Below the pieces are notes generated by a model, which did no database searches, was not told where the DNA came from, and worked only from the letters and a program-made list of their open reading frames with translations. From Deltaproteobacteria bacterium (GTDB taxonomy: Bacteria > Desulfobacterota > Syntrophia > Syntrophales > Smithellaceae), in contig JAAYDW010000011.1 of assembly GCA_012729055.1 (NCBI GenBank), positions 4,402 through 68,401 of the forward strand: a stretch of 64,000 bases of DNA, in the 5' to 3' direction. Positions 1 to 64,000 of this stretch are shown here, one piece after another. The translations under genes and the position numbers were made by a program. The number at the start of each line of letters is the position of its first letter. The first letter of the stretch is position 1.

Positions 1-2
1 TC

Positions 3-818
3 CGCTACGACCTCAAAACCATTATTTCCACAGGCTGGCACCATGCCCTGATTCCCGACGAATATCTCATCGCCGAATATTTTCAGACTGAGGCGGATGA
101 AATCGAAAAACTGGAAGCACAGATCAACGAGGCCCAGAGTGAGCTGGCCGAGGCGGTGGAAACGGCGCAGGAAGTGGCCGCTTATGAACCGGAAGAAGAT
201 GAAACGGTCACTGCTTCGGTCATCAAGAAAGCCCTCAAGGATTTGATCGACGACCTTAAAGGCAGTGATGGACAAAGCGCCCGCAAGGAGCTGGCTAATC
301 TGCAAGCTCAGGAAAAAGCCATTACGGATATTGAAAAACGCATTAAAGAGACCAGGGCAAAGCTGAAGCTCAAAACCGATGAACTGGAATTGAAAATTCA
401 GCTCAAACGTCTGGGGGGCGATGAATTCAAAGCAGAAAGCCGCGAACTTCTCAGGCAGGCAGACGCACAACTGGCCGCACTCGATAACAATAACAAAGAC
501 GACAAAAAGAAAATCACGGCGCTCAATAAAGACAAAGCCGCACTCGATGCGCGTCTTGCCAAAACAGACGCCATCCTCACCGCCATCGGCGGCCAACTGA
601 CAGAAGATGATGCCCGCCGCCTCATCCTGAAAAAGCTCTACGACCTGGCTGCCAATGAATTGAGCCGCTACCTCAATGCGGAAAAACGCTCCCTCATCGC
701 GGGCGTGGATAACCTCTGGGACAAATACGCGGTTTCGAGCCGGGAGTTGGAAAATAAAAGGAGCGAGACATTAAAAGAGTTGAACGGTTTCTTGAAGGGG
801 CTGGGGTATCTGGAATGA
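3..818 (+). CDS. hsdM: Type I R-M methyltransferase subunit, C-terminal part (begins before the window)
   Basis: Frame is open from base 3 (RYDLKTIISTGWHHALIPDEYLIAEYF...). Coiled-coil tail ends NLWDKYAVS...FLKGLGYLE, typical of long HsdM tails. Stop overlaps the hsdS ATG (ATGA). Confidence 0.8.
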   Translation, partial: RYDLKTIISTGWHHALIPDEYLIAEYFQTEADEIEKLEAQINEAQSELAEAVETAQEVAAYEPEEDETVTASVIKKALKDLIDDLKGSDGQSARKELANLQAQEKAITDIEKRIKETRAKLKLKTDELELKIQLKRLGGDEFKAESRELLRQADAQLAALDNNNKDDKKKITALNKDKAALDARLAKTDAILTAIGGQLTEDDARRLILKKLYDLAANELSRYLNAEKRSLIAGVDNLWDKYAVSSRELENKRSETLKELNGFLKGLGYLE

Positions 819-2062
819 GTGCTGTGGAGGGTTGGAGTTCATTTACGATTGAACAGTGCTGCGACATTCTCGATAGCAAACGGGTACCAGTTAACTCCGA
901 AGATAGGGATAGGCACGTTGGTGAGATTCCTTATTATGGGGCTAATGGTTTACAGGGTTATATTGATGACTACATTTTTGACGAGCCGCTAATCCTTATT
1001 GCCGAAGATGGCGGTTGTTTCGATGAATTTGCCACTCGTCCGATTGCATATCGCGTAAATGGAAAAAGCTGGGTTAACAATCATGCTCATGTACTCCGAG
1101 CAAAAGAGGGGTTTTATCAAGACGCCATTTTTTATTCTCTTGAACATAAAGATATTCACTCTTTTATCGTAGGTGGAACAAGATCAAAATTGAATCAGAG
1201 CGCGTTGCGCTCAATAGTTGTAGAACTTCCAAAGCAAAAAGCCGAACAAGCAAAAATCGCCGAGATACTTTCGACGGTGGACCGGGCGATTGAGCAGACT
1301 GAGGCGTTGATTGCCAAACAGCAGCGCATCAAGACCGGCCTGATGCAAGACCTCCTCACCCGCGGCATCGACGAACACGGCAACCTCCGCACCGAACAAA
1401 CCCACAAATTCAAAGACTCCCCCTTGGGCCGGATTCCGGTGGAGTGGGAAGTGAAGAAAATTGGCGATGTATTTGATATTCAACTCGGAAAGATGTTGAG
1501 TCAGAAAGCGACTGAGGGACATGCACCTTTCTACTATCTCGGTAATAAAAACGTTCAGTGGGATCAAGTTGATGCATCTGATTTGCAGATGATGGATTTC
1601 GATGAACGTGAACGCCAAAAGTTTGATTTAAAACAAAATGATATTCTCGTCTGCGAGGGTGGGGAGGTAGGACGAACAACTATATGGCGTAATGAAGTTG
1701 CAAACTGTTATTTTCAAAAAGCGATCCACAGATTAAGACCAATTGATAATCAGTATTTTCCAAGTCTATTTCCACGATTCATGAAATGGGCAACCAGAAA
1801 GGGTCTTTTGTCAGACTATACAAGCCAGACCAGCATTGCGCACCTTACACAAGAAAAACTGGCAACAGTGCCAATAATAATCCAAGGTTTATCAGAACAA
1901 CACAGATTAAACGCCGCAGCAGATAAAATAGACGATTATCTTTCTAGTCAAACTGTTTTGTTGACAAAGCTGCACTTAATTAAAACCGCCCTCATGCAAG
2001 ACCTACTCACGGGCAAGAAGCGTGTGCTTGTCTCGACAAGCAATATAGGTACTAATATATGA
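815..2062 (+). CDS. hsdS: Type I R-M specificity subunit
   Basis: Two AT-rich target-recognition domains separated by conserved helices (EQAKIAEILS...KTGLMQDLLTRG; KTALMQDLLTGK) and GRIPVEWEV. Confidence 0.95.
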   Translation: MSAVEGWSSFTIEQCCDILDSKRVPVNSEDRDRHVGEIPYYGANGLQGYIDDYIFDEPLILIAEDGGCFDEFATRPIAYRVNGKSWVNNHAHVLRAKEGFYQDAIFYSLEHKDIHSFIVGGTRSKLNQSALRSIVVELPKQKAEQAKIAEILSTVDRAIEQTEALIAKQQRIKTGLMQDLLTRGIDEHGNLRTEQTHKFKDSPLGRIPVEWEVKKIGDVFDIQLGKMLSQKATEGHAPFYYLGNKNVQWDQVDASDLQMMDFDERERQKFDLKQNDILVCEGGEVGRTTIWRNEVANCYFQKAIHRLRPIDNQYFPSLFPRFMKWATRKGLLSDYTSQTSIAHLTQEKLATVPIIIQGLSEQHRLNAAADKIDDYLSSQTVLLTKLHLIKTALMQDLLTGKKRVLVSTSNIGTNI

Positions 2063-2110
2063 ATCTGTTCCATAGTACAATTCAACCTTATGCATATTTG
2101 GAGATCATTA

Positions 2111-5100
2111 ATGTCCCTTTCAGGCACTGCTTTACCCAAGCCGAAGAACTGGCAAGATTTTGAATGTCAAACACGTGATCTATTTGCTTGTGTACTGAAC
2201 GATTCAAATGCCCAGCGAAACGGAAGGCAGGGGCAACCGCAAAACGGTGTCGATGTCTACGGATATAGAGATAAGGACATAAAATGTCTTGTAGGAGTGC
2301 AGTGTAAAGAGAAGTATAAAGATGACGTTACTGAGGAAGAGCTTCGCGGCGAGGTTAATAAAGCAAAAAGTTTCACTCCTAAAATATCTGAATTCATTCT
2401 CGTTACAACCGCCCCAAGAGATCAGAAGATTCAAAAATCTGCCCGGCTTTTGACTGAGGAATTGGCCCAAACCAGTCATCCTATCCTCGTGTATGTTTGG
2501 GGATGGGAAGATATTGAAGAACATGCCTCAAAATATGATCAAGCATGGAAAGCTTTTGATCAAACTTGGAATCCTTTTACTCAAAGAGGATTTGAAGAAC
2601 TAAACCTAAAAATAGATAAGCTCACAGAGTCATTAAATAAATCTGAAAATGGGATGCGTGCACCCTCATCCAACCCAACTGACCTACGTATAGATGAGAG
2701 TGCCGAAAACACACCGAGACATGGGCAAATAACCGCTTTTCAGCGCGTCATAGACGACGGCCACGTCCGTGATGCCCTTAAACAGCTCACTATGCTTAGA
2801 AGTGATGAGTGGTCAGTTGCAAGTCGTTCTGAGCGTTACAGAATTCTTGTTGCGATCGCTTCTGCAAAATTGAAAATAGGGGAGTACGATCAAGCAGGGA
2901 CCTTGCTTCTGGATGCATATAGCGAATATCCCGAACACAAGAATGCGCGAAAGAACCGAGCGACAGGTCTGCTTCTTTTGCAAGATTATGCGGGCGCAGC
3001 AAAAGTGGCGCGGGAAATTTTGGCAGATGACAGAAATAACGCAGACGCTGCCGGTACGCTTATACAGGCTCTAATAAAAGAGCTCACTTGTAATGATCCC
3101 CTCAAAGAAATTCCAGAGGAACTACGGGAAGCTGAAGCGGTGTTTGTTGCGCACGTGCATTTTTTGCGATGTAGAGATAATCCTGCCTGGATAGAAGTCG
3201 CAAGGACGGCCGAAAAAAAATATCCCGAAAGCCACTTACTGAAGCTATTTGCTGCTGAGGCAGTGCTCGATTCGCTTGCACGCAACGATCGCGATGCATT
3301 AGCAGGCGGCATTCTGAAGAACATAGCCACTCAAGATATTGGTGATGCGGTTGCAACACTATACGCTGAGGCGCGCCAAGCCATCGACAAGGGGTACGCC
3401 CTACTTCCCTCCATAGCTCACAATGCAGCAATGGCGCTTCGGTTCTCCGGCGATCCAGTGAAGGCAAAAGAGATTCTCGATACAGCGATAAAACAATATC
3501 CAAGCGACGAAAACCTTAGGCTTCAACGCGCGATCATTGCTTTTTCAGAAAATGATCCGGCTGGTGCGCTTGCCGTTCTGCCAGACAAACCAGAAGATCC
3601 CGAGGCAATCGGTATCCGAGCTGAAGCACTAGCTGCCACAGGCAAGCCGGATGATGCGCTTTCCTTGATCAATAATACTGCCCAGAGCATACTTCCAGAG
3701 CATGTCAAAACGGCGCTGTTGGCCGTTCGCATTCGTATTTACATAGCTCATGGCGAAAAACAGCTTGCAATCGATACTCTCGCGCAATGTGTCGCAAAGG
3801 AGCCCGAAAACTTCCATCTCAGGGCTTTGCAGATACATCTTCATCGTGCTGCAGGAGACCATGACGGCGCAAAGAGGGCCTTTGAAGAAGCCATTGCGGT
3901 CGTTAACGACCATACTAGCCTCCAATCACGATTGATGTTAAGTTTTGAAGCGCAGAAATTGGGCCGCGATGATGCGATAGTCGGTCTGCTTAAAAACCGT
4001 GTTGCAACCGATCGTGAAAACGAAGGGCTACAAGTCCTGATCGCCTCTTCAATCAATTCAGGCGCATGGGTTACCGCACGTGAAACAGTGGGTTCCATTT
4101 CGACCAATCTTCATAAAACGGAATGGTTTTTAAGAGCAGATGCGATTCTTGCGATCAATACAGGCGATCCGGCGGCAGCTGAGAAGATCGCCCGATATCT
4201 CGCAGGCTGGCCTAATGATGTCCAAATGATATTGGCACAAATTGGTATTTGGCAAAGAGACGGACGAGATATCGATATACAGCGATTGCTACAGAATTTA
4301 GATCTATCTGCTCTGGATGGTCCACCCGGGCAATGTGTTCGTATTGGCGCAGCGATTACCCATTATGAAGACGCATCGAGAGGGCTTAGATACGGCTACT
4401 CGGTCCTTATGGACCATTGGGATGATCCTAAAGCTCATCTTGCATATCAGGGGCTTATATTCCTGAATGACAAAATTGGGGAAGCAATGCCTTCAACAGC
4501 TGTGGTTACCGAGAATACGGTTGTATGCCTTCTTGCTGAAGGGCAAGAACGGCGATACCGTATCGAAAAAGAACATTATGCCTTTTTTAAAGACGAGCAA
4601 TTAAACCCCAAAGATGATCTTGCCATGCTCCTAATTGGTAAAAAACAAGGCGATAATATCGTCATTCGAGAAGGCATTGGCTCAAAAACAGTTCATATTC
4701 TCTGGATTAAACCCATTTACCTCGATGCCTTGCACTGTTCCTTAGACCGATTCAATGAGCGATTCCCCCGCGCAAATGGCCTGCTGAGATTCAAATTCGA
4801 TCCGACAGCAACCGATCCGTTGGAAGATATGCGGGCAATTACAAAGGATCGTGCCGACGCGCATCAACGTATTCTTAGTGATTATCAATCAAAAGGCCTA
4901 CCACTTTCTTTCACGGCCACATTGATAGGGATAGATCCGTTAGATGCATGGCTTGGCCTACCATCAGTCGATATAAAGTTCCACGTTTGTCGCGGTGCCT
5001 TCCCTGAACGTAAAGAGGCACTTTTAACAATAGAGAAGCACGGACGAAAAGGATGTGTACTGGATGCAATTACGCTTTCTGTGGTTCGTCGTCTAGGCGT

Positions 5101-6010
5101 TGAAAGGGCTGTTGCCGAGGTATGCGGGACTATCCATACACCACAAACGGTTATAAATCTTCTGGCGAACCGAGCACTTGAGGCTCAACAGGACATCGGG
5201 AAAAAGAAAGGATTTATGGCTTGGCAGAATGACCGGTTGGTTTTTCAAGAGTATTCGGAAGAAATGATGAAACAAGTGGCGGATGAACGCGTTAAAGAGC
5301 TTGCATGGGCAAGGAGACGGACCGCTATAGCACCTGCCATACCAAAGAAAGATTTTTCAGAAGAGACGCGAAAGATAATTAACATGATTCGCAGTAACGT
5401 TTGTGATCCCGCTATTGCGGCTGATGGTAACGGTCTTTTGCTTTTATCTGAAGATATGGGCTATCGACTTTGGTCGGTATCAACTTTCTCAATACCAGCC
5501 ACATGGTTGCAACCTGTCTTTATAACAGCACGCAATGAGGGCCACCTGACTAGAGCCGAATACTGTGAAGCAATCAATACACTCGCATTAAGCGGCCATA
5601 CCTATATATCTCTGGATAACGATTGTTTGATTCATCAAGCGCGTAAGAATGATTTCACATTAACCACCGAATTGTCCCGCCTTATCGATATATTAGGGGG
5701 TCCATCGGCAGACATTTATGCAAATACCGGTGTGATGGGCAGCTTTATTGACACACTTTTGAATGAATGTGCCGATGACTTCAACGTAAAAAGAATAGTG
5801 AGTGAAATTTTCACGTCCGCAATAAGGGGGCGTGATGAAGATCAACGTAAACTTATAGGATTAATACTGAGGCAGACACATAGAAAAAAGGAATTATTAT
5901 TGGAACATGCATTGGGTTGGCTTATTGGGCACTCACTTGGGATGTCATATTTCAATGACCTACTATTGTTGCAAAAAAATAAACAATTAGGCCGAGATTC
6001 TTACATATAG
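2111..6010 (+). CDS. Large defence-type protein: N-terminal restriction-endonuclease-like domain, TPR repeats, GreA/B C-terminal-like domain, PIN domain
   Basis: NWQDFE...GRQGQPQNGVD...GVQCK (Mrr/PD-(D/E)xK-like); TPR-like helices; 'RRYRI...DDLAMLLIGKKQGDNI' (GreA/B-C-like); 'CVLDAITL...TPQTVI...LLLLSEDMGYR' (PIN-like). GGAG before ATG 2111. AT-richer than the flanks. Confidence 0.75.
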   Translation: MSLSGTALPKPKNWQDFECQTRDLFACVLNDSNAQRNGRQGQPQNGVDVYGYRDKDIKCLVGVQCKEKYKDDVTEEELRGEVNKAKSFTPKISEFILVTTAPRDQKIQKSARLLTEELAQTSHPILVYVWGWEDIEEHASKYDQAWKAFDQTWNPFTQRGFEELNLKIDKLTESLNKSENGMRAPSSNPTDLRIDESAENTPRHGQITAFQRVIDDGHVRDALKQLTMLRSDEWSVASRSERYRILVAIASAKLKIGEYDQAGTLLLDAYSEYPEHKNARKNRATGLLLLQDYAGAAKVAREILADDRNNADAAGTLIQALIKELTCNDPLKEIPEELREAEAVFVAHVHFLRCRDNPAWIEVARTAEKKYPESHLLKLFAAEAVLDSLARNDRDALAGGILKNIATQDIGDAVATLYAEARQAIDKGYALLPSIAHNAAMALRFSGDPVKAKEILDTAIKQYPSDENLRLQRAIIAFSENDPAGALAVLPDKPEDPEAIGIRAEALAATGKPDDALSLINNTAQSILPEHVKTALLAVRIRIYIAHGEKQLAIDTLAQCVAKEPENFHLRALQIHLHRAAGDHDGAKRAFEEAIAVVNDHTSLQSRLMLSFEAQKLGRDDAIVGLLKNRVATDRENEGLQVLIASSINSGAWVTARETVGSISTNLHKTEWFLRADAILAINTGDPAAAEKIARYLAGWPNDVQMILAQIGIWQRDGRDIDIQRLLQNLDLSALDGPPGQCVRIGAAITHYEDASRGLRYGYSVLMDHWDDPKAHLAYQGLIFLNDKIGEAMPSTAVVTENTVVCLLAEGQERRYRIEKEHYAFFKDEQLNPKDDLAMLLIGKKQGDNIVIREGIGSKTVHILWIKPIYLDALHCSLDRFNERFPRANGLLRFKFDPTATDPLEDMRAITKDRADAHQRILSDYQSKGLPLSFTATLIGIDPLDAWLGLPSVDIKFHVCRGAFPERKEALLTIEKHGRKGCVLDAITLSVVRRLGVERAVAEVCGTIHTPQTVINLLANRALEAQQDIGKKKGFMAWQNDRLVFQEYSEEMMKQVADERVKELAWARRRTAIAPAIPKKDFSEETRKIINMIRSNVCDPAIAADGNGLLLLSEDMGYRLWSVSTFSIPATWLQPVFITARNEGHLTRAEYCEAINTLALSGHTYISLDNDCLIHQARKNDFTLTTELSRLIDILGGPSADIYANTGVMGSFIDTLLNECADDFNVKRIVSEIFTSAIRGRDEDQRKLIGLILRQTHRKKELLLEHALGWLIGHSLGMSYFNDLLLLQKNKQLGRDSYI

Positions 6011-6066
6011 ATATTTCTAGTGGATATTGAAACGTTCTGCTTTGATAAAGTATTCTGGTCAATACG

Positions 6067-6208
6067 GTGAAAAAGACAGATAAAAAATAAAACAGCCAAG
6101 CAACTCAAACTCGACGAACGCAACCATGTCGAGAAACCACGCCACGATGAGCTTGACGATTTGGGCTGGGAATGCATTTATAATCAAAAGGAGTCATCCG
6201 CCTTATGA
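6067..6208 (+). pseudogene. Relic copy of the hsdR 5' end
   Basis: 6086-6208 reads NKTAKQLKLDERNHVEKPRHDELDDLGWE...ESSAL*, versus HsdR DKTAQQLLLDERNHVEKPFLDQLHGLGWE. A 7-bp insertion near 6082-6088 puts it out of frame with GTG 6067. Confidence 0.85.
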
Positions 6209-6330
6209 ATCCAAGGGAATCCCAAACCATTGAGTGGAAAGAATCCTGGCGCGATGAATATATTCGCTGGGTCTGCGGTTTTGCCAATGCGCAGGGCGGC
6301 AAGTTGATTATCGGCAAAAACGATAAGGGC
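6189..6330 (+). repeat. 142-bp direct repeat, copy 1 (RBS plus 5' end of the AlbA_2 gene)
   Basis: Matches 7384-7525 with 8 mismatches by manual comparison. Confidence 0.95.
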
Positions 6331-6375
6331 CAAATATCGGGTGCATACCCGAAGCAAAGTGAGGTCAATCAATGA
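6205..6375 (+). pseudogene. 56-aa truncated copy of the AlbA_2 gene N-terminus, coupled to fic
   Basis: MNPRESQTIEWKESWRDEYIRWVCGFANAQGGKLIIGKNDKG then a divergent tail. TGA 6373-6375 overlaps the fic ATG at 6372. Confidence 0.8.
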
Positions 6376-7403
6376 CTAAAAAATACACGCCGCCTTATCA
6401 CATCACGCCTGCGATTCTGCACTTAGTGGTGCAGATCGGCGAGGCTCTGGGAAAGCTCCATGTGCCAGACGACAGCACGAATGTTCCTCTCCTGCGGCGA
6501 GGCAACCGCATTAAGACCATTCAGGCTTCCCTGGCGATTGAAGGCAACACGCTTACCCTGGAGCAAGTTACGGCTTTGCTTGACGGCAAACGGGTTCTGG
6601 GAATGCCCCGTGAGGTTCAGGAAGTGCGCAACGCCTTTGCAGCGTACGAGAAACTACCGGACTGGTCGCCGTACTCCCGCTCCGATCTTCTTGCCGCACA
6701 TGCCTTGCTGATGGCCGGGCTCGTTGATGAAAGCGGGCATTTCCGTTCAGGCGGGGTCGGTATCTGCCAGGGTAAAAAGGTTGTGCATGTCGCACCACCT
6801 GCCGACCGGGTGGCCGCGCTGGTTGACGATCTGCTTTTCTGGCTAAAAAACACCGACGAGCATCCCCTTGTTGCCAGTTGCATCTTTCATTATGAATTCG
6901 AGTTCATCCATCCCTTTCAGGACGGCAACGGCAGGCTGGGCCGCCTCTGGCAGACACTTGTTCTTAGTCAATGGCGACCGGTTTTTGCCATGCTCCCGGT
7001 GGAAAGCATCATTCGCGACCGGCAACAAGAATACTATAAAGCCCTTAGCACAGCAGACCGGGCGGTAGATGCAACTGCTTTTATTGAATTTATGATGAGC
7101 GCCATTTTGCAGGCCATTGAAGAAGCAACCTTCACAAGCGACCAAGGAATAGACCATCAAAGCGACCAAGTAATCCGCTTGCTCCAAGCGCTCAGGAAAG
7201 CAAGACGGAGCGCTTCCGATGTTATGACCGAACTGGGGCTGGCCCACAGGCCGACGTTCCGGAAAAACTATCTGCATCCTGCCCTTGAGGCAGGGTTGAT
7301 TGAGATGATCCATCCCGAGACACCCCGCGCCCGAAACCAGAAGTATCGCCTGACGGCTCGCGGTGAAAAACTGCTGAAAACTGAGGAGTCATCCGCCTTA
7401 TGA
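6372..7403 (+). CDS. Fic family protein with C-terminal HTH
   Basis: Canonical HPFQDGNGRLGR motif, SLAIEGN motif, C-terminal wHTH ending NQKYRLT. Confidence 0.93.
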   Translation: MTKKYTPPYHITPAILHLVVQIGEALGKLHVPDDSTNVPLLRRGNRIKTIQASLAIEGNTLTLEQVTALLDGKRVLGMPREVQEVRNAFAAYEKLPDWSPYSRSDLLAAHALLMAGLVDESGHFRSGGVGICQGKKVVHVAPPADRVAALVDDLLFWLKNTDEHPLVASCIFHYEFEFIHPFQDGNGRLGRLWQTLVLSQWRPVFAMLPVESIIRDRQQEYYKALSTADRAVDATAFIEFMMSAILQAIEEATFTSDQGIDHQSDQVIRLLQALRKARRSASDVMTELGLAHRPTFRKNYLHPALEAGLIEMIHPETPRARNQKYRLTARGEKLLKTEESSAL

Positions 7404-7525
7404 ATCCCAAGGAATCCCAAAACATTGAGTGGAAAGAAGCCTGGCGCGATGAATATATCCGCTGGGTCTGCGGTTTTGCCAATGCCCAGGGCGGCAAGTT
7501 GATTATCGGTAAAAACGATAAAGGC
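7384..7525 (+). repeat. 142-bp direct repeat, copy 2
   Basis: Partner of 6189-6330. The two copies bracket fic. Confidence 0.95.
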
Positions 7526-8743
7526 GTGATCCTGGGCGTAGCCAATGCCAAGAAGCTTCTGGAAGACATCCCCAACAAGATCAAGGATATTCTGGGAATT
7601 ATCGTTGATGTCAATCTGCGGGTTGAAAAGGGCAAAGACCTGATTGAAATTGTTGTGGAACCCTACCCTTATCCTGTAAGCTACAAGGGGGAGTATTATT
7701 ATCGCAGCGGCAGCACCAAACAGGAATTAAAAGGGGCAGCCCTCGATAAGTTTTTGCTGGAAAAGCAGGGCAAGCGCTGGGATGCGGTGCCGGTGCCCCG
7801 GGTGGCCATGGCCGATTTGAAGAAAGACTCTTTTGATTTGTTTCGCGCGAAAGCGGCCAAAAGCGGGCGCGTGAGCGATGAGGTTTTGTCGGAAGGCAAT
7901 GCTTCGCTGATTGAGAATTTGAATCTGAAGGAAGGCCATTATCTCAAACGCGCCGCCATTTTACTTTTCCACCAGAATCCGGAAAAGTGGGTGGTCGGCT
8001 CGTATATCAAAATCGGTTATTTTCGCACGGATGCCGATCTGCTTTATCAGGATGAAATTCATGGCAGTCTGTTTGTCCAGGCTGAAAAAACTTTGGACCT
8101 ATTGCTCACCAAATATCTGAAAGCGTCTATCAGTTATGAAGGGATCAGCCGTGTGGAGCGGTTTCCTTTTCCGAAGGCCGCTTTGCGGGAAGCCTTGTTA
8201 AATGCGATTGTGCACAAGGACTATGGCGGCGGCGCGCCCATCCAGATCAGCGTGTATGAAGATAAAATCTATTTTTGGAATGACGGCCAGTTGCCCGAAA
8301 ACTGGACGGTGGCGCAGTTGTTGGCCAAGCATGCCTCCAAGCCTTTTAATCCTCTCATTGCCAATGCCTTCTTCCGGGCGGGAATGATTGAATCCTGGGG
8401 GCGGGGCATCGAAAAAATTCGACAGGAATGCAAAGCAGCCGGCATGCCGTTGCCGGAATATCGAACGGATGCGTCGGGGTTGATGGTAAAATTCAAGGCA
8501 GGTATCCTGAAGAAAGAAAAAACGCCGGTGAAAACGCCGGTGAAAACGCCGGTGAAAACGCCGCAGAAGATCGTTGCCTTGCTGGAGAACGACGGCAGTC
8601 TTTCAATTGTGGAACTGGCAAAACAAATCGGAAGATCTGCCAGCGCTGTTGAACGGGCCATACGAAAATTGCGGGAAGCAGGAACGATTGAACATATCGG
8701 CCCGGCCAAAGGTGGTCATTGGGTGGTCAAGGAGAAACAATGA
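7400..8743 (+). CDS. AlbA_2 (Schlafen-like) + HATPase_c_4 + HTH protein (often annotated RecG-like or transcriptional regulator)
   Basis: ESQNIEWK...FANAQGGKLIIG, ALREALLNAIVHKDY, NPLIANAF...IESWGRGI, C-terminal HTH ending IGPAKGGHWVV. Confidence 0.9.
   Translation: MNPKESQNIEWKEAWRDEYIRWVCGFANAQGGKLIIGKNDKGVILGVANAKKLLEDIPNKIKDILGIIVDVNLRVEKGKDLIEIVVEPYPYPVSYKGEYYYRSGSTKQELKGAALDKFLLEKQGKRWDAVPVPRVAMADLKKDSFDLFRAKAAKSGRVSDEVLSEGNASLIENLNLKEGHYLKRAAILLFHQNPEKWVVGSYIKIGYFRTDADLLYQDEIHGSLFVQAEKTLDLLLTKYLKASISYEGISRVERFPFPKAALREALLNAIVHKDYGGGAPIQISVYEDKIYFWNDGQLPENWTVAQLLAKHASKPFNPLIANAFFRAGMIESWGRGIEKIRQECKAAGMPLPEYRTDASGLMVKFKAGILKKEKTPVKTPVKTPVKTPQKIVALLENDGSLSIVELAKQIGRSASAVERAIRKLREAGTIEHIGPAKGGHWVVKEKQ
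8519..8563 (+). repeat. In-frame 12-bp tandem repeat (AAAACGCCGGTG)x3.75 encoding KTPV repeats
   Basis: Read directly from the sequence. Confidence 0.95.
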
Positions 8744-11700
8744 CGTCAGATAAAACAGCCCAACAACTCCTGCTCGACGAGCGCAACCATGTCGAGAAAC
8801 CCTTCCTCGACCAACTTCACGGTCTAGGATGGGAGATTATCGATCTCGACGGCAAGCAGCACCCAAGCGACAGCTACCGTCAGAGCTTTACCGAGGTGGT
8901 GATGCTGCCGGTGCTGAGGGCGCAGCTTAAGGTCATTAATGACTGGCTGGAAGACGATCAGGTCGAAGAAGTGGTCAAGTCGCTTACGGCAAGCTTTCCC
9001 GGAACCGGTCTGATTTCGAACAACCGCCACGTCTTTACCCTTTTATTGGAAAACACCAGTGTAAGTGTTAACCGCCGCACGGGCGAGAAAAGCCCGACGG
9101 TGCGTTTTGTGGATTTTACGCATCGCGACAATAACCGCTTTATTGCGGTCTGCCAGCTCAAGGTGCGCATCCTGGGCACGGAGCATCATATCGTGCCGGA
9201 CATTGTCCTTTTCTTAAACGGCCTGCCGGTGGTGGTGGTGGAATGCAAATCCCCCAAGGTTAAAGACGCTATCCCGGAAGCCATTGATCAGATCTTGCGC
9301 TACAGCGAACAGCGTGGGGCCAGGGGCGAGGGCAGCGTGCCTCTTTTCTTCTATAATCAGTTTGTCATTGCCACCTGCCGTCAGCAGGCCAAGTTCGGCA
9401 CGATTACCACGCACAGTGAAAAATACTTCTACCGCTGGGCCGATCCTTACCCCCGCACGGTCGATGATCTGGAACACGGTGAAAGCGGCCCCAACGATCA
9501 GCAGCGACTGGTGGCCGGAATGCTCGACCGTGATAATCTGCTGGATCTCATTCGCACCTTTACGCTCTTTTCGACCAACGACAAGGGTGAGACGATCAAG
9601 ATTGTGGGGCGTTACCAGCAGTTTCGCGCCGTCAAGCTGGCAGTCAAGCGACTGCTGATGGGCCAAAGCCCCCGCGAACGGAGCGGTATTATCTGGCATA
9701 CGCAGGGCTCGGGCAAATCGCTGACCATGATGTTTATGGTTCGGGAGATGTATCGACATGCCCGGCTCTCGCATTGGAAGGTGGTCTTTGTCACCGACCG
9801 TACACAACTGGAAGGTCAGTTGACGGAAACCAGCCAGAGTATCGGCTTTACGGTCAAAGTGGCTGACAGCATTAAGACACTCAAAGAACTGTTGCGCTCC
9901 GATTCCTCCGATCTGGTCATGGCCATGATCCACAAATTTCGCGAAGCGGATTTGACGGAAACCTTCCCGGAATTGAACGCCAGCCCCTGCATTTTGGTGA
10001 TGACCGACGAAGCGCACCGGTCACAGTATGCCATGCTGGGTGCGAACCTTGATCGCGGCATCCCCAACGCCGCCCGCATCGGCTACACAGGAACGCCGAT
10101 CGACAAAACGGAGCGCGTCTTCGGCGACTACATCGACAAATACACGATGCGCCAGTCCATTGATGATGGTGTGACGCTGGAGATCGTCTATGAAGGACGC
10201 ACGCATAACGCTGAAGTGGCAGACCAAAAGGCGATGGATACGGCTTTTGCGGATGTCTTCAGCGATTATAACCTTCAGCAGCGTATGGATATTCTGGGTT
10301 ACGGTTCCCGTGAGGCCTACCTGGAATCCAAGACTACCATTGAGGCCAAGGCCAAAGACATGATCGAGCATTATCTGACGCATGTATTCCCCAATGGCTA
10401 TAAGGCGCAGGTGGTGGCCACGTCCCGCGAAGCAGCGGTGCGTTACAAGGGTTTTATTGATGATGCGCTGACGGCGGCCATTGCTGAATTGGAAAAGGCC
10501 AAATGCGGTCATTCCGGGCATGAACCGGAATCCAGGAATAATTCTAAAGAACCTCTGGATTCCCGCCTGCGCGGGAATGACAAGTCGTGGAACGTGCCGG
10601 CAATAGACTTCGAACAATTAAAAAAGCTGACGACGGACGTAATCATCTCCGGCAATCACAATGACTTGCCTCACCTTAAGGCCTATGCGGATGATTCCAA
10701 ACATGAAACCAGCATCAAGAGTTTCAAGATGGCTTTTGGGAACAAGGAAGAAGAAATCACCGGTGACATGGGCATTCTGATTGTCAACAATATGTTGCTG
10801 ACCGGCTTTGATGCGCCGGTTGAGCAGGTCATGTATCTGGATAAGGTTATTGTAGCCCACAATTTGCTTCAGGCCATTGCCCGCGTCAACCGCGTGGGCG
10901 GAGAAGGCAAGGATAAGGGCTTTGTGGTGGATTATGTGGGCATCGGCCACCACCTGAAAAAGGCTATTGATACTTATGATGAACGTGAACAGAAGGAAGT
11001 GATCGACACCCTGAGCTTCCCCGAGGAAGAGTTGCGGGAGCTGCAAGCGTCTCATGCGGCCATTCTGGACCTGCTTAAGAAACACGGACTCACAGACCTG
11101 ACGGATCATGATGCATTCTTTGATATCTTCTATGACGAAGATCTGCGTTTTGATTTCATGCTGGCCTTTAAACAGTTGACCCGATGCCTGAACCTCGTAT
11201 TCCCGGCAAAAGAAGCGCTTGCCTACATGGCCGACTACCAGGCCCTGGCCGAAATCAACGTGCTGGCAGGAAAGCATTTCCGGGATGAACGCCTGAGCAT
11301 GAAAGGCATTCCCGCCAAGTTACGCGGGATTACCGACGCCTATCTGGAATCCAAGGGTATCGAGGTAAAAATCGAACCGATCTCTATCCTTGATGCGGAT
11401 TTTGAAAAGGAAGTTGACAAGCGAAGCCGGACCAAGACCAAGGCGGCGGAAGTGGAGCATGCCATTCGCCATCACCTGGATATTGAACTGGCTGATGATC
11501 CTGATCTTCAGGCGTCCTTCGCCGCCGCATTGGCTGCGATATTTGAAAAATTTCGCAACAACTGGAAAAAGATTTATGAGGAACTGGAGAAGCTGCGCGA
11601 ACGCATCATTAATGCCGGTAAAGAGCCGACCTATGGACTACACAGGAAGAAGCAGATGCCGTTCTTCCGCATGTTTGCCAGAGAAATATTCGGTGAAGGT

Positions 11701-12012
11701 GCGGCAGCTCAGCCTCAGGCCGTGCCAATTGCCGAGCCTGCCCCTGACTATGGCATGAATCACGAAGACAGGATCAGCCATTTGGTTGACCTGACGCAGA
11801 AAGTGTTTCTGATTGTCGAACGGGAATTGAAACTTACCGGGTTCTGGGAAAGCATTCCTGCCCGCAATAAATTAAAAGCTGATATTCAAGCCGCCTTGCT
11901 GGCTCCCGAATTCTCAGAGCTTCCTGGCATCGTAAAAAACAGAGCGCGCATTATTTCCCGGATCATGGAAATCGCTGAAAGCAAAAACGACATTATCCTT
12001 TACGCAGAGTGA
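8740..12012 (+). CDS. hsdR: Type I R-M restriction subunit
   Basis: PDIVLFLNGLPVVVVECK nuclease motif, IWHTQGSGKS Walker A, DEAHRSQ, MLLTGFDAP, LLQAIARVNR. ATG 8740 overlaps the upstream stop. Confidence 0.97.
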   Translation: MTSDKTAQQLLLDERNHVEKPFLDQLHGLGWEIIDLDGKQHPSDSYRQSFTEVVMLPVLRAQLKVINDWLEDDQVEEVVKSLTASFPGTGLISNNRHVFTLLLENTSVSVNRRTGEKSPTVRFVDFTHRDNNRFIAVCQLKVRILGTEHHIVPDIVLFLNGLPVVVVECKSPKVKDAIPEAIDQILRYSEQRGARGEGSVPLFFYNQFVIATCRQQAKFGTITTHSEKYFYRWADPYPRTVDDLEHGESGPNDQQRLVAGMLDRDNLLDLIRTFTLFSTNDKGETIKIVGRYQQFRAVKLAVKRLLMGQSPRERSGIIWHTQGSGKSLTMMFMVREMYRHARLSHWKVVFVTDRTQLEGQLTETSQSIGFTVKVADSIKTLKELLRSDSSDLVMAMIHKFREADLTETFPELNASPCILVMTDEAHRSQYAMLGANLDRGIPNAARIGYTGTPIDKTERVFGDYIDKYTMRQSIDDGVTLEIVYEGRTHNAEVADQKAMDTAFADVFSDYNLQQRMDILGYGSREAYLESKTTIEAKAKDMIEHYLTHVFPNGYKAQVVATSREAAVRYKGFIDDALTAAIAELEKAKCGHSGHEPESRNNSKEPLDSRLRGNDKSWNVPAIDFEQLKKLTTDVIISGNHNDLPHLKAYADDSKHETSIKSFKMAFGNKEEEITGDMGILIVNNMLLTGFDAPVEQVMYLDKVIVAHNLLQAIARVNRVGGEGKDKGFVVDYVGIGHHLKKAIDTYDEREQKEVIDTLSFPEEELRELQASHAAILDLLKKHGLTDLTDHDAFFDIFYDEDLRFDFMLAFKQLTRCLNLVFPAKEALAYMADYQALAEINVLAGKHFRDERLSMKGIPAKLRGITDAYLESKGIEVKIEPISILDADFEKEVDKRSRTKTKAAEVEHAIRHHLDIELADDPDLQASFAAALAAIFEKFRNNWKKIYEELEKLRERIINAGKEPTYGLHRKKQMPFFRMFAREIFGEGAAAQPQAVPIAEPAPDYGMNHEDRISHLVDLTQKVFLIVERELKLTGFWESIPARNKLKADIQAALLAPEFSELPGIVKNRARIISRIMEIAESKNDIILYAE
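10508..10581. repeat. Palindromic REP/RPE-like mini-element inserted in frame in hsdR
   Basis: GTCATTCC-GGGCATGAACC-GGAATCCAG ... CTGGATTCCCGCCTGCGCGGGAATGAC. The arms are inverted copies and each is a hairpin. Encodes GHSGHEPES...LDSRLRGND. Confidence 0.85.
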
Positions 12013-12016
12013 CAGG

Positions 12017-12700
12017 ATGGAGCTCTCCTACATCATTCAGAGATCAGCCAAACGACACAAATTGACGATATCCGTCGAACGGGATCGCCGCGTTGTGGTC
12101 CACGCACCGGAGAGAATGTCCGACGAAGATATCCGGCGTGTGGTTGAGTCAAAACGCGGGTGGATTTACGAAAAGACGGGCCATGCCCAGAAATATCAGG
12201 ATCTGCCTCATCCGCCGGGAAAGGAACTGGTCAGCGGCGAGTCGGTTCTCTATCTTGGCAGGCAATATCGCGTTGACATCGCAAAAAACGGTTCAACAGA
12301 AATTAAATTTAAACAGCGTTTCCTGATTCCGGCCATCAATACAGAAAAAAGAATGGAAGCTTTGCGTCAGTGGCACATCAGCCGCGCCGAAGAAAAAATT
12401 ATTCCGCGAACCAAACTCCATGCTCGCGCCCTCGGTGTGGATGTCGCCGCAATTCGTATTGTTGACAACCGTTATCGCTGGGGTTCTTGTACCATGAAGG
12501 GCCATGTGCATTTCAACTGGCGGCTGATCAAGGCCCCTATGTTTGTCATTGACTACGTTATCGTCCATGAACTCACTCATCTCATTGAGGCCAATCACAC
12601 ACCCAGGTTTTGGAACATAGTGCGGTCACAAACCTCGACAATGGAAAAAGCAAAAGCATGGTTGAAGGAATACGGGCAGTTGCTGGAACAGGCGCTTTAG
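12017..12700 (+). CDS. M48/SprT-like zinc metallopeptidase (YgjP/DUF45), typical downstream of hsdR
   Basis: RWGSC, FNWRL, IDYVIVHELTHL...NHTPRFW. Confidence 0.92.
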   Translation: MELSYIIQRSAKRHKLTISVERDRRVVVHAPERMSDEDIRRVVESKRGWIYEKTGHAQKYQDLPHPPGKELVSGESVLYLGRQYRVDIAKNGSTEIKFKQRFLIPAINTEKRMEALRQWHISRAEEKIIPRTKLHARALGVDVAAIRIVDNRYRWGSCTMKGHVHFNWRLIKAPMFVIDYVIVHELTHLIEANHTPRFWNIVRSQTSTMEKAKAWLKEYGQLLEQAL

Positions 12701-13043
12701 AAAGGGTAAGAAATAACAAAGCCTTTGGCCATTTCTAACCGCACGGAAAAACGCGATGAATTTATTGATCTTAAAAAAATTGCTTTTCAATTTGCAAGTT
12801 TAATGCAGATGACCTTTCCTCGCTTGAACAGGATTGCGTTACCGCCTGATCGCCCGATCTTTCCTCTTGACAATTGCCGCCCAAAACCGCAAACACCACT
12901 AGCTCAGGGGTCTTCCCGCTGGTCCGGCAGAAAGATTTCTTCCTCCGGTCGAAAGGACATGAAAAGGAAGTGCAGCAAAGTCTTCCCGGCCGGCCCAATC
13001 GACGGAAAGCGCATGTTGAGATATTACGGAAGGTGAACGGATT

Positions 13044-13814
13044 TTGAAAATTGCTTCTTTGGCGTCCGGCAGCAACGGCAACTGCTATTATCTGGAAGAA
13101 GGCGACGACGCCGTTTTGATCGACGCGGGCGTGAGCCGCAAACAGATTATCGAAAGGATGAACCGGCTCGGACTTTCTTTGTCCAAACTGCGGGGCGTAT
13201 TCATTTCCCACGAGCACAACGATCATATTCACGGCAGCGATGTCTTCGCCCGGAAACACGGGATGGAGATTTTCCTGACGCAAAAGACCTACGCGGCCTA
13301 CGGGCGAACCATCAACGGTGGATCGGTCAGCTTCTTTTCCCCGGGGCAAAAGGTGCAGGTCGGCAGCCTCTGCGTTCATCCTTTTCTGAAATCGCACGAC
13401 GCAGCCCAGCCGTGCAGTTTTTCCGTCTCTTCCGCCGACCGGAATGTGGCGGTGATGACGGACATCGGCATACACTGCGAAAACGTGATTGAATATCTGC
13501 GCCGCGCCGACGCCGTCTTTCTGGAATCCAACTACGACGAACAGATGCTGAAGACCGGGCCGTACCCGGCGTATATGAAAAGAAGGATCGCCTCCGATGT
13601 GGGCCACCTGTCCAATGTCCAGGCCGCCGCGCTTGCGCTTGCACATGCGTCCTCCCGCCTGAAACACGTCTTCTTGTCCCATCTTTCGGCAAACAACAAT
13701 ACGCCGGAGCTGGCGCTCAGGACGTTTATGGAGATGATCGGAAAAAGAAGCGATCTGAAGCCGGAGGTCCGGATCGCTTCCCGGGAAAAAGAAAGCAGTA
13801 TTGTCTGTCTGTAG
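13044..13814 (+). CDS. MBL-fold metallo-hydrolase (YycJ/WalJ-like)
   Basis: LASGSNGN, SHEHNDH, SHDA, LESNYD, GHLSN, HLS..NN. TTG start after GGAAGG. Confidence 0.9.
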   Translation: MKIASLASGSNGNCYYLEEGDDAVLIDAGVSRKQIIERMNRLGLSLSKLRGVFISHEHNDHIHGSDVFARKHGMEIFLTQKTYAAYGRTINGGSVSFFSPGQKVQVGSLCVHPFLKSHDAAQPCSFSVSSADRNVAVMTDIGIHCENVIEYLRRADAVFLESNYDEQMLKTGPYPAYMKRRIASDVGHLSNVQAAALALAHASSRLKHVFLSHLSANNNTPELALRTFMEMIGKRSDLKPEVRIASREKESSIVCL

Positions 13815-13879
13815 GGTATAGATTCAGAGGCCACAGTCACATCGCCACCCCGGCAAAACCGGGGGCAAGTTTATTCCTC

Positions 13880-13906
13880 CTGAATTCCCGCCTGCGCGGG
13901 AATGAC
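13880..13906. repeat. Intergenic copy of the same palindromic arm (CTGAATTCCCGCCTGCGCGGGAATGAC)
   Basis: One mismatch to 10555-10581. Confidence 0.9.
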
Positions 13907-14151
13907 GATTTTTAGCGCTGTCGTGAAACTGCGGATATCCCCCGCTGCTGCGCGTTTGGGTTTCTGATTCGCAACCTCTTCCGCGTCCCGGTTGGCGCAC
14001 TGCATACGATGCCCTTCTGAGGGCCTGCTCGTGTCAGGCGTTATTCTCTTGCCGGACAGATATTCATTTTCTGGCGCCCGTCGGCGCGTCCCCCGGAAAG
14101 ACAACGGAAAAGTTTACCATGTCCGTCAGAAATGCTTTTTCGGGATGACTA

Positions 14152-15045
14152 TTATCCCGGCTGCAACCCCACCAGTCGGCCGATGCGTTCGGTCACCTGG
14201 GCATTCAATCCAAGCTTGGCGGCGAAATCTTCCAGGTAACTTTTTTCCGCCGGCGTATCCACCTCGATCGCCAGCAGAGACGCGACATACATCTGGGCCG
14301 CCAGTTCCGCCTGCCCCCGGGCGAGCGCCACAAGGGTTTCCGTTTCCATCGGCCCGCGAAGCTGTTCCTGCAAATAGCGGCGTCCATCTTCGTCCAGTCC
14401 GATTTCTTCGACTTTCCCCGTCAGGCGGTCGATTTCGTTTTGGTCAATCCGGCCATCGGCTTTGATGGCGTTGATCATCGCGCGCAAAATCAGTTCTGAG
14501 TTCTGCTCCAGCTCCTTGACTTCGGCATCGGTCTGCGGCTCCAGCAATCCCACCGGAACCTGCGTTTTGGCCTGGCCGCTGCCTTTGAGCGCATTAAAGG
14601 CCAGGGCCCCGAGCAGCGCCACAAGCCCTCCGCCCACGGCGCCGCCCAATGATTTTTTGCCGCCGCCCATAAGCGAACCGATCAGCGCCCCCAAGCTTCC
14701 TATGGCCAGATTTTTATTGCCGCCGACGGCTTTCCCCGCATCGCCCAGAAGACCGGAAAGCAAATCTCCGATGCTCCCCGCACCACCCGCGGCGCCGCCG
14801 GATTGCCCGCCGCGCAACGCGCCGGAGAGCATCTCGCCGATGCTGCCGCCGCCGCTTTTTCCCCCGCCCGGAACACCGGACAACAGATCGCCTGCGGCGC
14901 CGCCGGACGGTCCGGATGAGCGTCCCATCATTGCGGAAAGACTGTCCAGCACATTTCCTCCGCCCAGTGAATTTTTGAGCCGGTCACCGGATGACGGTGA
15001 CAAGCCCGACTGTACCACGGCTCCCAAAAGCTCGCTGATGTTCAT
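14152..15045 (-). CDS. DUF533/YebE (TerB-like) protein with Gly-rich N-terminus
   Basis: LILRAMINAIKADGRID..E, MYVASLLAIEVDT..E..YL; repeated GDLLSG/GEMLSG segments. Confidence 0.85.
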   Translation of the reverse strand: MNISELLGAVVQSGLSPSSGDRLKNSLGGGNVLDSLSAMMGRSSGPSGGAAGDLLSGVPGGGKSGGGSIGEMLSGALRGGQSGGAAGGAGSIGDLLSGLLGDAGKAVGGNKNLAIGSLGALIGSLMGGGKKSLGGAVGGGLVALLGALAFNALKGSGQAKTQVPVGLLEPQTDAEVKELEQNSELILRAMINAIKADGRIDQNEIDRLTGKVEEIGLDEDGRRYLQEQLRGPMETETLVALARGQAELAAQMYVASLLAIEVDTPAEKSYLEDFAAKLGLNAQVTERIGRLVGLQPG

Positions 15046-15181
15046 TGCTCAATCCTCCTGTCGAAGATGTCCGATTAAAAAAACTGAATGCGTCCATGAT
15101 TCAGGCAGAATGTTTCGTTCGGTTTTAATCCAGCCCCGTATTTCAGAGATACCTTTTTTATCGATTTGGCAAGGGGTATTT

Positions 15182-15237
15182 CCTAGTCAAGATATCGTCA
15201 AGATATCCTTGACTAGGCAGGGGGGCTTTCTTATACT
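15182..15237 (+). promoter_or_regulatory. Sigma70-like promoter TTGACT-N17-TATACT overlapped by an inverted repeat
   Basis: -35 at 15209-15214, -10 at 15232-15237. Perfect inverted repeat CCTAGTCAAG (15182-15191) / CTTGACTAGG (15208-15217). Confidence 0.7.
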
Positions 15238-15264
15238 GCGAGGCAATTCGATGGAGAGAATGCC

Positions 15265-16020
15265 ATGCCTGAGATCATCGCGATTCATTCCTTTCGGGGC
15301 GGAACGGGAAAATCCAACACAGCGGCCAACCTGGCCTGCCTGCTGGCCCGGCAGGGCCGGCGCGTCGGCGTCGTGGATACGGACATCCAGTCTCCCGGCA
15401 TTCACGTGCTGTTCAACCTCGATCCGAAAGACGCGGCCCATACCTTAAACGATTTCCTCTGGGGCAAATGCGACATCGGACGCGCGGTTTACGACGTGTC
15501 CCGGATTCTCGGACCGGAAGAGCGGGGAAAGCTCTTTCTCATCCCCTCGAGCATCCGCACGGGCGACATTGCCCGGGTCCTGCATTACGGCTACGACATC
15601 AATCTGCTCAAGGAAGGGTATCAGCAGGCCATTGAGCAGTTCGCGCTCGATTATCTTTTCATCGACACCCATCCGGGCTTAAACGAGGAGACGCTGATGT
15701 CGATCGCCATCGCCGACACCCTCCTCATTCTCCTGCGTCCCGACCAGCAGGATTACCAGGGAACGGCCGTAACAGTCGAGGTTTCCCGCGCGCTCGAGGT
15801 TCCCCGGATGTTTCTGATCGTCAACAAAGCGCCCGCCTCGCTTTGCGGCGACGCGCTGGCCGCTAAAGTCGCAGCAACCTACAATTGCGACGTGGCGGGG
15901 GTCCTGCCGCACGCCGACGAGATGATGGAGTTGGGAAGCTCCGGCATTTTTTGTCTCACGCACCCGGATTCGTCGCTTGGCCGGGCCATAGACGGCATTC
16001 TCCGGAGAATCGAGACATGA
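15265..16020 (+). CDS. MinD/ParA family ATPase
   Basis: HSFRGGTGKSN deviant Walker A, VDTD, IDTHPG, IVNK. Confidence 0.9.
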   Translation: MPEIIAIHSFRGGTGKSNTAANLACLLARQGRRVGVVDTDIQSPGIHVLFNLDPKDAAHTLNDFLWGKCDIGRAVYDVSRILGPEERGKLFLIPSSIRTGDIARVLHYGYDINLLKEGYQQAIEQFALDYLFIDTHPGLNEETLMSIAIADTLLILLRPDQQDYQGTAVTVEVSRALEVPRMFLIVNKAPASLCGDALAAKVAATYNCDVAGVLPHADEMMELGSSGIFCLTHPDSSLGRAIDGILRRIET

Positions 16021-17045
16021 ATCCAGACGCAAAGAAAATCCTCCTTGCCGGGTTGATCTTTGCCGTCGTCTACGGGCTCTTGAACAGCCTTTCCAATATT
16101 TTCCTGCTGCCGTCCGCGCCGATCATCTCCTTTCGGCCGCAGATCGCGCTGCCGATGGCCGTGGGCATTCTGGTCCACCCGCTGGCCGGCTTCATCACGG
16201 GTTTTGCGGGCAATGTGGTCGGCGACGCCATCAGCGGCTTCGGCGCTTTCAAATTCTGGAACTGGCATATCGCCAACGGTCTCATGGGCCTCATTCCCGG
16301 GCTCGCCGTTTACCGGCACATCCGCCGCATCGACACCGTCCGCGCGTTCGGCATTCTGCAGGGAAGCATCGTTTTCGCCTGCGCCGCGGGCGTCGGAACG
16401 GCGGTCGTCCTGGATTGGCTCTTTTTGCATTTCATGACGTTTCCCGCTTCCCTCCCCTCCTGGATTCTGCCGGCGTTTCTCACCGACGCGGTAAACGGCT
16501 TCATCCTGGTTCCGGCAATTCTTCTGATTGCGGGAAGAATCGTCCTGACCCTTGAGACGCGCACGATTTTAATGATCACCGGCCTTTTGATCGCGAGCAT
16601 TCTCGCCACCGCCGGTTCGATCACCTGGGCGGTCCTCGATGATCTGGTTTCGCACGGGGCCATGGTGCAAAACTTTTACATTGCCGCCATCGTCTCCGTC
16701 GGCCTGCTGGTGATCGGATTTGTCGCTGCTGTCGTTTTTGTCCGAAAGATGACCGCGCCGCTGGCGGCGCTGGGACGCGCGGCCGAAGCCGTGGAAAAAG
16801 GCCGCTACGATCTGCCCGAACTGGCGGCCGTATCGGCGCGCGCAGACGAACTGGGACGGCTGGCCCGCATTTTCGAGCAAATGGCCGGAAAAGTCGGGGA
16901 AAGAGAAAACAGCCTTCAGCGCCAGGTCGCAGAACTGCAAATTACAATCGACCGCGAAAAACAGGCCCGCGACGTTTCCGACATCGTGGATACGGATTAT
17001 TTCCGCGCGTTGAAGGAAAAGGCCCGGAAATTCCGGGGAGCATGA
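16017..17045 (+). CDS. Membrane sensor: ECF S-component-like domain + 2 TM + HAMP + coiled-coil tail, no kinase or cyclase
   Basis: ISFRPQIALP...GFITGFAGNVVGDAISG...WNWHIANGLMG (S-component-like); PLAAL..AAEAVEKGRY...RADELGRLARIFEQM (HAMP). ATG 16017 overlaps the ATPase stop. Confidence 0.75.
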   Translation: MNPDAKKILLAGLIFAVVYGLLNSLSNIFLLPSAPIISFRPQIALPMAVGILVHPLAGFITGFAGNVVGDAISGFGAFKFWNWHIANGLMGLIPGLAVYRHIRRIDTVRAFGILQGSIVFACAAGVGTAVVLDWLFLHFMTFPASLPSWILPAFLTDAVNGFILVPAILLIAGRIVLTLETRTILMITGLLIASILATAGSITWAVLDDLVSHGAMVQNFYIAAIVSVGLLVIGFVAAVVFVRKMTAPLAALGRAAEAVEKGRYDLPELAAVSARADELGRLARIFEQMAGKVGERENSLQRQVAELQITIDREKQARDVSDIVDTDYFRALKEKARKFRGA

Positions 17046-17055
17046 GGAAAGCAGC

Positions 17056-18042
17056 ATGGACGTTATGGCAGCGGCGGTTTTCAACGGCAAACTCACCTAC
17101 GTCGAGGATTATCCTGTGCCGCAAATCAGGCCCGGCTGGGCGAAAATTCGCGTCAGGCTCGCCGGCATCTGCAAAACGGACATGGAAATTCTGAAAGGGT
17201 ACAAGGGATTTGAAGGCGTGCTGGGGCATGAGTTTGTCGGCCACGTGGATCAGTGCGAAGAGGCTTCCTGGATCGGAAGGAGAGTGGTGGGCGAAATCAA
17301 CGCCGCCTGCGGGCAGTGCGACTGGTGCCGCTGCGATCTGGGGCGTCACTGCCCGAACCGCTCGACCCTCGGCATCTCCCGCCTCGACGGCTGCATGGCC
17401 GACTACTGCGTCCTGCCCGTCGCGAACCTCCTTGCGGTCCCGGATCATCTCTCGGACGAACGCGCGGTTCTTGTCGAGCCCTTGTCTGCGGCCTGCGAGA
17501 TTCTGGAGCAGCTGCGGCCCGCGGGCAACGAGCGGGCGGTGGTCCTCGGCGACGGGCGTTTAGGCATTTTGTGCGCCTGGGTGCTTGCCACGGTCCTTTC
17601 GGATGTTACGGTCGTGGGGCATCATCCGGAAAAGCTGGAGATCCTCCGGTGGCGAAATATCCGGACCGCTCTTAAAGAAAAGAATGTTATGCCCGGCGCG
17701 GACATCGTCGTGGAGGCCACCGGGTCGGGCGCGGGAATTGTCGCAGCCATGGCGCTGTGCCGGCCGCGTGGAACGATTGTGATGAAATCCACCGTCGCCG
17801 TTTCCGGCGACGTCAATCTGGCGCCGATCGTTGTGAACGAACAGACAGTTCTGGGATCACGCTGCGGACGCTTTGCCGACGGGCTCAGCATCATGCGCGA
17901 GTTTCCGGACATGCCGCTCGACCGGCTTTTCACCGCCCGCTATCCGCTGGCGCGCGTTCGGGAGGCCTTTGTCCGGGCGACGCAAAGCGACGCCCTCAAA
18001 GTGCTGCTGGATATTTCACCCTCAGACGAAGAGAAAGAATAA
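17056..18042 (+). CDS. Zn-dependent alcohol dehydrogenase (MDR family)
   Basis: GICKTD, GHEFVG, CxxCxxC-x7-C structural Zn site, GDGRLG, EATG. Confidence 0.92.
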   Translation: MDVMAAAVFNGKLTYVEDYPVPQIRPGWAKIRVRLAGICKTDMEILKGYKGFEGVLGHEFVGHVDQCEEASWIGRRVVGEINAACGQCDWCRCDLGRHCPNRSTLGISRLDGCMADYCVLPVANLLAVPDHLSDERAVLVEPLSAACEILEQLRPAGNERAVVLGDGRLGILCAWVLATVLSDVTVVGHHPEKLEILRWRNIRTALKEKNVMPGADIVVEATGSGAGIVAAMALCRPRGTIVMKSTVAVSGDVNLAPIVVNEQTVLGSRCGRFADGLSIMREFPDMPLDRLFTARYPLARVREAFVRATQSDALKVLLDISPSDEEKE

Positions 18043-20591
18043 TGATGAAACGCGACGTTGGCGACATGCTTACGACCCTGATCCGGACTCAGGCCGACCG
18101 GGAAGCGCGGGAAACAACGGCCGGCGCATTCGAGGAACTGGCGACGCTCGGCGCGGCGCCGCTTCGGCAGAGCGACCGGCACATCGCCCTCGATCTTTCC
18201 CGGATCCGCGTTTTCCGCAACCTGCATACGTTTGTTTCGCTTCTGGCGGAGGAGGTCATCGAACAGTGCGCCTTCGGCGCCGCCGATATCATGGTGCGCC
18301 GCAAAGTGGATCCCCGCCTGACGCCGGAACTGGCCGCCGCCGGTCTGGACTGGGTGACGATTTATGTGCGGCTCGACGCGGCCGAAGGGCTGCCCTTCAA
18401 TCACCGGAGTTTCGGCTTGCGCCTGCAGATGATTTTCCGGGCGCTCCAGACCGAACGGTGGGGCGGCGCGCTCTTTCCCGGCTACTTCGGCCTGCAATCG
18501 CCCGAGGCCGCGGCGCCGCCCGCTCTGCTGTTCCCGTTTCATCTCCACGACGCTGAGGATCCGGGCGGTCATTACTATCTGGTGGAGCACAGCCGGCCGG
18601 GCCGTTTTCTGCGCATCACCATCGAAGACGCGGACCATTCGCGCCTGCAGCTCAAACACATTCCCCATCGCGTGGTCGATCAGCCGCTCAGACGCTCTTT
18701 TTTTGCCGACATTTTTTCGACGGCCGAAAAAATCCATCAGGGCATATTGCACGACGCCCTGAACCACCGAGCCGAGCATGTGGAAACGGCGGCGCAGCTG
18801 CCGGACTTTTTCGCTTATCTGAAGCAAACCGGCCTGCCCCGCGTGCAGCAAATCCGCTTCACCTGGCCCACCGACGACCGGCAGATGATTTTTCTGGAAA
18901 AAAGCGACGCCGCCGCCCTGAGCGAATCGCTCGGCATGCTGGTCAAAGAGATTCAACTCCTCGAAGACCCGGCCGTTTTGCAGATGCTGGCGCAGGGGCA
19001 GACCGTCGAGATGATTTCCGGAGCGTTTCACATCTACTGCGACGTTTCCCGCTGGGGCGCCTGCCTCAACGTGAGTTTCGACGAAATCCGCGAGAAACAG
19101 GATCTGGCGGATTACCTGGCGCCGATGAAAGCGCTGGAAGCGGCGCTCGCGCGCCGGCCGCGGGCGCTGGCGGGCGTGAGGCTTTTCGTCATCCACCATG
19201 CGACCGCCGAAGTGCTCGGCCTGTTAAAAGCGTTTGCCGACGCCGGCTGCGAAACGCTTGCGACCTTTTTTGTCCAGTACGCGGGCATTGTGCCGGACGC
19301 CTATCTGGAAACTTTGATGAGCCTGCCTCCGGAAACGTTCCGCTTTTACGGCCTCCAGAAAATGGAATCGCGCCTGAAGCTGGGCGGCGCCTACCTGCTG
19401 TCGCGCCAGTTCACGCCGCTTGACGACGATTGTGCCGTCGATCAGGCGCTGGCGGACGAAGCTCCGGATTTCCTGGGCGCCATGCGCCTGGCGGCAGGAC
19501 ACTTTTTTTTGAAGGAAACCGCTTCGGCCCGCCTGGCGAACCGGCAGATGCTCCTGGTGGAAGACGGCGGTTACCTCGCGCCGCTTCTGAACCGCTTCTG
19601 CCTGGAAGGCAAAACCATCGGAGACGTTTTCGCAGCCTTCCGCCTGCCTTTGACCGCGGACGATGGCGCCATGCTGTTTTCGGACTGGCTCGCCCCGGTC
19701 TTTGCCGGTAGCGTAGAACACACGAAAAACGGCTACGATTACGTAAACGAGGTGGTTCAGGCTCTCGGAAAGCTCCGGTTTCCGGCGGCCAGCATCGCCG
19801 TCTCGGATTTAAAAAGAGGCCCGGAGGCGCAAGCCTGCGCCATCTCGATTCTCAACGCCGTAGAAAGTATTCTTCACCGTCTGGGCCTGATCTTTTCCCG
19901 CCGCAACGTCGTCCTTTTGGGCTCGGCCGGCGCCATCGGCGGCTTTCTCAAGGCGGAGCTTAGCCGCCGCCTGGCCGAAGGCAGCCTCTGCGGCGTGGAC
20001 ATCGCCGCCGGAAACGGCGCTGAGGGCGGCATTCGGGAAGTCCGCACCCTCGACGATCTGGAAAGCGGCGTTTTGAGAAACGCCGACATGTTCATCGGCG
20101 TGACCGGCCAATCTCTTTTGCAGCGCAGCCATCTGGAGGAAATTCTCCTTCACGGCCGGCAGCCGGCCGTATTTTTAATCAGCGGCTCGACCAAGACGGT
20201 GGAGTTTGCCGACGCGCAAAATTACCTGCAATCTCTGCGCGACGCTCCGGATGCGCGCGTGGGCGACCGGGCCGCAAGCGTCGACTTCGTACCCTTGCGG
20301 GATTTGCAGACCGGCATCCTGCAAGGGTACGAAGTCCGGCTGCGTTTTACCGATCGTCCCTCCGGCGACAAGATCATCTATCTTTTAGGCGGAGGCATGC
20401 CGCTCAACTTCCTGTACTACGGCATCCCCCGGGAAATCATAGACGAGGTCATGGCCCAGCTCTTTTGCGTGTCCTGCGGCCTGGTCCGGCGCCGGCGCGC
20501 AGGCGATCCGCTGCCGCCTGCGCTCCTGGCGGTGGACCGCGAAATCGATTCCGACGCCGATTGGCTCGTCGGCGAAGGAAAAATTTTCTAA
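18042..20591 (+). CDS. Uncharacterised ~849-aa protein with C-terminal adenosylhomocysteinase (AhcY)-like NAD-binding fold
   Basis: Motifs colinear with AhcY: HHAT, VEDGGY, VEHTKNG, SDLK, GSAGAIG, DMFIGVTG, IYLLGGGMPLNF. Start overlaps the ADH stop (TAATG). Confidence 0.6.
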   Translation: MMKRDVGDMLTTLIRTQADREARETTAGAFEELATLGAAPLRQSDRHIALDLSRIRVFRNLHTFVSLLAEEVIEQCAFGAADIMVRRKVDPRLTPELAAAGLDWVTIYVRLDAAEGLPFNHRSFGLRLQMIFRALQTERWGGALFPGYFGLQSPEAAAPPALLFPFHLHDAEDPGGHYYLVEHSRPGRFLRITIEDADHSRLQLKHIPHRVVDQPLRRSFFADIFSTAEKIHQGILHDALNHRAEHVETAAQLPDFFAYLKQTGLPRVQQIRFTWPTDDRQMIFLEKSDAAALSESLGMLVKEIQLLEDPAVLQMLAQGQTVEMISGAFHIYCDVSRWGACLNVSFDEIREKQDLADYLAPMKALEAALARRPRALAGVRLFVIHHATAEVLGLLKAFADAGCETLATFFVQYAGIVPDAYLETLMSLPPETFRFYGLQKMESRLKLGGAYLLSRQFTPLDDDCAVDQALADEAPDFLGAMRLAAGHFFLKETASARLANRQMLLVEDGGYLAPLLNRFCLEGKTIGDVFAAFRLPLTADDGAMLFSDWLAPVFAGSVEHTKNGYDYVNEVVQALGKLRFPAASIAVSDLKRGPEAQACAISILNAVESILHRLGLIFSRRNVVLLGSAGAIGGFLKAELSRRLAEGSLCGVDIAAGNGAEGGIREVRTLDDLESGVLRNADMFIGVTGQSLLQRSHLEEILLHGRQPAVFLISGSTKTVEFADAQNYLQSLRDAPDARVGDRAASVDFVPLRDLQTGILQGYEVRLRFTDRPSGDKIIYLLGGGMPLNFLYYGIPREIIDEVMAQLFCVSCGLVRRRRAGDPLPPALLAVDREIDSDADWLVGEGKIF

Positions 20592-20796
20592 GATCCGGCG
20601 CATGCGCCTCCCGGATGCGCCGCGGACGAAAAAATACCGAACCTGACTCCCGAAAAAAGGAATTTGTTGTACACGCGATACGACTGTGTGGTACAATTGC
20701 TCCGGCAAAAAAAGACGCCGGGCTTTCGCTCCGGGCCGCTTCACCCCGTCCCGGACGACTTTTGCGCCGTTCAAAAAAAGAAGAAGGAAATCTTCC

Positions 20797-21129
20797 ATGA
20801 AAAAGGTTTCGAACGCTTTGTTTTTTGTGCTGGCCGCGGCTGTTTTCGGAACCGGACTGATTGCGGGGTGCGCGATGGCCGAGGAAGACAAGATCACCCA
20901 AAAAGACGGCGTGACCGTGTATACGCCCGGCAGCCGGGCCGGGAAAGCGGTCATAGATGAGGAAAACGCCCGGCCCATGCCCCTGCCTCAAGCCACCATC
21001 AAACCCGGCGACGCCACGGTAAAATCAGCCCCGCCCAAGGGCGAGCCCGGAGTGGCGGCCGGCTCCGAAGGCGACGACGCCAAAGACACAGCGGAAACAG
21101 GAACGACGAAGGTTCAAAAAAAGCAATAG
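20797..21129 (+). CDS. Small exported protein homologous to the signal and propeptide of the downstream protease
   Basis: Signal peptide; TVY...ID..A.PMPLPQA.IKP...G.PG shared with 21291-22454; AAGGA RBS. Confidence 0.75.
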   Translation: MKKVSNALFFVLAAAVFGTGLIAGCAMAEEDKITQKDGVTVYTPGSRAGKAVIDEENARPMPLPQATIKPGDATVKSAPPKGEPGVAAGSEGDDAKDTAETGTTKVQKKQ

Positions 21130-21290
21130 GCTGCTATCCGGAAATCCGGCGCTTATGAAAAACCTGCCGGCTTCTGATTGGGCTTGAATCGGGACACAAG
21201 ATTTGCTAATGATCGCTTCGCTTCGCAGGAACATTGTGCTATGTGTCATATGATTTCCAACCACGTTTTAACCACCAAAGGAGAAAGACC

Positions 21291-22454
21291 ATGAAGAAGA
21301 TTTCCGGAGTATTGAGTTTGGCTCTGTCCGCGGCGCTGTGTCTGATGGGAGGGTTTTCCTCCTATGCGGCCGACGGCGGAAAAGTGTCGCAGATCGGCAA
21401 ATTAACCGTTTATTCCCACGACAGCCAGGCGTCGGGGGATGCCGCCATCGATTATGACCGCGCCCTTCCCATGCCTCTGCCGCAGGCCGCGATCAAACCC
21501 AGCGGCGTCGCCGCTGCGGCGCGGCCCAGCGGAGCTCCGGGATTTCAGCCCGGCTTCCGGGGAAGCGTCATCACCAGCGGAACGGTAACAGATTTATCCG
21601 CGACCGCAGGGCCCAGGGCCGCGCAGAGCTCAGCCCAGCCCATGGAATTCGGACTCACAAATATTCCCTACACCACAAGCCGTGTGGATTGGGGAACGAA
21701 CAACGCCTTTTCCAAGACGTTCCCCTACCGCGCCGCGGGCAAACTGTACTTCAACATCGGGTCGAACACCTACGTATGCAGCGCCTCCCTGATCAAGACC
21801 GGCGTGATCGTGACCGCCGCGCACTGCGTCGCGGACTTCGGCGCGTCGACATTTTATACCAACTGGAAGTATATCCCCGCCCTTTACGGCACCACCAAAC
21901 CTTACGGAACGTGGAGTACGGTGGCCGCTTATGTCATGAGCTCCTATCTTAACGGAACGGATCCCTGCGCCCAGTCCGGCGTGGTCTGCCAAAACGATGT
22001 TGCCGTGCTGGTCGTAAAACCGACTTTCATGGGGTATCCCGGCAAGAAGACCGGCTGGTTCGGATACGGCTGGAACGGCTATGGATTCAATTCCCTCAAT
22101 CAGGCCCTGATTCAACAGTTGGGGTATCCCGTTTCCCACGACAGCGGTCTCAAAATGCAGCGGACCGATTCCCAGGGGTATGTCGACGGCGCCGCGGCAG
22201 GAAACACGGTATGGGGATCGCGGCAGACCGGCGGCTCGAGCGGTGGACCGGAAGTCGTCAATCTGGGCTATGTCGCCAACCTCAACGGCATTTCCGTCGG
22301 GTCCGATGCGAACACCAACGTGGTTGTCGGCGTCACGAGCTGGGGGTACACGGACCAGGTCTACAAAGCCCAGGGGGCAAGCCCCTTTACCTCGAACAAT
22401 ATCGTGCCGCTGGTAAACGCGGCCTGCTCCGCTTATCCGAAAGCCTGCCAGTAA
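21291..22454 (+). CDS. Secreted trypsin-like (S1, V8-like) serine protease
   Basis: CSASLI...VTAAHC, NDVAVL, GYP, GGSSGGP, VGVTSWG; signal peptide; AGGAG RBS. Confidence 0.92.
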   Translation: MKKISGVLSLALSAALCLMGGFSSYAADGGKVSQIGKLTVYSHDSQASGDAAIDYDRALPMPLPQAAIKPSGVAAAARPSGAPGFQPGFRGSVITSGTVTDLSATAGPRAAQSSAQPMEFGLTNIPYTTSRVDWGTNNAFSKTFPYRAAGKLYFNIGSNTYVCSASLIKTGVIVTAAHCVADFGASTFYTNWKYIPALYGTTKPYGTWSTVAAYVMSSYLNGTDPCAQSGVVCQNDVAVLVVKPTFMGYPGKKTGWFGYGWNGYGFNSLNQALIQQLGYPVSHDSGLKMQRTDSQGYVDGAAAGNTVWGSRQTGGSSGGPEVVNLGYVANLNGISVGSDANTNVVVGVTSWGYTDQVYKAQGASPFTSNNIVPLVNAACSAYPKACQ

Positions 22455-22473
22455 CCGCGGCCTTGGGATAGAG

Positions 22474-22498
22474 AGCCGTCGCGCAGGACGGCTTTTTT
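22474..22498 (+). terminator. Rho-independent terminator
   Basis: AGCCGTC-gcgcag-GACGGCT followed by a T run. Confidence 0.7.
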
Positions 22499-22704
22499 CT
22501 CATTTGCAGTTCAAACGGGCGATTGCCAACAAAGGCAATCGCCCGTTTTTGCAGCTGTGGCGCCATCGGCCTGTTTCCCTCGCGGTCGATAAACGGAGGA
22601 ATCGCCTTGATCGAAGCGCCCGGCACATGGCTATTTATCAACACCTGCCCCAAGAGCGGGTTTGCCGCAGGTTTGATAATTTTCTCTTTTCGGCAGTTCC
22701 CTTT

Positions 22705-23571
22705 CTACGGCGCGTCGAGAAAAACCTTTTCTCCCGAGAGGTCATCGAGGAGCAGTTCGTCTTGCGGGTCGATCGCGCGCGCCTGTTCGAGGTACTGCCG
22801 CGAAACCGGTGCAAGCCCCCGGGCCCGGTAGGCCTGGGCCAGGCGGACGTAAACGCCCGGATTCTGCGGCGCGAGCCGTCGGGAACGCTCGAGAAGAGAG
22901 ACGGCCATATCCAGATCCCCGCCCGCGATGGACGGCGTCAGCAGACGGTACGTGCCTATCGCATAGAGCACTTCGGCGGAATCCGGCAGCTGTTTTTGCG
23001 CTTCTTTCAGATAACCGTTCACCTCAAAATAAGCGGGAATGGCGATGACCAGATTTCTATGGGCCAGAACACCCTTCGCGCCGGAAGCCACGAGCAGGCT
23101 CACCGTAAAATGAAAACGGGAGAGTTCCTTTTTCCGGCCGATAAGCCGCCGGGCGCCCGCATAGGAACGCTCAAAATCCTTGCGCAAATAATCCAGGTGA
23201 GCAAGCGTGACGGCGGCCGGATGAAAATCCGGATGCGCGGCAACGAGGCCGGCCAGTACCCGGCGGCTTTCCTCCTGCCGGTGGTCCCACATCAGCATGA
23301 TGCCCTGCAAAAGCTGCATCTCCGGCGTTCCGGACAGAACTTTTGCATAATCGCTTTCCAATTTTTTCAGCTTCGCTTTCTGAAATTCCCGGTAATAAAA
23401 GATGGTGAGCAGGTAAATCTCCTGCGCGGATTTTTCCGGTTTGTTTTCCAGAACGGCGCGCGCGGCGGGCGTCATGGCGAGCGCCGCATCGGCTTGCCCC
23501 TTCCAGTCGGCGGCCCGGGCGGAAGCGCAAAGCAGCGCAGCGGTCAAGATGAGGGTTAGCGCATATTTCAT
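22705..23571 (-). CDS. Exported TPR protein
   Basis: Signal peptide MKYALTLILTAALLCASARA; TPR-like helices (LAPQNPGVYVRLAQAY, AIDPQD). Confidence 0.75.
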   Translation of the reverse strand: MKYALTLILTAALLCASARAADWKGQADAALAMTPAARAVLENKPEKSAQEIYLLTIFYYREFQKAKLKKLESDYAKVLSGTPEMQLLQGIMLMWDHRQEESRRVLAGLVAAHPDFHPAAVTLAHLDYLRKDFERSYAGARRLIGRKKELSRFHFTVSLLVASGAKGVLAHRNLVIAIPAYFEVNGYLKEAQKQLPDSAEVLYAIGTYRLLTPSIAGGDLDMAVSLLERSRRLAPQNPGVYVRLAQAYRARGLAPVSRQYLEQARAIDPQDELLLDDLSGEKVFLDAP

Positions 23572-23705
23572 AAATGTTCGTCTCTCGGAAAAGATATAAG
23601 AAGAATGGCCGTATCTGTCAATGGGAAACGCGCCGCATGCGGGGCGCCCCGCCTTTTGCAAGGTCTGCGACCGGCCGCCGGGTTTCGCAACCGGTAAAAA
23701 TATTT

Positions 23706-23734
23706 TTGACGCACGTGCCGGCGGTGGCTATAAT
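23706..23734 (+). promoter_or_regulatory. Sigma70-like promoter TTGACG-N17-TATAAT
   Basis: Near-consensus boxes upstream of the ferritin-like gene. Confidence 0.65.
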
Positions 23735-23770
23735 GCCTTTTATCTTCATCGCTCATTTTGCAGGAGACTT

Positions 23771-24268
23771 ATGCTGATGTTGCAGGATTACCAAAATAAG
23801 ATTTTAGATCTTCTGGAACAACTCGAATCGGAAATGGGCGCTCTGTACAAATTGTTTGCGGATAAATTCCCCAAGTACCGGGATTTATGGATCACCATGG
23901 CCGCTCAGGAAGCCCAGCACGCCGCCTGGGTCGCCCAATTGCACGCGCTGGCCCGGGACGGAAAAGTTTATTTCGACGAAAAGCTGACCCGAACCTACAC
24001 GGTCAGCAAGGTTCTCGACATCATCAAAGAGGCGCAAAGCAAAACCCGGGAAAACAAAATCACCCTGATCAACGCCCTGTCGATAAGCCGCGATCTCGAG
24101 CAATCCATTCTGGAGCGGGAATTTTACAATTATTTCAGCGGCAAGGATGCTGCAACCGGCAGCCTCATCAGAAAATTCAAAATCGAGACAATCGAGCATC
24201 AAAACCAGTTGAAAGACGCGTGGGAAAAAGAGCGCAAGACCCTCGCCGGCTTTCCGGGCAAAAGATAG
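23771..24268 (+). CDS. Ferritin/rubrerythrin-like protein
   Basis: LE...LY..FA..FP...LW..MA.QEAQH, LE, ETIEH; AGGAG RBS. Confidence 0.75.
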   Translation: MLMLQDYQNKILDLLEQLESEMGALYKLFADKFPKYRDLWITMAAQEAQHAAWVAQLHALARDGKVYFDEKLTRTYTVSKVLDIIKEAQSKTRENKITLINALSISRDLEQSILEREFYNYFSGKDAATGSLIRKFKIETIEHQNQLKDAWEKERKTLAGFPGKR

Positions 24269-24300
24269 CGCTTTCTCCATCCCCTGACCGGCGTTGCGGC

Positions 24301-25398
24301 TCAGAGAAACGAACGTTTGGCGTTGTAGCGTTCCGTGTCGTAGTATTTGCTTAAATCAATCAGGTTCAGCCGTTCGGTGACGGTTTTGAGGGGCACGGAA
24401 GTAATATCGCCCTGCCGCAGGCTGACCATCCGGCCGAAATCCTCGCTTACGATCATGTCCACCGCGGCAATTCCGAACCGGCGCGCCATGAGCCGGTCGC
24501 GGGCCGAGGGCGATCCGCCCCGCTGCAGGTGGCTCAAGATCACGTAACGGGTTTCCCAACCGGTGTGCTCCTCGATCTCCCGGGCGATATAGGACGCGAT
24601 CCCGCCCAGAGAACGGTGCCCGAATTCGTCCACCGCGGCATTCTTGACGAATTCTTTGTGGGCGGTGGTCGTCGCGCCTTCGGAGGCGACGATGATGCTG
24701 TACTGCCCTTCCCGCCCGCGGCGCTCCTCCAGAAGCGAGCAGACTTTTTCCACGGCAAAGGGGTATTCGGGAATCAAAATGATGTAGGCCCCGCTGCATT
24801 CGCCGCCGTGCAGGGCAAGCCAGCCCGCGTGCCGTCCCATGGTTTCCACAACGAAGATCCGGTTGTGGGACCCGGCGGTTGTTCGCAGGCGGTCGATTTC
24901 CTCCATGATGATGTTGACGGCGGAATCGAAACCCAGTGAATAGTCCGTGCCCACCAGGTCTGCGTCGATGGTCTTGGGAATGCCGACCGTTCGAACGCCG
25001 AGATGGTGGAGTTTGGACAGTACCCCCAGCGTATCCTCGCCGCCTACGGCCACAATGACGTCGATGCCGAGCGCCTTGATGTTTTCCAGCACCCGGGCCG
25101 AGGCGTCCTTCTGGGGATTAAACGGATTGGTCCGGGACGTTCCGAGATTGGTTCCTCCATAACGGTCCCAGGTGCGGACGATTTCCTCGTCGAGTTTTTG
25201 CGTATGTCGGGCCAGGCTTTCCGGATTTTCCGGTTCAAGCTCCACCAGCCCCTTCCAGCCGTTACGGATACCCACGACGTCGAACCGCACACGGCGTCTC
25301 TTTTCCAAAAGCGGATCGAGCGCCGACTTGGTCACCCATTTGATCGCGCCGTTGAGGCCCGGGCAATCGCCGCCGCCGGTTAAGACCGCTATTCTCAT
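24301..25398 (-). CDS. pfkA: 6-phosphofructokinase
   Basis: TGGGDCPGLN, GGTNLGTSR, GGEDT, PKTIDAD, ETMGRHAGW, HLQRGG. Confidence 0.95.
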   Translation of the reverse strand: MRIAVLTGGGDCPGLNGAIKWVTKSALDPLLEKRRRVRFDVVGIRNGWKGLVELEPENPESLARHTQKLDEEIVRTWDRYGGTNLGTSRTNPFNPQKDASARVLENIKALGIDVIVAVGGEDTLGVLSKLHHLGVRTVGIPKTIDADLVGTDYSLGFDSAVNIIMEEIDRLRTTAGSHNRIFVVETMGRHAGWLALHGGECSGAYIILIPEYPFAVEKVCSLLEERRGREGQYSIIVASEGATTTAHKEFVKNAAVDEFGHRSLGGIASYIAREIEEHTGWETRYVILSHLQRGGSPSARDRLMARRFGIAAVDMIVSEDFGRMVSLRQGDITSVPLKTVTERLNLIDLSKYYDTERYNAKRSFL

Positions 25399-25648
25399 GG
25401 CTCTGACCTCCTCCCACGTCTTGCCGATGGCTTTGGCAACGGACAAAGCCGTCGCCCTTGCGGGTTTGAGCGGCCACAGGAAAAACAGATTTTCACATTT
25501 CGAGTCAGACGGTTTTCATTTGGAGGAATGCGCCGGTTCTTGAGCAGATTTTGCAGACGGTGGAACGATCTTAAAAAAAACAGGCAGCCTGTCAACCCGT
25601 GCGAAACCAATATTCCACACTTTTCGTCCGAAATCAACCCCGGCCAGG

Positions 25649-25918
25649 TTAGGGGCGCGCTGTACTCCAGCAGTCGCTCCATTCGGCAACGGTGTTCCCT
25701 TCCGAAAGACAGTTATCCACGCAGGCCTGATAAGCCACGGCGCACTGCCGCCGGTCGGCGGAGATGTTGTAGCAGGCCCGCTGCTTGCCTTCGCAGCAGA
25801 CGAGACACTGTTTCACCCGCGGATCTTCCGGCGCGAGGGGTTCGGAAAACGCCGCGGGGATGGAAAACGGCGCCGCCAGACAACAAAAAATCAGAAGAAA
25901 AAATTTGATCTGTTTCAT
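25649..25918 (-). CDS. Small exported cysteine-rich protein
   Basis: Signal peptide, 8 Cys in the mature part, GAGGAG RBS. Confidence 0.65.
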   Translation of the reverse strand: MKQIKFFLLIFCCLAAPFSIPAAFSEPLAPEDPRVKQCLVCCEGKQRACYNISADRRQCAVAYQACVDNCLSEGNTVAEWSDCWSTARP

Positions 25919-26011
25919 TTTCTCCTCCTCTCGGATTCGGCCGGCTGTTTCGTTCACCCGAAAAACGGCCGGTTTCCGGCTGGGCCGGAGAGTCTCCGGC
26001 CCGGCGACAGG

Positions 26012-26851
26012 TTACGAAACGTCTGCTTCTTTAATCATCCGGAAAATTCCGCCGGGATGAAAAAGAAAATATCGCCCGTCCACCCGCCGACAGGTTTCCA
26101 TGATAAAAGCAACGATTTCCCCGCGCAGCGCGGGCTCGATGTCTTCGCTGTGGCACTCGAGCATGAAGGACAAAAGCCGCCGGCCCGCATCATTCTCCCG
26201 AAGGCAGTCCGTCACGTCGAGATCGGACACCAGAAGGTCGTGTGTGTAAGGCAACGCCAGGTCCTCCAGAATATTCCGAATGTCGAGCGTGGAAAACATT
26301 TCCTTCTCGTCGCCCTTCACCCGCCGGAGAAAGGCCTTCTGGATTTCATTGACCCCCAGGGGCGTCTGGTGAAAAATCAGCAGACTTCCGCCCGGCGCCA
26401 GGAGCCGCCAGGCGCTTTCGATCGCCGCCCGGCGGTCGGGAATGTAGTAAAGACAGTGGGTCAGATGGATAATGTCAAAAGGCCCCCGGGCGGTATCCGG
26501 ACCGAAAGCGGCGGGAATGATTTCCAGGGAATCAATGCGAAGGGGGCCGGAATCGTATCGGCCGGAAAAGATGCGGTTGTGTTCCCGGTTCGGATCGAGC
26601 GCCGTATACGCGATGTGCGGAATCTTGGCGGCGAGAATTTGCATGAGGACAAGATCGAAATCCCCCGTGCCGCTCCCGACGCTCATCACACGCACGGAAT
26701 TCCTGTCCGGCGCCGACGGCAGAAAATCGTCTTTCAGCCAGTCCGAAAGCGCCGTCCACTCGGTGGATATTTTTTTAAAGGCGTCAAAGCACTCCGCGTA
26801 TTCCCGGTCATCCAGCGACCGGGCTTTTCGGTCGGACCTTGCGGAATTCAT
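26012..26851 (-). CDS. Class I SAM-dependent methyltransferase (histamine N-methyltransferase-like)
   Basis: VMSVGSGTGDFD, YTALDPN, FDIIHLTHCLYY, LAPGG. Confidence 0.8.
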   Translation of the reverse strand: MNSARSDRKARSLDDREYAECFDAFKKISTEWTALSDWLKDDFLPSAPDRNSVRVMSVGSGTGDFDLVLMQILAAKIPHIAYTALDPNREHNRIFSGRYDSGPLRIDSLEIIPAAFGPDTARGPFDIIHLTHCLYYIPDRRAAIESAWRLLAPGGSLLIFHQTPLGVNEIQKAFLRRVKGDEKEMFSTLDIRNILEDLALPYTHDLLVSDLDVTDCLRENDAGRRLLSFMLECHSEDIEPALRGEIVAFIMETCRRVDGRYFLFHPGGIFRMIKEADVS

Positions 26852-27255
26852 CGGTTGCGGAAAGTCATGGTCAGAATGTTGGTGTTCCCTTCCCGACGGT
26901 AGGCTACGGCATCGGTCATCTTGCGAATGAGAAACACGCCCATGCCGCCGATCTTGCGCTTTGTCAGGTCGGCGTGCACGTCCGGATCGGCCAGCGAAAG
27001 TGGATCGAAGGAAACGCCCCGGTCGTGGATTTCAATGGTCAGCGCCGGGTCGTCCGACACCAGACAGCGGACTTCCACGTCACCCTGGCCGTCTGCGTAG
27101 CCGTGCACGAACACGTTAACCAGCGCCTCTTCGGCGACAAGTTCAATCCGGCCCAGCGCGCTTTCGGAAAATCCTCTTTTTTTCGCTTCGACCCGGATGA
27201 ACGTGAGCAGTTCATGCAGACTCTCCACCCGGGCCGGCATCTGTTTTACCAGCAT
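26848..27255 (-). CDS. Anti-sigma factor Ser/Thr kinase (RsbW-like)
   Basis: EEALVNVFVHGY, DRGVSFDP, GGMGVFLI. Confidence 0.9.
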   Translation of the reverse strand: MLVKQMPARVESLHELLTFIRVEAKKRGFSESALGRIELVAEEALVNVFVHGYADGQGDVEVRCLVSDDPALTIEIHDRGVSFDPLSLADPDVHADLTKRKIGGMGVFLIRKMTDAVAYRREGNTNILTMTFRNR

Positions 27256-27277
27256 AGGCCCTCAGTCCGACGCGGCG

Positions 27278-27613
27278 CTAGCGAACGGCTTCCTGAGCCG
27301 CTCCGAGCGTGTCAAAGGCAGGAATCAGGGCGATGAAACCGGAGATGGTAAAGACGTCCTTGACGTTTTCACGAAGCCTGGCCATGCCCATCTTTCCGTC
27401 GCGCGCCTTCATTTTCTTGGCGGTCGTGAGGAAAACCCGCAATCCGGCGCTGCTGATGTACTCGAGCCCGTCCAGATCGAAAATCAATTTGGTTCCGGGC
27501 TGTTCGAACCACCGGGTGAGCTGTTCCTCGAGTTGCGGAACGGTGACGGCATCCAGCCTTCCCTTGATTGCAATAATGGCTATATCCGACTCATTCGTGA
27601 CGATAATTTCCAT
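27278..27613 (-). CDS. STAS anti-anti-sigma factor (RsbV-like)
   Basis: GRLDA, LEYISSAGLRVFL, VKDVFTISGF. Confidence 0.92.
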   Translation of the reverse strand: MEIIVTNESDIAIIAIKGRLDAVTVPQLEEQLTRWFEQPGTKLIFDLDGLEYISSAGLRVFLTTAKKMKARDGKMGMARLRENVKDVFTISGFIALIPAFDTLGAAQEAVR

Positions 27614-27666
27614 GCCTGTGCTCCTTTTTTTATGGCTCGAATCTGTAATTTCATTCGGACGCGCAG

Positions 27667-27695
27667 AGTATAGAAAGAACGAAAACGCCTGTCAA
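27667..27695 (-). promoter_or_regulatory. Sigma70-like promoter TTGACA-N17-TATACT for the STAS operon
   Basis: Reverse complement of AGTATA (27667-27672) ... TGTCAA (27690-27695). Confidence 0.65.
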
Positions 27696-27787
27696 TAAGT
27701 AATTAAAGAACCCTACTTAAAACTTTTGTTTTGAGGGGAGTTTATGCTATAGGAAAGCATCATTTTTCGTCAGGAGAAAGCTAACTC

Positions 27788-29095
27788 ATGATCTACAATG
27801 AAGAATTCGAAACCCTGCCCCGGGAGGCCCTGGAAGCCCTGCAACTCAAAAGGCTCAAACAGGTCGCCGAACGGCTCTATCATAACGTCGGTTTTTACAA
27901 AAAGTCCTTCGACAAGGCAAGCGTGACGCCGGACAGTCTGAAAAGCCTCGACGATCTGCGGCGGTTTCCCTTCACCACCAAGCAGGATTTGCGCGACAAT
28001 TACCCCTTCGGCCTGTTTGCCACGCCGATGAGCAACGTTGTGCGCCTGCACGCCTCGTCCGGCACCACCGGCGCATCCACCGTCGTCGGCTACACGAAGC
28101 GCGATATCGACACCTGGGCGGAGCTCATGGGCCGCTGCTTTGTGGCCGCGGGCCTCACGAAAAATGACATCATCCACAACGCCTACGGATACGGCCTCTT
28201 CACCGGCGGCCTGGGCGCCCATTACGGCGCGGAGAAAATCGGAGCCAGCGTCGTGCCGATGTCCGGCGGAAACACCAAGCGGCAGATCATGATTTTACAG
28301 GACTTCCGGCCCACCGCCATCTGCTGTACGCCGTCTTACGCGCTCAACCTGGCCGAACAGGGCCGCGCCATGGGCTTGGATATGCATTCGCTCGCGCTGC
28401 GCGTGGGCGTTTTCGGCGCGGAACCCTGGAGCGAACAGATGCGGATCGAAATCGAAAAGGCGCTCAATCTGACGGCCATGAACATCTACGGCCTGTCCGA
28501 AATCATGGGGCCGGGCGTGGCCATGGAATGCGCCGAGGCGCGCGACGGCATGCACATCTTTGAAGATCATTTCCTAGTGGAAACCATCAATCCCCAAACC
28601 GGCGAGGTTCTGCCGGTCGGCTCCGAGGGCGAACTGGTCTTCACCACGCTCACCAAGGAAGCCTTTCCGCTCATCCGCTACCGGACGCGCGACATCTCGC
28701 GGCTCAACCCCGCGCCTTGCCGCTGCGGACGGACCCACGTGCGCATGGACCGCGTCATGGGCCGCAGCGACGACATGCTCATCATCCGCGGCGTCAACGT
28801 GTTCCCCTCGCAAATCGAAGCCGTGCTCGTGGGCATCAAGGGCCTGGAACCGCACTACTCGCTGGTCGTGGACCGCGAAGGAACACTCGACACGCTGGAG
28901 GTGCAGGTCGAGCTTTCCGAAAAGCAGGCCGAAAACTTCGACGAGGTCAAGGTCTTGCAGAAGCTGGAAAGCCAGCTGAAAAAAGATCTGAAAGACTACC
29001 TGGGCATCACCGCCAAGGTCAAACTCGTCGAACCGCGCACCATCCAGCGCTTCGAAGGCAAGGCCAGCCGGGTCATCGACCGAAGAAAAATGTGA
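27788..29095 (+). CDS. paaK: Phenylacetate-CoA ligase
   Basis: [65 protein letters not shown]. Confidence 0.93.
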
Positions 29096-29167
29096 CGGGT
29101 GAATCGTGGATGGTGAACAGCTCGCGGCTCATGGTTCGCAGCTGATGGCTGATAGATCATGGGCCTC

Positions 29168-29198
29168 TGCAGGGAACGGTTTCCAATCCTTCCCCGCA
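29168..29198. repeat. Degenerate REP-like palindrome (TGCAGGGAACGG...CCTTCCCCGCA)
   Basis: Shares its left arm with the perfect palindrome at 63540-63569. Confidence 0.6.
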
Positions 29199-29247
29199 CT
29201 TCACCATGCCATATCCATCTTGGGCTGTGAGCCGTTACAGGAGCCTC

Positions 29248-30671
29248 GTGGACGAGTACCTCATTGAAAACCCCCAGCGGCAAAACATCCTGATTGCGCT
29301 CATCTGCGCGGGGGCGTTTATCGCCAACCTCGACGCCACCATCGTCAACATCACCCTGCCCGTTCTCTCGCGGGATTTTCCGTCTGCCCCGGCAGCGTTT
29401 CCTGGACGGTCCTGGCCTATCTGCTTTTTGAAGCCGGCTTCATGCTGCCCATGGGAAAGCTCGCCGACATGAAAGGCATCAAGAAGGTTTACCTCGCCGG
29501 TTTCGTCATTTTCTTTCTGGGATCTCTGGCCTGCGGCGTCTCCGTGAATCTCGGCCGGCTTGTGGCCTTTCGCGCTTTTCAGGGAATCGGCGGAGCGATG
29601 CTCTTCACGGTCATGATGTCTTTTATTCCCATTTACCTGCCGCCGCAAAGGCGCGTTTTCGCCACCGGACTCGTCACAACAGCCGCGGCGGCGGGCGTGG
29701 GCCTGGGACCGCCGCTGGGCGGCTGGCTGGTCACAACCTTCGGCTGGCGCTGGATTTTTTTCGTGAACCTTCCCTTTTGCGCGGCCGCCGTTGCCGCCGG
29801 ATGCCGCTTTTTGCCGTCCGCCTTTCCGCTTTCGGTCGACAAGCGGTTTGACTTTGCCGGCGCGGTCCTCTCCTTTCTGGCGTTCGTCTTTCTTCTTTTC
29901 GCCGTCAATAAAGGACTGGAGTGGGGCTGGACGTCGCCCGCCATCCTCGCCTGTTTTTGCGCTTCGGGACTGACGCTCGCCCTGTTTATCAGGCGGCAGA
30001 AAAAGACCGACTATCCGCTCGTTGATTTCCGGCTGTTTCGCAATCGTGTCATTTCGTTCGGTCTGCTTTCGGTCAGCATCAGTCTGCTGACGATGGGGGG
30101 GATTTTGTTTCTGTTTCCGTTTTATCTCATCGAAGGACGGGGCCTCGACGCGCACAGCGCGGGATTGATCATGGTGCTTGTGTCCGCGGGAAGTTTCGCC
30201 GGTCCTTGCACGGGGCGCCTTGCGGATCGGTTCGGCGCGGTGCGGGTGTGATACGCGGGTCTCGCTCTCGGCGTGGCGTCGTTTGTCCTGTTTCTGGGCC
30301 TGGGGCACGACAGCCCGCTTCTTGATATCGGCCTTGCCCTGGGCCTGTTCGGCCTGTCGCAGGGATTGAGCAAAGCGCCTTCCATCGCTCTCATCATGAA
30401 CGCCGCGCCTCCCGATGCAAAAAACGACCTGGCGGGCATCTTGAGCCTCTGCCGGAGCCTTTCCATCGCGCTGGGCGTCCTGTTTTTCGAAACCATCTTT
30501 TCCGAAGCGATTCCCGCCGGCATCTCGCAAAACGACACGCACATCGCGGCCGCAATCACGCATCCGCGGGAACTGGCCGCGGGATTCACAGGCGATTTTG
30601 TTTTCGGAATCCTGGCAAGCCTCCTGGCCGTCGGTTTTATGATCGCGGCAAGAAACAAACCTCCGGCGTAA
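29248..30671 (+). pseudogene. DHA2-type MFS transporter, disrupted
   Basis: FIANLDATIVNITLP, GKLADMKG, FRAFQGIGG, GPPLGGWL..GWRWIFFVNLP. Frameshift near 29376-29380 and in-frame TGA at 30249-30251. Confidence 0.85.
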
Positions 30672-30730
30672 TCCCGGCCGCCGGGCCCTGCGGAACAGGA
30701 GCCGGATTCCGGGCATACGCGCGCCGGAAC

Positions 30731-31534
30731 CTAATCAGCCGCTTTTTTGTCGCGCATGCGGCGCTGGATTTGTTTTTTGATTTCATCGAGCTTCTTCTTG
30801 ATCTTCACCGCGTCGGCAGCGCCGATGCGCATGAGGATTTTCTGGCCGGACGACCGGGCCTCCAGATTCGGGTCGGCATACAGATAAAAAACACCGGGAC
30901 GAACGAGCCGGACCGGTTTTGAGGAAAGCGGAGCAGACAACAGGTCGTCAATGGCCATCAGCAGGCGGTCGTTAAAGTATTTGCCGGGATACCCCATTTC
31001 CTCGTAGGCCTGCTGAAACAAGGGATAGAACCGGACATAGATGTCCGCGAGCTTGCCGGCGTTGACGGCTTCGGCAAATGCGACATATCCGGAATAACGG
31101 GCGGCATTTTGGGGACTGATGATCCAGGCGTCCTGCGACCCTTCGACGAGAAAGGCGCCGGCCGCCCGCCGGACCGGTACGACGACAACCGGCAGTTTCT
31201 TGCGGGGCAGGTTGTCGACAACAGCGACAAACTTGTGAATGAGTCGCGTGCCGTAGAAAAATTTCATCACTCTTTCTGAGCCCAGCATGCCTGCCAGAGC
31301 GTCCAGAATAACCTGATCGCTTTCGGCCAGGGAAGGCAAAGCTTCCCGTTCCGGAGGTTCTTCAAGAACTTGCTGCAAAACCGGCCCTGGTTCTGCCGGC
31401 GCGGCCGGCAATACAGGAATCTCCACCACCGCCGGCTGCGGTTTGGGCGATTGTTGATGCAGGTACAGATAGACGGCGACACCGGCCGCCAAAATCACAA
31501 CGGCCGACAAAACCATCAAAACATTTTTTTTCAT
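30731..31534 (-). CDS. DUF3014 family protein
   Basis: N-terminal TM, LPSLAESD, YPLFQQAYEEMGYP..YFNDRL, YADPNLE..S.GQK.LMR.G. Confidence 0.85.
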   Translation of the reverse strand: MKKNVLMVLSAVVILAAGVAVYLYLHQQSPKPQPAVVEIPVLPAAPAEPGPVLQQVLEEPPEREALPSLAESDQVILDALAGMLGSERVMKFFYGTRLIHKFVAVVDNLPRKKLPVVVVPVRRAAGAFLVEGSQDAWIISPQNAARYSGYVAFAEAVNAGKLADIYVRFYPLFQQAYEEMGYPGKYFNDRLLMAIDDLLSAPLSSKPVRLVRPGVFYLYADPNLEARSSGQKILMRIGAADAVKIKKKLDEIKKQIQRRMRDKKAAD

Positions 31535-31718
31535 CAGGCACCTCCCTTAATCTTCGCGCCGTCTTGTCTATGGCGCTTTTATTTTGAGATCCGCCCGTCC
31601 CTGCGCCCTCTGCCGAAAACCTGATTGAATAAACGGGATCCCTTCACGAACATGATAAAAAATGACGAGCGTGGATGTCAAGCCCTTCCGGATGCAGCCC
31701 TTCCGAATACGGATCGCT

Positions 31719-33551
31719 TCAATAATTTATCGTTTTCTGCACATCGCGGACAATCCGGGCCGCGTCTTCGTAGCAGCTTTTTCCAAAGGGCATGATGAGG
31801 TAGAGGCCTGCCGCTTCCCGGGCCATCGCCGCCGCCAGTTCGCCCGCGCTTTCCAGTCCGAAGCGGCGCTGATCTTCAGGCGACTCGTAGCGCTCAAATT
31901 CCGTCGCGATTTCCCGGGGCACGACGATGCCCGGAATCCGGCCGCCGGCCAGAAATGCCGCGTTGCGCCGGCTCGTAAGCGGCATCACGCCGGGCAAAAG
32001 ACGGATCGGCAATCCCGCCAGAGCGTCTCGCAGACGGCGGAAATCCCCGACCGTAAAGACGGGCTGGGAAAAGACGAACTCGGCGCCCGCGTCGATCTTG
32101 GCTTTAAGCCATTTGATCTGCGGGGGAATGGGTCTCGCGATCGCGCAGCCGGCGCAGAAATCCGGCGGATCGGCCAGCCCCTCGCCGTTGATGATCCGGC
32201 CTTCGCGCAAACTGCGGAGAAGCCGCAGCAGTTCCACCGATGAGCGCACATCCGTCACGCGCTGCGCCAGACTGCCCAGATGCCCCATGGACGGCGCGTC
32301 GCCCGTCACCGCTAAAAGCCCCCGGAGGCCCAGATCCCAGCCGCCGATGAGCGAGGAGTGCAGGCGCATCAGGTTGGACTGCGTCACGCCCAGGTGGCAG
32401 ATGGCAGGGATGCCCAAAGCGGACTGGAGGCGGGCGGCGGTGACCATCGCGTCGCGCCCGACCGTGGCGCCGGGATTGTCCGGAACGTCGAAGAGATCCG
32501 CTCCGGCTTCGGCCACAATGGCCGCGCCCTGCACGATATTGTCGAGCGACCTTGTGCGCTCGGCGCGGATTTCCACGCTGATGACAAAGCGTTTCCCGGC
32601 CATAAGCGCGCGGACGGGATTCGCTGCCTCGGCTTTCATTGCGGAAACGGCTGGCAGCGGCCGGGCGATGGCGGCCGGACGCGGACGCGGCGCAACCGCG
32701 CGTCCCCCGAGCGCCGCGGACAGTTTGCGGATGTGGTCCGGCGTGGTGCCGCAGCAGCCGCCGATCACCGCCGCGCCGGCATCCGCGAGCGTAAGCGCAA
32801 ACGCGGCAAAGTCGTCCGGTGAAAATTCGTAGGTAACGGCGCCGCGTTCGATCTGCGGATGCCCGGCGTTGGCCGAGGCGGTAACGGGCCAATCGGTGTG
32901 CACCGCAAGATAGGAGGCCACGCGGACGATTTCGTTCGGATGGCGGCAGTTGACGCCCACCGCGGCGACATTCGCCCGGCGCGCCTCGTCGAGCAGCCGG
33001 TCCACGCGTTCCCATCTCTGCCCTCCCCCGCCGGTATTGCCGATCTGGAAAATGACGGGCCGTCCCGTCGCGGCGGCCGCGGCCAGGGCTGCCTTGGCTT
33101 CGCGCGGCTCCACAAACGTCTCCAGAAGCAGCGCATCGGCTTCGACAAGCGCAAGGCACTGGCGGCGGTAGATCTCCTCGAGGGCCTCATCGGGATAATC
33201 CTCCAGGCGAAGCCCCAGACCGAGCGGCCCGATTGAGGCCCAGACCAGGCATTCCTTGCCGCCCGACTCTCTGGCCAGGGCGACTCCCGTGCGGTTCACG
33301 TCGTCGCACAGATCGCCCGCGCCGGTCTCTTCCAGGGCCAGCGCCTGGGCTGCAAACGTATTGGTCACGAGAATCTGCGAACCCGCGTCCCGGTAAGCGG
33401 CGTGCAGGCTCCGGACCAGCGCCGGCTCGCGGAGGTTCAGCAGTTCCACCGGTTCGTCGCTTCTGCCGCCGGCTTTGCGCAGGCAGGTTCCGATCGCCCC
33501 GCTGCCGATCAGCACGGTGCGTCCGAGGGCTTTTGCAATATTCGATTGCAT
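31719..33551 (-). CDS. Bifunctional homocysteine S-methyltransferase / methylenetetrahydrofolate reductase (YitJ-like)
   Basis: AGSQILVTNTF, GVNC, IGGCCGTTPDHI; C-terminal VPDNP, AVTGD, KIDAGAEFVFSQPVF. Confidence 0.88.
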   Translation of the reverse strand: MQSNIAKALGRTVLIGSGAIGTCLRKAGGRSDEPVELLNLREPALVRSLHAAYRDAGSQILVTNTFAAQALALEETGAGDLCDDVNRTGVALARESGGKECLVWASIGPLGLGLRLEDYPDEALEEIYRRQCLALVEADALLLETFVEPREAKAALAAAAATGRPVIFQIGNTGGGGQRWERVDRLLDEARRANVAAVGVNCRHPNEIVRVASYLAVHTDWPVTASANAGHPQIERGAVTYEFSPDDFAAFALTLADAGAAVIGGCCGTTPDHIRKLSAALGGRAVAPRPRPAAIARPLPAVSAMKAEAANPVRALMAGKRFVISVEIRAERTRSLDNIVQGAAIVAEAGADLFDVPDNPGATVGRDAMVTAARLQSALGIPAICHLGVTQSNLMRLHSSLIGGWDLGLRGLLAVTGDAPSMGHLGSLAQRVTDVRSSVELLRLLRSLREGRIINGEGLADPPDFCAGCAIARPIPPQIKWLKAKIDAGAEFVFSQPVFTVGDFRRLRDALAGLPIRLLPGVMPLTSRRNAAFLAGGRIPGIVVPREIATEFERYESPEDQRRFGLESAGELAAAMAREAAGLYLIMPFGKSCYEDAARIVRDVQKTINY

Positions 33552-33916
33552 ATCCTTCTCCTTACCGGGAAATTGCCGGCCGCAATTGCCGCCGGTTTTG
33601 TCCTCTTTATATCACATCGGTGAAATTTTTGAATGGCGGAGGCGGAGGCAACGATTTTCTTTATTCAGCGCCGACCCGCAGCAATGACCTATGCTGTCGG
33701 AAAAGGGAAGATGATTGTTGAGCGCAACTCATCCCTGATGGAATGAAGTCGAGTGATATTTTGAAGAACGCCCGCTTTTCACGAACTGATAGAAATAAGT
33801 TACGACGAATAAGGACAAATGATCAAGATCTTGAATCATCTGTTTTCATAAGTCAAATGGCATTTTTTGTAAGGACACTCGTTTATGATATGCTGTCGAT
33901 AATCCCTTCTGTGTGC

Positions 33917-35428
33917 CTAATTGACGCTTACCTTCGTACTCCAGTAATCCAGGATCATGACCCCGGGGTCATCTTCCATGGTATCACAGGTCGCCGCAGG
34001 ATATTGAACAGCCAAGGTCATGAATGGCCGCTCCCGCGAAGGCGGGATGAAGGGCACGTCGACGTCTTTTTGAACGTTGCACCGGAAGTGGTCCTGGTTG
34101 CCGAAGAAGAAGTTCTGAAAAGCCTTCTTGTCCTGATCGCTCACGTCGGTCAGGTATCCGACCATATCCGCGGCGGTGGGATCAACAGGGATCCAACCGT
34201 AATTGGGCAGATAGAATTCAGCCCAGAAGTGGCCGCTCAAGTTCCCCGTGAAGAGCTGCCATCCCCCGGTCGTGCGCGCGGGGATGCCCACGGAACGGCA
34301 TAAGGCGCTGAAATACATGGACTGGGCGCCGCAATCGCCGTAACGGTTGCGATGGACATACGCGGATTCCGGCTCGCCGCGCGGCCAGAGAGCCAAATGA
34401 GGCATGAAGCTATATGTCACAGTGGACAGGAGGTAGTCATAGAGTTTTTTCGCTGCGCGGTAAGGGTTGGTTTCGCCTCCAATCACGGTTTGCGCAGTCT
34501 GGCGGATCTCATCGGTCACGGCAATGTTTCCGTAGGAAGCCGTATATCTCAAATAGAGATCACTCTCGCGGTCGTACGCCCCCACTCTATCCGGATCGAT
34601 CTGAAACCATTGCTCATAGTGGTCAAAGGTGAAGCGGATAACAATATTGAGGTCCTGCGTCAGTTCGGCCAGCGGAACCTCCATGTAAATCAATCCGATA
34701 TCCTGGTCGATGGAAGGAGATCCTTTCACATAGGTCATCGGCGTTATGGAAAGTACGGAAACATTTCTCTGCGGGCCCGTGACGATGGGGATGGGAAACC
34801 ACAACTTCAAGATGCCGCCGGCGGGCAATTTTCCCCGGGGAACGGCAAGCGTACAGGTCGCCGTGTAGGATATCGGCCTGATGAAGGGCTGCCAGGGATC
34901 GGCGCCTGGACCGGCATCCATGATCTGCTTGAGAAGCTTGTAGTGATCTTCGTAACCTTTGTACATTTTCGCGTCCTGGCGAAAGAGATCGACGTTCCGG
35001 AATTTGACGTTGGAAACAAAATCCGCAAAAAAGCGCGCTTCGCCGTCGATCACGGTGCTCTCCAATTTTCCCTGGGTGATCCAGGCCTCTCGCTCTTCCG
35101 GCATCACCTGCGGGAAGGCATCGGCCAGCATCGCCCGCGTCTCGTCGAGACGGTAGGGGTACTGAGCCTTGATAAGCTGGATATCCCGCAGGCTGTTGAG
35201 GCATTCCAGCGCATCGTCATTGTTCCCTTCGTTCGTCAGCAGCGTCCGCGCCTGCCGGTAAAGACCTGTAGCCGTGGTAAACTCGCCTCGTGCCTTGGCC
35301 TGCCTGGCCAGGGTAAGCATCACGGTCCCCGGAGACACCGTCGGCAAATCACTTCCGCTGCAGGCCGCAACAACCAGCACAAAGACCAAAAGTCCGACAA
35401 CGGACATCTTCATCCAAGATGCATGCAT
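33917..35428 (-). CDS. Transglutaminase-like lipoprotein (start codon uncertain)
   Basis: Lipobox VAAC; triad motifs GDCG, HFWAEFY, WIPVDPT. Confidence 0.85.
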   Translation of the reverse strand: MHASWMKMSVVGLLVFVLVVAACSGSDLPTVSPGTVMLTLARQAKARGEFTTATGLYRQARTLLTNEGNNDDALECLNSLRDIQLIKAQYPYRLDETRAMLADAFPQVMPEEREAWITQGKLESTVIDGEARFFADFVSNVKFRNVDLFRQDAKMYKGYEDHYKLLKQIMDAGPGADPWQPFIRPISYTATCTLAVPRGKLPAGGILKLWFPIPIVTGPQRNVSVLSITPMTYVKGSPSIDQDIGLIYMEVPLAELTQDLNIVIRFTFDHYEQWFQIDPDRVGAYDRESDLYLRYTASYGNIAVTDEIRQTAQTVIGGETNPYRAAKKLYDYLLSTVTYSFMPHLALWPRGEPESAYVHRNRYGDCGAQSMYFSALCRSVGIPARTTGGWQLFTGNLSGHFWAEFYLPNYGWIPVDPTAADMVGYLTDVSDQDKKAFQNFFFGNQDHFRCNVQKDVDVPFIPPSRERPFMTLAVQYPAATCDTMEDDPGVMILDYWSTKVSVN

Positions 35429-35505
35429 GGCCGTACCCTCGCTCGCTTTTTTCAATAGACAAATTGATAACTGAATCGATAAGTGCTTCTTTTAAATTGA
35501 AGCGG

Positions 35506-35534
35506 ATTATAGGAGGCGGGATATGCGATGTCAA
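35506..35534 (-). promoter_or_regulatory. Consensus sigma70 promoter TTGACA-N17-TATAAT
   Basis: Reverse complement of ATTATA (35506-35511) ... TGTCAA (35529-35534). Confidence 0.75.
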
Positions 35535-35881
35535 GGCGATTCTTGCGATTCTTGCCGGCGAATTTTCTCAAATAAAATGTCACTGAAGAAGGAGCTAAAA
35601 GAATTATGTTGCCGCCTAAACCGATGTTACTGAGAAGAGAATCAGAAACAAAAGGGTAAGGGATCAGGTCTGCTTTTGACCTTTAATACCGAGATCTGTC
35701 TCTTTGCATAGATTCCGATCATGAGCGATACACTTTCGCCAGAAAATACGCACGCCAAAACCGATAACTTAAGTTAACGACAGACCCCTTTGTTACTTTG
35801 TTACCGATTGAGATTTTGAGGTACGCCCGTTATCCCCTCGCACATTGTCACAGCGTCCCTATGTTTCCCCGATAAGACGAA

Positions 35882-35912
35882 AGGCTGAAGCGCGAATGAT
35901 GCGCTTCAGCCT
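35882..35912 (-). terminator. Hairpin terminator downstream of the acyl-CoA dehydrogenase gene
   Basis: AGGCTGAAGCGC-gaatgat-GCGCTTCAGCCT, 12-bp stem. Confidence 0.7.
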
Positions 35913-35925
35913 CTTTGTCATTTTT

Positions 35926-36072
35926 CTGGATTCCCGCCTAATACCCTAATACCCTAATACCCTAAAGGGCACGAGAGGGCACACCAAGTCACCACCCTGT
36001 GGGGGGCACGGCAGGGCGGCATGACGAGGTAAAGAATTCACCCTCCCTGAATCCCTCCCAGCAAGGGAGGGA
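35926..36072. repeat. Composite cluster of short palindromic elements
   Basis: CTGGATTCCCGCC [(TAATACCC)x3, three GGGCAC motifs] GCGGCATGAC, then a CCCTCCC-agcaa-GGGAGGG hairpin. Confidence 0.7.
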
Positions 36073-36125
36073 CCTTCCGGCCTCGGAACGATTAAAAACC
36101 GTTTCCTACAAATCGCAAGCTCCCC

Positions 36126-37952
36126 CTACATGAAGCTTTCTTCCGGGATGTCGATCGCGCTGCGGTCGCCGTACTTCATGGTCTTCAGATATCCGAAGAT
36201 ATCGGGAACATGATTCATGACGTAGAACCGGGCGGTGGCGATTTTCCCCTTGTAGAAGTCGGCGTCGATCTCGCCTTTTTCTTTCATCTTTGCCGCCGCC
36301 AGAAGCGCCTGGTCGAGCAAGAGCATGCCGCAGTAGACTCTCGCGCCGGCATGCAGGGTCCGGGTGGCAAAAAGTTGTTTCATCTGCTTGTCGCCCTTTG
36401 TCCAGGCGTCGTTCATGTTGACGATCTCCTTGAACGCCGTCATGGCTTCCGCCATCATTGCAAATTCCGTTGCGAATTCGTCCGTCTTTTTATTGGCGAC
36501 AAATTCGTCGATTTCCGCCACCCACTTTTTGAACGGCGCGCCGTCCTTCATGGTGAACTTGCGGCCGGTGTAATCCTGAGCCTGGATGAAGTTCGTGCCT
36601 TCCCAGATTCCGTAAATCACCACATCCCGGTACAGCTCCGCCGGGGCGTACTCTTCCGTGAAGCCGTAGCCGCCGTGGCACTGGATGGCGTCGCCGGTGG
36701 TAAGCCGCGCCATGTCGGAGGTGTAGGCCTTGCACATGGGGTTGTTGATGGCAAACATGTCATCATAATATTCCCGCTCTTCGGGCGTGGCGGCGTCGAC
36801 CGCCAGGTCGCGATAGAGATAGGACTTGTAAATGAGCGCCCGGCAGGCCTCCAGAATGGACTTCTGGGACAAAAGCATGCGGCGGACGTCTTCGTGTTCG
36901 ATGATCCGGACGCTGGGGCCCTTGGGGTTGGTGGAATGCTTGCTCTGCACGCGCAGTTTGGCATAATCCAATGCGGCATAGTAGGCGGAGCCGATGCAGC
37001 CCAGCGAGAACAATCCCGTGTTCAGGCGCTCCTCGTTCATATAGGCAAACATCTGCTTCATGCCGATGCCGCGTCCGTCTTTCACTTCCGCTTCGCCCAC
37101 CATCCAGCCGTAGCAGTTGTCGTTTTCCCCCATGGAGAGGGTGGCGGTGGTCGAGCCGTGAATGCCCAACTTGTGCTCGATGCCCATGGTGGTGACGTCG
37201 TTCCAGGCGCCCAGCGAGCCGTCCTCGTTGACCCAGAACTTGGGCACGATGAAAAGCGATATGCCGGCGGTGCCTTCTTTGGCGCCCGGCGTCTTGGCCA
37301 GCATCAGATGGATGATGTTTTCGGCCAGGTCATGATCGCCCGATGAGATGAAGCATTTCGTTCCGGTGAGTTTATACTTGCCGGGCGTGTCTGTGGGAAA
37401 CGCCTTGCTCTGCACCGCGCCGACTTCGGAGCCCGCGCCCGGTTCGGTAAGCCCCATGGTGCCGCCCCATTCGCCGGTGCGCAGTTTGGGAATGAACAGG
37501 TCCTGCTGTTTTTGCGTGGCAAATTCATGAAGCACGGTGATCGCGCCCTGCGTCAGGCACCAGAACATGACGATCGACGGCGACGCGGCGGACTGCATCT
37601 CCAGAATCGGAGCGTACCAGCACAGCGGGATTTTGCCTTCGCCGCGGTAGCCGAACTGAGGGCCGAGTTCCGCATCCATAATGGTTTTATAAACACTCTT
37701 GAACGAGTCGGGGGTCACCACCGCACGTTCATTGCCGCCCACAAATTTCGCGCCGGGTTCATCGGCGTCTTTGTTGGCCGGACACATCACGTCGCGGCAA
37801 ACCTTGAAGTTGACATCGAGGAAACTGTCGATGTCGTCCATCCCGTAGTAATCCTTATAAGCGTCAAGGCCCAGGAGCTTTTCCACTCCGAGCCATTCTT
37901 TGATCTGGAACATGATGTCCCGCGTCTGATACAACCAATTACTGTGAGCCAT
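36126..37952 (-). CDS. Acyl-CoA dehydrogenase (long, ~600-aa type)
   Basis: GTMGLTEPGAGS, GTKCFIS.G, IEHKLGIHGS, MNEERL, QCHGGYGF, IWEGTN. Confidence 0.95.
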   Translation of the reverse strand: MAHSNWLYQTRDIMFQIKEWLGVEKLLGLDAYKDYYGMDDIDSFLDVNFKVCRDVMCPANKDADEPGAKFVGGNERAVVTPDSFKSVYKTIMDAELGPQFGYRGEGKIPLCWYAPILEMQSAASPSIVMFWCLTQGAITVLHEFATQKQQDLFIPKLRTGEWGGTMGLTEPGAGSEVGAVQSKAFPTDTPGKYKLTGTKCFISSGDHDLAENIIHLMLAKTPGAKEGTAGISLFIVPKFWVNEDGSLGAWNDVTTMGIEHKLGIHGSTTATLSMGENDNCYGWMVGEAEVKDGRGIGMKQMFAYMNEERLNTGLFSLGCIGSAYYAALDYAKLRVQSKHSTNPKGPSVRIIEHEDVRRMLLSQKSILEACRALIYKSYLYRDLAVDAATPEEREYYDDMFAINNPMCKAYTSDMARLTTGDAIQCHGGYGFTEEYAPAELYRDVVIYGIWEGTNFIQAQDYTGRKFTMKDGAPFKKWVAEIDEFVANKKTDEFATEFAMMAEAMTAFKEIVNMNDAWTKGDKQMKQLFATRTLHAGARVYCGMLLLDQALLAAAKMKEKGEIDADFYKGKIATARFYVMNHVPDIFGYLKTMKYGDRSAIDIPEESFM

Positions 37953-38136
37953 ATTGAACTCCTCCTAAATGAAAATTAAAGGCGAAAAATGAGAATCCTT
38001 GTCTCTGCAAACACACAGCTCACTTTTTCAGATGCGTGTTCATGCCCCCTGCCGGAGCATTGATGAAGGCACTTCATTTACTGCCGTTAAACGTTACTGT
38101 CGCGTCCGCCTCTTTTCGGCAAAAGCGTGCGTCGCG

Positions 38137-38919
38137 TTATTTCCCCTTAAACACCGCGGCGCGCCGTTCGATAAAAGATTGCAGACCTTCCCTCATATCT
38201 TCGCTTTGCATGACATCGGCCATCTTCCGGTACATGACCGTCCTGGCCGCCTGATCTCCGTCGAGCGCCGCCCTGCGGGACGAGGCCAGCGCCTCCTGCA
38301 CCCCGAGCGGCGCGGCCGCCGCCACGCTGCGGGCAATCGCCAGCGCGCGGTCGAACTGCCTGCCCGTTTCGGTCACCTGTTGAACCAGCCCCAGGCGGTA
38401 AGCCTCCGCCGCGCTGATGGCGTCGCCGGTCAGCATATACCGCATGGCGTTGGCCCAGCCGATTTCCCGCGGCAGACGCAGCGTCGCCCCGGCGGCCGGG
38501 AAGAACCCGCGTTTCACTTCCAGCATGGCAAAACGGGTATCGGCGGCTGCCACCCGGATGTCCGTGTTGAGCATCATTTCAAATCCCCAGGTGTAGCAGT
38601 ACCCCTGCACGGCCATCACGATGGGTTTCCGGCAGCGGGCTTCGCTCATCATGTAAAAGGGATCGATTTCATTTTCCGCCGCCAGCGGAAATCCCAACCC
38701 CCGGGCAAACCAGTCCGCCCAGTCGGTCAGATCCAGCCCCGCCGTAAAATGGGGGCCAACGGCATACACGATACCCACGCGCAGGTCAGGATCGGAATCG
38801 AGTTGGAAGTAGGCTTGCGCCAGGCGGGAGTACATCTCCCGGGTCATGGCGTTCATTTTTTCCGGCCGATTGATTTCCACGAGCAGGAGATGCTCTTCGG
38901 TTTTGATAGTGACGGTCAT
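38137..38919 (-). CDS. Crotonase / enoyl-CoA hydratase family protein
   Basis: INRPEKMNA, FTAGLDL, KPIVMAVQG, EVKRG. Confidence 0.92.
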   Translation of the reverse strand: MTVTIKTEEHLLLVEINRPEKMNAMTREMYSRLAQAYFQLDSDPDLRVGIVYAVGPHFTAGLDLTDWADWFARGLGFPLAAENEIDPFYMMSEARCRKPIVMAVQGYCYTWGFEMMLNTDIRVAAADTRFAMLEVKRGFFPAAGATLRLPREIGWANAMRYMLTGDAISAAEAYRLGLVQQVTETGRQFDRALAIARSVAAAAPLGVQEALASSRRAALDGDQAARTVMYRKMADVMQSEDMREGLQSFIERRAAVFKGK

Positions 38920-38951
38920 CCTGATTGTCCACACTTTAAAATACGTGGGGG

Positions 38952-38980
38952 AGTATAGAAAAATGATCCCGTCCTGTCAA
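38952..38980 (-). promoter_or_regulatory. Sigma70-like promoter TTGACA-N17-TATACT
   Basis: Reverse complement of AGTATA (38952-38957) ... TGTCAA (38975-38980). Confidence 0.65.
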
Positions 38981-38988
38981 CGGAATAA

Positions 38989-39774
38989 TCAAATAATAAT
39001 ATTTCCTTCAAGATACAGGACCGCCCGGCCCGCAATCGCCACCCGCCCGCCTTCGTGGCGGCAGAACAATTCGCCGCCGCGCGCGGAGACCTGTCGGGCA
39101 TACAGATCGGTTTTCCTGAGTCTTTCCGCCCAGTAGGGAACCAGCGCCGAATGGGCCGATCCCGTCACCGGATCCTCGGGAACGCCCACCCGGGGCGCAA
39201 AAAAGCGCGAAACAAAGTCGCAGGCGTCACCGGGCGCCGTTACAATGACCCCGCGGCATTCGATGGTTTCCAGCGCAGCAAAATCCGGCGCGACCCGGCG
39301 CACCGTTTTTTCCTGATCGAGCAGAACCATCAGATCCTCCTCGGAGGAAAAAATGGCCGCCGGCTTGATGCCCAGAGCTGCGGACAGCACAACGAGCGGG
39401 TTTTCCGGCCGCACGGGTCGCGCCGGAAAATCCATCTCCAAAAGGTCGCCCCGGCGGGTTACCGTAAGCGCGCCGCTTCGGCGCGTGAGAAAGCGTACGC
39501 TTTCGCCCGGCCAGTCACATCGGGAAAAAAGAACGTAGGCCGCGGCAAGCGTTGCGTGTCCGCACAAAGCCACCTCCGTGCGCGGCGTAAACCAGCGCAG
39601 TTCGAAGTCGTCTCCCCGCCGGACCAGGAAAGCCGTCTCCGAAAGATTGTTTTCCAGGGCGATGGACATAAGCAGGGCGTCGTCCGGCCAGTCCTCAAGC
39701 ATGCAGACGGCCGCCGGATTTCCGGAAAACAACGTCCCGGTGAAAGCATCGACCTGATAAAGCGGTATTTTCAT
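38989..39774 (-). CDS. PhzF family isomerase
   Basis: QVDAFT..FSGNPAAV, NLSETAF, EVALCGHATLA, EDPVTGSAH. Confidence 0.95.
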   Translation of the reverse strand: MKIPLYQVDAFTGTLFSGNPAAVCMLEDWPDDALLMSIALENNLSETAFLVRRGDDFELRWFTPRTEVALCGHATLAAAYVLFSRCDWPGESVRFLTRRSGALTVTRRGDLLEMDFPARPVRPENPLVVLSAALGIKPAAIFSSEEDLMVLLDQEKTVRRVAPDFAALETIECRGVIVTAPGDACDFVSRFFAPRVGVPEDPVTGSAHSALVPYWAERLRKTDLYARQVSARGGELFCRHEGGRVAIAGRAVLYLEGNIII

Positions 39775-39794
39775 GACGTCTCCTTTTGATGCGC

Positions 39795-40673
39795 CTATTT
39801 CTGAAGCCGGACCACCGGAAAACCGCGCCGGCGCAACAGATCGACCACGCTCTCGGCGCCGGCCAGATGCCCCACGCCGACAATGACCATCGCAGATTCC
39901 GAACCCGCAAGCAGGGTTTCAATCTTTGCCGCCCATTTTCGATTGCGGTTGACGATCAGCGCTTCGTACAGACGGGGATAATTTTTCAATTCCCGCAGAT
40001 TGACCGTCTCGATCCCTGCTTCATCCCCTTTTCGCCAGGCATTCAGAATGTCGCCGACCCGGCTCTCCAGACGGACGAGATCGTCGATCGTTTCGCTCAC
40101 CTGGTCGTTGCCCATGTCGCCGTCGAGCAGGGTGAGAAAGCCGATCTGCTCGTCGGAGGTTTCCAGCCCGCTGATCGCTTTGCCGTCCGCCGCCGCCCTG
40201 GCGTAAAAAAACCGGTCCACGCCGTATTCGGCCGACACGCCGATGCGCTTGAGTTCCTGCAGCGTCAGCACCAGAGAAAGCATCCAGGGGCGCAGCATCT
40301 GATACTGTTCAAACGGATAGCCGCGCGCCCGGCAGAATTTTTCGGCTTTGGCGTAAACAGCGGGTGTGAGGCGCTGCTTGAGTGTCGTCCCATCCGGATA
40401 CATCGCGACGGCCAGAAGTTTCTGCAGGTAGGCCGGGCCGTCCAGATCGCCGGGCGGCGCCTCAAAAACGAGACGGCGGGCGCGCGAATAGGCGATGTCG
40501 AACTCTCCGGGAAGCGGATGATCCGAAGCGCGAAGCACATGGCAGGAGCCGGCCAGATACACCGTCGTTCTCGGACCCCGCACTTCCCAGACGGAGCTCT
40601 GCGCCCAAACGCAGGCGGGCACGAGAAGCGCCAAGGCCAGCGCCGGAAGCAAAATGTTGCGGTTGGTTTTCAT
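39795..40673 (-). CDS. TraB/GumN family exported protein
   Basis: YLAGSCH, GVD, GLET..EQ, RNRKW, VGVGHL.G. Confidence 0.9.
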   Translation of the reverse strand: MKTNRNILLPALALALLVPACVWAQSSVWEVRGPRTTVYLAGSCHVLRASDHPLPGEFDIAYSRARRLVFEAPPGDLDGPAYLQKLLAVAMYPDGTTLKQRLTPAVYAKAEKFCRARGYPFEQYQMLRPWMLSLVLTLQELKRIGVSAEYGVDRFFYARAAADGKAISGLETSDEQIGFLTLLDGDMGNDQVSETIDDLVRLESRVGDILNAWRKGDEAGIETVNLRELKNYPRLYEALIVNRNRKWAAKIETLLAGSESAMVIVGVGHLAGAESVVDLLRRRGFPVVRLQK

Positions 40674-40827
40674 AACGGCTCCCTTCCAGGAAAAGCTTTC
40701 CTTTTCTTCGGGGAAATCACAATAACATGTCGGCCCAAAAATTCAAATCCGAATCGGAGGCTGGTATCTCCGCTACCCGCCATCTCCGGTGCGCCGTCGA
40801 CAATCGGCAATTTCCTGCAATTTCCCC

Positions 40828-40860
40828 TTGACAACGCCGGATGTAGTTGCATAATACAAC
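40828..40860 (+). promoter_or_regulatory. Promoter TTGACA-N16-CATAAT with palindrome GTTGCATAATACAAC over the -10 box
   Basis: -35 at 40828-40833, -10 at 40850-40855; imperfect palindrome 40846-40860; ATG at 40865 with no Shine-Dalgarno. Confidence 0.7.
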
Positions 40861-40864
40861 CAAT

Positions 40865-41338
40865 ATGGAAAACGACGAAAAACGTTTTACCGAAATGATG
40901 GACGTGTTTACGGGGCTTGCGCAGGCGACGCGCTGCTGCCGGCAGGACGCCGCTTTTTGCGGCGGGGTGACCTTTCACCAGTACATGGCGCTGGATGCCG
41001 TCTCCCGCGGCGGCCGGCTCAGGCTGTCCGATCTGCGCGGAGAGCTGGCCGTGGAAAAAAGCACCGCAACCCGGCTTTTAAAGCCGCTTCTCGACGGAAA
41101 GCTTTTGAAAAAAGAGCCGTCCGCCGCGGATTTCCGGGCCTTCGACCTGACGCTCACGCCAAAAGGCGCAAGAAAACATCGGGAAGTGAAAGCCTGTCTT
41201 CGGAAATTCTTCGGCCGGATCGCCGGCCACCTGCCCGAAACCGAGCGCGACGCCGTTTTGCAGGCGGTGCGGACATTCATCGGCGCGATCAGAACGTCAG
41301 CGGGCATCTGCAGCTGTTGCCCGGAAAACCCGGAGTAA
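40865..41338 (+). CDS. Cys-rich MarR family transcriptional regulator
   Basis: VEKSTATRLL..L, DFR...LTLTPKG wHTH motifs; RCC..C near the N-terminus and CSCC at the C-terminus. Confidence 0.85.
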   Translation: MENDEKRFTEMMDVFTGLAQATRCCRQDAAFCGGVTFHQYMALDAVSRGGRLRLSDLRGELAVEKSTATRLLKPLLDGKLLKKEPSAADFRAFDLTLTPKGARKHREVKACLRKFFGRIAGHLPETERDAVLQAVRTFIGAIRTSAGICSCCPENPE

Positions 41339-41342
41339 AAAA

Positions 41343-42479
41343 ATGACCGAAAATAAATATTCTCTGGAATTGCCGGTCCTCGGCGGAGGACTTGAATCTC
41401 CGGACGCGGGCGGCGTCGTTGTTTTACCGTCGCTCAACCAGCCCTTCGTGACGGGCGAGATGCGTACGCCCGTGGGGACCGTTCCCCGGATCGCAGCCGA
41501 GCTCGCCGGCCGGGACCGCCTGGGAACCCTCAAGGCCCGCCTGGGCGTGAACCGGGCAAACTACAAGGTGGAGCCGGGCCTTTACGCCCTGGGCCGTCCG
41601 GATGAGACGTCGCCCGTCCTGGCTTCGGCCAATTACAAGACGAGTTTCGACTGCCTGCGCCGGTCGCTCGCAGGGCGCGATGCCTGGATTCTGGTGCTGG
41701 ATACGAAGGGAATCAACGTCTGGTGCGCGGCGGGAAAAGGCACCTTCGGCACAAACGAACTGGTTTACCGGATCGAGGCCGGCGGCTTGAAAAAAGTCGT
41801 CGCGCACCGGCGCATCATTGTCCCGCAGCTTGCCGCGCCGGGCGTGGCCGCGCACACGGTCAAAATCCTTTCGGGCTTCCGGGTCCACTACGGCCCGGTC
41901 CGAGCAGACGACCTGCCGGCTTACCTCGACGCCGGTCTTGCGGCCAGCCGGGACATGCGCAGAGTATCCTTCGGACTTCCGGACCGGGCGATCCTGATTC
42001 CCATCGAGCTCGCGGGCGCGGCAAAAATCTTTTTTCTGGCTTCCCTGGCGGCCCTGCTTCTGGCAGGCCTTTTGGGGCCGGCGGGCCTTGCCGCCAATCT
42101 TTTTCATGACGGCCTTTTTGCGGTGGCGGCGCTGGGCCTGGGCCTCCTGGCGGGCGCCGTCCTCCACCCGCTGCTGCTGCCCTGGCTGCCCGGGCGCGCC
42201 TTTTCACAAAAGGGAGCAACCGCCGGGCTGATTGTCGTTCTGGGTCTGCTTTACGCGCGGGGCGTCGATCTTTCAATTCTGCCCGGGAAACTGGAGGCCC
42301 TGGCCTGGCTTCTGATCGTTCCCGCCGTTGCGGCATTTCTCGCGATGAATTTCACGGGCTGCTCAACGTATACGTCGCCGGCCGGCGTGAAAAAGGAAAT
42401 GCGTCTGGCCCTGCCGCTCGAGATTTCCGCTGCTGCGCTGGGATCGGTCTTGTGGATCGCGGCGCTTTTCACAGCCTAG
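41343..42479 (+). CDS. hgcA: Mercury methylation corrinoid protein
   Basis: Cap-helix motif TKGINVWCAAGKGTFG, PGLY, ANYK, PQLAAPGV, C-terminal TM helices, NFTGCSTYTS..GVKKEM. Confidence 0.96.
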   Translation: MTENKYSLELPVLGGGLESPDAGGVVVLPSLNQPFVTGEMRTPVGTVPRIAAELAGRDRLGTLKARLGVNRANYKVEPGLYALGRPDETSPVLASANYKTSFDCLRRSLAGRDAWILVLDTKGINVWCAAGKGTFGTNELVYRIEAGGLKKVVAHRRIIVPQLAAPGVAAHTVKILSGFRVHYGPVRADDLPAYLDAGLAASRDMRRVSFGLPDRAILIPIELAGAAKIFFLASLAALLLAGLLGPAGLAANLFHDGLFAVAALGLGLLAGAVLHPLLLPWLPGRAFSQKGATAGLIVVLGLLYARGVDLSILPGKLEALAWLLIVPAVAAFLAMNFTGCSTYTSPAGVKKEMRLALPLEISAAALGSVLWIAALFTA

Positions 42480-42487
42480 GAGTTTTT

Positions 42488-42799
42488 ATGAAGGATTTGA
42501 TTTATCTCAAAAACGTCGCGAGTCTGCACATGGACATCGCCAGGTGCACCGGCTGCGGCATGTGCCGGGAGGTCTGCCCGCACGACGTCTTCGTGATGAA
42601 CGGCAAAACCGCCGCCATCGCCCGGCGCGACGCCTGCATGGAGTGCGGCGCGTGCAGCCGCAACTGTCCGGCGGGCGCCCTCTCCGTCTCCGCGGGCGTC
42701 GGCTGCGCGGCCGCTGTTCTCAACGGCCTTTTGGGCCGAAGCGGCGGCGAGTGCTGCTGCGGACCGGCGGAAGACGGTGGGAAGACCGGCTGCTGCTAG
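42488..42799 (+). CDS. hgcB: Mercury methylation ferredoxin
   Basis: CTGCGMCREVCPH, CMECGACSRNCP, GVGCA, C-terminal CCC/CC; starts 8 bp after hgcA. Confidence 0.95.
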   Translation: MKDLIYLKNVASLHMDIARCTGCGMCREVCPHDVFVMNGKTAAIARRDACMECGACSRNCPAGALSVSAGVGCAAAVLNGLLGRSGGECCCGPAEDGGKTGCC

Positions 42800-43104
42800 G
42801 CGCTTTTTTCGCCGGATCCTTCGGAAACCGGAATCGGGACAATACAATCCGGCGCAGCCGTTAATTTTCATCTTATCGATATTATTGAGCTATATTTTTC
42901 AACTCTTGACTTTGCCCGGTCTTTCCGGTAAAGATTTTCCGGTCTTCCCAAATGACCTCTATAAATTGACGGATAGCGGACTTGCGTAAGATCTACTCCA
43001 TCATACCTGCCTCAGCACCTCACAGGCAGTTCTGTGTCCGGCCCTCTTCACTTCATTACAAAAAATCATTCCCGCCTGCACGGGGGTAAAGGAGGAAATA
43101 CATC

Positions 43105-44376
43105 ATGAGCAACACGAGCACAAAGGAAAACAGGTTGCCGGTACTCGGCATCAACAGTCTGGGGCGCATCGGGAAATTGACGCTCTGGCATCATGTTCAG
43201 AGAAAATACTTTCAGGAAATCGTCATCAACCAGGGCCGCGACATCGGCATGGGCATGGAGACGATCGCCCGCCTGATTGAAGCGGACGCCACGTACGGGC
43301 TGCTCCACCGCTTCCTTTACGGCTACAAGGCGAAGCCCTGCATCCAGATCACGGACGACAAAAACGGCAAAATGCTCATCGACGGCATTCCGGTGACCGT
43401 TTTGCGCCAGGAGCGCAACCCCCTGAACATCCCCTGGCGTCAGTACGGCGCGGATGTCGTGGTGGACTGCAGCGGCTCCTTCAAGGATCCGACCGTTCCC
43501 GCAGACGACAAGAAGGGATCGATCCGGGGGCATTTGAACGGCGGCGCCAAGGTGGTCATCCATTCCGCTCCGTTCAAGATTAAAAACAAGGCGCTTGCAA
43601 CGCCCGATGACACCGTCACCCTGATTTTCGGCATCAACCACACGGTCTTCGATCCCAAGAAGCATCTGCTGGTTTCTGCGGCCTCCTGCACGACCACGGG
43701 TCTTGCGCACATGGTGAAACCGCTTCTGGACAACGAGGAGACGAGCACGATTCTGACGGCCTCCATGTCGACGATTCACGCCGTCACCAACACCCAGAGC
43801 GTTCTGGACAAGCTGCCGAAGGCGGGCGAAAAGGACATCCGCAAAACGCGCAGCATTCTGAACAACATCATTCTCACCTCGACCGGCGCCGCGAAGGCCC
43901 TCATCGAGGTGATTCCTGAGGTGAAGAACATCGGCTTCATGGGCGACTCCATCCGGGTGCCGACCAACACCCTGTCGCTCATCGTGCTGAACGCGACCTT
44001 CCAGGCCAAGCGCAACGGCAAGGGCGACGCGGCCAACATCGACACGAAGAAGCTCAACGACATTTACGAAAAGACCGCCCAGGCCACTCCGCTGGTCCGT
44101 TTCACGATGCAGCAGAACGTATCCACCGATCTGATCGGGGAAGACGCGGCGATCATCATCGAAGGCCAGTTCAACCACACCCGGACGGCGTTCATTCCGG
44201 TGGACCTCTCGCATATTCCTAATCTGCCGGCGGGCCTGCTGGACAGCCTCAAGGAAAAAACGCTGCAGCTCCCCGTCGTTCACGCCAAGATTTTCGGCTG
44301 GTACGACAATGAATACGGCAGCTACACCAACCGGATGGGAGATTTAACCGTTTACGTCCACAAAAATATTCAGTAA
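43105..44376 (+). CDS. gap: Glyceraldehyde-3-phosphate dehydrogenase, divergent long form
   Basis: GINSLGRIGK, ASCTT, TIHAVTNTQ, TSTGAAKA, RVPT, WYDNEYG. Confidence 0.88.
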   Translation: MSNTSTKENRLPVLGINSLGRIGKLTLWHHVQRKYFQEIVINQGRDIGMGMETIARLIEADATYGLLHRFLYGYKAKPCIQITDDKNGKMLIDGIPVTVLRQERNPLNIPWRQYGADVVVDCSGSFKDPTVPADDKKGSIRGHLNGGAKVVIHSAPFKIKNKALATPDDTVTLIFGINHTVFDPKKHLLVSAASCTTTGLAHMVKPLLDNEETSTILTASMSTIHAVTNTQSVLDKLPKAGEKDIRKTRSILNNIILTSTGAAKALIEVIPEVKNIGFMGDSIRVPTNTLSLIVLNATFQAKRNGKGDAANIDTKKLNDIYEKTAQATPLVRFTMQQNVSTDLIGEDAAIIIEGQFNHTRTAFIPVDLSHIPNLPAGLLDSLKEKTLQLPVVHAKIFGWYDNEYGSYTNRMGDLTVYVHKNIQ

Positions 44377-44396
44377 ACCGCACACACCGGGAAACG

Positions 44397-44432
44397 TCCC
44401 CGCTTTCCGCCCGAGGAAAGCGGGGATTTTTT
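44397..44432 (+). terminator. Rho-independent terminator
   Basis: TCCCCGCTTTCC / GGAAAGCGGGGA stem followed by a T run. Confidence 0.8.
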
Positions 44433-44545
44433 GAACCGGCCGACGGGGCAAGAGGCGCTTTCCTCTTGGCGCAAATTGGGATAAGATGCCTTATCTCCCA
44501 TGACACTCGCCGGCGCTTGCATTCCCGGCTTGAAGGGGTGGAACG

Positions 44546-45535
44546 GTGTCCACGGAAACGGAACAGGTTGAGGGAACCCGGACGCAGCTTCGGGATCAGC
44601 TGGAAAAGACGGCCCTTGAAAATCAGCGGCTGAAGGCCCGGTTCGGCTCCGTCACCAAGCAGGTCCGCGAGCTCAACGAGTTCATCCAGATCATGCTGAC
44701 CGTGTCGCCTTTTGCAATCTGCATCATCCAGCAGAACAAACTCATTTTCACGAACAAGGCCTTTTCCGAAATTCTCGGATATTCCGCCAAGCAGCTGAGA
44801 AACCTGCCTCCCTCGAACCTGGTATTCAAAGAGGACCGCGACCATGTCCGCAAAAGCGTGCGCGCCATGCTCACGGGCAACGCGCAGTCCTTTTTCATGT
44901 TCCGCGTGCTGACCCGCGATGAAAAAATCAAGTGGATCCTGGGATCGGTCGCCCTCATCCACATGAACGAAAAGCAGGCGGTGATCGGCAACTTCGTCGA
45001 TTTGACGGAAGGACGGGTCATGCAGCTCGCCTACAGCGACCCGCTCACAGGGCTCCCCAACCGGAAGCTCGTTCTGGATCGTCTGGAACAGGCCATCGTC
45101 TCGGCCAAAAGGCGCTGCAGCAAGCTGGCCGTGCTGTTTGTCGACCTGGATGAATTCAAGGAAGTGAACGACGCTCACGGGCACAAAACGGGCGACCGGC
45201 TGCTCATCGAAATCGCCAACCGGATGAAACAGGTCATCCGCCGGGAAAACGACACCATCGCGCGCATCGGCGGGGACGAGTTTCTGGTTCTGCTCACGGA
45301 TATCGAACAGGAAAGCCAGATCGAAACCGTCGTCGTCCACTTGTTCGATACGTTCCGCGCTCCGGTGGCCGTCGGAAAGCCGCCCGGCGGGATCAAGGTC
45401 AATTTCAGCATCGGCGTGGCGCTGTTTCCGGAGCACGGACAGGATCCGGACGTCCTCATTTCCAACGCCGATCAGGCCATGTACCGGGCAAAAAAGAAAC
45501 CGGGCAAAAACCACTTTTCCTTTTTTCATCCCTGA
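44546..45535 (+). CDS. PAS-GGDEF diguanylate cyclase
   Basis: PAS region, DPLTGLPNR, DLDEFKEVND.HGH, ARIGGDEF. Confidence 0.93.
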   Translation: MSTETEQVEGTRTQLRDQLEKTALENQRLKARFGSVTKQVRELNEFIQIMLTVSPFAICIIQQNKLIFTNKAFSEILGYSAKQLRNLPPSNLVFKEDRDHVRKSVRAMLTGNAQSFFMFRVLTRDEKIKWILGSVALIHMNEKQAVIGNFVDLTEGRVMQLAYSDPLTGLPNRKLVLDRLEQAIVSAKRRCSKLAVLFVDLDEFKEVNDAHGHKTGDRLLIEIANRMKQVIRRENDTIARIGGDEFLVLLTDIEQESQIETVVVHLFDTFRAPVAVGKPPGGIKVNFSIGVALFPEHGQDPDVLISNADQAMYRAKKKPGKNHFSFFHP

Positions 45536-45549
45536 CGCCCGACGGCCGG

Positions 45550-48500
45550 TTACAGGGCGATGGAATAAAAGCGGTCCGTCTCCCGTTCGTGTTTTCCGAG
45601 GTAAAGCGCTCCGGTCCAGCCGTCGATGCAGATGAAGTCCCCCGCGCGGATCGTGTGTCCCTCGAGCGCGGCATAGCCTTCCGATTCATACACTTTCAGT
45701 TTGCTCAATCCCACCACGCCGACCTTGCTGAGCTGCGGGATGGTGACGGCGGCATGGGACGTCGCGCCGCCTTTGGCGGTCAAGAGCCCCTCCACCTGCA
45801 ACAGGACGCCGACATCGTCCGGCACCGTGTCGGGCCGGATCAGAATCAAGGACGTCTTGGGTTCGGTCTGGCGGAACCGCCGGATGTCCTCTTCCGAATA
45901 AACCGCGCGGCCGCACAACGCGCCGCCGCTCACGCCGATGCCGGCGCCCAAAAGCGAGGCGTGCAGGGACGGCGTGTCCTTGAAACGGCGCAGGCTCTTG
46001 GTTTTGGTCTGATCCATGTCCCGCGTCTGCAGAATGTAGAGCTGCTCCTTCCGGGGGCCCTCGAAGGTGAATTCGATTTCCTGATGGTTGAAGCCCTTTT
46101 CATAAATCAGGACTTCCGCGATCCGGACCAGCTCGGCGTAAATGTCCGGGAAATTGCCCTCCAGGGAAATGTCCGTGTTGCGGTGCTCGATCATCCGCTG
46201 TTTTTCCGAAATGGGAAAGGTCTCGACCAGACCGGAAACGATATCGTCCCCCTGAACGCCGAAAATGAAATCGCCGTAGAGCGTCACTTCAGCCGAAGCG
46301 CTCTTCGGATCGCGCGTGAAGATCACGCCGGACCCGGAGCGTTCATGAAAATTGCCGAAGACCATCGCCTGCACGATGACGGCCGTTCCCCACTCGTCCG
46401 ACAGGCGCATCTGATGACGGTAAATCTGGGCCTGCTCGGAATACCAGGAATCGAAAACCTGCAAAATGGCGTGGCGCAGCTGCCGGAGCGGATCGTCCGC
46501 GAGCGGAATGCCGCTGTCCAGGATGCCTTTTTTATAGGCCAGCGCAATCTGCTTCATCTGGTCGGCCGGAAACTGGATTTTGCGCTCCACGCCGTGCTTG
46601 TGCTTGAAGCCGTCCATGATGGCGTCGAAAAAATCGCGGCTCTGCCCCTGAAACATGCCCCAGGTCTGGAGAAAACGGCGGTAGGAATCCCAGGCCGCCC
46701 ACGAAAAATCGTCCCTGAGGCTGAGGGTTTCCGCAATCGCGGCGTTGATCCCGACGTTCAAAAACGAGCGCATCATGCCGGGCAGCGACACCGTGGCGCC
46801 GCTGCGAACCGACAACAGCAGGGGGTTGTGGCGGTCGCCGAATTTGCGGCCGGTCTTTTTTTCCAGCGCGGCGAGCTGCCGGTTGACGCGGTCGGCCAGG
46901 TCCCGGAAAATATACTTGTAGCCGTACACCGCGTCGTAGCCGCGGAAGACTTCCGTGGTGATGATGAAGCCCGGCGGCACCGGAAACCCGAAGGACACCA
47001 GCTTCTTGAGAAAGTAGCCCTTGTTTCCCAAGAGAATCTGGTTGTCCAGGCTGCCGTTTTTCCCATAGATGGAGGAAACCGCCAGCTCCGGATTGTAGTC
47101 CATCAGCAGATTGAGAATCCGCTTGTTGTCCTTGAATTTTTCGAGCTCCGCGTCGAGGGTTTTGATGACGGCGTGGACGAAATTATCGAGCACCTGCAGG
47201 CCGAAGGCCGACGAGATCATGGCGCGGAGAAAATTCTCGGACTGCTGGTACACCAGTTCGTCGGAGCGCTTTTCGCCCTCCCGAACGGACGCCGCGTCGC
47301 AAAGCGGCGTGATGCGGCGGACGACGATCGGCAGATTGACGCTGTGGGCGTCGATGTAATAGTCGCGGATGACATCCTGGATGCCCTTGGAGATGAAGCG
47401 GAAAATATCCAGATACTGGTCGACGGAAAACTGTTTGATCGGCAGGGCGCTCGTGACGTACTTGACCTTGGCCACCAGTCCCTCCGTGGCGATCCCTTCC
47501 AGTTCCAGGGCGCCGAGGTAGTGCCACAGGTAGGTGTGAATCTTGATGATCGTCCGCTTGGTGATGAATTTCAGATTCAGGGATTTGACCAGCTCCTCGA
47601 ACAGCATGCCGCCCAGCGCCTCAAGCCGGAGCGACAGCCCCAGCGCGTCGAACTTCTCCTCATGATATGTGCCGTACATGGAGGGAATGCCCGCGGCGAT
47701 GTGCCGCTTGTGGTAAATATTCTCGAACGACTGGGTCTTCCGGCCGGACAGAATTTTCGCCTTGAGGACGGACAGGAACTTGAGAATGCTCGCCAGACTG
47801 CGGTAGTAATTTTTTCCGGCAAGCGAACGTTTCAGGGACTGGATATCCTGGGCGGTAAAGGCGTTGGCGGATTCCAGATCCTTGAGCAGGTCGAAATACT
47901 GTGGAAAATATTTTTTGTACACCAGCTGATAAATCCGGATCATCAGCGCCACGCGCTCCCGGTCTCCGTCCGGAATGTCCGGAATCTGCGCGATTTCCCG
48001 GGCAATTCTGGCCTTGTCCCATTCCAGGAAATTCCGCGGGTCCTTGTCCGCCTTGAGATAGAGACTGCCCAGCGCCTTGTGCATGCCGTCGAAATAAACG
48101 CCTTCGTTATGCACGTCGTCGAACACTTCGTTCGGAATATGCTTGCGGATGAAGCGCTTGTCGCCGGAAAACCAGAAGCGGAAAATATCCTCGGTGAATT
48201 CGACGAGCAGGCTGTTGCTCTCCACGTGCGACTGCTTGCGCAGAAATCCCACCAGCCGGTCGTTGCGGAAAGACAGCTCGTCCACCCGGGTGGTGATGTC
48301 GCGCAGCTCCCCTTCGGCGCCGATTTCGCTGAAATACACGGGAAACAGGCGCAAAAGCTGTTTGATCAGATTGTAGGCCGGCGCGATATCGGCGTTGAGC
48401 AGACGCGAGATATCGCGTTGGATCAGGTCCGTGTCGCGGATGAAAATGCCGCCGAGCTTCAGATTGACGATAAGCGCGGAAATCAGCCTTTTCGTCCAGC

Positions 48501-49788
48501 GCGGCTTCATCGCGATGATTTCCAGCCAGGCGCGGATGGTCCGGATATGCTCGGAATTGACGCGCACCTGCCAGTCCGTCGTGGCGCCCCGGATGTCCGG
48601 ATACTCAAAGCCGTAATTGATCAGCTCGTCGATGAAGATTTCCACCAGCGGATGGGCGTTTTGCGCAAAAATCTCCCGGGCCGCCGTAACGATGCAGTCG
48701 ATGCTCGCGCCGCGGAATTCATTTTGCGACGTGTTTTTTTTCAGGAAGCCGAAAATCTTGCGCACGAAATCGCCCAGGTTTTCCTTTTTTTCCTCCTGGA
48801 AGACCAACTTGAGCGAGTGATTGATTTCCCGCATGGCGCTGACGTGAATATCGCGCAGCCCCGGCGCCGACATGACGCCGAAGAGGAAATCGAGTTTGAC
48901 CAGATGACGGCTCGAGTAAGCCTCGGATTTTTCGAGCGCGTCGGCCACGTGGAGATAGCCGTCGATGATTGAAAAATAATCCGGCAGGGCCAGAAAATCC
49001 TTCCTCCGCGCTCCCGGCGGATCCCCGTCCCGCGGACAGAGCGTCTCGAGGTCCAGAATCAGCCGGCGAAAGCGGTGGTGAGACAGCGGCCGGATCAGCT
49101 CCAGGTAGGCGCTTTCATCCGGCGGCTCGTCGGCCCGCCGCTCCGCGATCAGCCACAGCGCCGGATCCGGCTGGCCCAGCCAGAACGTGTAGGTCGTCCG
49201 GAACATTTTGTACAGGAGCGTATCGAAGGCGGGCGTGGTGAGCTGCACGTTTTTTTCTTCGATCGCCCGGAGAATCCGCTTCAGGTAGGACGAGCACTTT
49301 TTGAACAGCGCGGTTTCGCCCTCGGCCAGTTCAAGAAAAGCGTTGATGAACTCCGGAAACAGCGACAGGTTTCTTTCCAGGAATTCATTGCTCTGCATGA
49401 TAATCGCATCGGCGTAATCAAAGAGATAATGAATGGCGCTGTCCTTGACGTCATCGGAGGCGTTGGATTGGAGGATGTCGAAATACATGGCGAGCAGCAT
49501 GGACAGGGCGGCTTGCCCCTGGGGATGGCTGTTGTAAATGTAAAAATCCCCGATGGAGATCGTCTTGAGTTCCTTGAGAACAAATTCCCAGTTGACGTAG
49601 GGATGGTTGAGCTCCGTGAGCAGCTCACGGGTCTTTTTCTGCAAACCGTAGTGATCTTGAACAATCTCAAGAAGCGGCGCGTACTGCGGTGGAATCTGAA
49701 CATCCACCGCCGTCCGCTCCAGATTGACTTTTAATGCTGAGGAAACCCATCGGCTGCCCCTGGCGAAGGGTTTTGATTTTGTTGTCAT
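45550..49788 (-). CDS. PPDK-like protein: long N-terminal region + ATP-grasp + phospho-His domain, no pyruvate-binding barrel
   Basis: LGNKG, VPPGFIITT, LLLSVRSGA..PGMM, VQAMVFGN..SGSGV.FTR, QEIEFT, LQTR, GGATSHAAV. The protein ends at IDGWTG.LY.G plus a short tail. Confidence 0.85.
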   Translation of the reverse strand: MTTKSKPFARGSRWVSSALKVNLERTAVDVQIPPQYAPLLEIVQDHYGLQKKTRELLTELNHPYVNWEFVLKELKTISIGDFYIYNSHPQGQAALSMLLAMYFDILQSNASDDVKDSAIHYLFDYADAIIMQSNEFLERNLSLFPEFINAFLELAEGETALFKKCSSYLKRILRAIEEKNVQLTTPAFDTLLYKMFRTTYTFWLGQPDPALWLIAERRADEPPDESAYLELIRPLSHHRFRRLILDLETLCPRDGDPPGARRKDFLALPDYFSIIDGYLHVADALEKSEAYSSRHLVKLDFLFGVMSAPGLRDIHVSAMREINHSLKLVFQEEKKENLGDFVRKIFGFLKKNTSQNEFRGASIDCIVTAAREIFAQNAHPLVEIFIDELINYGFEYPDIRGATTDWQVRVNSEHIRTIRAWLEIIAMKPRWTKRLISALIVNLKLGGIFIRDTDLIQRDISRLLNADIAPAYNLIKQLLRLFPVYFSEIGAEGELRDITTRVDELSFRNDRLVGFLRKQSHVESNSLLVEFTEDIFRFWFSGDKRFIRKHIPNEVFDDVHNEGVYFDGMHKALGSLYLKADKDPRNFLEWDKARIAREIAQIPDIPDGDRERVALMIRIYQLVYKKYFPQYFDLLKDLESANAFTAQDIQSLKRSLAGKNYYRSLASILKFLSVLKAKILSGRKTQSFENIYHKRHIAAGIPSMYGTYHEEKFDALGLSLRLEALGGMLFEELVKSLNLKFITKRTIIKIHTYLWHYLGALELEGIATEGLVAKVKYVTSALPIKQFSVDQYLDIFRFISKGIQDVIRDYYIDAHSVNLPIVVRRITPLCDAASVREGEKRSDELVYQQSENFLRAMISSAFGLQVLDNFVHAVIKTLDAELEKFKDNKRILNLLMDYNPELAVSSIYGKNGSLDNQILLGNKGYFLKKLVSFGFPVPPGFIITTEVFRGYDAVYGYKYIFRDLADRVNRQLAALEKKTGRKFGDRHNPLLLSVRSGATVSLPGMMRSFLNVGINAAIAETLSLRDDFSWAAWDSYRRFLQTWGMFQGQSRDFFDAIMDGFKHKHGVERKIQFPADQMKQIALAYKKGILDSGIPLADDPLRQLRHAILQVFDSWYSEQAQIYRHQMRLSDEWGTAVIVQAMVFGNFHERSGSGVIFTRDPKSASAEVTLYGDFIFGVQGDDIVSGLVETFPISEKQRMIEHRNTDISLEGNFPDIYAELVRIAEVLIYEKGFNHQEIEFTFEGPRKEQLYILQTRDMDQTKTKSLRRFKDTPSLHASLLGAGIGVSGGALCGRAVYSEEDIRRFRQTEPKTSLILIRPDTVPDDVGVLLQVEGLLTAKGGATSHAAVTIPQLSKVGVVGLSKLKVYESEGYAALEGHTIRAGDFICIDGWTGALYLGKHERETDRFYSIAL

Positions 49789-49959
49789 ATGTCATTGCCT
49801 TTACCGGTTGAATAAAACAGATATTACGCCTTATTTCAAGACGTAATATCTGCCGATCCGGTAAAGCTTGGAAGATGCGCGCAAAGGGAATGCCGCCTGT
49901 GATGCGCCAAGAACCTTCGAGCGCCCGAAAATGGTTTTCCCCTGAGCGATTCAATCCGC

Positions 49960-51303
49960 TCACCCCAGGATGCCGATGAATACGCCGCCGGCGATTGCAG
50001 CCCCGATGGCCCCGGCAACGTTAGGTCCCATCGCGTGCATCAGCAGAAAGTTTCTTTTGTTTTCCTGTTGCCCCATCACCTGGACCACCCGCGCCGACAT
50101 GGGCACCGCCGATACGCCCGCCCCGCCGATCATCGGATTGATTTTTTCCTTCAGGAACAGGTTCATGATTTTCGCCAGAACGACGCCGGCCGCGGCTGCA
50201 CTGGCAAACGAAACGACCCCGAGCACCAGAATAAGCAGCGTTTTGACCTGAAGGAAGTTTTCCGCCACCATGGTCCCGCCGATGGCAAGCGTCAGGATGA
50301 TGGTCATCACATCGATAAAAACCGTCTGCGCCGTGCTGCTGAGCCGTTCCACAACGCCGCTTTCCCTGAAAAGATTACCCAGCATCAAGCAGCCGATGAG
50401 CGGAGCGGACGCGGGAACAAAGAGGATCACGATGACCGTGGTGACCAGCGGAAACAGTATTTTTTCCAGTTTCGACACCGGCCGAAGAGTCGGTTTCATA
50501 TAAATCGCGCGTTCCTTTTTCGTCGTCAGCAGCTTGATAACGGGGGGCAGAATCAACGGAACCAGAGCCATGTAAGAGTAGCAGGCCACCGCCGTCGCGC
50601 CGATAATATGCGGCGCCAACTGCGCCGTAACATAGATTGTCGTCGGTCCCTCAGCGCCGCCGATTATACCGATGGATGCCGCCTCGTTGAAGGAAAAGCC
50701 GAACAACAGGGACAGGAAAAAGGCGAAGTAAACGCCAAACTGGGCGGCGGCGCCCAGCAAAAGCGTTTTCGGATTGGCGAGCATGGGACCAAAATCCGTC
50801 AGCGCCCCGAGGCAGAGAAAAATAAGGGGCGGAAGAATCTGCCACATGATGCCAAAGGAAAAAAAGATTGCCAGCAACCCGATGGGTTTCGTCGGAATCT
50901 CCGCCTGGTTGGTCTGTTGTGGAGTGAGAACCACGGCGATGACATCGCCTGCTTCGACCTGCTGCCCTGGTTTTACCTTGATTTCCTTGACCCGTCCGAA
51001 AACCGGCGCAGCGATCGCTCCGGTATCCGCCTGCACAATGGTGGCGTCTTTGTCGAAAACACGACCCTCCTCCACGGAGATCCGGCTGACTATTCCCGAT
51101 TTTTTCGCTTTAATTTCATGCTCATAATCCATCAGCCCGCCAATGGGCAGATTAACGAGCATGATAGCGAAGCCAATGGGCAGCAAAAGAAGAGGTTCCA
51201 TCTTCCTGCCAATCGCAAGATAAATCAGAACGGCGCCGATAATAAGCATCAGGGCGTTGCCCCAGGTGAAAAACTGAAAACCGCTTTCTAAAAGGCCGAA
51301 CAC
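49960..51303 (-). CDS. oadB: Na+-translocating decarboxylase beta subunit with inserted biotinyl/lipoyl-like domain
   Basis: EPLLLLPIGF, GALTDFGP, GAAAQFG, SIGIIGGAEGPT, YSYMALVP, GVSAVPMSARV, HAMGPNVAG. GTG start after GGAGG. Confidence 0.9.
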   Translation of the reverse strand: MFGLLESGFQFFTWGNALMLIIGAVLIYLAIGRKMEPLLLLPIGFAIMLVNLPIGGLMDYEHEIKAKKSGIVSRISVEEGRVFDKDATIVQADTGAIAAPVFGRVKEIKVKPGQQVEAGDVIAVVLTPQQTNQAEIPTKPIGLLAIFFSFGIMWQILPPLIFLCLGALTDFGPMLANPKTLLLGAAAQFGVYFAFFLSLLFGFSFNEAASIGIIGGAEGPTTIYVTAQLAPHIIGATAVACYSYMALVPLILPPVIKLLTTKKERAIYMKPTLRPVSKLEKILFPLVTTVIVILFVPASAPLIGCLMLGNLFRESGVVERLSSTAQTVFIDVMTIILTLAIGGTMVAENFLQVKTLLILVLGVVSFASAAAAGVVLAKIMNLFLKEKINPMIGGAGVSAVPMSARVVQVMGQQENKRNFLLMHAMGPNVAGAIGAAIAGGVFIGILG

Positions 51304-51351
51304 GTTGAATCCTCCATTTGAATAATCGTTAGGTTAATGAAGCCGTTGATC

Positions 51352-51489
51352 CTACTTGTTCATAATTTTCGTTATCTTTTCCGCGACGACCCTGGTCAGC
51401 CCTATGGTGATCCAAAGAATCGTCAAGAGAAAGAAGACCACGCCGAATCCGCCGGCGGCGATTTTCACAGCCAATCCCATATCAACCAT
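51352..51489 (-). CDS. Short OadG-like (gamma/delta) membrane subunit
   Basis: GFGVVFFLLTIL TM motif, GGAGG RBS, directly upstream of oadB. Confidence 0.7.
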   Translation of the reverse strand: MVDMGLAVKIAAGGFGVVFFLLTILWITIGLTRVVAEKITKIMNK

Positions 51490-51852
51490 AACAAATTTTC
51501 GACCTCCTTTTCTTTTGTTTGAAATGCCTTCGCCGGTGATGCTAAAAAACGTCCCTGTGCCCATTCCCTCGTCAGAACCATGACCTGATGTATACAACAT
51601 ATACAATACGCCACCACAAGAACGTTTGCCTCCTACATATAATTTTTCACAATGTCAATTTCTTTTTTTGAGCGTTCTTTGATTTCTGGGCCAATATTAT
51701 AAATATCTGAAATTACAAATAACAATGTTTCACGTCTACCATCCGCCATAAACCGGCGCAGTGTATAGCATATATACACTCTGATTTTTGCGCCGGGCTT
51801 GACCGCCCCCGGTGATTGTTATATGCATTCTTCGGAAAGGGGCGGGGATTTC

Positions 51853-52761
51853 ATGTCTTATAAAAATGTTGAAGATACGCAACAGCGGCTGGAAAAATCA
51901 GGCTACATTCCTTCGCGGGAAATCGCCACGGTGGTGTTTCTGGCCCAGGCCACGCAAAAGCCCGTTTTGATCGAAGGGCCTGCGGGCGTGGGGAAAACGG
52001 AGCTTGCCAAGGCTGTCGCCCGCAGCCTGGGGCGTGATCTGATCCGCCTCCAGTGTTACGAGGGGCTCGATGAAGCCAAGGCGCTCTACGAATGGGAGTA
52101 CGCCAAGCAGCTCCTCTACACGCAGATGGTGAAGGACCGCATCAACGACATCATCTGCGCCACGGCGACGCTTACCGAAGCGGTCGATCAGATCGCAGCG
52201 CAGGAGGACGCCTTTTTCTCCGACCGCTTCATTCAGCCCCGGCCGCTTTTGCAGGCAATCAGCTCGGAAAAGCCCGTTGTGCTGCTGCTCGACGAAGTGG
52301 ACAAATCCGATCCGGAGTTCGAAGCTTTTCTTCTCGAGCTGCTTTCCGATTTTCAGGTCTCCATTCCCGAACTCGGCACGCGCAAGGCCGTGCAGATTCC
52401 CTTCGTGCTGCTCACCTCCAACAACTACCGCGACATGAGCGACGCGCTCAAACGCCGCTGCATCCACCTCTATATCGACTATCCGGCGCGCGATACGGAA
52501 ATCGCCATCGTCCGGCTGAAGATCCCGGGAATCGAAGACAATCTCTGCGCCGCCCTGGTGGACGCCATCCGTAAAATCCGCACGCTGGATTTGAAAAAAA
52601 GCCCCAGCATCTCGGAAACCCTGGACTGGGCGCAATCGCTCCTGGCTCTGCACATCGGCGAGCTGTCGCCCGAGGTCGTTTCCGAAACTCTCAACGTGAT
52701 CTGCAAATACCAGACGGATCTGGAAAAAGTGCGTAAAAATCTGGGTCGGATCGTTTCTTAA
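51853..52761 (+). CDS. MoxR family AAA+ ATPase (CoxD-like)
   Basis: EGPAGVGKT, RLQCYEGLD, YEW.Y.KQLL, LLDEVDK, SDALKRRC, PSISETLDW. Confidence 0.92.
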   Translation: MSYKNVEDTQQRLEKSGYIPSREIATVVFLAQATQKPVLIEGPAGVGKTELAKAVARSLGRDLIRLQCYEGLDEAKALYEWEYAKQLLYTQMVKDRINDIICATATLTEAVDQIAAQEDAFFSDRFIQPRPLLQAISSEKPVVLLLDEVDKSDPEFEAFLLELLSDFQVSIPELGTRKAVQIPFVLLTSNNYRDMSDALKRRCIHLYIDYPARDTEIAIVRLKIPGIEDNLCAALVDAIRKIRTLDLKKSPSISETLDWAQSLLALHIGELSPEVVSETLNVICKYQTDLEKVRKNLGRIVS

Positions 52762-52771
52762 GCGGTGAGCT

Positions 52772-54157
52772 ATGGTCAAACTGGTTCAACAGTTCGTCTC
52801 CTGCTGCCGCGCGGCGGGACTGCGCATCTCGACGTCGGAAGTCCTCGACAGCCTGGGCCAGCTGCGCCTCATCAATCCGGTGGAAGAACTCCAGTTCCGG
52901 GCGCTGCTTGCCGCCAACTTTGCCAAGAGCCTCCGGGATCTCCAGCACTTCAACCGCCTCTACGAGCTTTTTTTCCACGAAATGCGCCTCGACATGGGCG
53001 ACATCACCCAAGCTGCGGCCTGGACCCGGCAGATCCGGGACGCCGCCGACGTCCTCAAGGAAAAGCCCCACGACAACCCCGTTTACGACGCCGTCGTGGA
53101 TTTTCTCGCCGGCAATCCCCTGCCGCTTCTGGCGGAAATGCGCCGGATCCATACGGAGTCGGACGATCAGCCCTCGGGCGCGCGGTTTAATTTCGGGCCG
53201 CTTGCCAGCCGGTTCAACGTGCTCATGCAGATCACCGGCGCCGGCGCGGGCGTGGCGGCGCTGATGAAGGATAATTATTTTCACGTGTCCCCGCAGACGC
53301 TGCAAAAGCTTTCCAACCATTTCGACGAGCGGCTCGCCGCAGCGCGCTCCATCCTGATGTACGAACCGCGGCCGGGAGACACGCTCACCCGCAAGGTCAC
53401 TACCCAGGAGCAGCGTTTCCGCGATCTGGGCGAAAAATCCTTCTCGACCCTGACCCGGGAGGAAGTGGCGGAAATGCGGGACGTCGTCGACCGCCTGGTC
53501 CGCAAGCTGAAAAACATCGTCAGCCGCCGCTTTGCCGCGCGGGACCGGGGCAACCTCGACGTCAAGAAGACCCTGCGGGCGTCGGCCCGCTATAACGGCG
53601 TTCCGCTCGACATCAAATACCGGCGTAAAACCCTGCGCAAAAGCAGGATCGTCACGCTGTGCGACGTCTCCGGCTCCGTCTGGGCGGCGGCCCGCTTCAT
53701 GCTCAACCTGGTTTATTCCCTGCAGGACTGCTTCGACAAGGTCAACAGTTTCGTCTTCATCGACCGGCTGACGGACGTCACGCCCATCTTTGAAGAGCAG
53801 GACATCTCCGAGGCCATCCGGATCGTCATGGAGGAGGCGGACGTCCACTACGAGGCGCCGACGGACTACGGTGAAACCTTCCGGCACTTCCGGAGAAACT
53901 ACATGGACCTTTTGACGAAAAAGACGACCCTCATCATCGTCGGGGACGGCCGCTCCAACTACCTCGCCCCCGAAGACGCGATCCTGGGGGAAATGCGCGA
54001 CCGCTGCCGCCGGGTCATCTGGCTCAACCCCGAGCCGGAAAACCTCTGGGGCACGGGAGACAGTGAAATGCGGGCCTACACGCATCACTGCCACGAAGTC
54101 CGGGCCTGCCGGAACATCAACCAGTTGATGACGTTCATCGAGGAGCTTGTGTTATAG
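52772..54157 (+). CDS. VWA domain protein (CoxE-like)
   Basis: LCDVSGSV, TDYG, IVGDGRSNY, IWLNPE...WGTGDSEM..Y. Confidence 0.9.
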   Translation: MVKLVQQFVSCCRAAGLRISTSEVLDSLGQLRLINPVEELQFRALLAANFAKSLRDLQHFNRLYELFFHEMRLDMGDITQAAAWTRQIRDAADVLKEKPHDNPVYDAVVDFLAGNPLPLLAEMRRIHTESDDQPSGARFNFGPLASRFNVLMQITGAGAGVAALMKDNYFHVSPQTLQKLSNHFDERLAAARSILMYEPRPGDTLTRKVTTQEQRFRDLGEKSFSTLTREEVAEMRDVVDRLVRKLKNIVSRRFAARDRGNLDVKKTLRASARYNGVPLDIKYRRKTLRKSRIVTLCDVSGSVWAAARFMLNLVYSLQDCFDKVNSFVFIDRLTDVTPIFEEQDISEAIRIVMEEADVHYEAPTDYGETFRHFRRNYMDLLTKKTTLIIVGDGRSNYLAPEDAILGEMRDRCRRVIWLNPEPENLWGTGDSEMRAYTHHCHEVRACRNINQLMTFIEELVL

Positions 54158-54159
54158 AA

Positions 54160-55269
54160 ATGACCGGCGCGAAAACCGATATCCGGAATTCGGCGGCGGC
54201 GTTTGCCGCCCGGCACATCGCCTTGCGCCCGGACCTCGGCGCCGCGGCGGAATTTCCCGCGGACATCTGGAAGGAAATGGCCCGGGCCGGTCTTTTTAAA
54301 ATCGGCATCGCGGAAGCGTTCGGCGGCGCGGGCGGCGGATACGCCGATCTGCTTACGGCCGGAGAGGCGTTTGTCGAAAGCGGCCGCAATCTGGGGCTGG
54401 CCGTTTCCTGGCTCTACCAGCAGATGCTTGCCCGCTTTGTCGTCGGCGGCTTCGGCACGCCTCCGCAGCAGCGGCAATACCTGACCGCGGCGGCGGCGGG
54501 GGAATGCACCCTGTCTTTCGCCGTCTCGGAACCGGGACTGGGCGCGCGGCCCAAACTTCTTGCCACCGAGGCGCGAAGAAAAGACGGCGGCTATCTTTTA
54601 AGCGGAGAAAAAACCTATCTCACCAACGGACCCATCGCCGACCTTTTTATCGTGGTGGCTGTGACCGGCAATGACGGCTCCCGCCGGCGCTTCACGGCCT
54701 TCATGGTTCCGCGCGGCGCGGCGGGTGTCACGGTCGGCCCGCCGCTGGAGGTCAATTTTCTCAAGCCGTCTCCGCACGGCGGTATCCGGCTTGACGCCTG
54801 CCCGGTTCTGCCGCAGGCTGTCCTGGGCCGGGAAGGCGCGGCTTGGACGGATCTGGTCGTCCCCCTGGGAGAAATTGAAGATATCGTGATGATGGGACCG
54901 ACGCTGGGCGGCATGGCCGCAGAGCTTGCGGCGCTTGCCAAAACGATTGCAAACCGGCCCTCGGCGACGGACGCGCAAGAGGAAGCTCTGGGAGCGCTCG
55001 GCAGTCTGCTGGCGGCCCTGCGGGCCGTCGCCCGGGAAGCCGCGGACTGCCTGGACCGGGGAGAGCCGACGCCCGTCGCGCTGACCGTCGCCTTTGCACG
55101 CATGGCCGCGGATTTCCACACAGCGGCTGCCCGCCTTCGGGACGTTCTTGCCGCCGCCTGGCCCGATGCAAACGTTTATCTGCAGCGGGATATGGAGGCG
55201 ATGGGCGCCCTCAAAAAGCGGGTGGCGCAGATCCGGCAGAAAAAAATCGGGCTGGCGCTTCTGAAATAA
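54160..55269 (+). CDS. Acyl-CoA dehydrogenase family protein, divergent C-terminus
   Basis: GGAGG, FAVSEPG.G, LSGEKTYLTNGP.AD, FTAFMVP. Confidence 0.8.
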   Translation: MTGAKTDIRNSAAAFAARHIALRPDLGAAAEFPADIWKEMARAGLFKIGIAEAFGGAGGGYADLLTAGEAFVESGRNLGLAVSWLYQQMLARFVVGGFGTPPQQRQYLTAAAAGECTLSFAVSEPGLGARPKLLATEARRKDGGYLLSGEKTYLTNGPIADLFIVVAVTGNDGSRRRFTAFMVPRGAAGVTVGPPLEVNFLKPSPHGGIRLDACPVLPQAVLGREGAAWTDLVVPLGEIEDIVMMGPTLGGMAAELAALAKTIANRPSATDAQEEALGALGSLLAALRAVAREAADCLDRGEPTPVALTVAFARMAADFHTAAARLRDVLAAAWPDANVYLQRDMEAMGALKKRVAQIRQKKIGLALLK

Positions 55270-56034
55270 TCAGGCGCGAACGACGGGATCGGTCAGCGTG
55301 TATTCGTTCATGATCTTCAGTTTTTCCATAATGAAGCGGCGAACCATTTCCGCCGTCTCTTCCACCGACAGATGGGCGAAAGCCGCATAGGGAATCTCTT
55401 CGAAAATCTTGATGTATATTTTCTGTACGCCGGTAAAGTTGAGGCTGTATTTGGGAAGCGCCTTGTTGGTGCCGCTCACGACAACGGGCAGGATGGGGAC
55501 CTCCTTTTCTTTCGCCAGCTGAAAAGCGCCCGGCTTGAAGGCTTTGACCTCGCCGTCGGGAGAGCGGGTGCCTTCCGGAAACATGAAAATCGAGCTGCCC
55601 TCCTCCAGATGGAGGGCGCATTCGGCGAGCATCTGTTCCACGCTCTCGCGGTCGCCGCGCTTGAGTTTGACGTAGCGGTTGAGCGTCATGTTCCAGCCGA
55701 TCAGCGGCAGACGGAACATCTCGATCTTCGACACCCACTTGAAATGAAAAAAAAGACGGAAGGCCACCAGAATATCGAGCTGGGACTGGTGGTTGGAAAC
55801 GACCATGTAGGCCGTGTTCTTGCGGACGTTTTCGCGGCCCTCGATGCGGATCCGCCAGGGCGGCATCATCCAAGTGTAAAGCGACGCCCAGAAACAGGTA
55901 AACAGATGCAGGAGCCTCAGCCGCCGGTCCAAGGGAGCTGTGACGAGACGCAGCGCCAGCGCCGTTAGAAACAGCGGAATGGACGTCACGGAAACGATAA
56001 TCAAAAAAACAGCGCTGACCAGACGATTAAACAT
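55270..56034 (-). CDS. Lysophospholipid acyltransferase (PlsC family)
   Basis: NHQSQLD, FPEGTRS, FKPGAF. Confidence 0.92.
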   Translation of the reverse strand: MFNRLVSAVFLIIVSVTSIPLFLTALALRLVTAPLDRRLRLLHLFTCFWASLYTWMMPPWRIRIEGRENVRKNTAYMVVSNHQSQLDILVAFRLFFHFKWVSKIEMFRLPLIGWNMTLNRYVKLKRGDRESVEQMLAECALHLEEGSSIFMFPEGTRSPDGEVKAFKPGAFQLAKEKEVPILPVVVSGTNKALPKYSLNFTGVQKIYIKIFEEIPYAAFAHLSVEETAEMVRRFIMEKLKIMNEYTLTDPVVRA

Positions 56035-56182
56035 AAGCCACTCCTCTCGTGATATACCGCTTCACCTCCGGCACCGGCAAAGCATGAACATTTGTGATGA
56101 ACGCTATCAAGCATAATTAAGTCCGCAACGCAAAGGTTTTCTCCGCCGGATCCGCGCCGGAAACCGCTTTCACGGAATGCGC

Positions 56183-56211
56183 TTGACAGGCCCCGGCGAT
56201 CCGACTATAGA
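56183..56211 (+). promoter_or_regulatory. Sigma70-like promoter TTGACA-N17-TATAGA
   Basis: Upstream of the histidine kinase gene. Confidence 0.55.
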
Positions 56212-56285
56212 AACTCTGCAAAAGGCGGAAGGAGGCGGCCACACGTCCCTCCCACAAAATACCTTCCCGGTGGCGACAATAATTT

Positions 56286-58802
56286 ATGGGTTCAAACCCG
56301 CAACATAATCGCATCCAGGCTGTCATTGACGCACTCGAGAGAATCCGGGAGGATTTTCCTTCCGACGCCCGAACGCGTTCTTTCGCCCCGGACGACCTCG
56401 ATCTCCTGTCCCAGGCCGTCAACCGGCTGGCCCGGCGGGCCGGCTGTGTCTCCCCTCCGCCGGGAAACGGCGTGGAAGCGCGCCTGCAGAAGGTTCTCCA
56501 CCGGATGCAGGAATCTTATTTCGAGGCGGACCTCAAGGGCAACATTCAATTTTTCAACGACCGGTTGCCGGCAAAACTGGGATACGACGCCTCGGAAATC
56601 CGCGGCATGAATTTCCGCGACCTGGTGGACGAACGCAACCGAAAGATCGTCTACGAGACCTTTCACTCGCTCTTTCTCACGGGCGCCCCCGTCCGGAATT
56701 TTGAATGGCAGCTTCTTCGAAAAGACGGGCAAAGCATGGACGTTGAATCGTCGGTCGATCTGCTGTGCGACGAAAAAGGCCGACCGACCGGCTTTTGCGG
56801 CGTCACCCGCGACATCACCCCGCGCAAGACGGTGGAAAAAGAACTCGGCGCCAGCGAAGAACGCTACCGGCACATTCTCGACAGCATTGAGGAGTCGTAT
56901 TTTGAAGTGGATCTCCATGGCAATCTGCTGTTTTTCAACGACACGGTGCTGCGCGACCTGAACTACACACCCGCTGAAATCCGCAACGTCAACTTCCGCC
57001 GTCTGGTGGACGACGCCAATGCCGCAAAGGTTTTCGCGGCGTTTCATCAGGTCTACGTCACCGGCAAACCCGTCAAGGGATTCGACTGGGTCATTCAGAG
57101 AAAAGACGGCAGCGGCATCGAAGTTGAATCTTCCGCGGCCCTGATCCGTGACGAGGTCGGGCGGCCGCGCGGCTTTCGGGGCATCGTGCGCGACATCAGC
57201 CAGCGCAAGACCATGGAGGAAGCGCTCCGGCAAAGCGAAGAACGCTACCGGATGATCGTGGAAAACATGCAGGACACGATCTCAGTGATCGATATCAACA
57301 CGCTTTCGTACCTTTACCAGAGCCCCTCGGAAATCCGCGTCACGGGATACACGCCGGAAGAAATCATGCAGATTCCGCTCGAGCGGCAGGTTACGCCGGA
57401 GTCGTACGCCCGCGCGGTCGCCATCCTCGCCGAAGAACTGCAGCGGGAGTCGGACGGCAACTCGGTCGATCCGCACCGGTCGCGCGTATTCGAAATGGAA
57501 GTGTACCATAAAAACGGCTCCACGGTCTGGCTGGAGGTAACCGCCAGCTTCCAGCGCGACAAGACCGGCAAACCGGTCGGCATCCTGATGGCCGGCAAAA
57601 ACATCGCCGAACGGAAAAAGGCGGAGGCGGAGCGGGAGAAACTGGAACGCCAGCTCCTGCAATCCCAGAAGCTGGAGACCATCGGACGGCTGGCCGGCGG
57701 CGTGGCGCACGATTTCAACAACATGCTCAACGTGATTCTGGGCTACGTGGACCTCATCAAACTCAAGCTCAAAACGCGCCGCACCGTGCTTCACGATATC
57801 CAGGAAATCGAAAAAGCCGCCTGCCGCTCACGCGACCTGACCGCACAGCTTCTGGCCTTTTCCCGCAAGCAGATGATTCAGCCGCAAATCGTCAACCTCA
57901 ACCGCCTGATCGGGGACATGGAAAAGACGATCCGCCGGCTCATCGGCGAAGACATCGCGCTCCATTTCTTTCCGGACGCCGGCCTCTGGCCGGTGAAAGT
58001 CGATCCGACGCAGGTCGAGCAGATCCTCATCAATCTTTCGGTGAACGCGCGCGACGCGATGACGCCGGGAGGAAAGCTGACGCTGGAAACCTCCAACATC
58101 GTGATCGACCGGACTTACAGCCTCCCGCATCCGGATTCATCCCCCGGCCCCTATGTCCGGCTCGAGGTCAGCGATACGGGCGCCGGCATCGCCCCCGGGG
58201 ATCTTCCCCTGATTTTCGAACCGTTCTTCACGACCAAGGAAATCGGAAAAGGAACGGGGCTGGGGCTTTCCACCGTTTACGGCATCGTGAAACAAAACAA
58301 CGGATTCATCACTGTTTACAGCGAACCCGCCCGGGGCAGCGTTTTTAAAGTTTACCTGCCCCGCTGCCTCGACGAGGCGCCGGGCAAGGAAAGCGCCGCC
58401 AAGACGGACGCGCCCGCCGGCTCCGGAACCATCCTGCTGGTCGAAGACGACGCCATGCTGCTGAAGATGATTTCAGAAATGCTGGAGACCATGGGCTACG
58501 ACGTAATCCGGTCGCAAAATCCACACGAGCTCCTCTCCCGGGTCGAAAAGAAAATCGGCTCCATCGACCTGGCGATCACCGACGTGGTCATGCCGGGGCT
58601 TTCCGGCCGCGAACTGCGCGACAGGCTGCTGGCCGAGAATCCGAACCTGAAGGTGCTGTTCATGTCCGGCTATACCGCCAACATCATTGCCCTGCACGGC
58701 ATTCTGGAAGACGGCGTGCAGTTTATTCAGAAACCTTTTACCATGAGCGATCTGGCCGCCAAGGTGAGCGAGCTGATCCCGCAGACAAAGCAATACCGGT
58801 GA
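56286..58802 (+). CDS. Hybrid histidine kinase (3 PAS + HisKA + HATPase + receiver)
   Basis: AGGVAHDFNN, NARDAM, FEPFFTTK..GKGTGLGL, LLVEDD, TDVVMP, FIQKPF. Confidence 0.95.
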   Translation: MGSNPQHNRIQAVIDALERIREDFPSDARTRSFAPDDLDLLSQAVNRLARRAGCVSPPPGNGVEARLQKVLHRMQESYFEADLKGNIQFFNDRLPAKLGYDASEIRGMNFRDLVDERNRKIVYETFHSLFLTGAPVRNFEWQLLRKDGQSMDVESSVDLLCDEKGRPTGFCGVTRDITPRKTVEKELGASEERYRHILDSIEESYFEVDLHGNLLFFNDTVLRDLNYTPAEIRNVNFRRLVDDANAAKVFAAFHQVYVTGKPVKGFDWVIQRKDGSGIEVESSAALIRDEVGRPRGFRGIVRDISQRKTMEEALRQSEERYRMIVENMQDTISVIDINTLSYLYQSPSEIRVTGYTPEEIMQIPLERQVTPESYARAVAILAEELQRESDGNSVDPHRSRVFEMEVYHKNGSTVWLEVTASFQRDKTGKPVGILMAGKNIAERKKAEAEREKLERQLLQSQKLETIGRLAGGVAHDFNNMLNVILGYVDLIKLKLKTRRTVLHDIQEIEKAACRSRDLTAQLLAFSRKQMIQPQIVNLNRLIGDMEKTIRRLIGEDIALHFFPDAGLWPVKVDPTQVEQILINLSVNARDAMTPGGKLTLETSNIVIDRTYSLPHPDSSPGPYVRLEVSDTGAGIAPGDLPLIFEPFFTTKEIGKGTGLGLSTVYGIVKQNNGFITVYSEPARGSVFKVYLPRCLDEAPGKESAAKTDAPAGSGTILLVEDDAMLLKMISEMLETMGYDVIRSQNPHELLSRVEKKIGSIDLAITDVVMPGLSGRELRDRLLAENPNLKVLFMSGYTANIIALHGILEDGVQFIQKPFTMSDLAAKVSELIPQTKQYR

Positions 58803-58879
58803 GCATTTATTGACGCCGGCCCGGATAAACCATCGGACGGTCCATAACCTTGAAACCCCATATCCGTTCCTGGAGTCTT

Positions 58880-61396
58880 ATGGAATTTGAAAACCTGGCA
58901 ACCGCTTACATGACGCTGTGCCGGCGTCACCAAGACAGAATTTTATTTCGCAACGAACAGATCACTTTCGGCCGGGCCTGGGAAAAAGCCGCCGCAAAGG
59001 CGCTTTCCCTGAAGCGCCGGGGCATTCAAAAAGGCGACGTCGTCATCCTGCTCGCGGGCAATTCCGTCGACTGGTGCTGCGCCTTCATGGCTATCACGGC
59101 CATCGGCGCCGCGGCGCTGCCGCTCGATACCAACCTCCCGGCCGCCCAGTACCGGGCAATGGCGCAAAGCGCGGGCGCGAAGGCGGCTTTCGTTTCCGGC
59201 CCCTTCCAAAACATTTTTCCGGATCTGGAGGTTTTCGCCGTGGAAGACGATCCGTCCGGCGAAGCGGACAGCGCCTGGCCGGACGCTTCTCTCGGCCCGG
59301 ACGACATCGCGGCCCTGCTTTTTACCTCGGGAACGACGGGCCAACCCAAAATCGTCGCGCTCACACACCGCAACATCCTGTCCGTCGCGCTCACCTGCAC
59401 CCGGCTCGAAGAATACACACCCGACGACGTGACGCTGGCCATGCTGCCCCTGTACCACGTCTATGCGTTCGAATCGACGTTCATGGCGCCGCTCGTCACG
59501 GGCAGTTCCCTGGTCTTTCAGAATTCGCTCAAGGGTCCGGACATCATCAGGGCGCTCGCCGACAATCCCATCACCATCTTTCCGGCGGCGCCCCAGATGT
59601 GGGAATTGTTCTTCGACGCGCTGGCGGCCAAGCTTCGGGCGCAGTCGAAAGCCAAGCACCGCCTGTTCATGTTTTTTCTTGCGGCCGCCCCCGCGCTTAC
59701 GGCCGTCGGGCTGGGATTTCTTCCCCGGAAGATTTTCACGCCCGTGCATGATGTCTTCGGCCGGAAGATGCGCTTTTTCATCAGCGGCGGCGCGCCCCTC
59801 AAAAAGGAATATTTCACCTACTACCGGACCATGGGTTTTTACATCATGGAAGGCTACGGGCTTACCGAAACGACCGGCCCCATCGCCATTCCGTATTTTA
59901 AAGACGCAGCGGCCGGCTCGGTCGGCCCGCCCATCGCCGGCAACGCCGTTAAAATCAAAAACGCGGGCCCGGACGGCATCGGCGAAATCTGGCTGCAGGG
60001 CGACGCGGTCATGGCCGGCTACTACCGCAACGACCAGGCCAACCGCGAAGCGTTTGACGACGAGCGCTTCTTCAACACGCAGGACCTGGGCTACCTCGAC
60101 GCGCGGGGACACATTCACATCACGGGACGCCTGAAGAATGTAATCGTTCTGGATTCGGGGAAAAACGTTTATCCGGAGGAACTGGAACTCTATTTCCGCA
60201 AATCGCCGCTCATTGCCGAAATCGCCGTCTTCGGCCGGAAAATCGACGGCCGCGAAACCGTTTACGCCGTGATCGTTCCTTCCGTCAAGGGCGCGGACGC
60301 GTACCGGCGCATCCGTGAGGAAATCGCCTCGCTCAACAAAGAGCTTCCCGCGTACAAAACGATCGGCCGGTTTGCGCTTTCCGCGGACCCGCTGCCGCGC
60401 AACTCCACGCGCAAAGTGCTGATCGACGAGGTGATCCGCCTTCTCGAGGCGGGCGTTTATCAGACCGACGCGGCCGGCGCCCCGGTTCCCCGCAACATTC
60501 TTGCCGGGGCCGACGCCCGCGAAAATCAAATCATCGGCGTTCTGTCCGACAAGCTCGGCGCGGATGTTCTTTACGCCAACGAAACGCTGGCGGATCACCG
60601 GATGGATTCGCTGGGGCTGGTCGAACTGGTCGTGTATCTGGAGGACAACCTCAATCTGTCCGTCGACATGGATCAGATAAATCCGCTTATGACCTTCGAG
60701 GAACTGGTCCGCTGCCTGGCCTCCTGCGGAGAGCGGACCGGCGCCACCCTCGACGACCTGATTCTGCACAGTCCCGTAACGACCCGGACCGCCGCCTTTT
60801 TCAACCCTTTAAACGAACTCTTCTTGCTGTTCATCCGCGCCGTCTCCGTTGTGTTCTGGCGCTTGCGCGTCTTGCACCGGGAGCGCCTGCTCACCGACAA
60901 TGTCATCATCGTCGCCAATCACCAGTCGCTTCTGGACACGCCGACGATGATGAACCTGATCCCCTTTGCCGAGCGCCGGCGGTTTTATCTCATCGGGAAA
61001 AAGGAGGTCGCCCTGCTGGGCTGGTTCTTCGCCGGGGCGCCGGTTCTTTTCGTGGACCGGACCGGCAACGTCGCGCCGGCGCTCAAAGCGGCCGCCGACG
61101 TTCTGCGCAGCGGCCGGTCGCTCATCATCTTCCCGGAAGGCACGCGGACGCGCGACGGCGCTCTGGGCCGGTTCAAGTCCGGCGCGGCCTATCTCGCCCG
61201 GCATTTGAACAAGAAAATTATCCCCGTGACCATTCGGGGCGCTTTTGATATCATGCCGCCGGGAAAAGCCCTGCCCCGGTTCACGGGCGGCCGCGAGATG
61301 GAGCTGGTCGTCGGCGCCCCCGTCGATCCGAAGGATTTTGCATCAATTGAAGCGCTGACGGAGCATCTGCGAAACGTCATTGCCGGCCAAACCTAA
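58880..61396 (+). CDS. Fusion of AMP-binding acyl synthetase, acyl carrier domain and PlsC acyltransferase
   Basis: FTSGTTGQPK, EGYGLTE, TQDLG, GKNVYPEE; MDSLGLVEL carrier Ser motif; NHQSLLD, FPEGTRT. Confidence 0.9.
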   Translation: MEFENLATAYMTLCRRHQDRILFRNEQITFGRAWEKAAAKALSLKRRGIQKGDVVILLAGNSVDWCCAFMAITAIGAAALPLDTNLPAAQYRAMAQSAGAKAAFVSGPFQNIFPDLEVFAVEDDPSGEADSAWPDASLGPDDIAALLFTSGTTGQPKIVALTHRNILSVALTCTRLEEYTPDDVTLAMLPLYHVYAFESTFMAPLVTGSSLVFQNSLKGPDIIRALADNPITIFPAAPQMWELFFDALAAKLRAQSKAKHRLFMFFLAAAPALTAVGLGFLPRKIFTPVHDVFGRKMRFFISGGAPLKKEYFTYYRTMGFYIMEGYGLTETTGPIAIPYFKDAAAGSVGPPIAGNAVKIKNAGPDGIGEIWLQGDAVMAGYYRNDQANREAFDDERFFNTQDLGYLDARGHIHITGRLKNVIVLDSGKNVYPEELELYFRKSPLIAEIAVFGRKIDGRETVYAVIVPSVKGADAYRRIREEIASLNKELPAYKTIGRFALSADPLPRNSTRKVLIDEVIRLLEAGVYQTDAAGAPVPRNILAGADARENQIIGVLSDKLGADVLYANETLADHRMDSLGLVELVVYLEDNLNLSVDMDQINPLMTFEELVRCLASCGERTGATLDDLILHSPVTTRTAAFFNPLNELFLLFIRAVSVVFWRLRVLHRERLLTDNVIIVANHQSLLDTPTMMNLIPFAERRRFYLIGKKEVALLGWFFAGAPVLFVDRTGNVAPALKAAADVLRSGRSLIIFPEGTRTRDGALGRFKSGAAYLARHLNKKIIPVTIRGAFDIMPPGKALPRFTGGREMELVVGAPVDPKDFASIEALTEHLRNVIAGQT

Positions 61397-61477
61397 CGGA
61401 TCTCTCCTCCCGGAGATGTCCGCGGAATATCGAACGGCACATGTGTCGGAGCATCCGATCAGAAAGGAGAATTCGTC

Positions 61478-62659
61478 ATGAAGGAAATCGTCATTGTGGA
61501 AGGCGTCCGTACGGCCATCGGGCGCGCGGGCGGGACCATTGCGCGTTTCCGCCCGGAGGAGCTGGGCGCATTCGCCATCCGGGGGCTGGTGGATAAGACC
61601 GGAATCGATCCCAATCTGATCGAGGACGTGGTGATGGGGCTTTCCAACTCCTGGCATGCGGCCTACAATCCGGCGCGCTGGGCCGTTCTCAAGGCGGGCC
61701 TGCCCTACAGCGTCCCCGGTGTAACCGTGGAGCGCCAGTGTTCGTCGGGACTGCAGGCCATCAACTTTGCCGCCACCCAGATTATGGCGGGCCTGGGCGA
61801 CATATACATCGCCGGCGGCATGGAAAGCTGGAGCCAAACCCCGTGGATGCTGCCGCGCGCCGACGCGGCCTATTCGTTCACGCCGCCGCAGATTCTGAGA
61901 CGCGAAACCGCGCCCTATCCGGAAGACCAGCTGGTCATGGGCGTCACGGCGGAAAATCTCGTCAAACGTTATAAATTAACCCGCGAAGAACAGGACCGCT
62001 TCGGCCTGAGAAGCCAGGAGCGGGCCCAGCGCGCCATTGCCGCCGGCTACTTCAAGGATGAAATCATTCCGGTGAAAGTACCCACGAAAAAAGGAGACGT
62101 AATTTTCGACAAGGACGAACATCCGCGGGAAACCACGCTGGAAAAGCTCGCCGCGTTGCCGCCCGCCTTCCAGAAAGACGGCACCGTCACGGCCGGATCG
62201 TCCTCCGGGCGCAACGACGCGGCGGCGGCGGTGCTCGTGATGACGCTGGAAAAGGCCAAGGAACTGGGCTACACGCCGAAAGCCCGCTGGGTCACCTGCG
62301 GCGTGGCCGGCGTCGATCCCAAGATCATGGGCATCGGCCCCGCCTTCGCCATGCCCAAGGCGCTGGCGCGCGCGGGACTTGCGCTGAAGGACATGGACGT
62401 CGTCGAGATCAACGAAGCCTTTGCCGCGCAGGTGCTCGCGTGTGTCAGGGAACTGGAAACGCAGGGCCAGACGTTCGACGGCGACAGGCTCAATCCTTAC
62501 GGCGGCGCAATCGCCTTCGGCCACCCCAACGGCATGAGCGGCACGCGCATCGCCATGTTCGCCATCAGCGAACTGCAGCGCTCGGGCGGCCGCTACGCCA
62601 TCTGCTCGCTGTGCATCGGCGGCGGTCAGGGTCTGGCAACCATCTTCGAGAGGATGTAG
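61478..62659 (+). CDS. Thiolase (acetyl-CoA C-acyltransferase)
   Basis: RQCSSG, NEAFAAQ, GGAIAFGHP, CIGGGQG. Confidence 0.96.
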   Translation: MKEIVIVEGVRTAIGRAGGTIARFRPEELGAFAIRGLVDKTGIDPNLIEDVVMGLSNSWHAAYNPARWAVLKAGLPYSVPGVTVERQCSSGLQAINFAATQIMAGLGDIYIAGGMESWSQTPWMLPRADAAYSFTPPQILRRETAPYPEDQLVMGVTAENLVKRYKLTREEQDRFGLRSQERAQRAIAAGYFKDEIIPVKVPTKKGDVIFDKDEHPRETTLEKLAALPPAFQKDGTVTAGSSSGRNDAAAAVLVMTLEKAKELGYTPKARWVTCGVAGVDPKIMGIGPAFAMPKALARAGLALKDMDVVEINEAFAAQVLACVRELETQGQTFDGDRLNPYGGAIAFGHPNGMSGTRIAMFAISELQRSGGRYAICSLCIGGGQGLATIFERM

Positions 62660-62661
62660 CC

Positions 62662-63537
62662 ATGCGTATCGATCCCGCGGACATCAAGATTCGAGGCGGA
62701 GAACTGACCCGCCCTGAGGGCGTCATGGCCAGGGACGACGGCAGTATCGTTGCCGCCGACGCCTACGGCCGCTGTGCGCGCATCGACCCGGACGGCCGGA
62801 CGACGTTCTTTGGAAATCTGGGCGGCCTGCCCAACGGCATCTGCCTGGACAAGGAAGGCAACACGATCGTCGCCAATCTCGGCAACGGCGAGGTGCAACG
62901 GGTCGCGCCGTCGGGCGCACATGCCGTCGTGATGACCCACGCCGAGGGCAAGCGCATGTTCACGCCCAACTTTCCGTTTCTCGATTTTGCCGGCCGGCTC
63001 TGGGTGTCGAACTCCACGGATGATCCGGACGTGGACGCCTCTTTACGCGCGCCGATTCCCGACGGGTCGCTCGTCATGATCCCCCGGGACCGGCCGCCGC
63101 GGATCGTGGCAAAAGGCATCTGCTTTGCCAACGGCGTCGCGCTCGACGCGGCGGAAGAATACGTCTATGTCGCGGAAACCATGCAGCGCCGGGTTTTGCG
63201 CTACCGGATCGGCGAAGACGACTCTGTCGGGCCGGCCGAAGTTTACGGACCGGCGGCGCTGGGCCGAATCGGTTTCCCCGACGGCATCGCCTTCGACGAG
63301 GCCGGCAATCTCTGGGTAACCTTTCCGGCGGCGAACGCCGTCGGCTTTATTGATCCCGCGGGCCGGCTGGAAATCGTTCTGGAAGACCCGCAGGGCCGGG
63401 CGCTTCGCCGGCCCGCCAACATCTGCTTCGGCGGTCCGGACCGCCGGACGGCTTTTATCGGTTCGCTTGGCGGCGCCGGCGTTCCGTATTTTGAAGTGCC
63501 GCATCCGGGCCAGCGGCTGGTGCATCAGAAGAAATAA
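62662..63537 (+). CDS. SMP-30/gluconolactonase family protein
   Basis: PEG, PNG, FANG, PDGIAFD..GNLWV, NICFGG. Confidence 0.9.
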   Translation: MRIDPADIKIRGGELTRPEGVMARDDGSIVAADAYGRCARIDPDGRTTFFGNLGGLPNGICLDKEGNTIVANLGNGEVQRVAPSGAHAVVMTHAEGKRMFTPNFPFLDFAGRLWVSNSTDDPDVDASLRAPIPDGSLVMIPRDRPPRIVAKGICFANGVALDAAEEYVYVAETMQRRVLRYRIGEDDSVGPAEVYGPAALGRIGFPDGIAFDEAGNLWVTFPAANAVGFIDPAGRLEIVLEDPQGRALRRPANICFGGPDRRTAFIGSLGGAGVPYFEVPHPGQRLVHQKK

Positions 63538-63539
63538 AA

Positions 63540-63569
63540 TGCAGGGAACGGTCGCGACCGTTCCCTGCA
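63540..63569. repeat. Perfect 30-bp REP-like palindrome TGCAGGGAACGGTCGCGACCGTTCCCTGCA
   Basis: Read directly from the sequence. Confidence 0.9.
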
Positions 63570-63630
63570 AATGAAAACTAACCGACGGACAACGGGTTTA
63601 CCGTTGTTCATTAACGAAAGGAGAAAAAAG

Positions 63631-64000
63631 ATGGAATACAAAAACATTATTGTCACCACGCAGGATTTTGTCACGACGATCGTTCTCAACCGTCCGCCCA
63701 TGAATTCGGTCAACCTGGGCATCCGCGAGGAATTTTTCGATGCCGTCACGGCCATTGAAAAAAGCAAGGAAACGCGCGCCGTCATCATCACGGGCGCGGG
63801 CGAGAAGGGATTTTCCGCCGGCATGGACGTCTCCGACATCGCCAACATCGCCAAGGGCCCCAACGGCAATGAAATCATGAACGCCATCTCTCGCTCCACC
63901 AAACCCTACATCGCGGCCATCAACGGCCATGCCCTGGGCGGCGGCTGCGAAACGGCGATCGCCTGCCACTTCCGCATCATGACGGACAACCCCAAGGCGC
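63631..64000 (+). CDS. Enoyl-CoA hydratase family protein, N-terminal part (runs off the window)
   Basis: MEYKNIIV...LNRPPMN, ITGAGEKGFSAGMD, KPYIAAINGHALGGGCE; AGGAG RBS. Confidence 0.9.
   Translation, partial: MEYKNIIVTTQDFVTTIVLNRPPMNSVNLGIREEFFDAVTAIEKSKETRAVIITGAGEKGFSAGMDVSDIANIAKGPNGNEIMNAISRSTKPYIAAINGHALGGGCETAIACHFRIMTDNPKA

Follow-up and report, generated by a model that had tools for sequence, protein, structure and literature searches.

Within the 64,000-nt stretch of genome G000 that was analysed (hereafter the window), a Type I restriction-modification (R-M) operon was found with the gene order hsdM-hsdS-TPR/PIN-[hsdR start relic]-[AlbA start relic]-fic (SoFic-like)-AlbA-hsdR-YgjP (Table 1). 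It was compared with related loci (L-numbers) and with G008, a genome of the same genus. The complete hsdM ORF corresponds to L160:2544-5219, and hsdM shares 84% amino acid identity with the hsdM of relatives. The TPR/PIN protein, for which a PADLOC search returned no match, has a counterpart with 88% amino acid identity at the same place in G008. The YgjP-like gene follows hsdR in those related loci whose sequence extends that far. A weak promoter-like site (TTGAAA-18-TATTCT, 6027-6056) lies in the spacer before the former hsdR start, with a score not above that of shuffled sequences. The Fic motif HPFQDGNGRLGR is intact in the translation of the window gene, and the stop codon of the 56-aa relic ORF overlaps the fic start (ATGA). 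In line with the initial annotation, which saw no integrase or transposase nearby, none was detected by Pfam in the operon genes of G000, in 13 ORFs examined from 12.7 to 30.7 kb (6 of the 13 had no Pfam match of any kind) or in the 3 ORFs examined from the 2.5 kb that precede hsdM.

Table 1. Features of the hsd operon, with positions counted from the first nucleotide of the window
Feature	Position	Strand	Remarks and support
hsdM, 3' part	3..818	+	Whole gene 891 aa, begins upstream of window; PADLOC MTase_I 1e-22
hsdS, specificity subunit	815..2062	+	Pfam Methylase_S 5e-39, two stretches
1306-aa TPR-repeat protein with C-terminal PIN domain of TPR-GreAB-C-PIN type; older cargo	2090..6010	+	Pfam PF20698 6e-22 and TPR families
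Old intergenic spacer before former hsdR start	6011..6076	+	60/66 identical to G008
hsdR 5' relic, approximately hsdR nt 1-102; start codon lost, 5'-edge indels	6077..6175	+	Matched core (outer repeat copy 1) 6087-6171
Inner repeat copy 1, relic: AlbA ribosome-binding region and codons 1-42	6189..6330	+	94% identical to 7384-7525
56-aa relic ORF	6205..6375	+	42 AlbA codons and 14 read-through codons; Pfam match AlbA_2
Inserted fic-bearing segment, 1053 nt	6331..7383	+	Between the two inner repeat copies; absent from G008
fic, SoFic-like	6372..7403	+	Pfam Fic and Fic-like_C; PADLOC SoFic 7e-44
Inner repeat copy 2, functional AlbA start	7384..7525	+	Repeat search and local alignment
AlbA_2-HATPase_c_4-wHTH gene ('AlbA')	7400..8743	+	Pfam; stop overlaps hsdR start
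hsdR, intact, 1090 aa	8740..12012	+	Pfam HSDR_N, SWI2_SNF2, T1R_D3-like; holds outer repeat copy 2, 8750-8834
YgjP-like metallopeptidase gene, operon end in this hsd family	12017..12700	+	Pfam PF01863 1e-56

Two nested direct repeats were recovered by repeat search and local alignment. The inner one begins 16 nt upstream of the AlbA ATG, has a spacing of 1195 nt and is identical at 134 of its 142 positions (self-BLAST E-value 6e-59); the eight mismatches comprise five synonymous and three non-synonymous changes, exactly as the initial annotation had counted (142 bp, 8 mismatches, 5 synonymous). The outer repeat, 85 nt long and 79% identical (E-value 2e-14; tblastn of the relic, hsdR q3-34, 69%), had been described as more diverged, older and frameshifted. 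The divergence and the greater age hold, the relic being common to G000 and G008, whereas the frameshift does not: the 85 matched bases stay in frame with no indels, and damage is confined to the 5' edge at 6077-6086 (lost start codon, small indels). The longest identical run is 26 nt in the inner repeat and 20 nt in the outer. Across the whole G000 assembly, the relic stretch matched only itself and the two full copies. Both inserts (1.05 kb and ~2.6 kb) are flanked by repeats longer than 30 bp, are smaller than 20 kb and carry no mobility genes, and the repeat search found no terminal repeats at the G000 junctions.

An origin by in-place tandem duplication followed by decay, or by misassembly of strain variants, is extremely unlikely. 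It is true that G000 is a 113-contig assembly and that strain variants of the locus exist in metagenomes, but contigs from two separate studies cover 6093-8548 (X2, 3 differences) and 6216-8548 (X4, 15 differences). As these contigs bridge the inner repeat, it is not an assembly artefact, a possibility that had been raised at the outset, and the outer structure is carried by G008, a single-contig genome. Tandem duplication, furthermore, would not put a foreign fic with its own leader between the copies.

The G008 locus reads TPR/PIN-[hsdR relic]-AlbA-hsdR, with no fic and a single AlbA start. It represents an AlbA-only state with the same hsdR relic, bearing out the proposed nested order of AlbA first and fic second, and provides a site at which the inner repeat is single-copy. 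The recommended comparison of hsd loci also recovered empty hsdS-hsdR sites for the outer repeat at family level only (L156, L157, L169); an empty site strictly orthologous to the hsdS-TPR/PIN-hsdR arrangement of G000 was not found among the genus genomes, 2 of 47 of which carry the locus. Clean single-cargo operons were seen in L025 (AlbA), L044 and L163 (Fic) and L154.

The hsdR relics of G000 and G008 are decayed and only 71% identical to each other, compared with 94% for the AlbA repeat of G000, which places the outer event before the species split and the inner one after it. The two AlbA starts of G000 differ at 8 sites, and from that of G008 at 14 and 12 sites; being closer to each other than to G008, while the neutral relics retain only 71% identity, they likewise indicate a fic event younger than the split. 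On this sequence evidence the fic event looks like an in-place duplication, with the caveat that the repeats could also look younger than they are through gene conversion. Both repeats might instead represent pairs of alleles and not duplications. In that case homology-facilitated illegitimate recombination would have exchanged the resident AlbA-hsdR for a donor fic-AlbA-hsdR, with a left join in the resident AlbA at nt 126 and a right crossover in AlbA or hsdR; the 94% would then be donor-recipient divergence. Such displacement is seen in L159 (relics of hsdR, Fic and AbiEi) and in a strain variant from runs X4 and X6, L168 also has fic upstream of AlbA-hsdR, and the G000/G008 alignment is 90% identical in its left half and 83% in its right half. 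We nevertheless consider this origin unlikely. The site counts given above speak against it, the fic/AlbA junction, an illegitimate one in its own right, coincides exactly with the repeat's left edge, the L168 junctions differ, with a small ORF between its fic and AlbA, and sliding-window identity along AlbA-hsdR revealed no step and no clear recombination breakpoint or crossover point.

The fic-bearing segment begins 41 nt ahead of the fic ATG and breaks off 20 nt short of the fic stop codon, and the last 6-7 codons and the stop are supplied by inner repeat copy 2. The Fic C-terminus consequently reads ...LLKTEESSAL in the window versus ...LLKAKD(A/S)R in relatives (each followed by the stop), a chimera made at the junction, which sits at AGGA(G/T)TC and coincides with the repeat edge. 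In L017, hsdR nt ~72 is joined to the last ~55 nt of hsdS across a 5-7-nt microhomology, C(C/T)TGCTC, and in the strain-level variant of runs X4 and X6, AbiEii codon ~6 is joined to AlbA relic nt ~7-12 with ~2 nt in common. Microhomology scoring covered these three junctions, and each had the short microhomology of an illegitimate join; the left junctions of the window, being donor-less, lie outside this scoring. With such short microhomology and a chimeric Fic C-terminus, the junctions look illegitimate. No donor of the fic fragment was found, its 41-nt leader matching nothing among the other loci compared.

Relics of the hsdR N-terminus upstream of cargo, for which the initial annotation had suggested a survey, proved recurrent. 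Firm same-strand hsdR 5' relics were present in 7 of 25 loci of this hsd family (the window, L016, L015 with two relics, L017, L047, L159 and L167), with weaker ones in two further loci (L164, 39 nt, E-value 4e-4; L046, fragments). They end at about hsdR nt 72, 96, 102, 108 and 153, and their linkers differ, implying at least five independent events; G008 and L015 have orthologous relics that terminate at the junction used in the window (...ATCATT/TATAAT.AAAAGGAG). The hsdR 5' segment is no more conserved than the rest of hsdR, and with junction positions and linkers differing between events, the dedicated mechanism using gene starts as anchors, also part of the original proposal, is not upheld.

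Cargo order is reversed between L015 (AbiE-[relic]-AlbA-hsdR) and L167 (AlbA-[relic]-AbiE-hsdR), which fits entry at the hsdR start. An AlbA/hsdR ATGA overlap is present in five loci (the window, L015, L016, L025, L037), and the opening ~10 codons of hsdR follow the identity of the gene upstream: MTS(D/E)KTAQQL was found in 3 of 5 AlbA-linked loci, with a variant in a fourth, and MNPTNTPQYL in 2 of 3 loci in which hsdR is linked to a Y1 transposase gene, suggesting that the cargo brings its own hsdR start. Cargo in relatives included the defence families AbiE, DRT1, HamA with a helicase, ABC-3C, TIR, NACHT, and SIR2 with HerA.

Relic 5' ends derived from fic, AbiEi and an AlbA_2-type gene occur in L159 and L155 without a full copy downstream, which points to displacement rather than excisable insertion; in L159 the series runs hsdR relic, Fic relic, AbiEi relic. 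Scars other than 5' ends (an hsdS 3' piece in L017, a TPR/PIN 3' fragment in L168, a duplicated hsdM 3' end in L164) and internal deletions in Fic or AlbA (L164, L168, L037) suggest that plain deletion also shapes these loci. Across 6 contexts the AbiE module has an almost constant left edge, lying ~8 nt ahead of its -35 box, a pattern that looks closer to a cassette than to random joining. For fic and AlbA the left boundary varies between loci, with no conserved attachment sequence.

These observations bear on the suggestion, made in the initial annotation, that the repeats allow cargo to be loaded reversibly. Under such a model a circle would enter a gene start by a single homologous crossover (Campbell type) and leave via the repeats, restoring the gene, with no recombinase involved. 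In its favour, the order is exactly repeat-cargo-repeat and the gene downstream is intact. The relic-to-AlbA junction follows TPR/PIN in G000 and G008 but AbiEii in L015, and the relic-to-P_abiE junction follows AlbA in L167 but the AbiEi start in L015; one relic-cargo junction in different upstream contexts is expected if relic and cargo travel together by crossing over in the hsdR start. At 26 nt, the inner repeat's longest stretch of identity also comes near the minimum for RecA-dependent recombination. Reversibility is nonetheless improbable. The first formation of each junction would still need an illegitimate event, and there are at least five different hsdR junctions; the L159 and L155 relics cannot excise to restore a gene; excision would not release an intact native fic, given its chimeric tail; the outer repeat is 79% identical, and its longest identical run is 20 nt; and in the AlbA start of G008, relic-like and full-like sites are not separated by one single switch. 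No dedicated recombinase of a cassette system was present in the ORFs tested, and assembled contigs, which drop rare variants, gave no sign of excision.

A transposase-type mover, either an IS or an IS200-like Y1 transposase (RAYT-like) gene acting with REP-like hairpins, is suggested by some relatives. A Y1_Tnp ORF recognised by Pfam abuts the hsdR start in L158, L159 and L166, as does a similar ORF without a Pfam match in L045; a GGGCAGGCACGGGGGCCTGCCCC hairpin lies at the AbiEi relic end in L159, with a near-identical hairpin at the Fic 3' end in L045; and the X2 strain has an IS/MITE-like insertion within its hsdR relic. For the window itself this agency is very unlikely, as no such hairpin occurs there with up to 3 mismatches allowed, a search with that single Y1 protein found no homologue in G000, and the G000 junctions are without terminal repeats. 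IS200/IS605-type elements, moreover, are not known to make long target duplications.

Comparison with known systems places the window between several precedents. Insertion with long target duplication was reportedly described by Nobusato and colleagues in 2000. Homology-facilitated illegitimate recombination, said to have been described in 2002 by de Vries and Wackernagel and by Prudhomme and colleagues, is similar in a join at a few bases of microhomology and in involving no site-specific recombinase, and would also be similar in having one homologous anchor at the other end; experimentally it usually deletes, rather than duplicates, recipient DNA, a difference from the duplication proposed for the window. 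The process is documented in transformation or conjugation (Amarir-Bouhram et al. 2011, PMC3240628).

In the cases set out by Furuta, Abe and Kobayashi (2010, PMC2853133), insertions with target duplications >30 bp and no mobility genes have repeats that often span a translation start or stop, so that the target gene stays intact; some of them lie in Type I R-M loci, and in one an operon-like cluster received the insert. The window resembles them in its direct repeats >30 bp, single-copy at the empty site, and in the absence of mobility genes. There, however, the R-M system is the insert, and the screen asked for inserts with R and M genes; in the window the R-M operon instead receives the cargo, which consists of other, defence-type genes, a Fic gene and an AlbA_2-HATPase_c_4-wHTH gene. 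Further differences from the cases in that account are that the two events are nested, that relics pile up in series across relatives, and that the 'duplication' of the first event may consist of a resident and a donor allele.

Sequential displacement arrays, as portrayed by Kirchberger et al. (2017, PMC5361080) for T6SS effector-immunity modules in Vibrio and for Rhs/CDI C-terminal displacement, would share with the hsd loci a conserved gene serving as homologous anchor with the other end joined illegitimately, newcomers that push older modules along, and orphan pieces that record event order. The hsd arrangement is a mirror image, with the anchor hsdR downstream and orphan 5' gene ends piling up upstream, and its displaced pieces are short dead relics, unlike the functional immunity genes in that description. 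Same-orientation cargo between hsd genes also recalls the embedded defence genes of Payne et al. (2024, 10.1101/2024.01.29.577857) and TgvAB of Vibrio cholerae (PMC11411939): in the window, too, hsd genes of the same strand enclose the cargo, which matches a defence family (SoFic) and would be defence-type by that match. Those studies catalogue and test embedded genes, and the portions available of either describe no gene-end relics or entry route; Payne et al. themselves regard the significance of embedding as yet to be explored, and they left out systems with pseudogenes.

Taken together, the nested repeats are probably the scars of two separate integrase-free recombination events that embedded defence-type cargo just upstream of hsdR. 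We are reasonably confident that they are best read as serial illegitimate or homology-assisted recombination, combining 'insertion with long target duplication' with one-sided homologous capture. Direct observation covers the repeats, operons in the intermediate and the empty state, several junctions of independent origin and a Fic tail that is chimeric; from these we infer a molecular pathway, a direction of DNA flow and a selective filter. In the older event, before G000 and G008 split, an AlbA-hsdR module would have come in, bringing an hsdR start of its own. An illegitimate join would have placed the module's left end in the resident hsdR, ~102 nt downstream of its start, and homology within hsdR would have resolved the right end; of the resident start, a dead relic would have been left. 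The SoFic-like fic would have followed after the split, on a 1053-nt fragment that entered the AlbA start and duplicated 142 nt of target, with both junctions illegitimate and the right one, at a Shine-Dalgarno-like AGGAG, rewriting the Fic C-terminus. Microhomology-mediated template switching or capture of foreign DNA may be the route to so long a duplication. Selection would have kept those outcomes in which every downstream gene had an intact start and an ATGA-coupled junction, and relics may persist only if short, since recombination between long direct repeats would remove the insert again. This assumed filter alone accounts here for the strong concentration of breakpoints within the first ~20-300 nt of resident genes. 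Read in this way, the locus would carry the footprint of a process by which defence genes come to be embedded in R-M operons.

Plus-strand positions 3-12700 of the window form a single Type I restriction-modification (R-M) operon with added genes, in which ATGA stop-start overlaps are present at the relic-ORF/fic, fic/AlbA and AlbA/hsdR junctions. The Fic protein matched the PADLOC SoFic defence model (7e-44) and its translation retained the catalytic motif HPFQDGNGRLGR; no PADLOC match was obtained for the TPR/PIN protein. The latter was 88% conserved in G008, the other genome of the genus carrying the locus, while only its last ~120 residues were left in the related locus L168. Between the HATPase_c_4 and wHTH parts of AlbA (8519-8566), a 12-nt tandem repeat AAAACGCCGGTG was seen as three exact units and a diverged fourth, and Logan contigs of several runs ended near it.

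Genes of the Type I R-M operon in the window
Feature	Position	Strand	Remarks
hsdM 3' part	3-818	+	whole ORF 891 aa, begins left of window
hsdS	815-2062	+	operon gene after hsdM
TPR protein with PIN domain (TPR-GreAB-C-PIN type)	2090-6010	+	1306 aa
fic	6372-7403	+	Fic gene
'AlbA' (AlbA_2-HATPase_c_4-wHTH gene)	7400-8743	+	
hsdR	8740-12012	+	downstream of AlbA
YgjP-like peptidase gene	12017-12700	+	after hsdR

Two nested direct repeats reported in the initial annotation were borne out by alignment, self-BLAST and bridging contigs. The inner repeat, consisting of two AlbA starts around fic (6189-6330 and 7384-7525), was 142 nt long with 134/142 identical positions (E 6e-59), and recomputation returned the same eight mismatches, of which five were synonymous and three non-synonymous. 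Its left edge lies 16 nt upstream of the AlbA ATG, and the frame of the AlbA relic continues for 14 further codons to a stop on the fic ATG, giving a relic ORF of 56 aa. The outer repeat, between an hsdR relic and the intact hsdR start (6087-6171 and 8750-8834), was 85 nt long and 79% identical (E 2e-14). It had been described as both more diverged and frameshifted; the former was confirmed, whereas all 85 matched bases proved to be in frame, with damage confined to the 5' edge of the relic, at the cost of its start codon and a small number of bases. A search of the whole assembly to which the window belongs (G000) returned only the relic stretch itself and the two full copies. Contigs from two other studies spanned 6093-8548 (3 differences) and 6216-8548 (15 differences), so that an assembly artefact is ruled out as the source of the relic structure. 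As claimed earlier, no integrase or transposase was detected by Pfam in the operon, in 13 downstream ORFs up to 30.7 kb (six of them with no Pfam hit) or in the three ORFs tested upstream of hsdM.

At the DNA level the locus was present in two of 47 genus genomes, G000 and G008, and no strictly orthologous empty site was found among the 47. Alignment of G008 to the window covered 1238-6326 at 90% and 7384-12707 at 83% identity, with both pieces meeting on a single AlbA start; the gene order in G008 is TPR/PIN-[hsdR relic]-AlbA-hsdR-YgjP, and fic is absent. The hsdR relics of the two genomes share one end junction with the AlbA leader but are only 71% identical, with indels (81/114). Between the two AlbA starts in G000 there are 8 differences; compared with the G008 copy, they show 14 and 12. 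From these comparisons we conclude that AlbA entered before the G000/G008 species split and that fic entered later. Most simply, G008 would represent the pre-fic state. Its AlbA start does not change over at one point from relic-like to full-like sites and therefore gives no sign of an origin by excision. The proposed nested and integrase-free history, AlbA first and then fic, is thus supported by the AlbA-only state of G008 and by the greater decay of the hsdR relic compared with the closer AlbA starts.

The wider hsd family was represented by 25 distinct loci, window included: five of 29 AlbA loci, four of 80 kept Fic loci, six hsdR relatives, nine loci from a class search of 339 genomes, and the window. 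The hsdR relatives were the best six from a phylum search (401 genomes), in which 321 weaker matches fell outside the listing; 24/29 AlbA and 76/80 Fic loci lay outside the hsd family and were not counted, and two redundant pairs (L170, identical to L015, and L013, at the same place as L016) were each scored once. Of the states to be sought in related loci according to the initial annotation, empty hsdS-hsdR operons were found in L156, L157 and L169, and AlbA without fic in G008 and L025. A single clean cargo gene occupies this position in L025 (AlbA), L044 and L163 (both Fic) and L154, and many loci carry several cargo genes, including AbiE, DRT type 1, HamA with a helicase, ABC-3C with TIR, a NACHT protein, and SIR2 with HerA.

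Firm hsdR 5' relics, on the same strand and 5' of cargo, were present in 7/25 loci (the window, L016, L015 with two, L017, L047, L159 and L167), and weaker cases in L164 (a 39-nt match, E 4e-4) and L046 (two hsdR fragments, about aa 45-85). The relics end at about hsdR nt 72 (L017), 96 (L159), 102 (window, L016, L015 relic 2), 108 (L047) and 153 (L015 relic 1, L167), and the linkers behind them vary in sequence between junctions; these distinct ends and linkers imply at least five independent events. The order of the cargo is not fixed, being AbiE-[relic]-AlbA-hsdR in L015 and AlbA-[relic]-AbiE-hsdR in L167. The first ten HsdR residues read MTS(D/E)KTAQQL in three of the five loci linked to AlbA, a fourth having a variant of this sequence; where a Y1-type gene is in front, two of three loci have MNPTNTPQYL. 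Such tracking of the front gene by the HsdR N-terminus fits cargo that would have brought its own new hsdR start. In three loci hsdR seems broken (it spans two ORFs in L044 and is interrupted at about aa 504 in L158 and about aa 238 in L159), suggesting that some family operons are decaying. Two contigs, L017 and L037, are titled as archaeal bins (ANME-2 cluster archaeon and Methanobacterium), and their AlbA, hsdM, hsdS or hsdR, depending on the genes reached per contig, showed up to 80-86% protein identity to G000 (39% for L017 hsdS); either these genes were transferred between syntrophic partners or the contigs are misbinned.

Several independent junctions fall at microhomologies. In L017, a relic of hsdR nt 1-72 runs into the terminal ~55 nt of an hsdS gene, with AlbA next, and relic and hsdS piece share 5-7 nt of microhomology, C(C/T)TGCTC, at the point of fusion. 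The fic insert of the window has its right end at AGGA(G/T)TC, within the AlbA ribosome-binding region, and the Fic tail is altered as a result: it is chimeric and reads ...LLKTEESSAL, versus ...LLKAKD(A/S)R in relatives, whose stop sits on the ATG of the next gene. The window fic thus lacks its own last codons, six or seven having been taken over from the AlbA leader. Judging from the sequence, both ends of the 1053-nt fic insert would be illegitimate, with 142 nt of target duplicated. Its 41-nt leader had no match among the fetched related loci, and the donor was not found there.

Breakpoints near gene starts recur elsewhere. A strain variant in sequencing runs X4 and X6 carries, left of ~6216, the end of AbiEi and about six AbiEii codons joined to AlbA relic nt ~7-12, and the X4 contig contains, 947 nt further left, an hsdR-start fragment resembling L015 relic 1; this variant reflects a recent swap of the upstream part, with the breakpoint again just within a gene start. 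L159 contains a series of relics, hsdR (aa 3-35), Fic (aa 1-94) and AbiEi (aa 1-48), with no full fic or abiE downstream, and L155 has, in front of AbiE, codons 1-37 of an AlbA_2-type gene. These relics are beyond reversal by repeat recombination, and they fit events in which incoming DNA displaced the whole resident stretch between an illegitimate join on the left and a homologous join within hsdR on the right. The AbiE module, with its predicted promoter TTGACT-17-TATAGT, has a constant left edge, GGAAAT.TCTTGAC, in six contexts that differ in what lies upstream (L015, L046, L155, L159, L167); its own promoter may have to be kept, or ready-made relic-cargo units may spread by homologous recombination. 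In L015, the AbiE promoter and first nine codons are duplicated (7909-8005 and 8137-8233) in an in-frame fusion to an hsdR relic.

Other scars are of different kinds. L168 retains a fragment of the TPR/PIN 3' end, L164 has the hsdM 3' end twice (2055-2199 and 3606-3749; 145 nt, 85.5%) around an AAA_14/DUF4143 ATPase gene, a long target duplication of like kind at a 3' gene end, and internal deletions affect Fic or AlbA in L164, L168 and L037. Together with the hsdS fragment, these scars indicate that plain deletion and 3' gene-end duplication are also at work. Directly downstream of the L044 hsd operon, a second Fic gene (Fic_N + Fic + SoFic-like_C) lies between 239-nt direct repeats (15315-15553 and 17096-17334; 94.6% identical).

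Mobile elements were seen beside some relatives. A Y1 ORF (IS200-like transposase, RAYT-like) abuts hsdR, with its stop on the hsdR start, in L045 (1233-1805), L158 (15284-16198), L159 (7318-7974) and L166 (11571-12302); Pfam Y1_Tnp was assigned in the latter three, the L045 ORF having no Pfam hit and being alike by eye. REP-like hairpins, GGGCAGGCACGGGGGCCTGCCCC, were located at two places, the Fic 3' end of L045 and the end of the AbiEi relic of L159. With the queries used, neither hairpin nor Y1 transposase was found in the window or G000. Two contigs of run X2 overlap by 8 nt, the first extending to 6100 and the second from 6093 onward. Their loose ends are near-inverted repeats of each other (GGTAGTGTAATATC... 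/ ...GACAGTACC), a pattern resembling insertion of an IS or MITE into a sister strain's hsdR relic, with duplication of 8 bp of target.

The initial annotation had further proposed that cargo loading is reversible through repeat recombination and that gene starts act as anchors. Neither proposal gained support, given the irreversible relics of L159 and L155 and the lack of an excision sign in G008. No joint of a 1195-bp or ~2.66-kb deletion occurred in the assembled contigs of X2, X4, X5 and X6, which drop rare variants and carry no information on rare excision. Two X5 joints (6299->7544 and 6302->7706) were rejected as deletions; their shorter side was 28-29 letters, and they were taken as paralogues or other organisms. 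Mean pairwise identity of hsdR nt 31-60 was 80%, versus 66-87% over the first 1 kb; the 5' segment is not unusually conserved and hence provides no evidence for a specialised anchor sequence. No clear recombination breakpoint emerged when identity along AlbA-hsdR-YgjP was scanned in sliding windows against five relatives, and promoter and terminator counts were inside the shuffle range.

A two-step history is the mechanism proposed here. In the first event, an AlbA-hsdR module would have joined resident hsdR at about nt 102, its right side being resolved through homology in hsdR. In the second, a fic fragment would have been inserted with the 142-nt target duplication, which could have proceeded by two template switches or by fragment capture at a staggered break. 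Since the genes overlap (ATGA), the operon has no neutral intergenic site, and only events supplying or duplicating a gene start would keep all genes working; only short relics would persist, because long direct repeats would recombine the insert out. Such a filter would account for the short hsdR relics, but less well for the early breakpoints (nt ~17-282) in displaced genes with no downstream copy.

It is possible, though we consider it rather unlikely, that in this widespread hsd family a short relic of the hsdR start, to the left of the cargo, and the intact hsdR to its right serve as portable homology arms, by which an illegitimately made relic-cargo-hsdR unit moves by homologous recombination into related Type I R-M operons. 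If true, this would amount to recombinase-free cassette exchange for defence genes, with relic layers giving the order of acquisition, and it would explain the recurrence of relic-cargo junctions in different contexts, the position of all hsdR relic ends at nt ~70-155, and the way in which defence genes come to be 'embedded'.

Furuta et al. 2010 (PMC2853133) give the closest description, 'insertion with long target duplication', for which they require repeats >30 bp, a relative with an empty site and the absence of mobility genes; they note that a translation start or stop often lies within the repeats. There the inserts are R-M systems, whereas here an R-M operon is the target. The closest process, from the accessible part of PMC5361080, is sequential displacement of T6SS effector-immunity modules and Rhs tips, in which the anchor is a conserved upstream gene, in contrast to the downstream anchor and 5'-end orphans of the hsd operons. 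Anti-phage genes are often nested in R-M, BREX and similar operons, and their embedding in Type I R-M operons is established (Payne et al. 2024, 10.1101/2024.01.29.577857; PMC11411939). According to the accessible portions of Payne et al. 2024 (10.1101/2024.01.29.577857), systems with pseudogenes were left out and the meaning of embedding is still to be explored; the route of cargo entry is not addressed in the accessible portions of the literature on such embedded genes. No published description of hsdR 5' relic stacks was found in searches of an open-access library, which is not proof of absence. The window structure is a variant of known illegitimate-recombination phenomena.

The hsdR relics constitute a physical, readable footprint of the embedding of defence cargo in R-M operons, marked by entry at the hsdR start, a replacement gene start, no integrase, and repetition. 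If the pattern is general, relic layers would reveal the relative order of defence-gene acquisitions, and relics could serve as a plain sequence marker in the search for defence genes, possibly new ones, that were embedded recently. It would also suggest a route for the shuffling of defence cargo between operons, here extending across bacterial and archaeal bins in methanogenic consortia.

Follow-up and report, generated by a model that had tools for sequence, protein, structure and literature searches.

The locus examined here raises the question of how a membrane sensor that lacks kinase, cyclase and MCP domains and ends about 50 residues after its HAMP domain might convey a signal. The window, meaning the whole stretch of 64,000 nucleotides that was analysed, holds the gene for this protein in an ATGA-coupled pair with the gene for a MinD/ParA-type ATPase (Table 1). 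An earlier note on this DNA, made from the sequence alone, had proposed a signal-transduction system whose output is control of the MinD-like ATPase. Conservation, co-occurrence and a docking model lend support to this proposal. We consider it likely that the pair forms a sensor-to-ATPase signalling unit, in which the sensor output is a 48-residue docking module predicted to bind a dedicated MinD-like ATPase.

Table 1. Features of the locus, with positions counted from the first base of the window.
Feature	Position	Strand	Basis or remark
Operator-like element	15182..15217	.	10-nt perfect inverted repeat CCTAGTCAAG / CTTGACTAGG
Promoter-like site TTGACT-17-TATACT	15209..15237	+	28 nt before ATPase start; consensus match only
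MinD/ParA-type P-loop ATPase, 251 aa	15265..16020	+	Distinct clade, Arg at signature-Lys position
Deviant Walker A HSFRGGTGKS	15286..15315	+	R11 in place of signature Lys
Sensor, 342 aa	16017..17045	+	S-component-like membrane domain, two further membrane helices, HAMP, tail
ECF-S-component-like domain, residues 5-169	16029..16523	+	Pfam PF07155 (ECF-ribofla_trS)
HAMP domain, residues 241-292	16737..16892	+	Pfam PF00672
C-terminal tail module, 48 aa, residues 294-341	16896..17039	+	Profile matches, models
Zn-dependent alcohol-dehydrogenase-like (ADH-like) gene, 328 aa	17056..18042	+	Starts 10 nt past sensor stop
849-aa protein gene	18042..20591	+	Overlaps ADH-like stop by one base

Domain composition of the sensor and its partner ATPase

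Both of the coupled genes described in the earlier note were found where it had placed them, with the start of the sensor gene overlapping the stop of the ATPase gene in the four bases ATGA (16017-16020). The sensor carries both the domain match and the six-helix membrane core looked for in an ECF S component: PF07155 is matched with 46.8 bits against a cut-off of 26.7 (E 4.3e-12), and an AlphaFold2 model places helices of the S-like domain at residues 3-28, 41-52, 55-73, 81-100, 108-137 and 145-171. PF00672 is matched with 38.7 bits against a cut-off of 25 (E 1.3e-9) by a region that is modelled as helix-linker-helix and that follows the last membrane helix, as in a HAMP transducer. Beyond these two domains no Pfam match was obtained even at E<=1, and HisKA, HATPase_c, cyclase/GGDEF and MCP domains were absent; NCBIfam kinase models align to the HAMP region alone and score far under their cut-offs. 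Pfam thus confirms the architecture that the earlier note had read, and the tail that it quoted is indeed the C-terminus of the protein.

The same architecture, with no kinase domain, was found in 97 of 97 sensor relatives of 188-599 aa. When the tail profile was searched over proteins of 87-2000 aa, the ECF-S carriers among the best 120 matches listed were all short. A truncated histidine kinase, which the earlier note had named as the finding in relatives that would speak against its reading, is rejected on the absence of such Pfam domains together with the 97 kinase-less relatives in the size range searched, which leaves a longer kinase-bearing form improbable. ECF T or A genes were not found among the four operon genes. 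The use of an S-component fold as membrane input has a precedent in the 5TMR-type receptors, which resemble the present sensor in having a vitamin-transporter S-component fold as membrane sensor input; the paper on them deals with histidine kinases, and a search of its text by term gave neither HAMP nor MinD (PMC11109136).

The partner ATPase shows domain matches above the curated cut-offs of the MinD/ParA superfamily (AAA_31, 66.5 bits against 27; ParA, 63.6 against 27.1; CbiA, 54.9 against 25.4) and has its switch I and Walker B acidic residues (D38, D40 and D134), which are invariant in 25 clade members. The P-loop GKS is kept, but Arg takes the place of the signature Lys in KGGxxGK[ST]. 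This substitution had been pointed out in the earlier note and is confirmed by the Walker A motif and by HMMER alignments, in which R11 aligns with the signature Lys of archaeal MinD (1hyq) and FleN (5j1j). R11, G12-G15 and K16 are invariant across the 25 aligned members, whose mean column identity is 71%. Models for MinD proper score the protein below their cut-offs (TIGR01968, 52.9 bits against 212.9; TIGR01969, 80 against 201.75; PRK10818, 27 against 508), as does NF047398 for KGGVGR-motif variant AAA ATPases (74.2 bits against 90), the motif here being RGGTGKS.

Relatives of the ATPase in genome contigs number 576, and the best 80 of these are full-length at 55-89% identity and come from Syntrophales, Cyanobacteria, Chloroflexota, Bipolaricaulota and Sericytochromatia. 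Clustered at 90% identity, the wider family amounts to at least 8000 clusters, whose database names (often MinD, cobyrinic acid synthase or sugar reductase) are generic or plainly wrong. The PADLOC anti-phage models yielded only a partial P-loop match to the ATPase (residues 4-63) and no match to the other three operon proteins, and a reading of the locus as a defence system was therefore dropped.

The tail module and its pairing with the ATPase clade

In the AlphaFold2 model, the HAMP output helix runs on into the tail as a single helix (residues 278-324), which after a break at 325-326 is followed by a basic, amphipathic end helix (327-341) with the motif DYF..L..KA..FR. Conservation of the tail, on which the reading in the earlier note depended, is evident from 18 aligned relatives that keep it down to 31% identity, and from matches of its profile to 2337 protein clusters at E<=1e-3 (1037 at E<=1e-10) in a library of 1.84 billion proteins. 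The profile also gave 901 matches among 8000 scored candidates. For 136 of the 150 clusters listed among the 2337, the match ends no more than 30 residues from the C-terminus. No model in Pfam or NCBIfam covers the tail, and a comparison with solved structures gave no match at E<=10.

The modules that precede the tail include CHASE2, Cache+HAMP, Tll0287+HAMP, GAF, PAS, cNMP-binding, receiver, MASE1 and STAND. A recognised catalytic output is absent from 81 of the 82 tail carriers scanned, the remaining one having a kinase ATPase domain, and none of the 82 carries a cyclase, GGDEF or MCP domain. Many carriers are small soluble proteins in which a single receiver, cNMP-binding, GAF or PAS domain is followed by the tail, and in CHASE2 carriers the end-helix motif is repeated, with up to 8 matched stretches. 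Some tail-bearing fragments are labelled as generic coiled-coil by JGI. One gene for a cNMP-binding domain plus tail adjoins an adenylate cyclase gene.

Tail and ATPase were found together in 72 of 753 sampled genomes from three phyla, against 3 genomes with the tail alone and 4 with the ATPase alone. Among 301 genomes of the same phylum as the present one, the tail (at E<=1e-10) occurs in 4 and the ATPase in the same 4; the corresponding numbers are 37 and 40, with 36 shared, for 251 Cyanobacteria, and 33 and 32, with 32 shared, for 201 Chloroflexota. Because genomes within one phylum are kin, these counts overstate independence. Tails and clade ATPases are equal in number in each of six genomes (1/1, 2/2, 1/1, 2/2, 1/1 and 1/1), and one or two ATPases were also found with up to four tail proteins in Chloroflexota and seven in one cyanobacterium.

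Among the loci of the best 80 of the 576 ATPase relatives, 56 have a tail gene adjoining the ATPase gene on the same strand, downstream in 14 loci of the ECF-S type and upstream in the other 42. The sensors encoded there have CHASE2, dCache+HAMP, sCache+HAMP, Tll0287+HAMP or ECF-S+HAMP inputs. The other 24 loci have no tail gene; in 6 of them the sequence breaks off near the ATPase, and another two contain a CHASE2 protein without a significant tail match. Similarly, 19 of 52 ATPase matches in the cyanobacterial sample have no tail within 6 kb. The census and the loci together vindicate what the earlier note had suggested, that similar tails occur on other sensors beside this ATPase subfamily, and the co-occurrence that its reading called for is present both in genomes and in adjacent genes. 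The recurrence of this pairing on many sensor types and in several phyla points to an undescribed signalling route. No description of the pairing was found in a full-text literature search (subscription journals and supplements lay outside it).

Predicted docking and a possible signalling mechanism

The conserved tail appears to dock onto the dedicated MinD-like ATPase that is encoded alongside it. Complex modelling of the two, which the earlier note had put forward as a check, supports docking: with two ATPase copies, ATP, Mg and one tail, ipSAE values of 0.70, 0.68 and 0.70 were obtained against 0.00 for the best of three controls, scores that may owe something to MinD/ParA-peptide complexes of known structure which the model had learned. 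The partner pLDDT was at least 69, and the runs have at least 80% of contacts in common. In calibration, 116 of 157 solved complexes and 2 of 215 mismatched pairs attained the ipSAE mark used; these counts apply only roughly to the present run, which was unlike the calibration in using its own alignments and in including small molecules. Docking is modelled on the ATPase but not on the control protein, and contacts are made through tail positions I18, D19, V27, I30, F36, L39 and R47 with ATPase residues 139-149 and 159-180, which lie just after switch II and beside the dimer interface. The contacted ATPase residues are invariant across the clade and differ from those of archaeal MinD.

Several known systems resemble this arrangement in part. 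In MinD-MinE/MinC, a short helical peptide of a partner sets the ATP cycle of a deviant-Walker-A ATPase, and the modelled tail site corresponds by alignment to what we take to be the MinE/MinC-binding region of MinD. Archaeal MinD is the nearest solved structure to the ATPase by sequence. The ATPase nevertheless differs from MinD in its Arg for the signature Lys, in falling far under the cut-offs of the NCBIfam MinD models and, as judged from the alignment by eye, in having no visible C-terminal extension for a membrane-targeting helix, and its partner is a sensor protein rather than MinE. ParA-ParB and Soj-Spo0J also involve a partner that bears a basic peptide, and a small helix-turn-helix gene lies beside the present ATPase in some lineages, as ParB/ParG lies beside ParA. 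However, the best NCBIfam ParA model gives the ATPase only 56 bits against a cut-off of 180, and the third component here is a sensor with a tail.

In FleN/FlhG-FleQ and ParC/PpfA, a MinD-like ATPase has signalling or regulatory proteins as its partners, and FleN is the second-best solved relative of the ATPase. FleQ and the chemoreceptor-cluster partners have outputs of their own, namely an AAA+ activator and chemotaxis arrays, whereas here a common docking module would be the sole output of many unrelated sensors. In ATPases of the TadZ/CpaE type, a receiver-like input domain is fused to the MinD-like ATPase. In contrast, the inputs here are separate proteins that have a 48-aa docking tail in common.

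In the mechanism proposed here, the S-like domain may perceive a ligand or a membrane signal and thereby alter the HAMP output helix, which in turn would change the presentation of the two tails of a sensor dimer. The tails would dock on the ATPase surface just past switch II, and docking could set ATPase dimerisation or ATP turnover, as MinE and ParB peptides do for MinD and ParA. The ATP-bound ATPase would then be a switch that acts downstream, with the co-transcribed ADH-like and 849-aa genes as its candidate clients in this genome. A small winged-helix protein accompanies the ATPase in Chloroflexota and Nostocales, either from a neighbouring gene or through fusion to an ATPase paralogue, and in the lineages that bear it this suggests an output through DNA binding. 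A winged-helix profile found no match in four of five genomes searched, including the present one, and two weak matches in the fifth (E 0.002 and 0.006), and no such protein is among the ORFs of the window.

Since the same tail and the same ATPase clade serve many other sensors, the ATPase-sensor pair can be viewed as one member of a general system. More tentatively, dozens of input types (CHASE2, Cache, CHASE4, MASE1, Tll0287 and S-component membrane receptors, phosphorylated receivers, and cNMP, GAF, PAS and STAND domains) might converge through one 48-residue module on the Arg-type MinD-like ATPase, and from there on the winged-helix adaptor or other clients. Such a hub might constitute a general, unnamed branch of signal transduction parallel to the two-component and second-messenger pathways, a reading that we place somewhat short of probable. 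Many bacterial sensors are classed as output-less, among them proteins with CHASE2 alone, receivers extended by a short helix and proteins that end soon after a HAMP domain; if the tail is an ATPase docking site, more than 2000 protein clusters would gain a testable output, and a large, badly named ATPase family would gain a role. Control of ParA/MinD ATPases by partner peptides would, if this is true, extend from cell organisation to signal relay. The system was found in approximately one-seventh of the cyanobacterial and one-sixth of the Chloroflexota genomes sampled, and would therefore matter for how these groups sense their surroundings.

Alternative readings, accessory genes and upstream elements

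The docking and adjacency evidence fits equally well with a positioning role, in which the ATPase is a ParA-like motor, the tail is a cargo tag, and the sensors signal by another, unseen route. ParA/MinD relatives position receptor arrays through short partner peptides, ParC/PpfA doing so for chemoreceptor clusters, and the several end-motif copies in CHASE2 proteins are what multivalent cargo might carry. We regard this explanation as unlikely, because 81 of 82 tail carriers lack any further recognised catalytic output and many are one soluble domain plus the tail, so that no other route for a signal is left. The winged-helix protein beside the ATPase or fused to its paralogue in several lineages, and the adenylate cyclase next to a cNMP-binding tail gene, also argue against positioning.

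A second alternative concerns the genes that follow. The pair stands first in a compact unit of four genes (4-nt overlap, 10-nt gap, 1-nt overlap), which the earlier note had missed. Of the 14 loci of the ECF-S type, all 14 retain the 849-aa gene downstream and 13 retain the ADH-like gene, a Bipolaricaulota genome being among those that keep the enzyme-like genes. Both observations would suit a metabolic cassette in which the ATPase, as a SIMIBI-type factor, serves the assembly or maturation of the ADH-like and adenosylhomocysteinase-like proteins, and the S-like protein delivers or senses a cofactor or substrate; metal-centre assembly is the role of the MinD relatives CooC, HypB and Mrp. However, members of the same clade (55-60% identical) and the same tail occur with unrelated sensors in loci without these enzymes, and the accessory genes differ from cassette to cassette and are non-homologous, which makes this reading quite improbable. 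It could be true of the client here without conflict with signalling from sensor to ATPase. No Pfam family was found in the 849-aa protein, and the resemblance of its C-terminal half to the NAD-binding fold of adenosylhomocysteinase is a lead only. Equating it with the protein of approximately 890 aa in the Nostocales dCache cassette, or the ADH-like protein with DUF7005, was ruled out in each case by a lack of similarity.

That the tail is a mere coiled-coil or dimerisation extension, or belongs to a truncated histidine kinase, and that its place next to the ATPase is functionally meaningless, is hardly credible: a heptad-like first half that continues the HAMP helix and the JGI label fit this view, but the single profile match in the whole 3.36-Mb genome indicates that the tail is not a generic coiled coil, and the tail also follows non-HAMP modules, co-occurs strictly with the ATPase in three phyla, comes with no kinase in the 97 relatives, and is docked by the model to the ATPase but not to the control.

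Four metatranscriptome libraries contain short contigs that cover parts of the sensor gene, of the junction between the sensor and ADH-like genes and of the 849-aa gene, with five contigs at >=99% identity in one of them, although coverage is patchy and DNA carry-over is possible. Upstream of the ATPase, the promoter-like site has 10 of 12 matches, with 3 such sites found against 1.6 expected. The inverted repeat of the operator-like element encloses two tandem GTCAAGATATC copies, and its right arm overlaps the -35 hexamer. Among 104 loci the full palindrome is present in this genome only, the other 103 being without it. The AAGATATYC-TTGAC part of the element is kept upstream in 4 relatives, and TTGAC and TATAC/TATTC are aligned upstream in 5 of 5 relatives.

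The gene pair and its ATPase clade

Both open reading frames of the ATGA-coupled pair described in the earlier note are present and overlap as described there (see table). The first encodes a protein that scores above the Pfam cut-offs for AAA_31 (66.5 bits), ParA (63.6) and CbiA (54.9), which places it in the MinD/ParA/CbiA group; its scores with the NCBIfam MinD, ParA and KGGVGR-variant models all lie well under their cut-offs. The Walker A motif of this ATPase is HSFRGGTGKS. Its Arg (R11), noticed beforehand as a substitution, indeed aligns with the signature Lys of archaeal MinD (1hyq) and FleN (5j1j), both of solved structure. Across the dimer interface, this invariant Arg may take over the role of that Lys.

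At least 576 relatives of the ATPase were found by scanning one genome per species. The best 80 of these are 55-89% identical along their entire length, and derive from Syntrophales/Smithellaceae, Desulfobacteraceae-labelled MAGs, many Cyanobacteria, Chloroflexota, one Bipolaricaulota MAG and one Sericytochromatia MAG. Mean column identity among 25 aligned ATPases is 71%. Residues R11, G12-G15 and K16 are invariant or nearly so, as are the stretches DTDIQSPGIH, IDTHPG.N.ETL and RPD.Q..QGTAV, of which the last two are unlike archaeal MinD at the aligned positions. The ATPase is a member of a sharply defined and very conserved clade. The window's own genome encodes one such ATPase, and its sole other MinD-like match is 28% identical. 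The family as a whole numbers 8000 or more clusters at 90% identity with E ≤ 1e-40; in the source databases these go by generic names (MinD/ParA family protein) or by wrong ones. Members annotated as CDP-3,6-dideoxy-D-glycero-L-glycero-4-hexulose-4-reductase, cobyrinic acid a,c-diamide synthase or septum site-determining MinD probably carry propagated misnomers.

The second gene encodes a sensor in which Pfam detects an ECF-S-component domain (residues 5-169) and a HAMP domain (241-292), and no further domain even at E ≤ 1; NCBIfam kinase models match its HAMP region only. Pfam thus agrees with the proposed arrangement of an S-component-like domain, a HAMP and a tail of about 50 residues (the sensor's last 50 are those quoted in that note), lacking kinase, cyclase and MCP domains. 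A search of 5.8 billion proteins, restricted to lengths of 188-599 aa, yielded 97 relatives, nearly all of which are 340-370 aa long and share the sensor's two Pfam domains. None of these 97 carries a kinase, cyclase or MCP domain, and the absence of a kinase domain argues against a truncated histidine kinase.

Conservation of the tail had been set beforehand as a test. The 48-residue module (residues 294-341) is retained in 18 relatives with identities as low as 31%, with the pattern RE..L..QV.EL.I.ID..K....V..I..TDYF..L..KA..FR and with R296, E297, L300, L307, I323, F329, L332 and R340 invariant. An AlphaFold2 model of the sensor (mean pLDDT 80) predicts six helices in the S-like domain, two more membrane helices and the HAMP, whose second helix runs unbroken from 278 to 324; after a break at 325-326, a basic, amphipathic terminal helix spans 327-341. 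Neither Pfam nor NCBIfam holds a model for the tail, and the source databases have no specific name for tail proteins or for the ATPase.

Features of the locus and of related loci. Positions are those of the window unless preceded by a locus number (L).
Feature	Position	Remarks
Divergent upstream gene, Gly-rich protein with DUF533 domain	14152-15045 (-)	
Promoter-like site TTGACT-17-TATACT	28 nt before ATPase start	consensus match
MinD/ParA-type ATPase ORF	15265-16020	251 residues
Sensor	16017-17045	342 residues; start is the ATG of ATGA at 16017-16020
Zn-dependent dehydrogenase-like (ADH-like) gene	17056-18042	downstream in 13/14 ECF-S-type loci
849-aa protein gene, no Pfam family	18042-20591	downstream in 14/14 ECF-S-type loci
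Small winged-helix-like protein	L063:1154-1504, L061:4788-5135, L024:2470-2811, L028:3530-3823, L104:9385-9756, others	
ATPase paralogues with fused C-terminal winged-helix module	L079:625-1725, L060:3-1055	

Distribution of the tail and of the ATPase

The earlier note pointed to similar tails on other sensors beside this ATPase subfamily, and such tails are present. A tail profile was run against the open reading frames of the 80 best ATPase loci, and a same-strand tail gene adjoins the ATPase in 56 of them, downstream in the 14 loci with the window's sensor type (ECF-S-type) and upstream in the other 42. By Pfam, the tail-bearing neighbours are CHASE2 proteins without HAMP, or dCache, sCache, Tll0287-like (haem) or ECF-S domains each followed by HAMP. 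The CHASE2 proteins carry two to four copies of the end-helix motif DYF..LQ.KAK..R, separated by polar linkers. In six of the 24 loci without a tail neighbour, the sequence breaks off no more than about 520 nt before the ATPase; in two, the gene immediately upstream encodes a CHASE2 protein whose tail match is weak or absent; one has a dCache protein extending past the contig end; and 15 have unrelated neighbours.

A census with a 22-sequence tail alignment was conducted on two protein sets. A word-indexed set of 5.8 billion proteins (87-2000 aa) gave 901 matches at E ≤ 0.01 among 8000 scored candidates, including cNMP-binding and receiver proteins of about 250 aa, 654-aa 4HB/CHASE3-HAMP-GAF proteins and GAF proteins, all with the tail. 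An exhaustive search of 1.84 billion representatives gave 2337 tail clusters at E ≤ 1e-3 (1037 at E ≤ 1e-10). By our count, 136 of the 150 clusters listed have their best tail match ending no more than 30 residues from the C-terminus; the exceptions include CHASE2 proteins with repeated units.

Pfam was used to scan the 82 listed carriers of at least 187 aa. HAMP is present in 45, and inputs include CHASE2, sCache/dCache (some with PG_binding or WD40), CHASE4, MASE1, Tll0287 and ECF-S, as well as GAF, PAS, cNMP-binding, receiver and nSTAND1 NTPase domains; six have no Pfam match. Cyclase, GGDEF and MCP domains were found in none of the 82 by Pfam, and one carrier is a complete hybrid histidine kinase with the tail after its last receiver. 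The tail is therefore the sole candidate output in 81 of the 82. Among individual proteins, the tail follows an nSTAND1 NTPase in P0220 (558 aa) and the last receiver of a hybrid kinase in P0245 (962 aa).

Co-occurrence of the tail with the ATPase clade, as the earlier note anticipated, holds across 753 pooled genomes: 72 carry both, three the tail only, four the ATPase only and 674 neither. In the window's own phylum (301 genomes), the tail at E ≤ 1e-10 and the ATPase occur in the same four genomes (G000, the window's own, and G245, G301 and G113), adjacent in all four; an additional weak tail match (E 4.9e-5) lies in a 1239-aa frame of genome G203, without the ATPase. The cyanobacterial sample (the phylum of G001, which holds the Microcoleus locus L081; 251 genomes) has 37 genomes with the tail, 40 with the ATPase and 36 with both. 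Its single tail-only genome has the tail at a contig edge, and one of its four ATPase-only genomes is a borderline match at 38% identity. For the Chloroflexota sample (the phylum of G005, which holds the Dehalococcoidales locus L061; 201 genomes), the numbers are 33, 32 and 32, with one tail-only and no ATPase-only genome. Co-occurrence thus recurs in three phyla and is patchy in each; because genomes within phyla are kin rather than independent, these counts are given without a P value.

Adjacency is common, but not a rule. For the 52 ATPase matches in the cyanobacterial sample, a tail lies within 2 kb in 22, at 2-6 kb in 11, at 6-50 kb in three and beyond 50 kb in eight, and eight have none on the contig. 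Tail and ATPase counts are equal in six whole genomes (1/1 in the window's own, then 2/2, 1/1, 2/2, 1/1 and 1/1). Chloroflexota genomes have up to four tails per one or two ATPases, and in one cyanobacterium seven tails accompany five ATPase matches. Since some genomes hold more tails than ATPases, several sensors can share one ATPase.

Cassettes and the promoter-like region

The common core is a tail-bearing sensor plus the ATPase, and the remainder differs by cassette. The window's cassette consists of four closely spaced genes: those for the ATPase and the sensor overlap by 4 nt, 10 nt separate the sensor gene from the ADH-like gene, and the latter overlaps the 849-aa gene by 1 nt. Loci with the same downstream genes include Bipolaricaulota and Desulfobacteraceae-labelled genomes. 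The ESM Atlas offers no more than a lead on the 849-aa protein: its C-terminal half is similar to the NAD-binding fold of adenosylhomocysteinase (query TM 0.41-0.46), and its closest full-length clusters there are unnamed. A Nostocales cassette (loci L098 and L100) consists of a dCache-HAMP-tail protein, a protein of about 880 aa without a Pfam family, the ATPase and then DUF7005; its accessory genes have no similarity to those of the window. At L098 this cassette is flanked by an AraC-type regulator and a cNMP-binding protein. Another cyanobacterial locus, L099 (G322:C1:2063000-2073000), carries a tandem of two PAS-PAS-tail/ATPase pairs, accompanied by STAS and HATPase-like (DUF6272) genes. 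Its genome is the one with seven tail and five ATPase matches.

A small protein of about 100-120 aa directly adjoins the ATPase in Chloroflexota, the Sericytochromatia MAG and Nostocales CHASE2 loci. Its winged-helix matches (MarR_2, TrmB, HTH_24) are weak yet consistent, reaching at best 8 of 12 members. The family has a conserved C-terminal motif, ..K....L..NIW..L, and no Pfam family of its own. Of five genomes tried, the window's own and three others gave no match to it. Both ATPase paralogues to which the same winged-helix module is fused adjoin a normal clade ATPase; the L079 copy has a degenerate Walker A that has lost GK[ST], and is therefore probably a pseudo-ATPase. Chloroflexota locus L104 (G622:C9:40500-58000) carries, in order, a cNMP-binding-tail protein, the ATPase and the winged-helix gene, with an adenylate cyclase alongside and a second ATPase/winged-helix pair 5 kb off. 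An ECF sigma factor, a PrsW protease and a HAMP-GAF-tail gene are also present there.

Upstream of the window's ATPase, a perfect 10-nt inverted repeat and a tandem 11-mer overlap the -35 of the promoter-like site; all of these lie in 15182-15237. In alignment, four relatives share both hexamers, together with AAGATATYC just upstream of the -35. Metatranscriptome libraries contain short contigs that map to parts of the operon, a weak hint of its transcription. G+C content is 0.45-0.53 in positions 1-14000 of the window and about 0.52-0.63 in 14001-64000. The low-G+C part holds a long open reading frame (8719-12012), by eye resembling the R subunit of a type I restriction enzyme, and then one of 227 aa.

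Predicted docking and possible modes of action

Structure prediction of the tail with the ATPase had been proposed as a check. When two ATPase copies, ATP, Mg and one tail were modelled together, the tail docked with ipSAE values of 0.70, 0.68 and 0.70, versus 0.00 in all three control runs, of which two used unrelated peptides and one put an unrelated protein in the place of the ATPase. Partner pLDDT is at least 69, and at least 80% of contacts are common to the runs. Of 157 solved complexes 116 reach the pass mark, as do 2 of 215 mismatched pairs; this calibration is only a rough guide here because our own alignments were used and small molecules were included.

Confident contacts involve tail positions 14-47, among them the conserved I18, D19, V27, I30, F36, L39 and R47 (sensor I311, D312, V320, I323, F329, L332 and R340). 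The ATPase is contacted at 111-116, 139-149, 159-180 and 193-205 on one copy and at 54-55 on the other, in clade-invariant stretches after switch II and beside the dimer interface. The modelled site aligns with the region of MinD that binds MinE and MinC, and the model's pass may partly reflect its knowledge of such complexes. These predictions support binding of the tail to the ATPase.

We propose that the HAMP (elsewhere a receiver, GAF, PAS or cNMP domain) would alter presentation of the tail, that this change would set ATPase dimerisation or ATP turnover, and that the ATP-bound ATPase would act on a client. The main rival, that the ATPase positions the sensors instead of relaying their signal, fits the docking equally well; we consider it unlikely, since a relay is favoured by the small soluble tail carriers without another output, by the winged-helix neighbours and by the adenylate cyclase found next to a cNMP-binding-tail gene. 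That the ATPase matures the two downstream enzymes in this genome, a cassette-specific role, seems to us improbable, and would be compatible with signalling from sensor to ATPase. The data given above contradict three further readings, namely chance adjacency, a mere coiled coil and, among relatives of 188-599 aa, truncation of a kinase.

Control of ParA/MinD ATPases by partner peptides is already well known. In the main texts of open-access papers, we found no paper joining CHASE2, HAMP or other sensors to a MinD/ParA-like ATPase via a common tail. The S-component fold was shown in 5TMR receptors in 2024 (PMC11109136), and a term search of that paper's text returned neither HAMP nor MinD. A bolder reading, that relay from sensor to ATPase constitutes a general branch of signalling, is one that we hold tentatively, at slightly less than an even chance.
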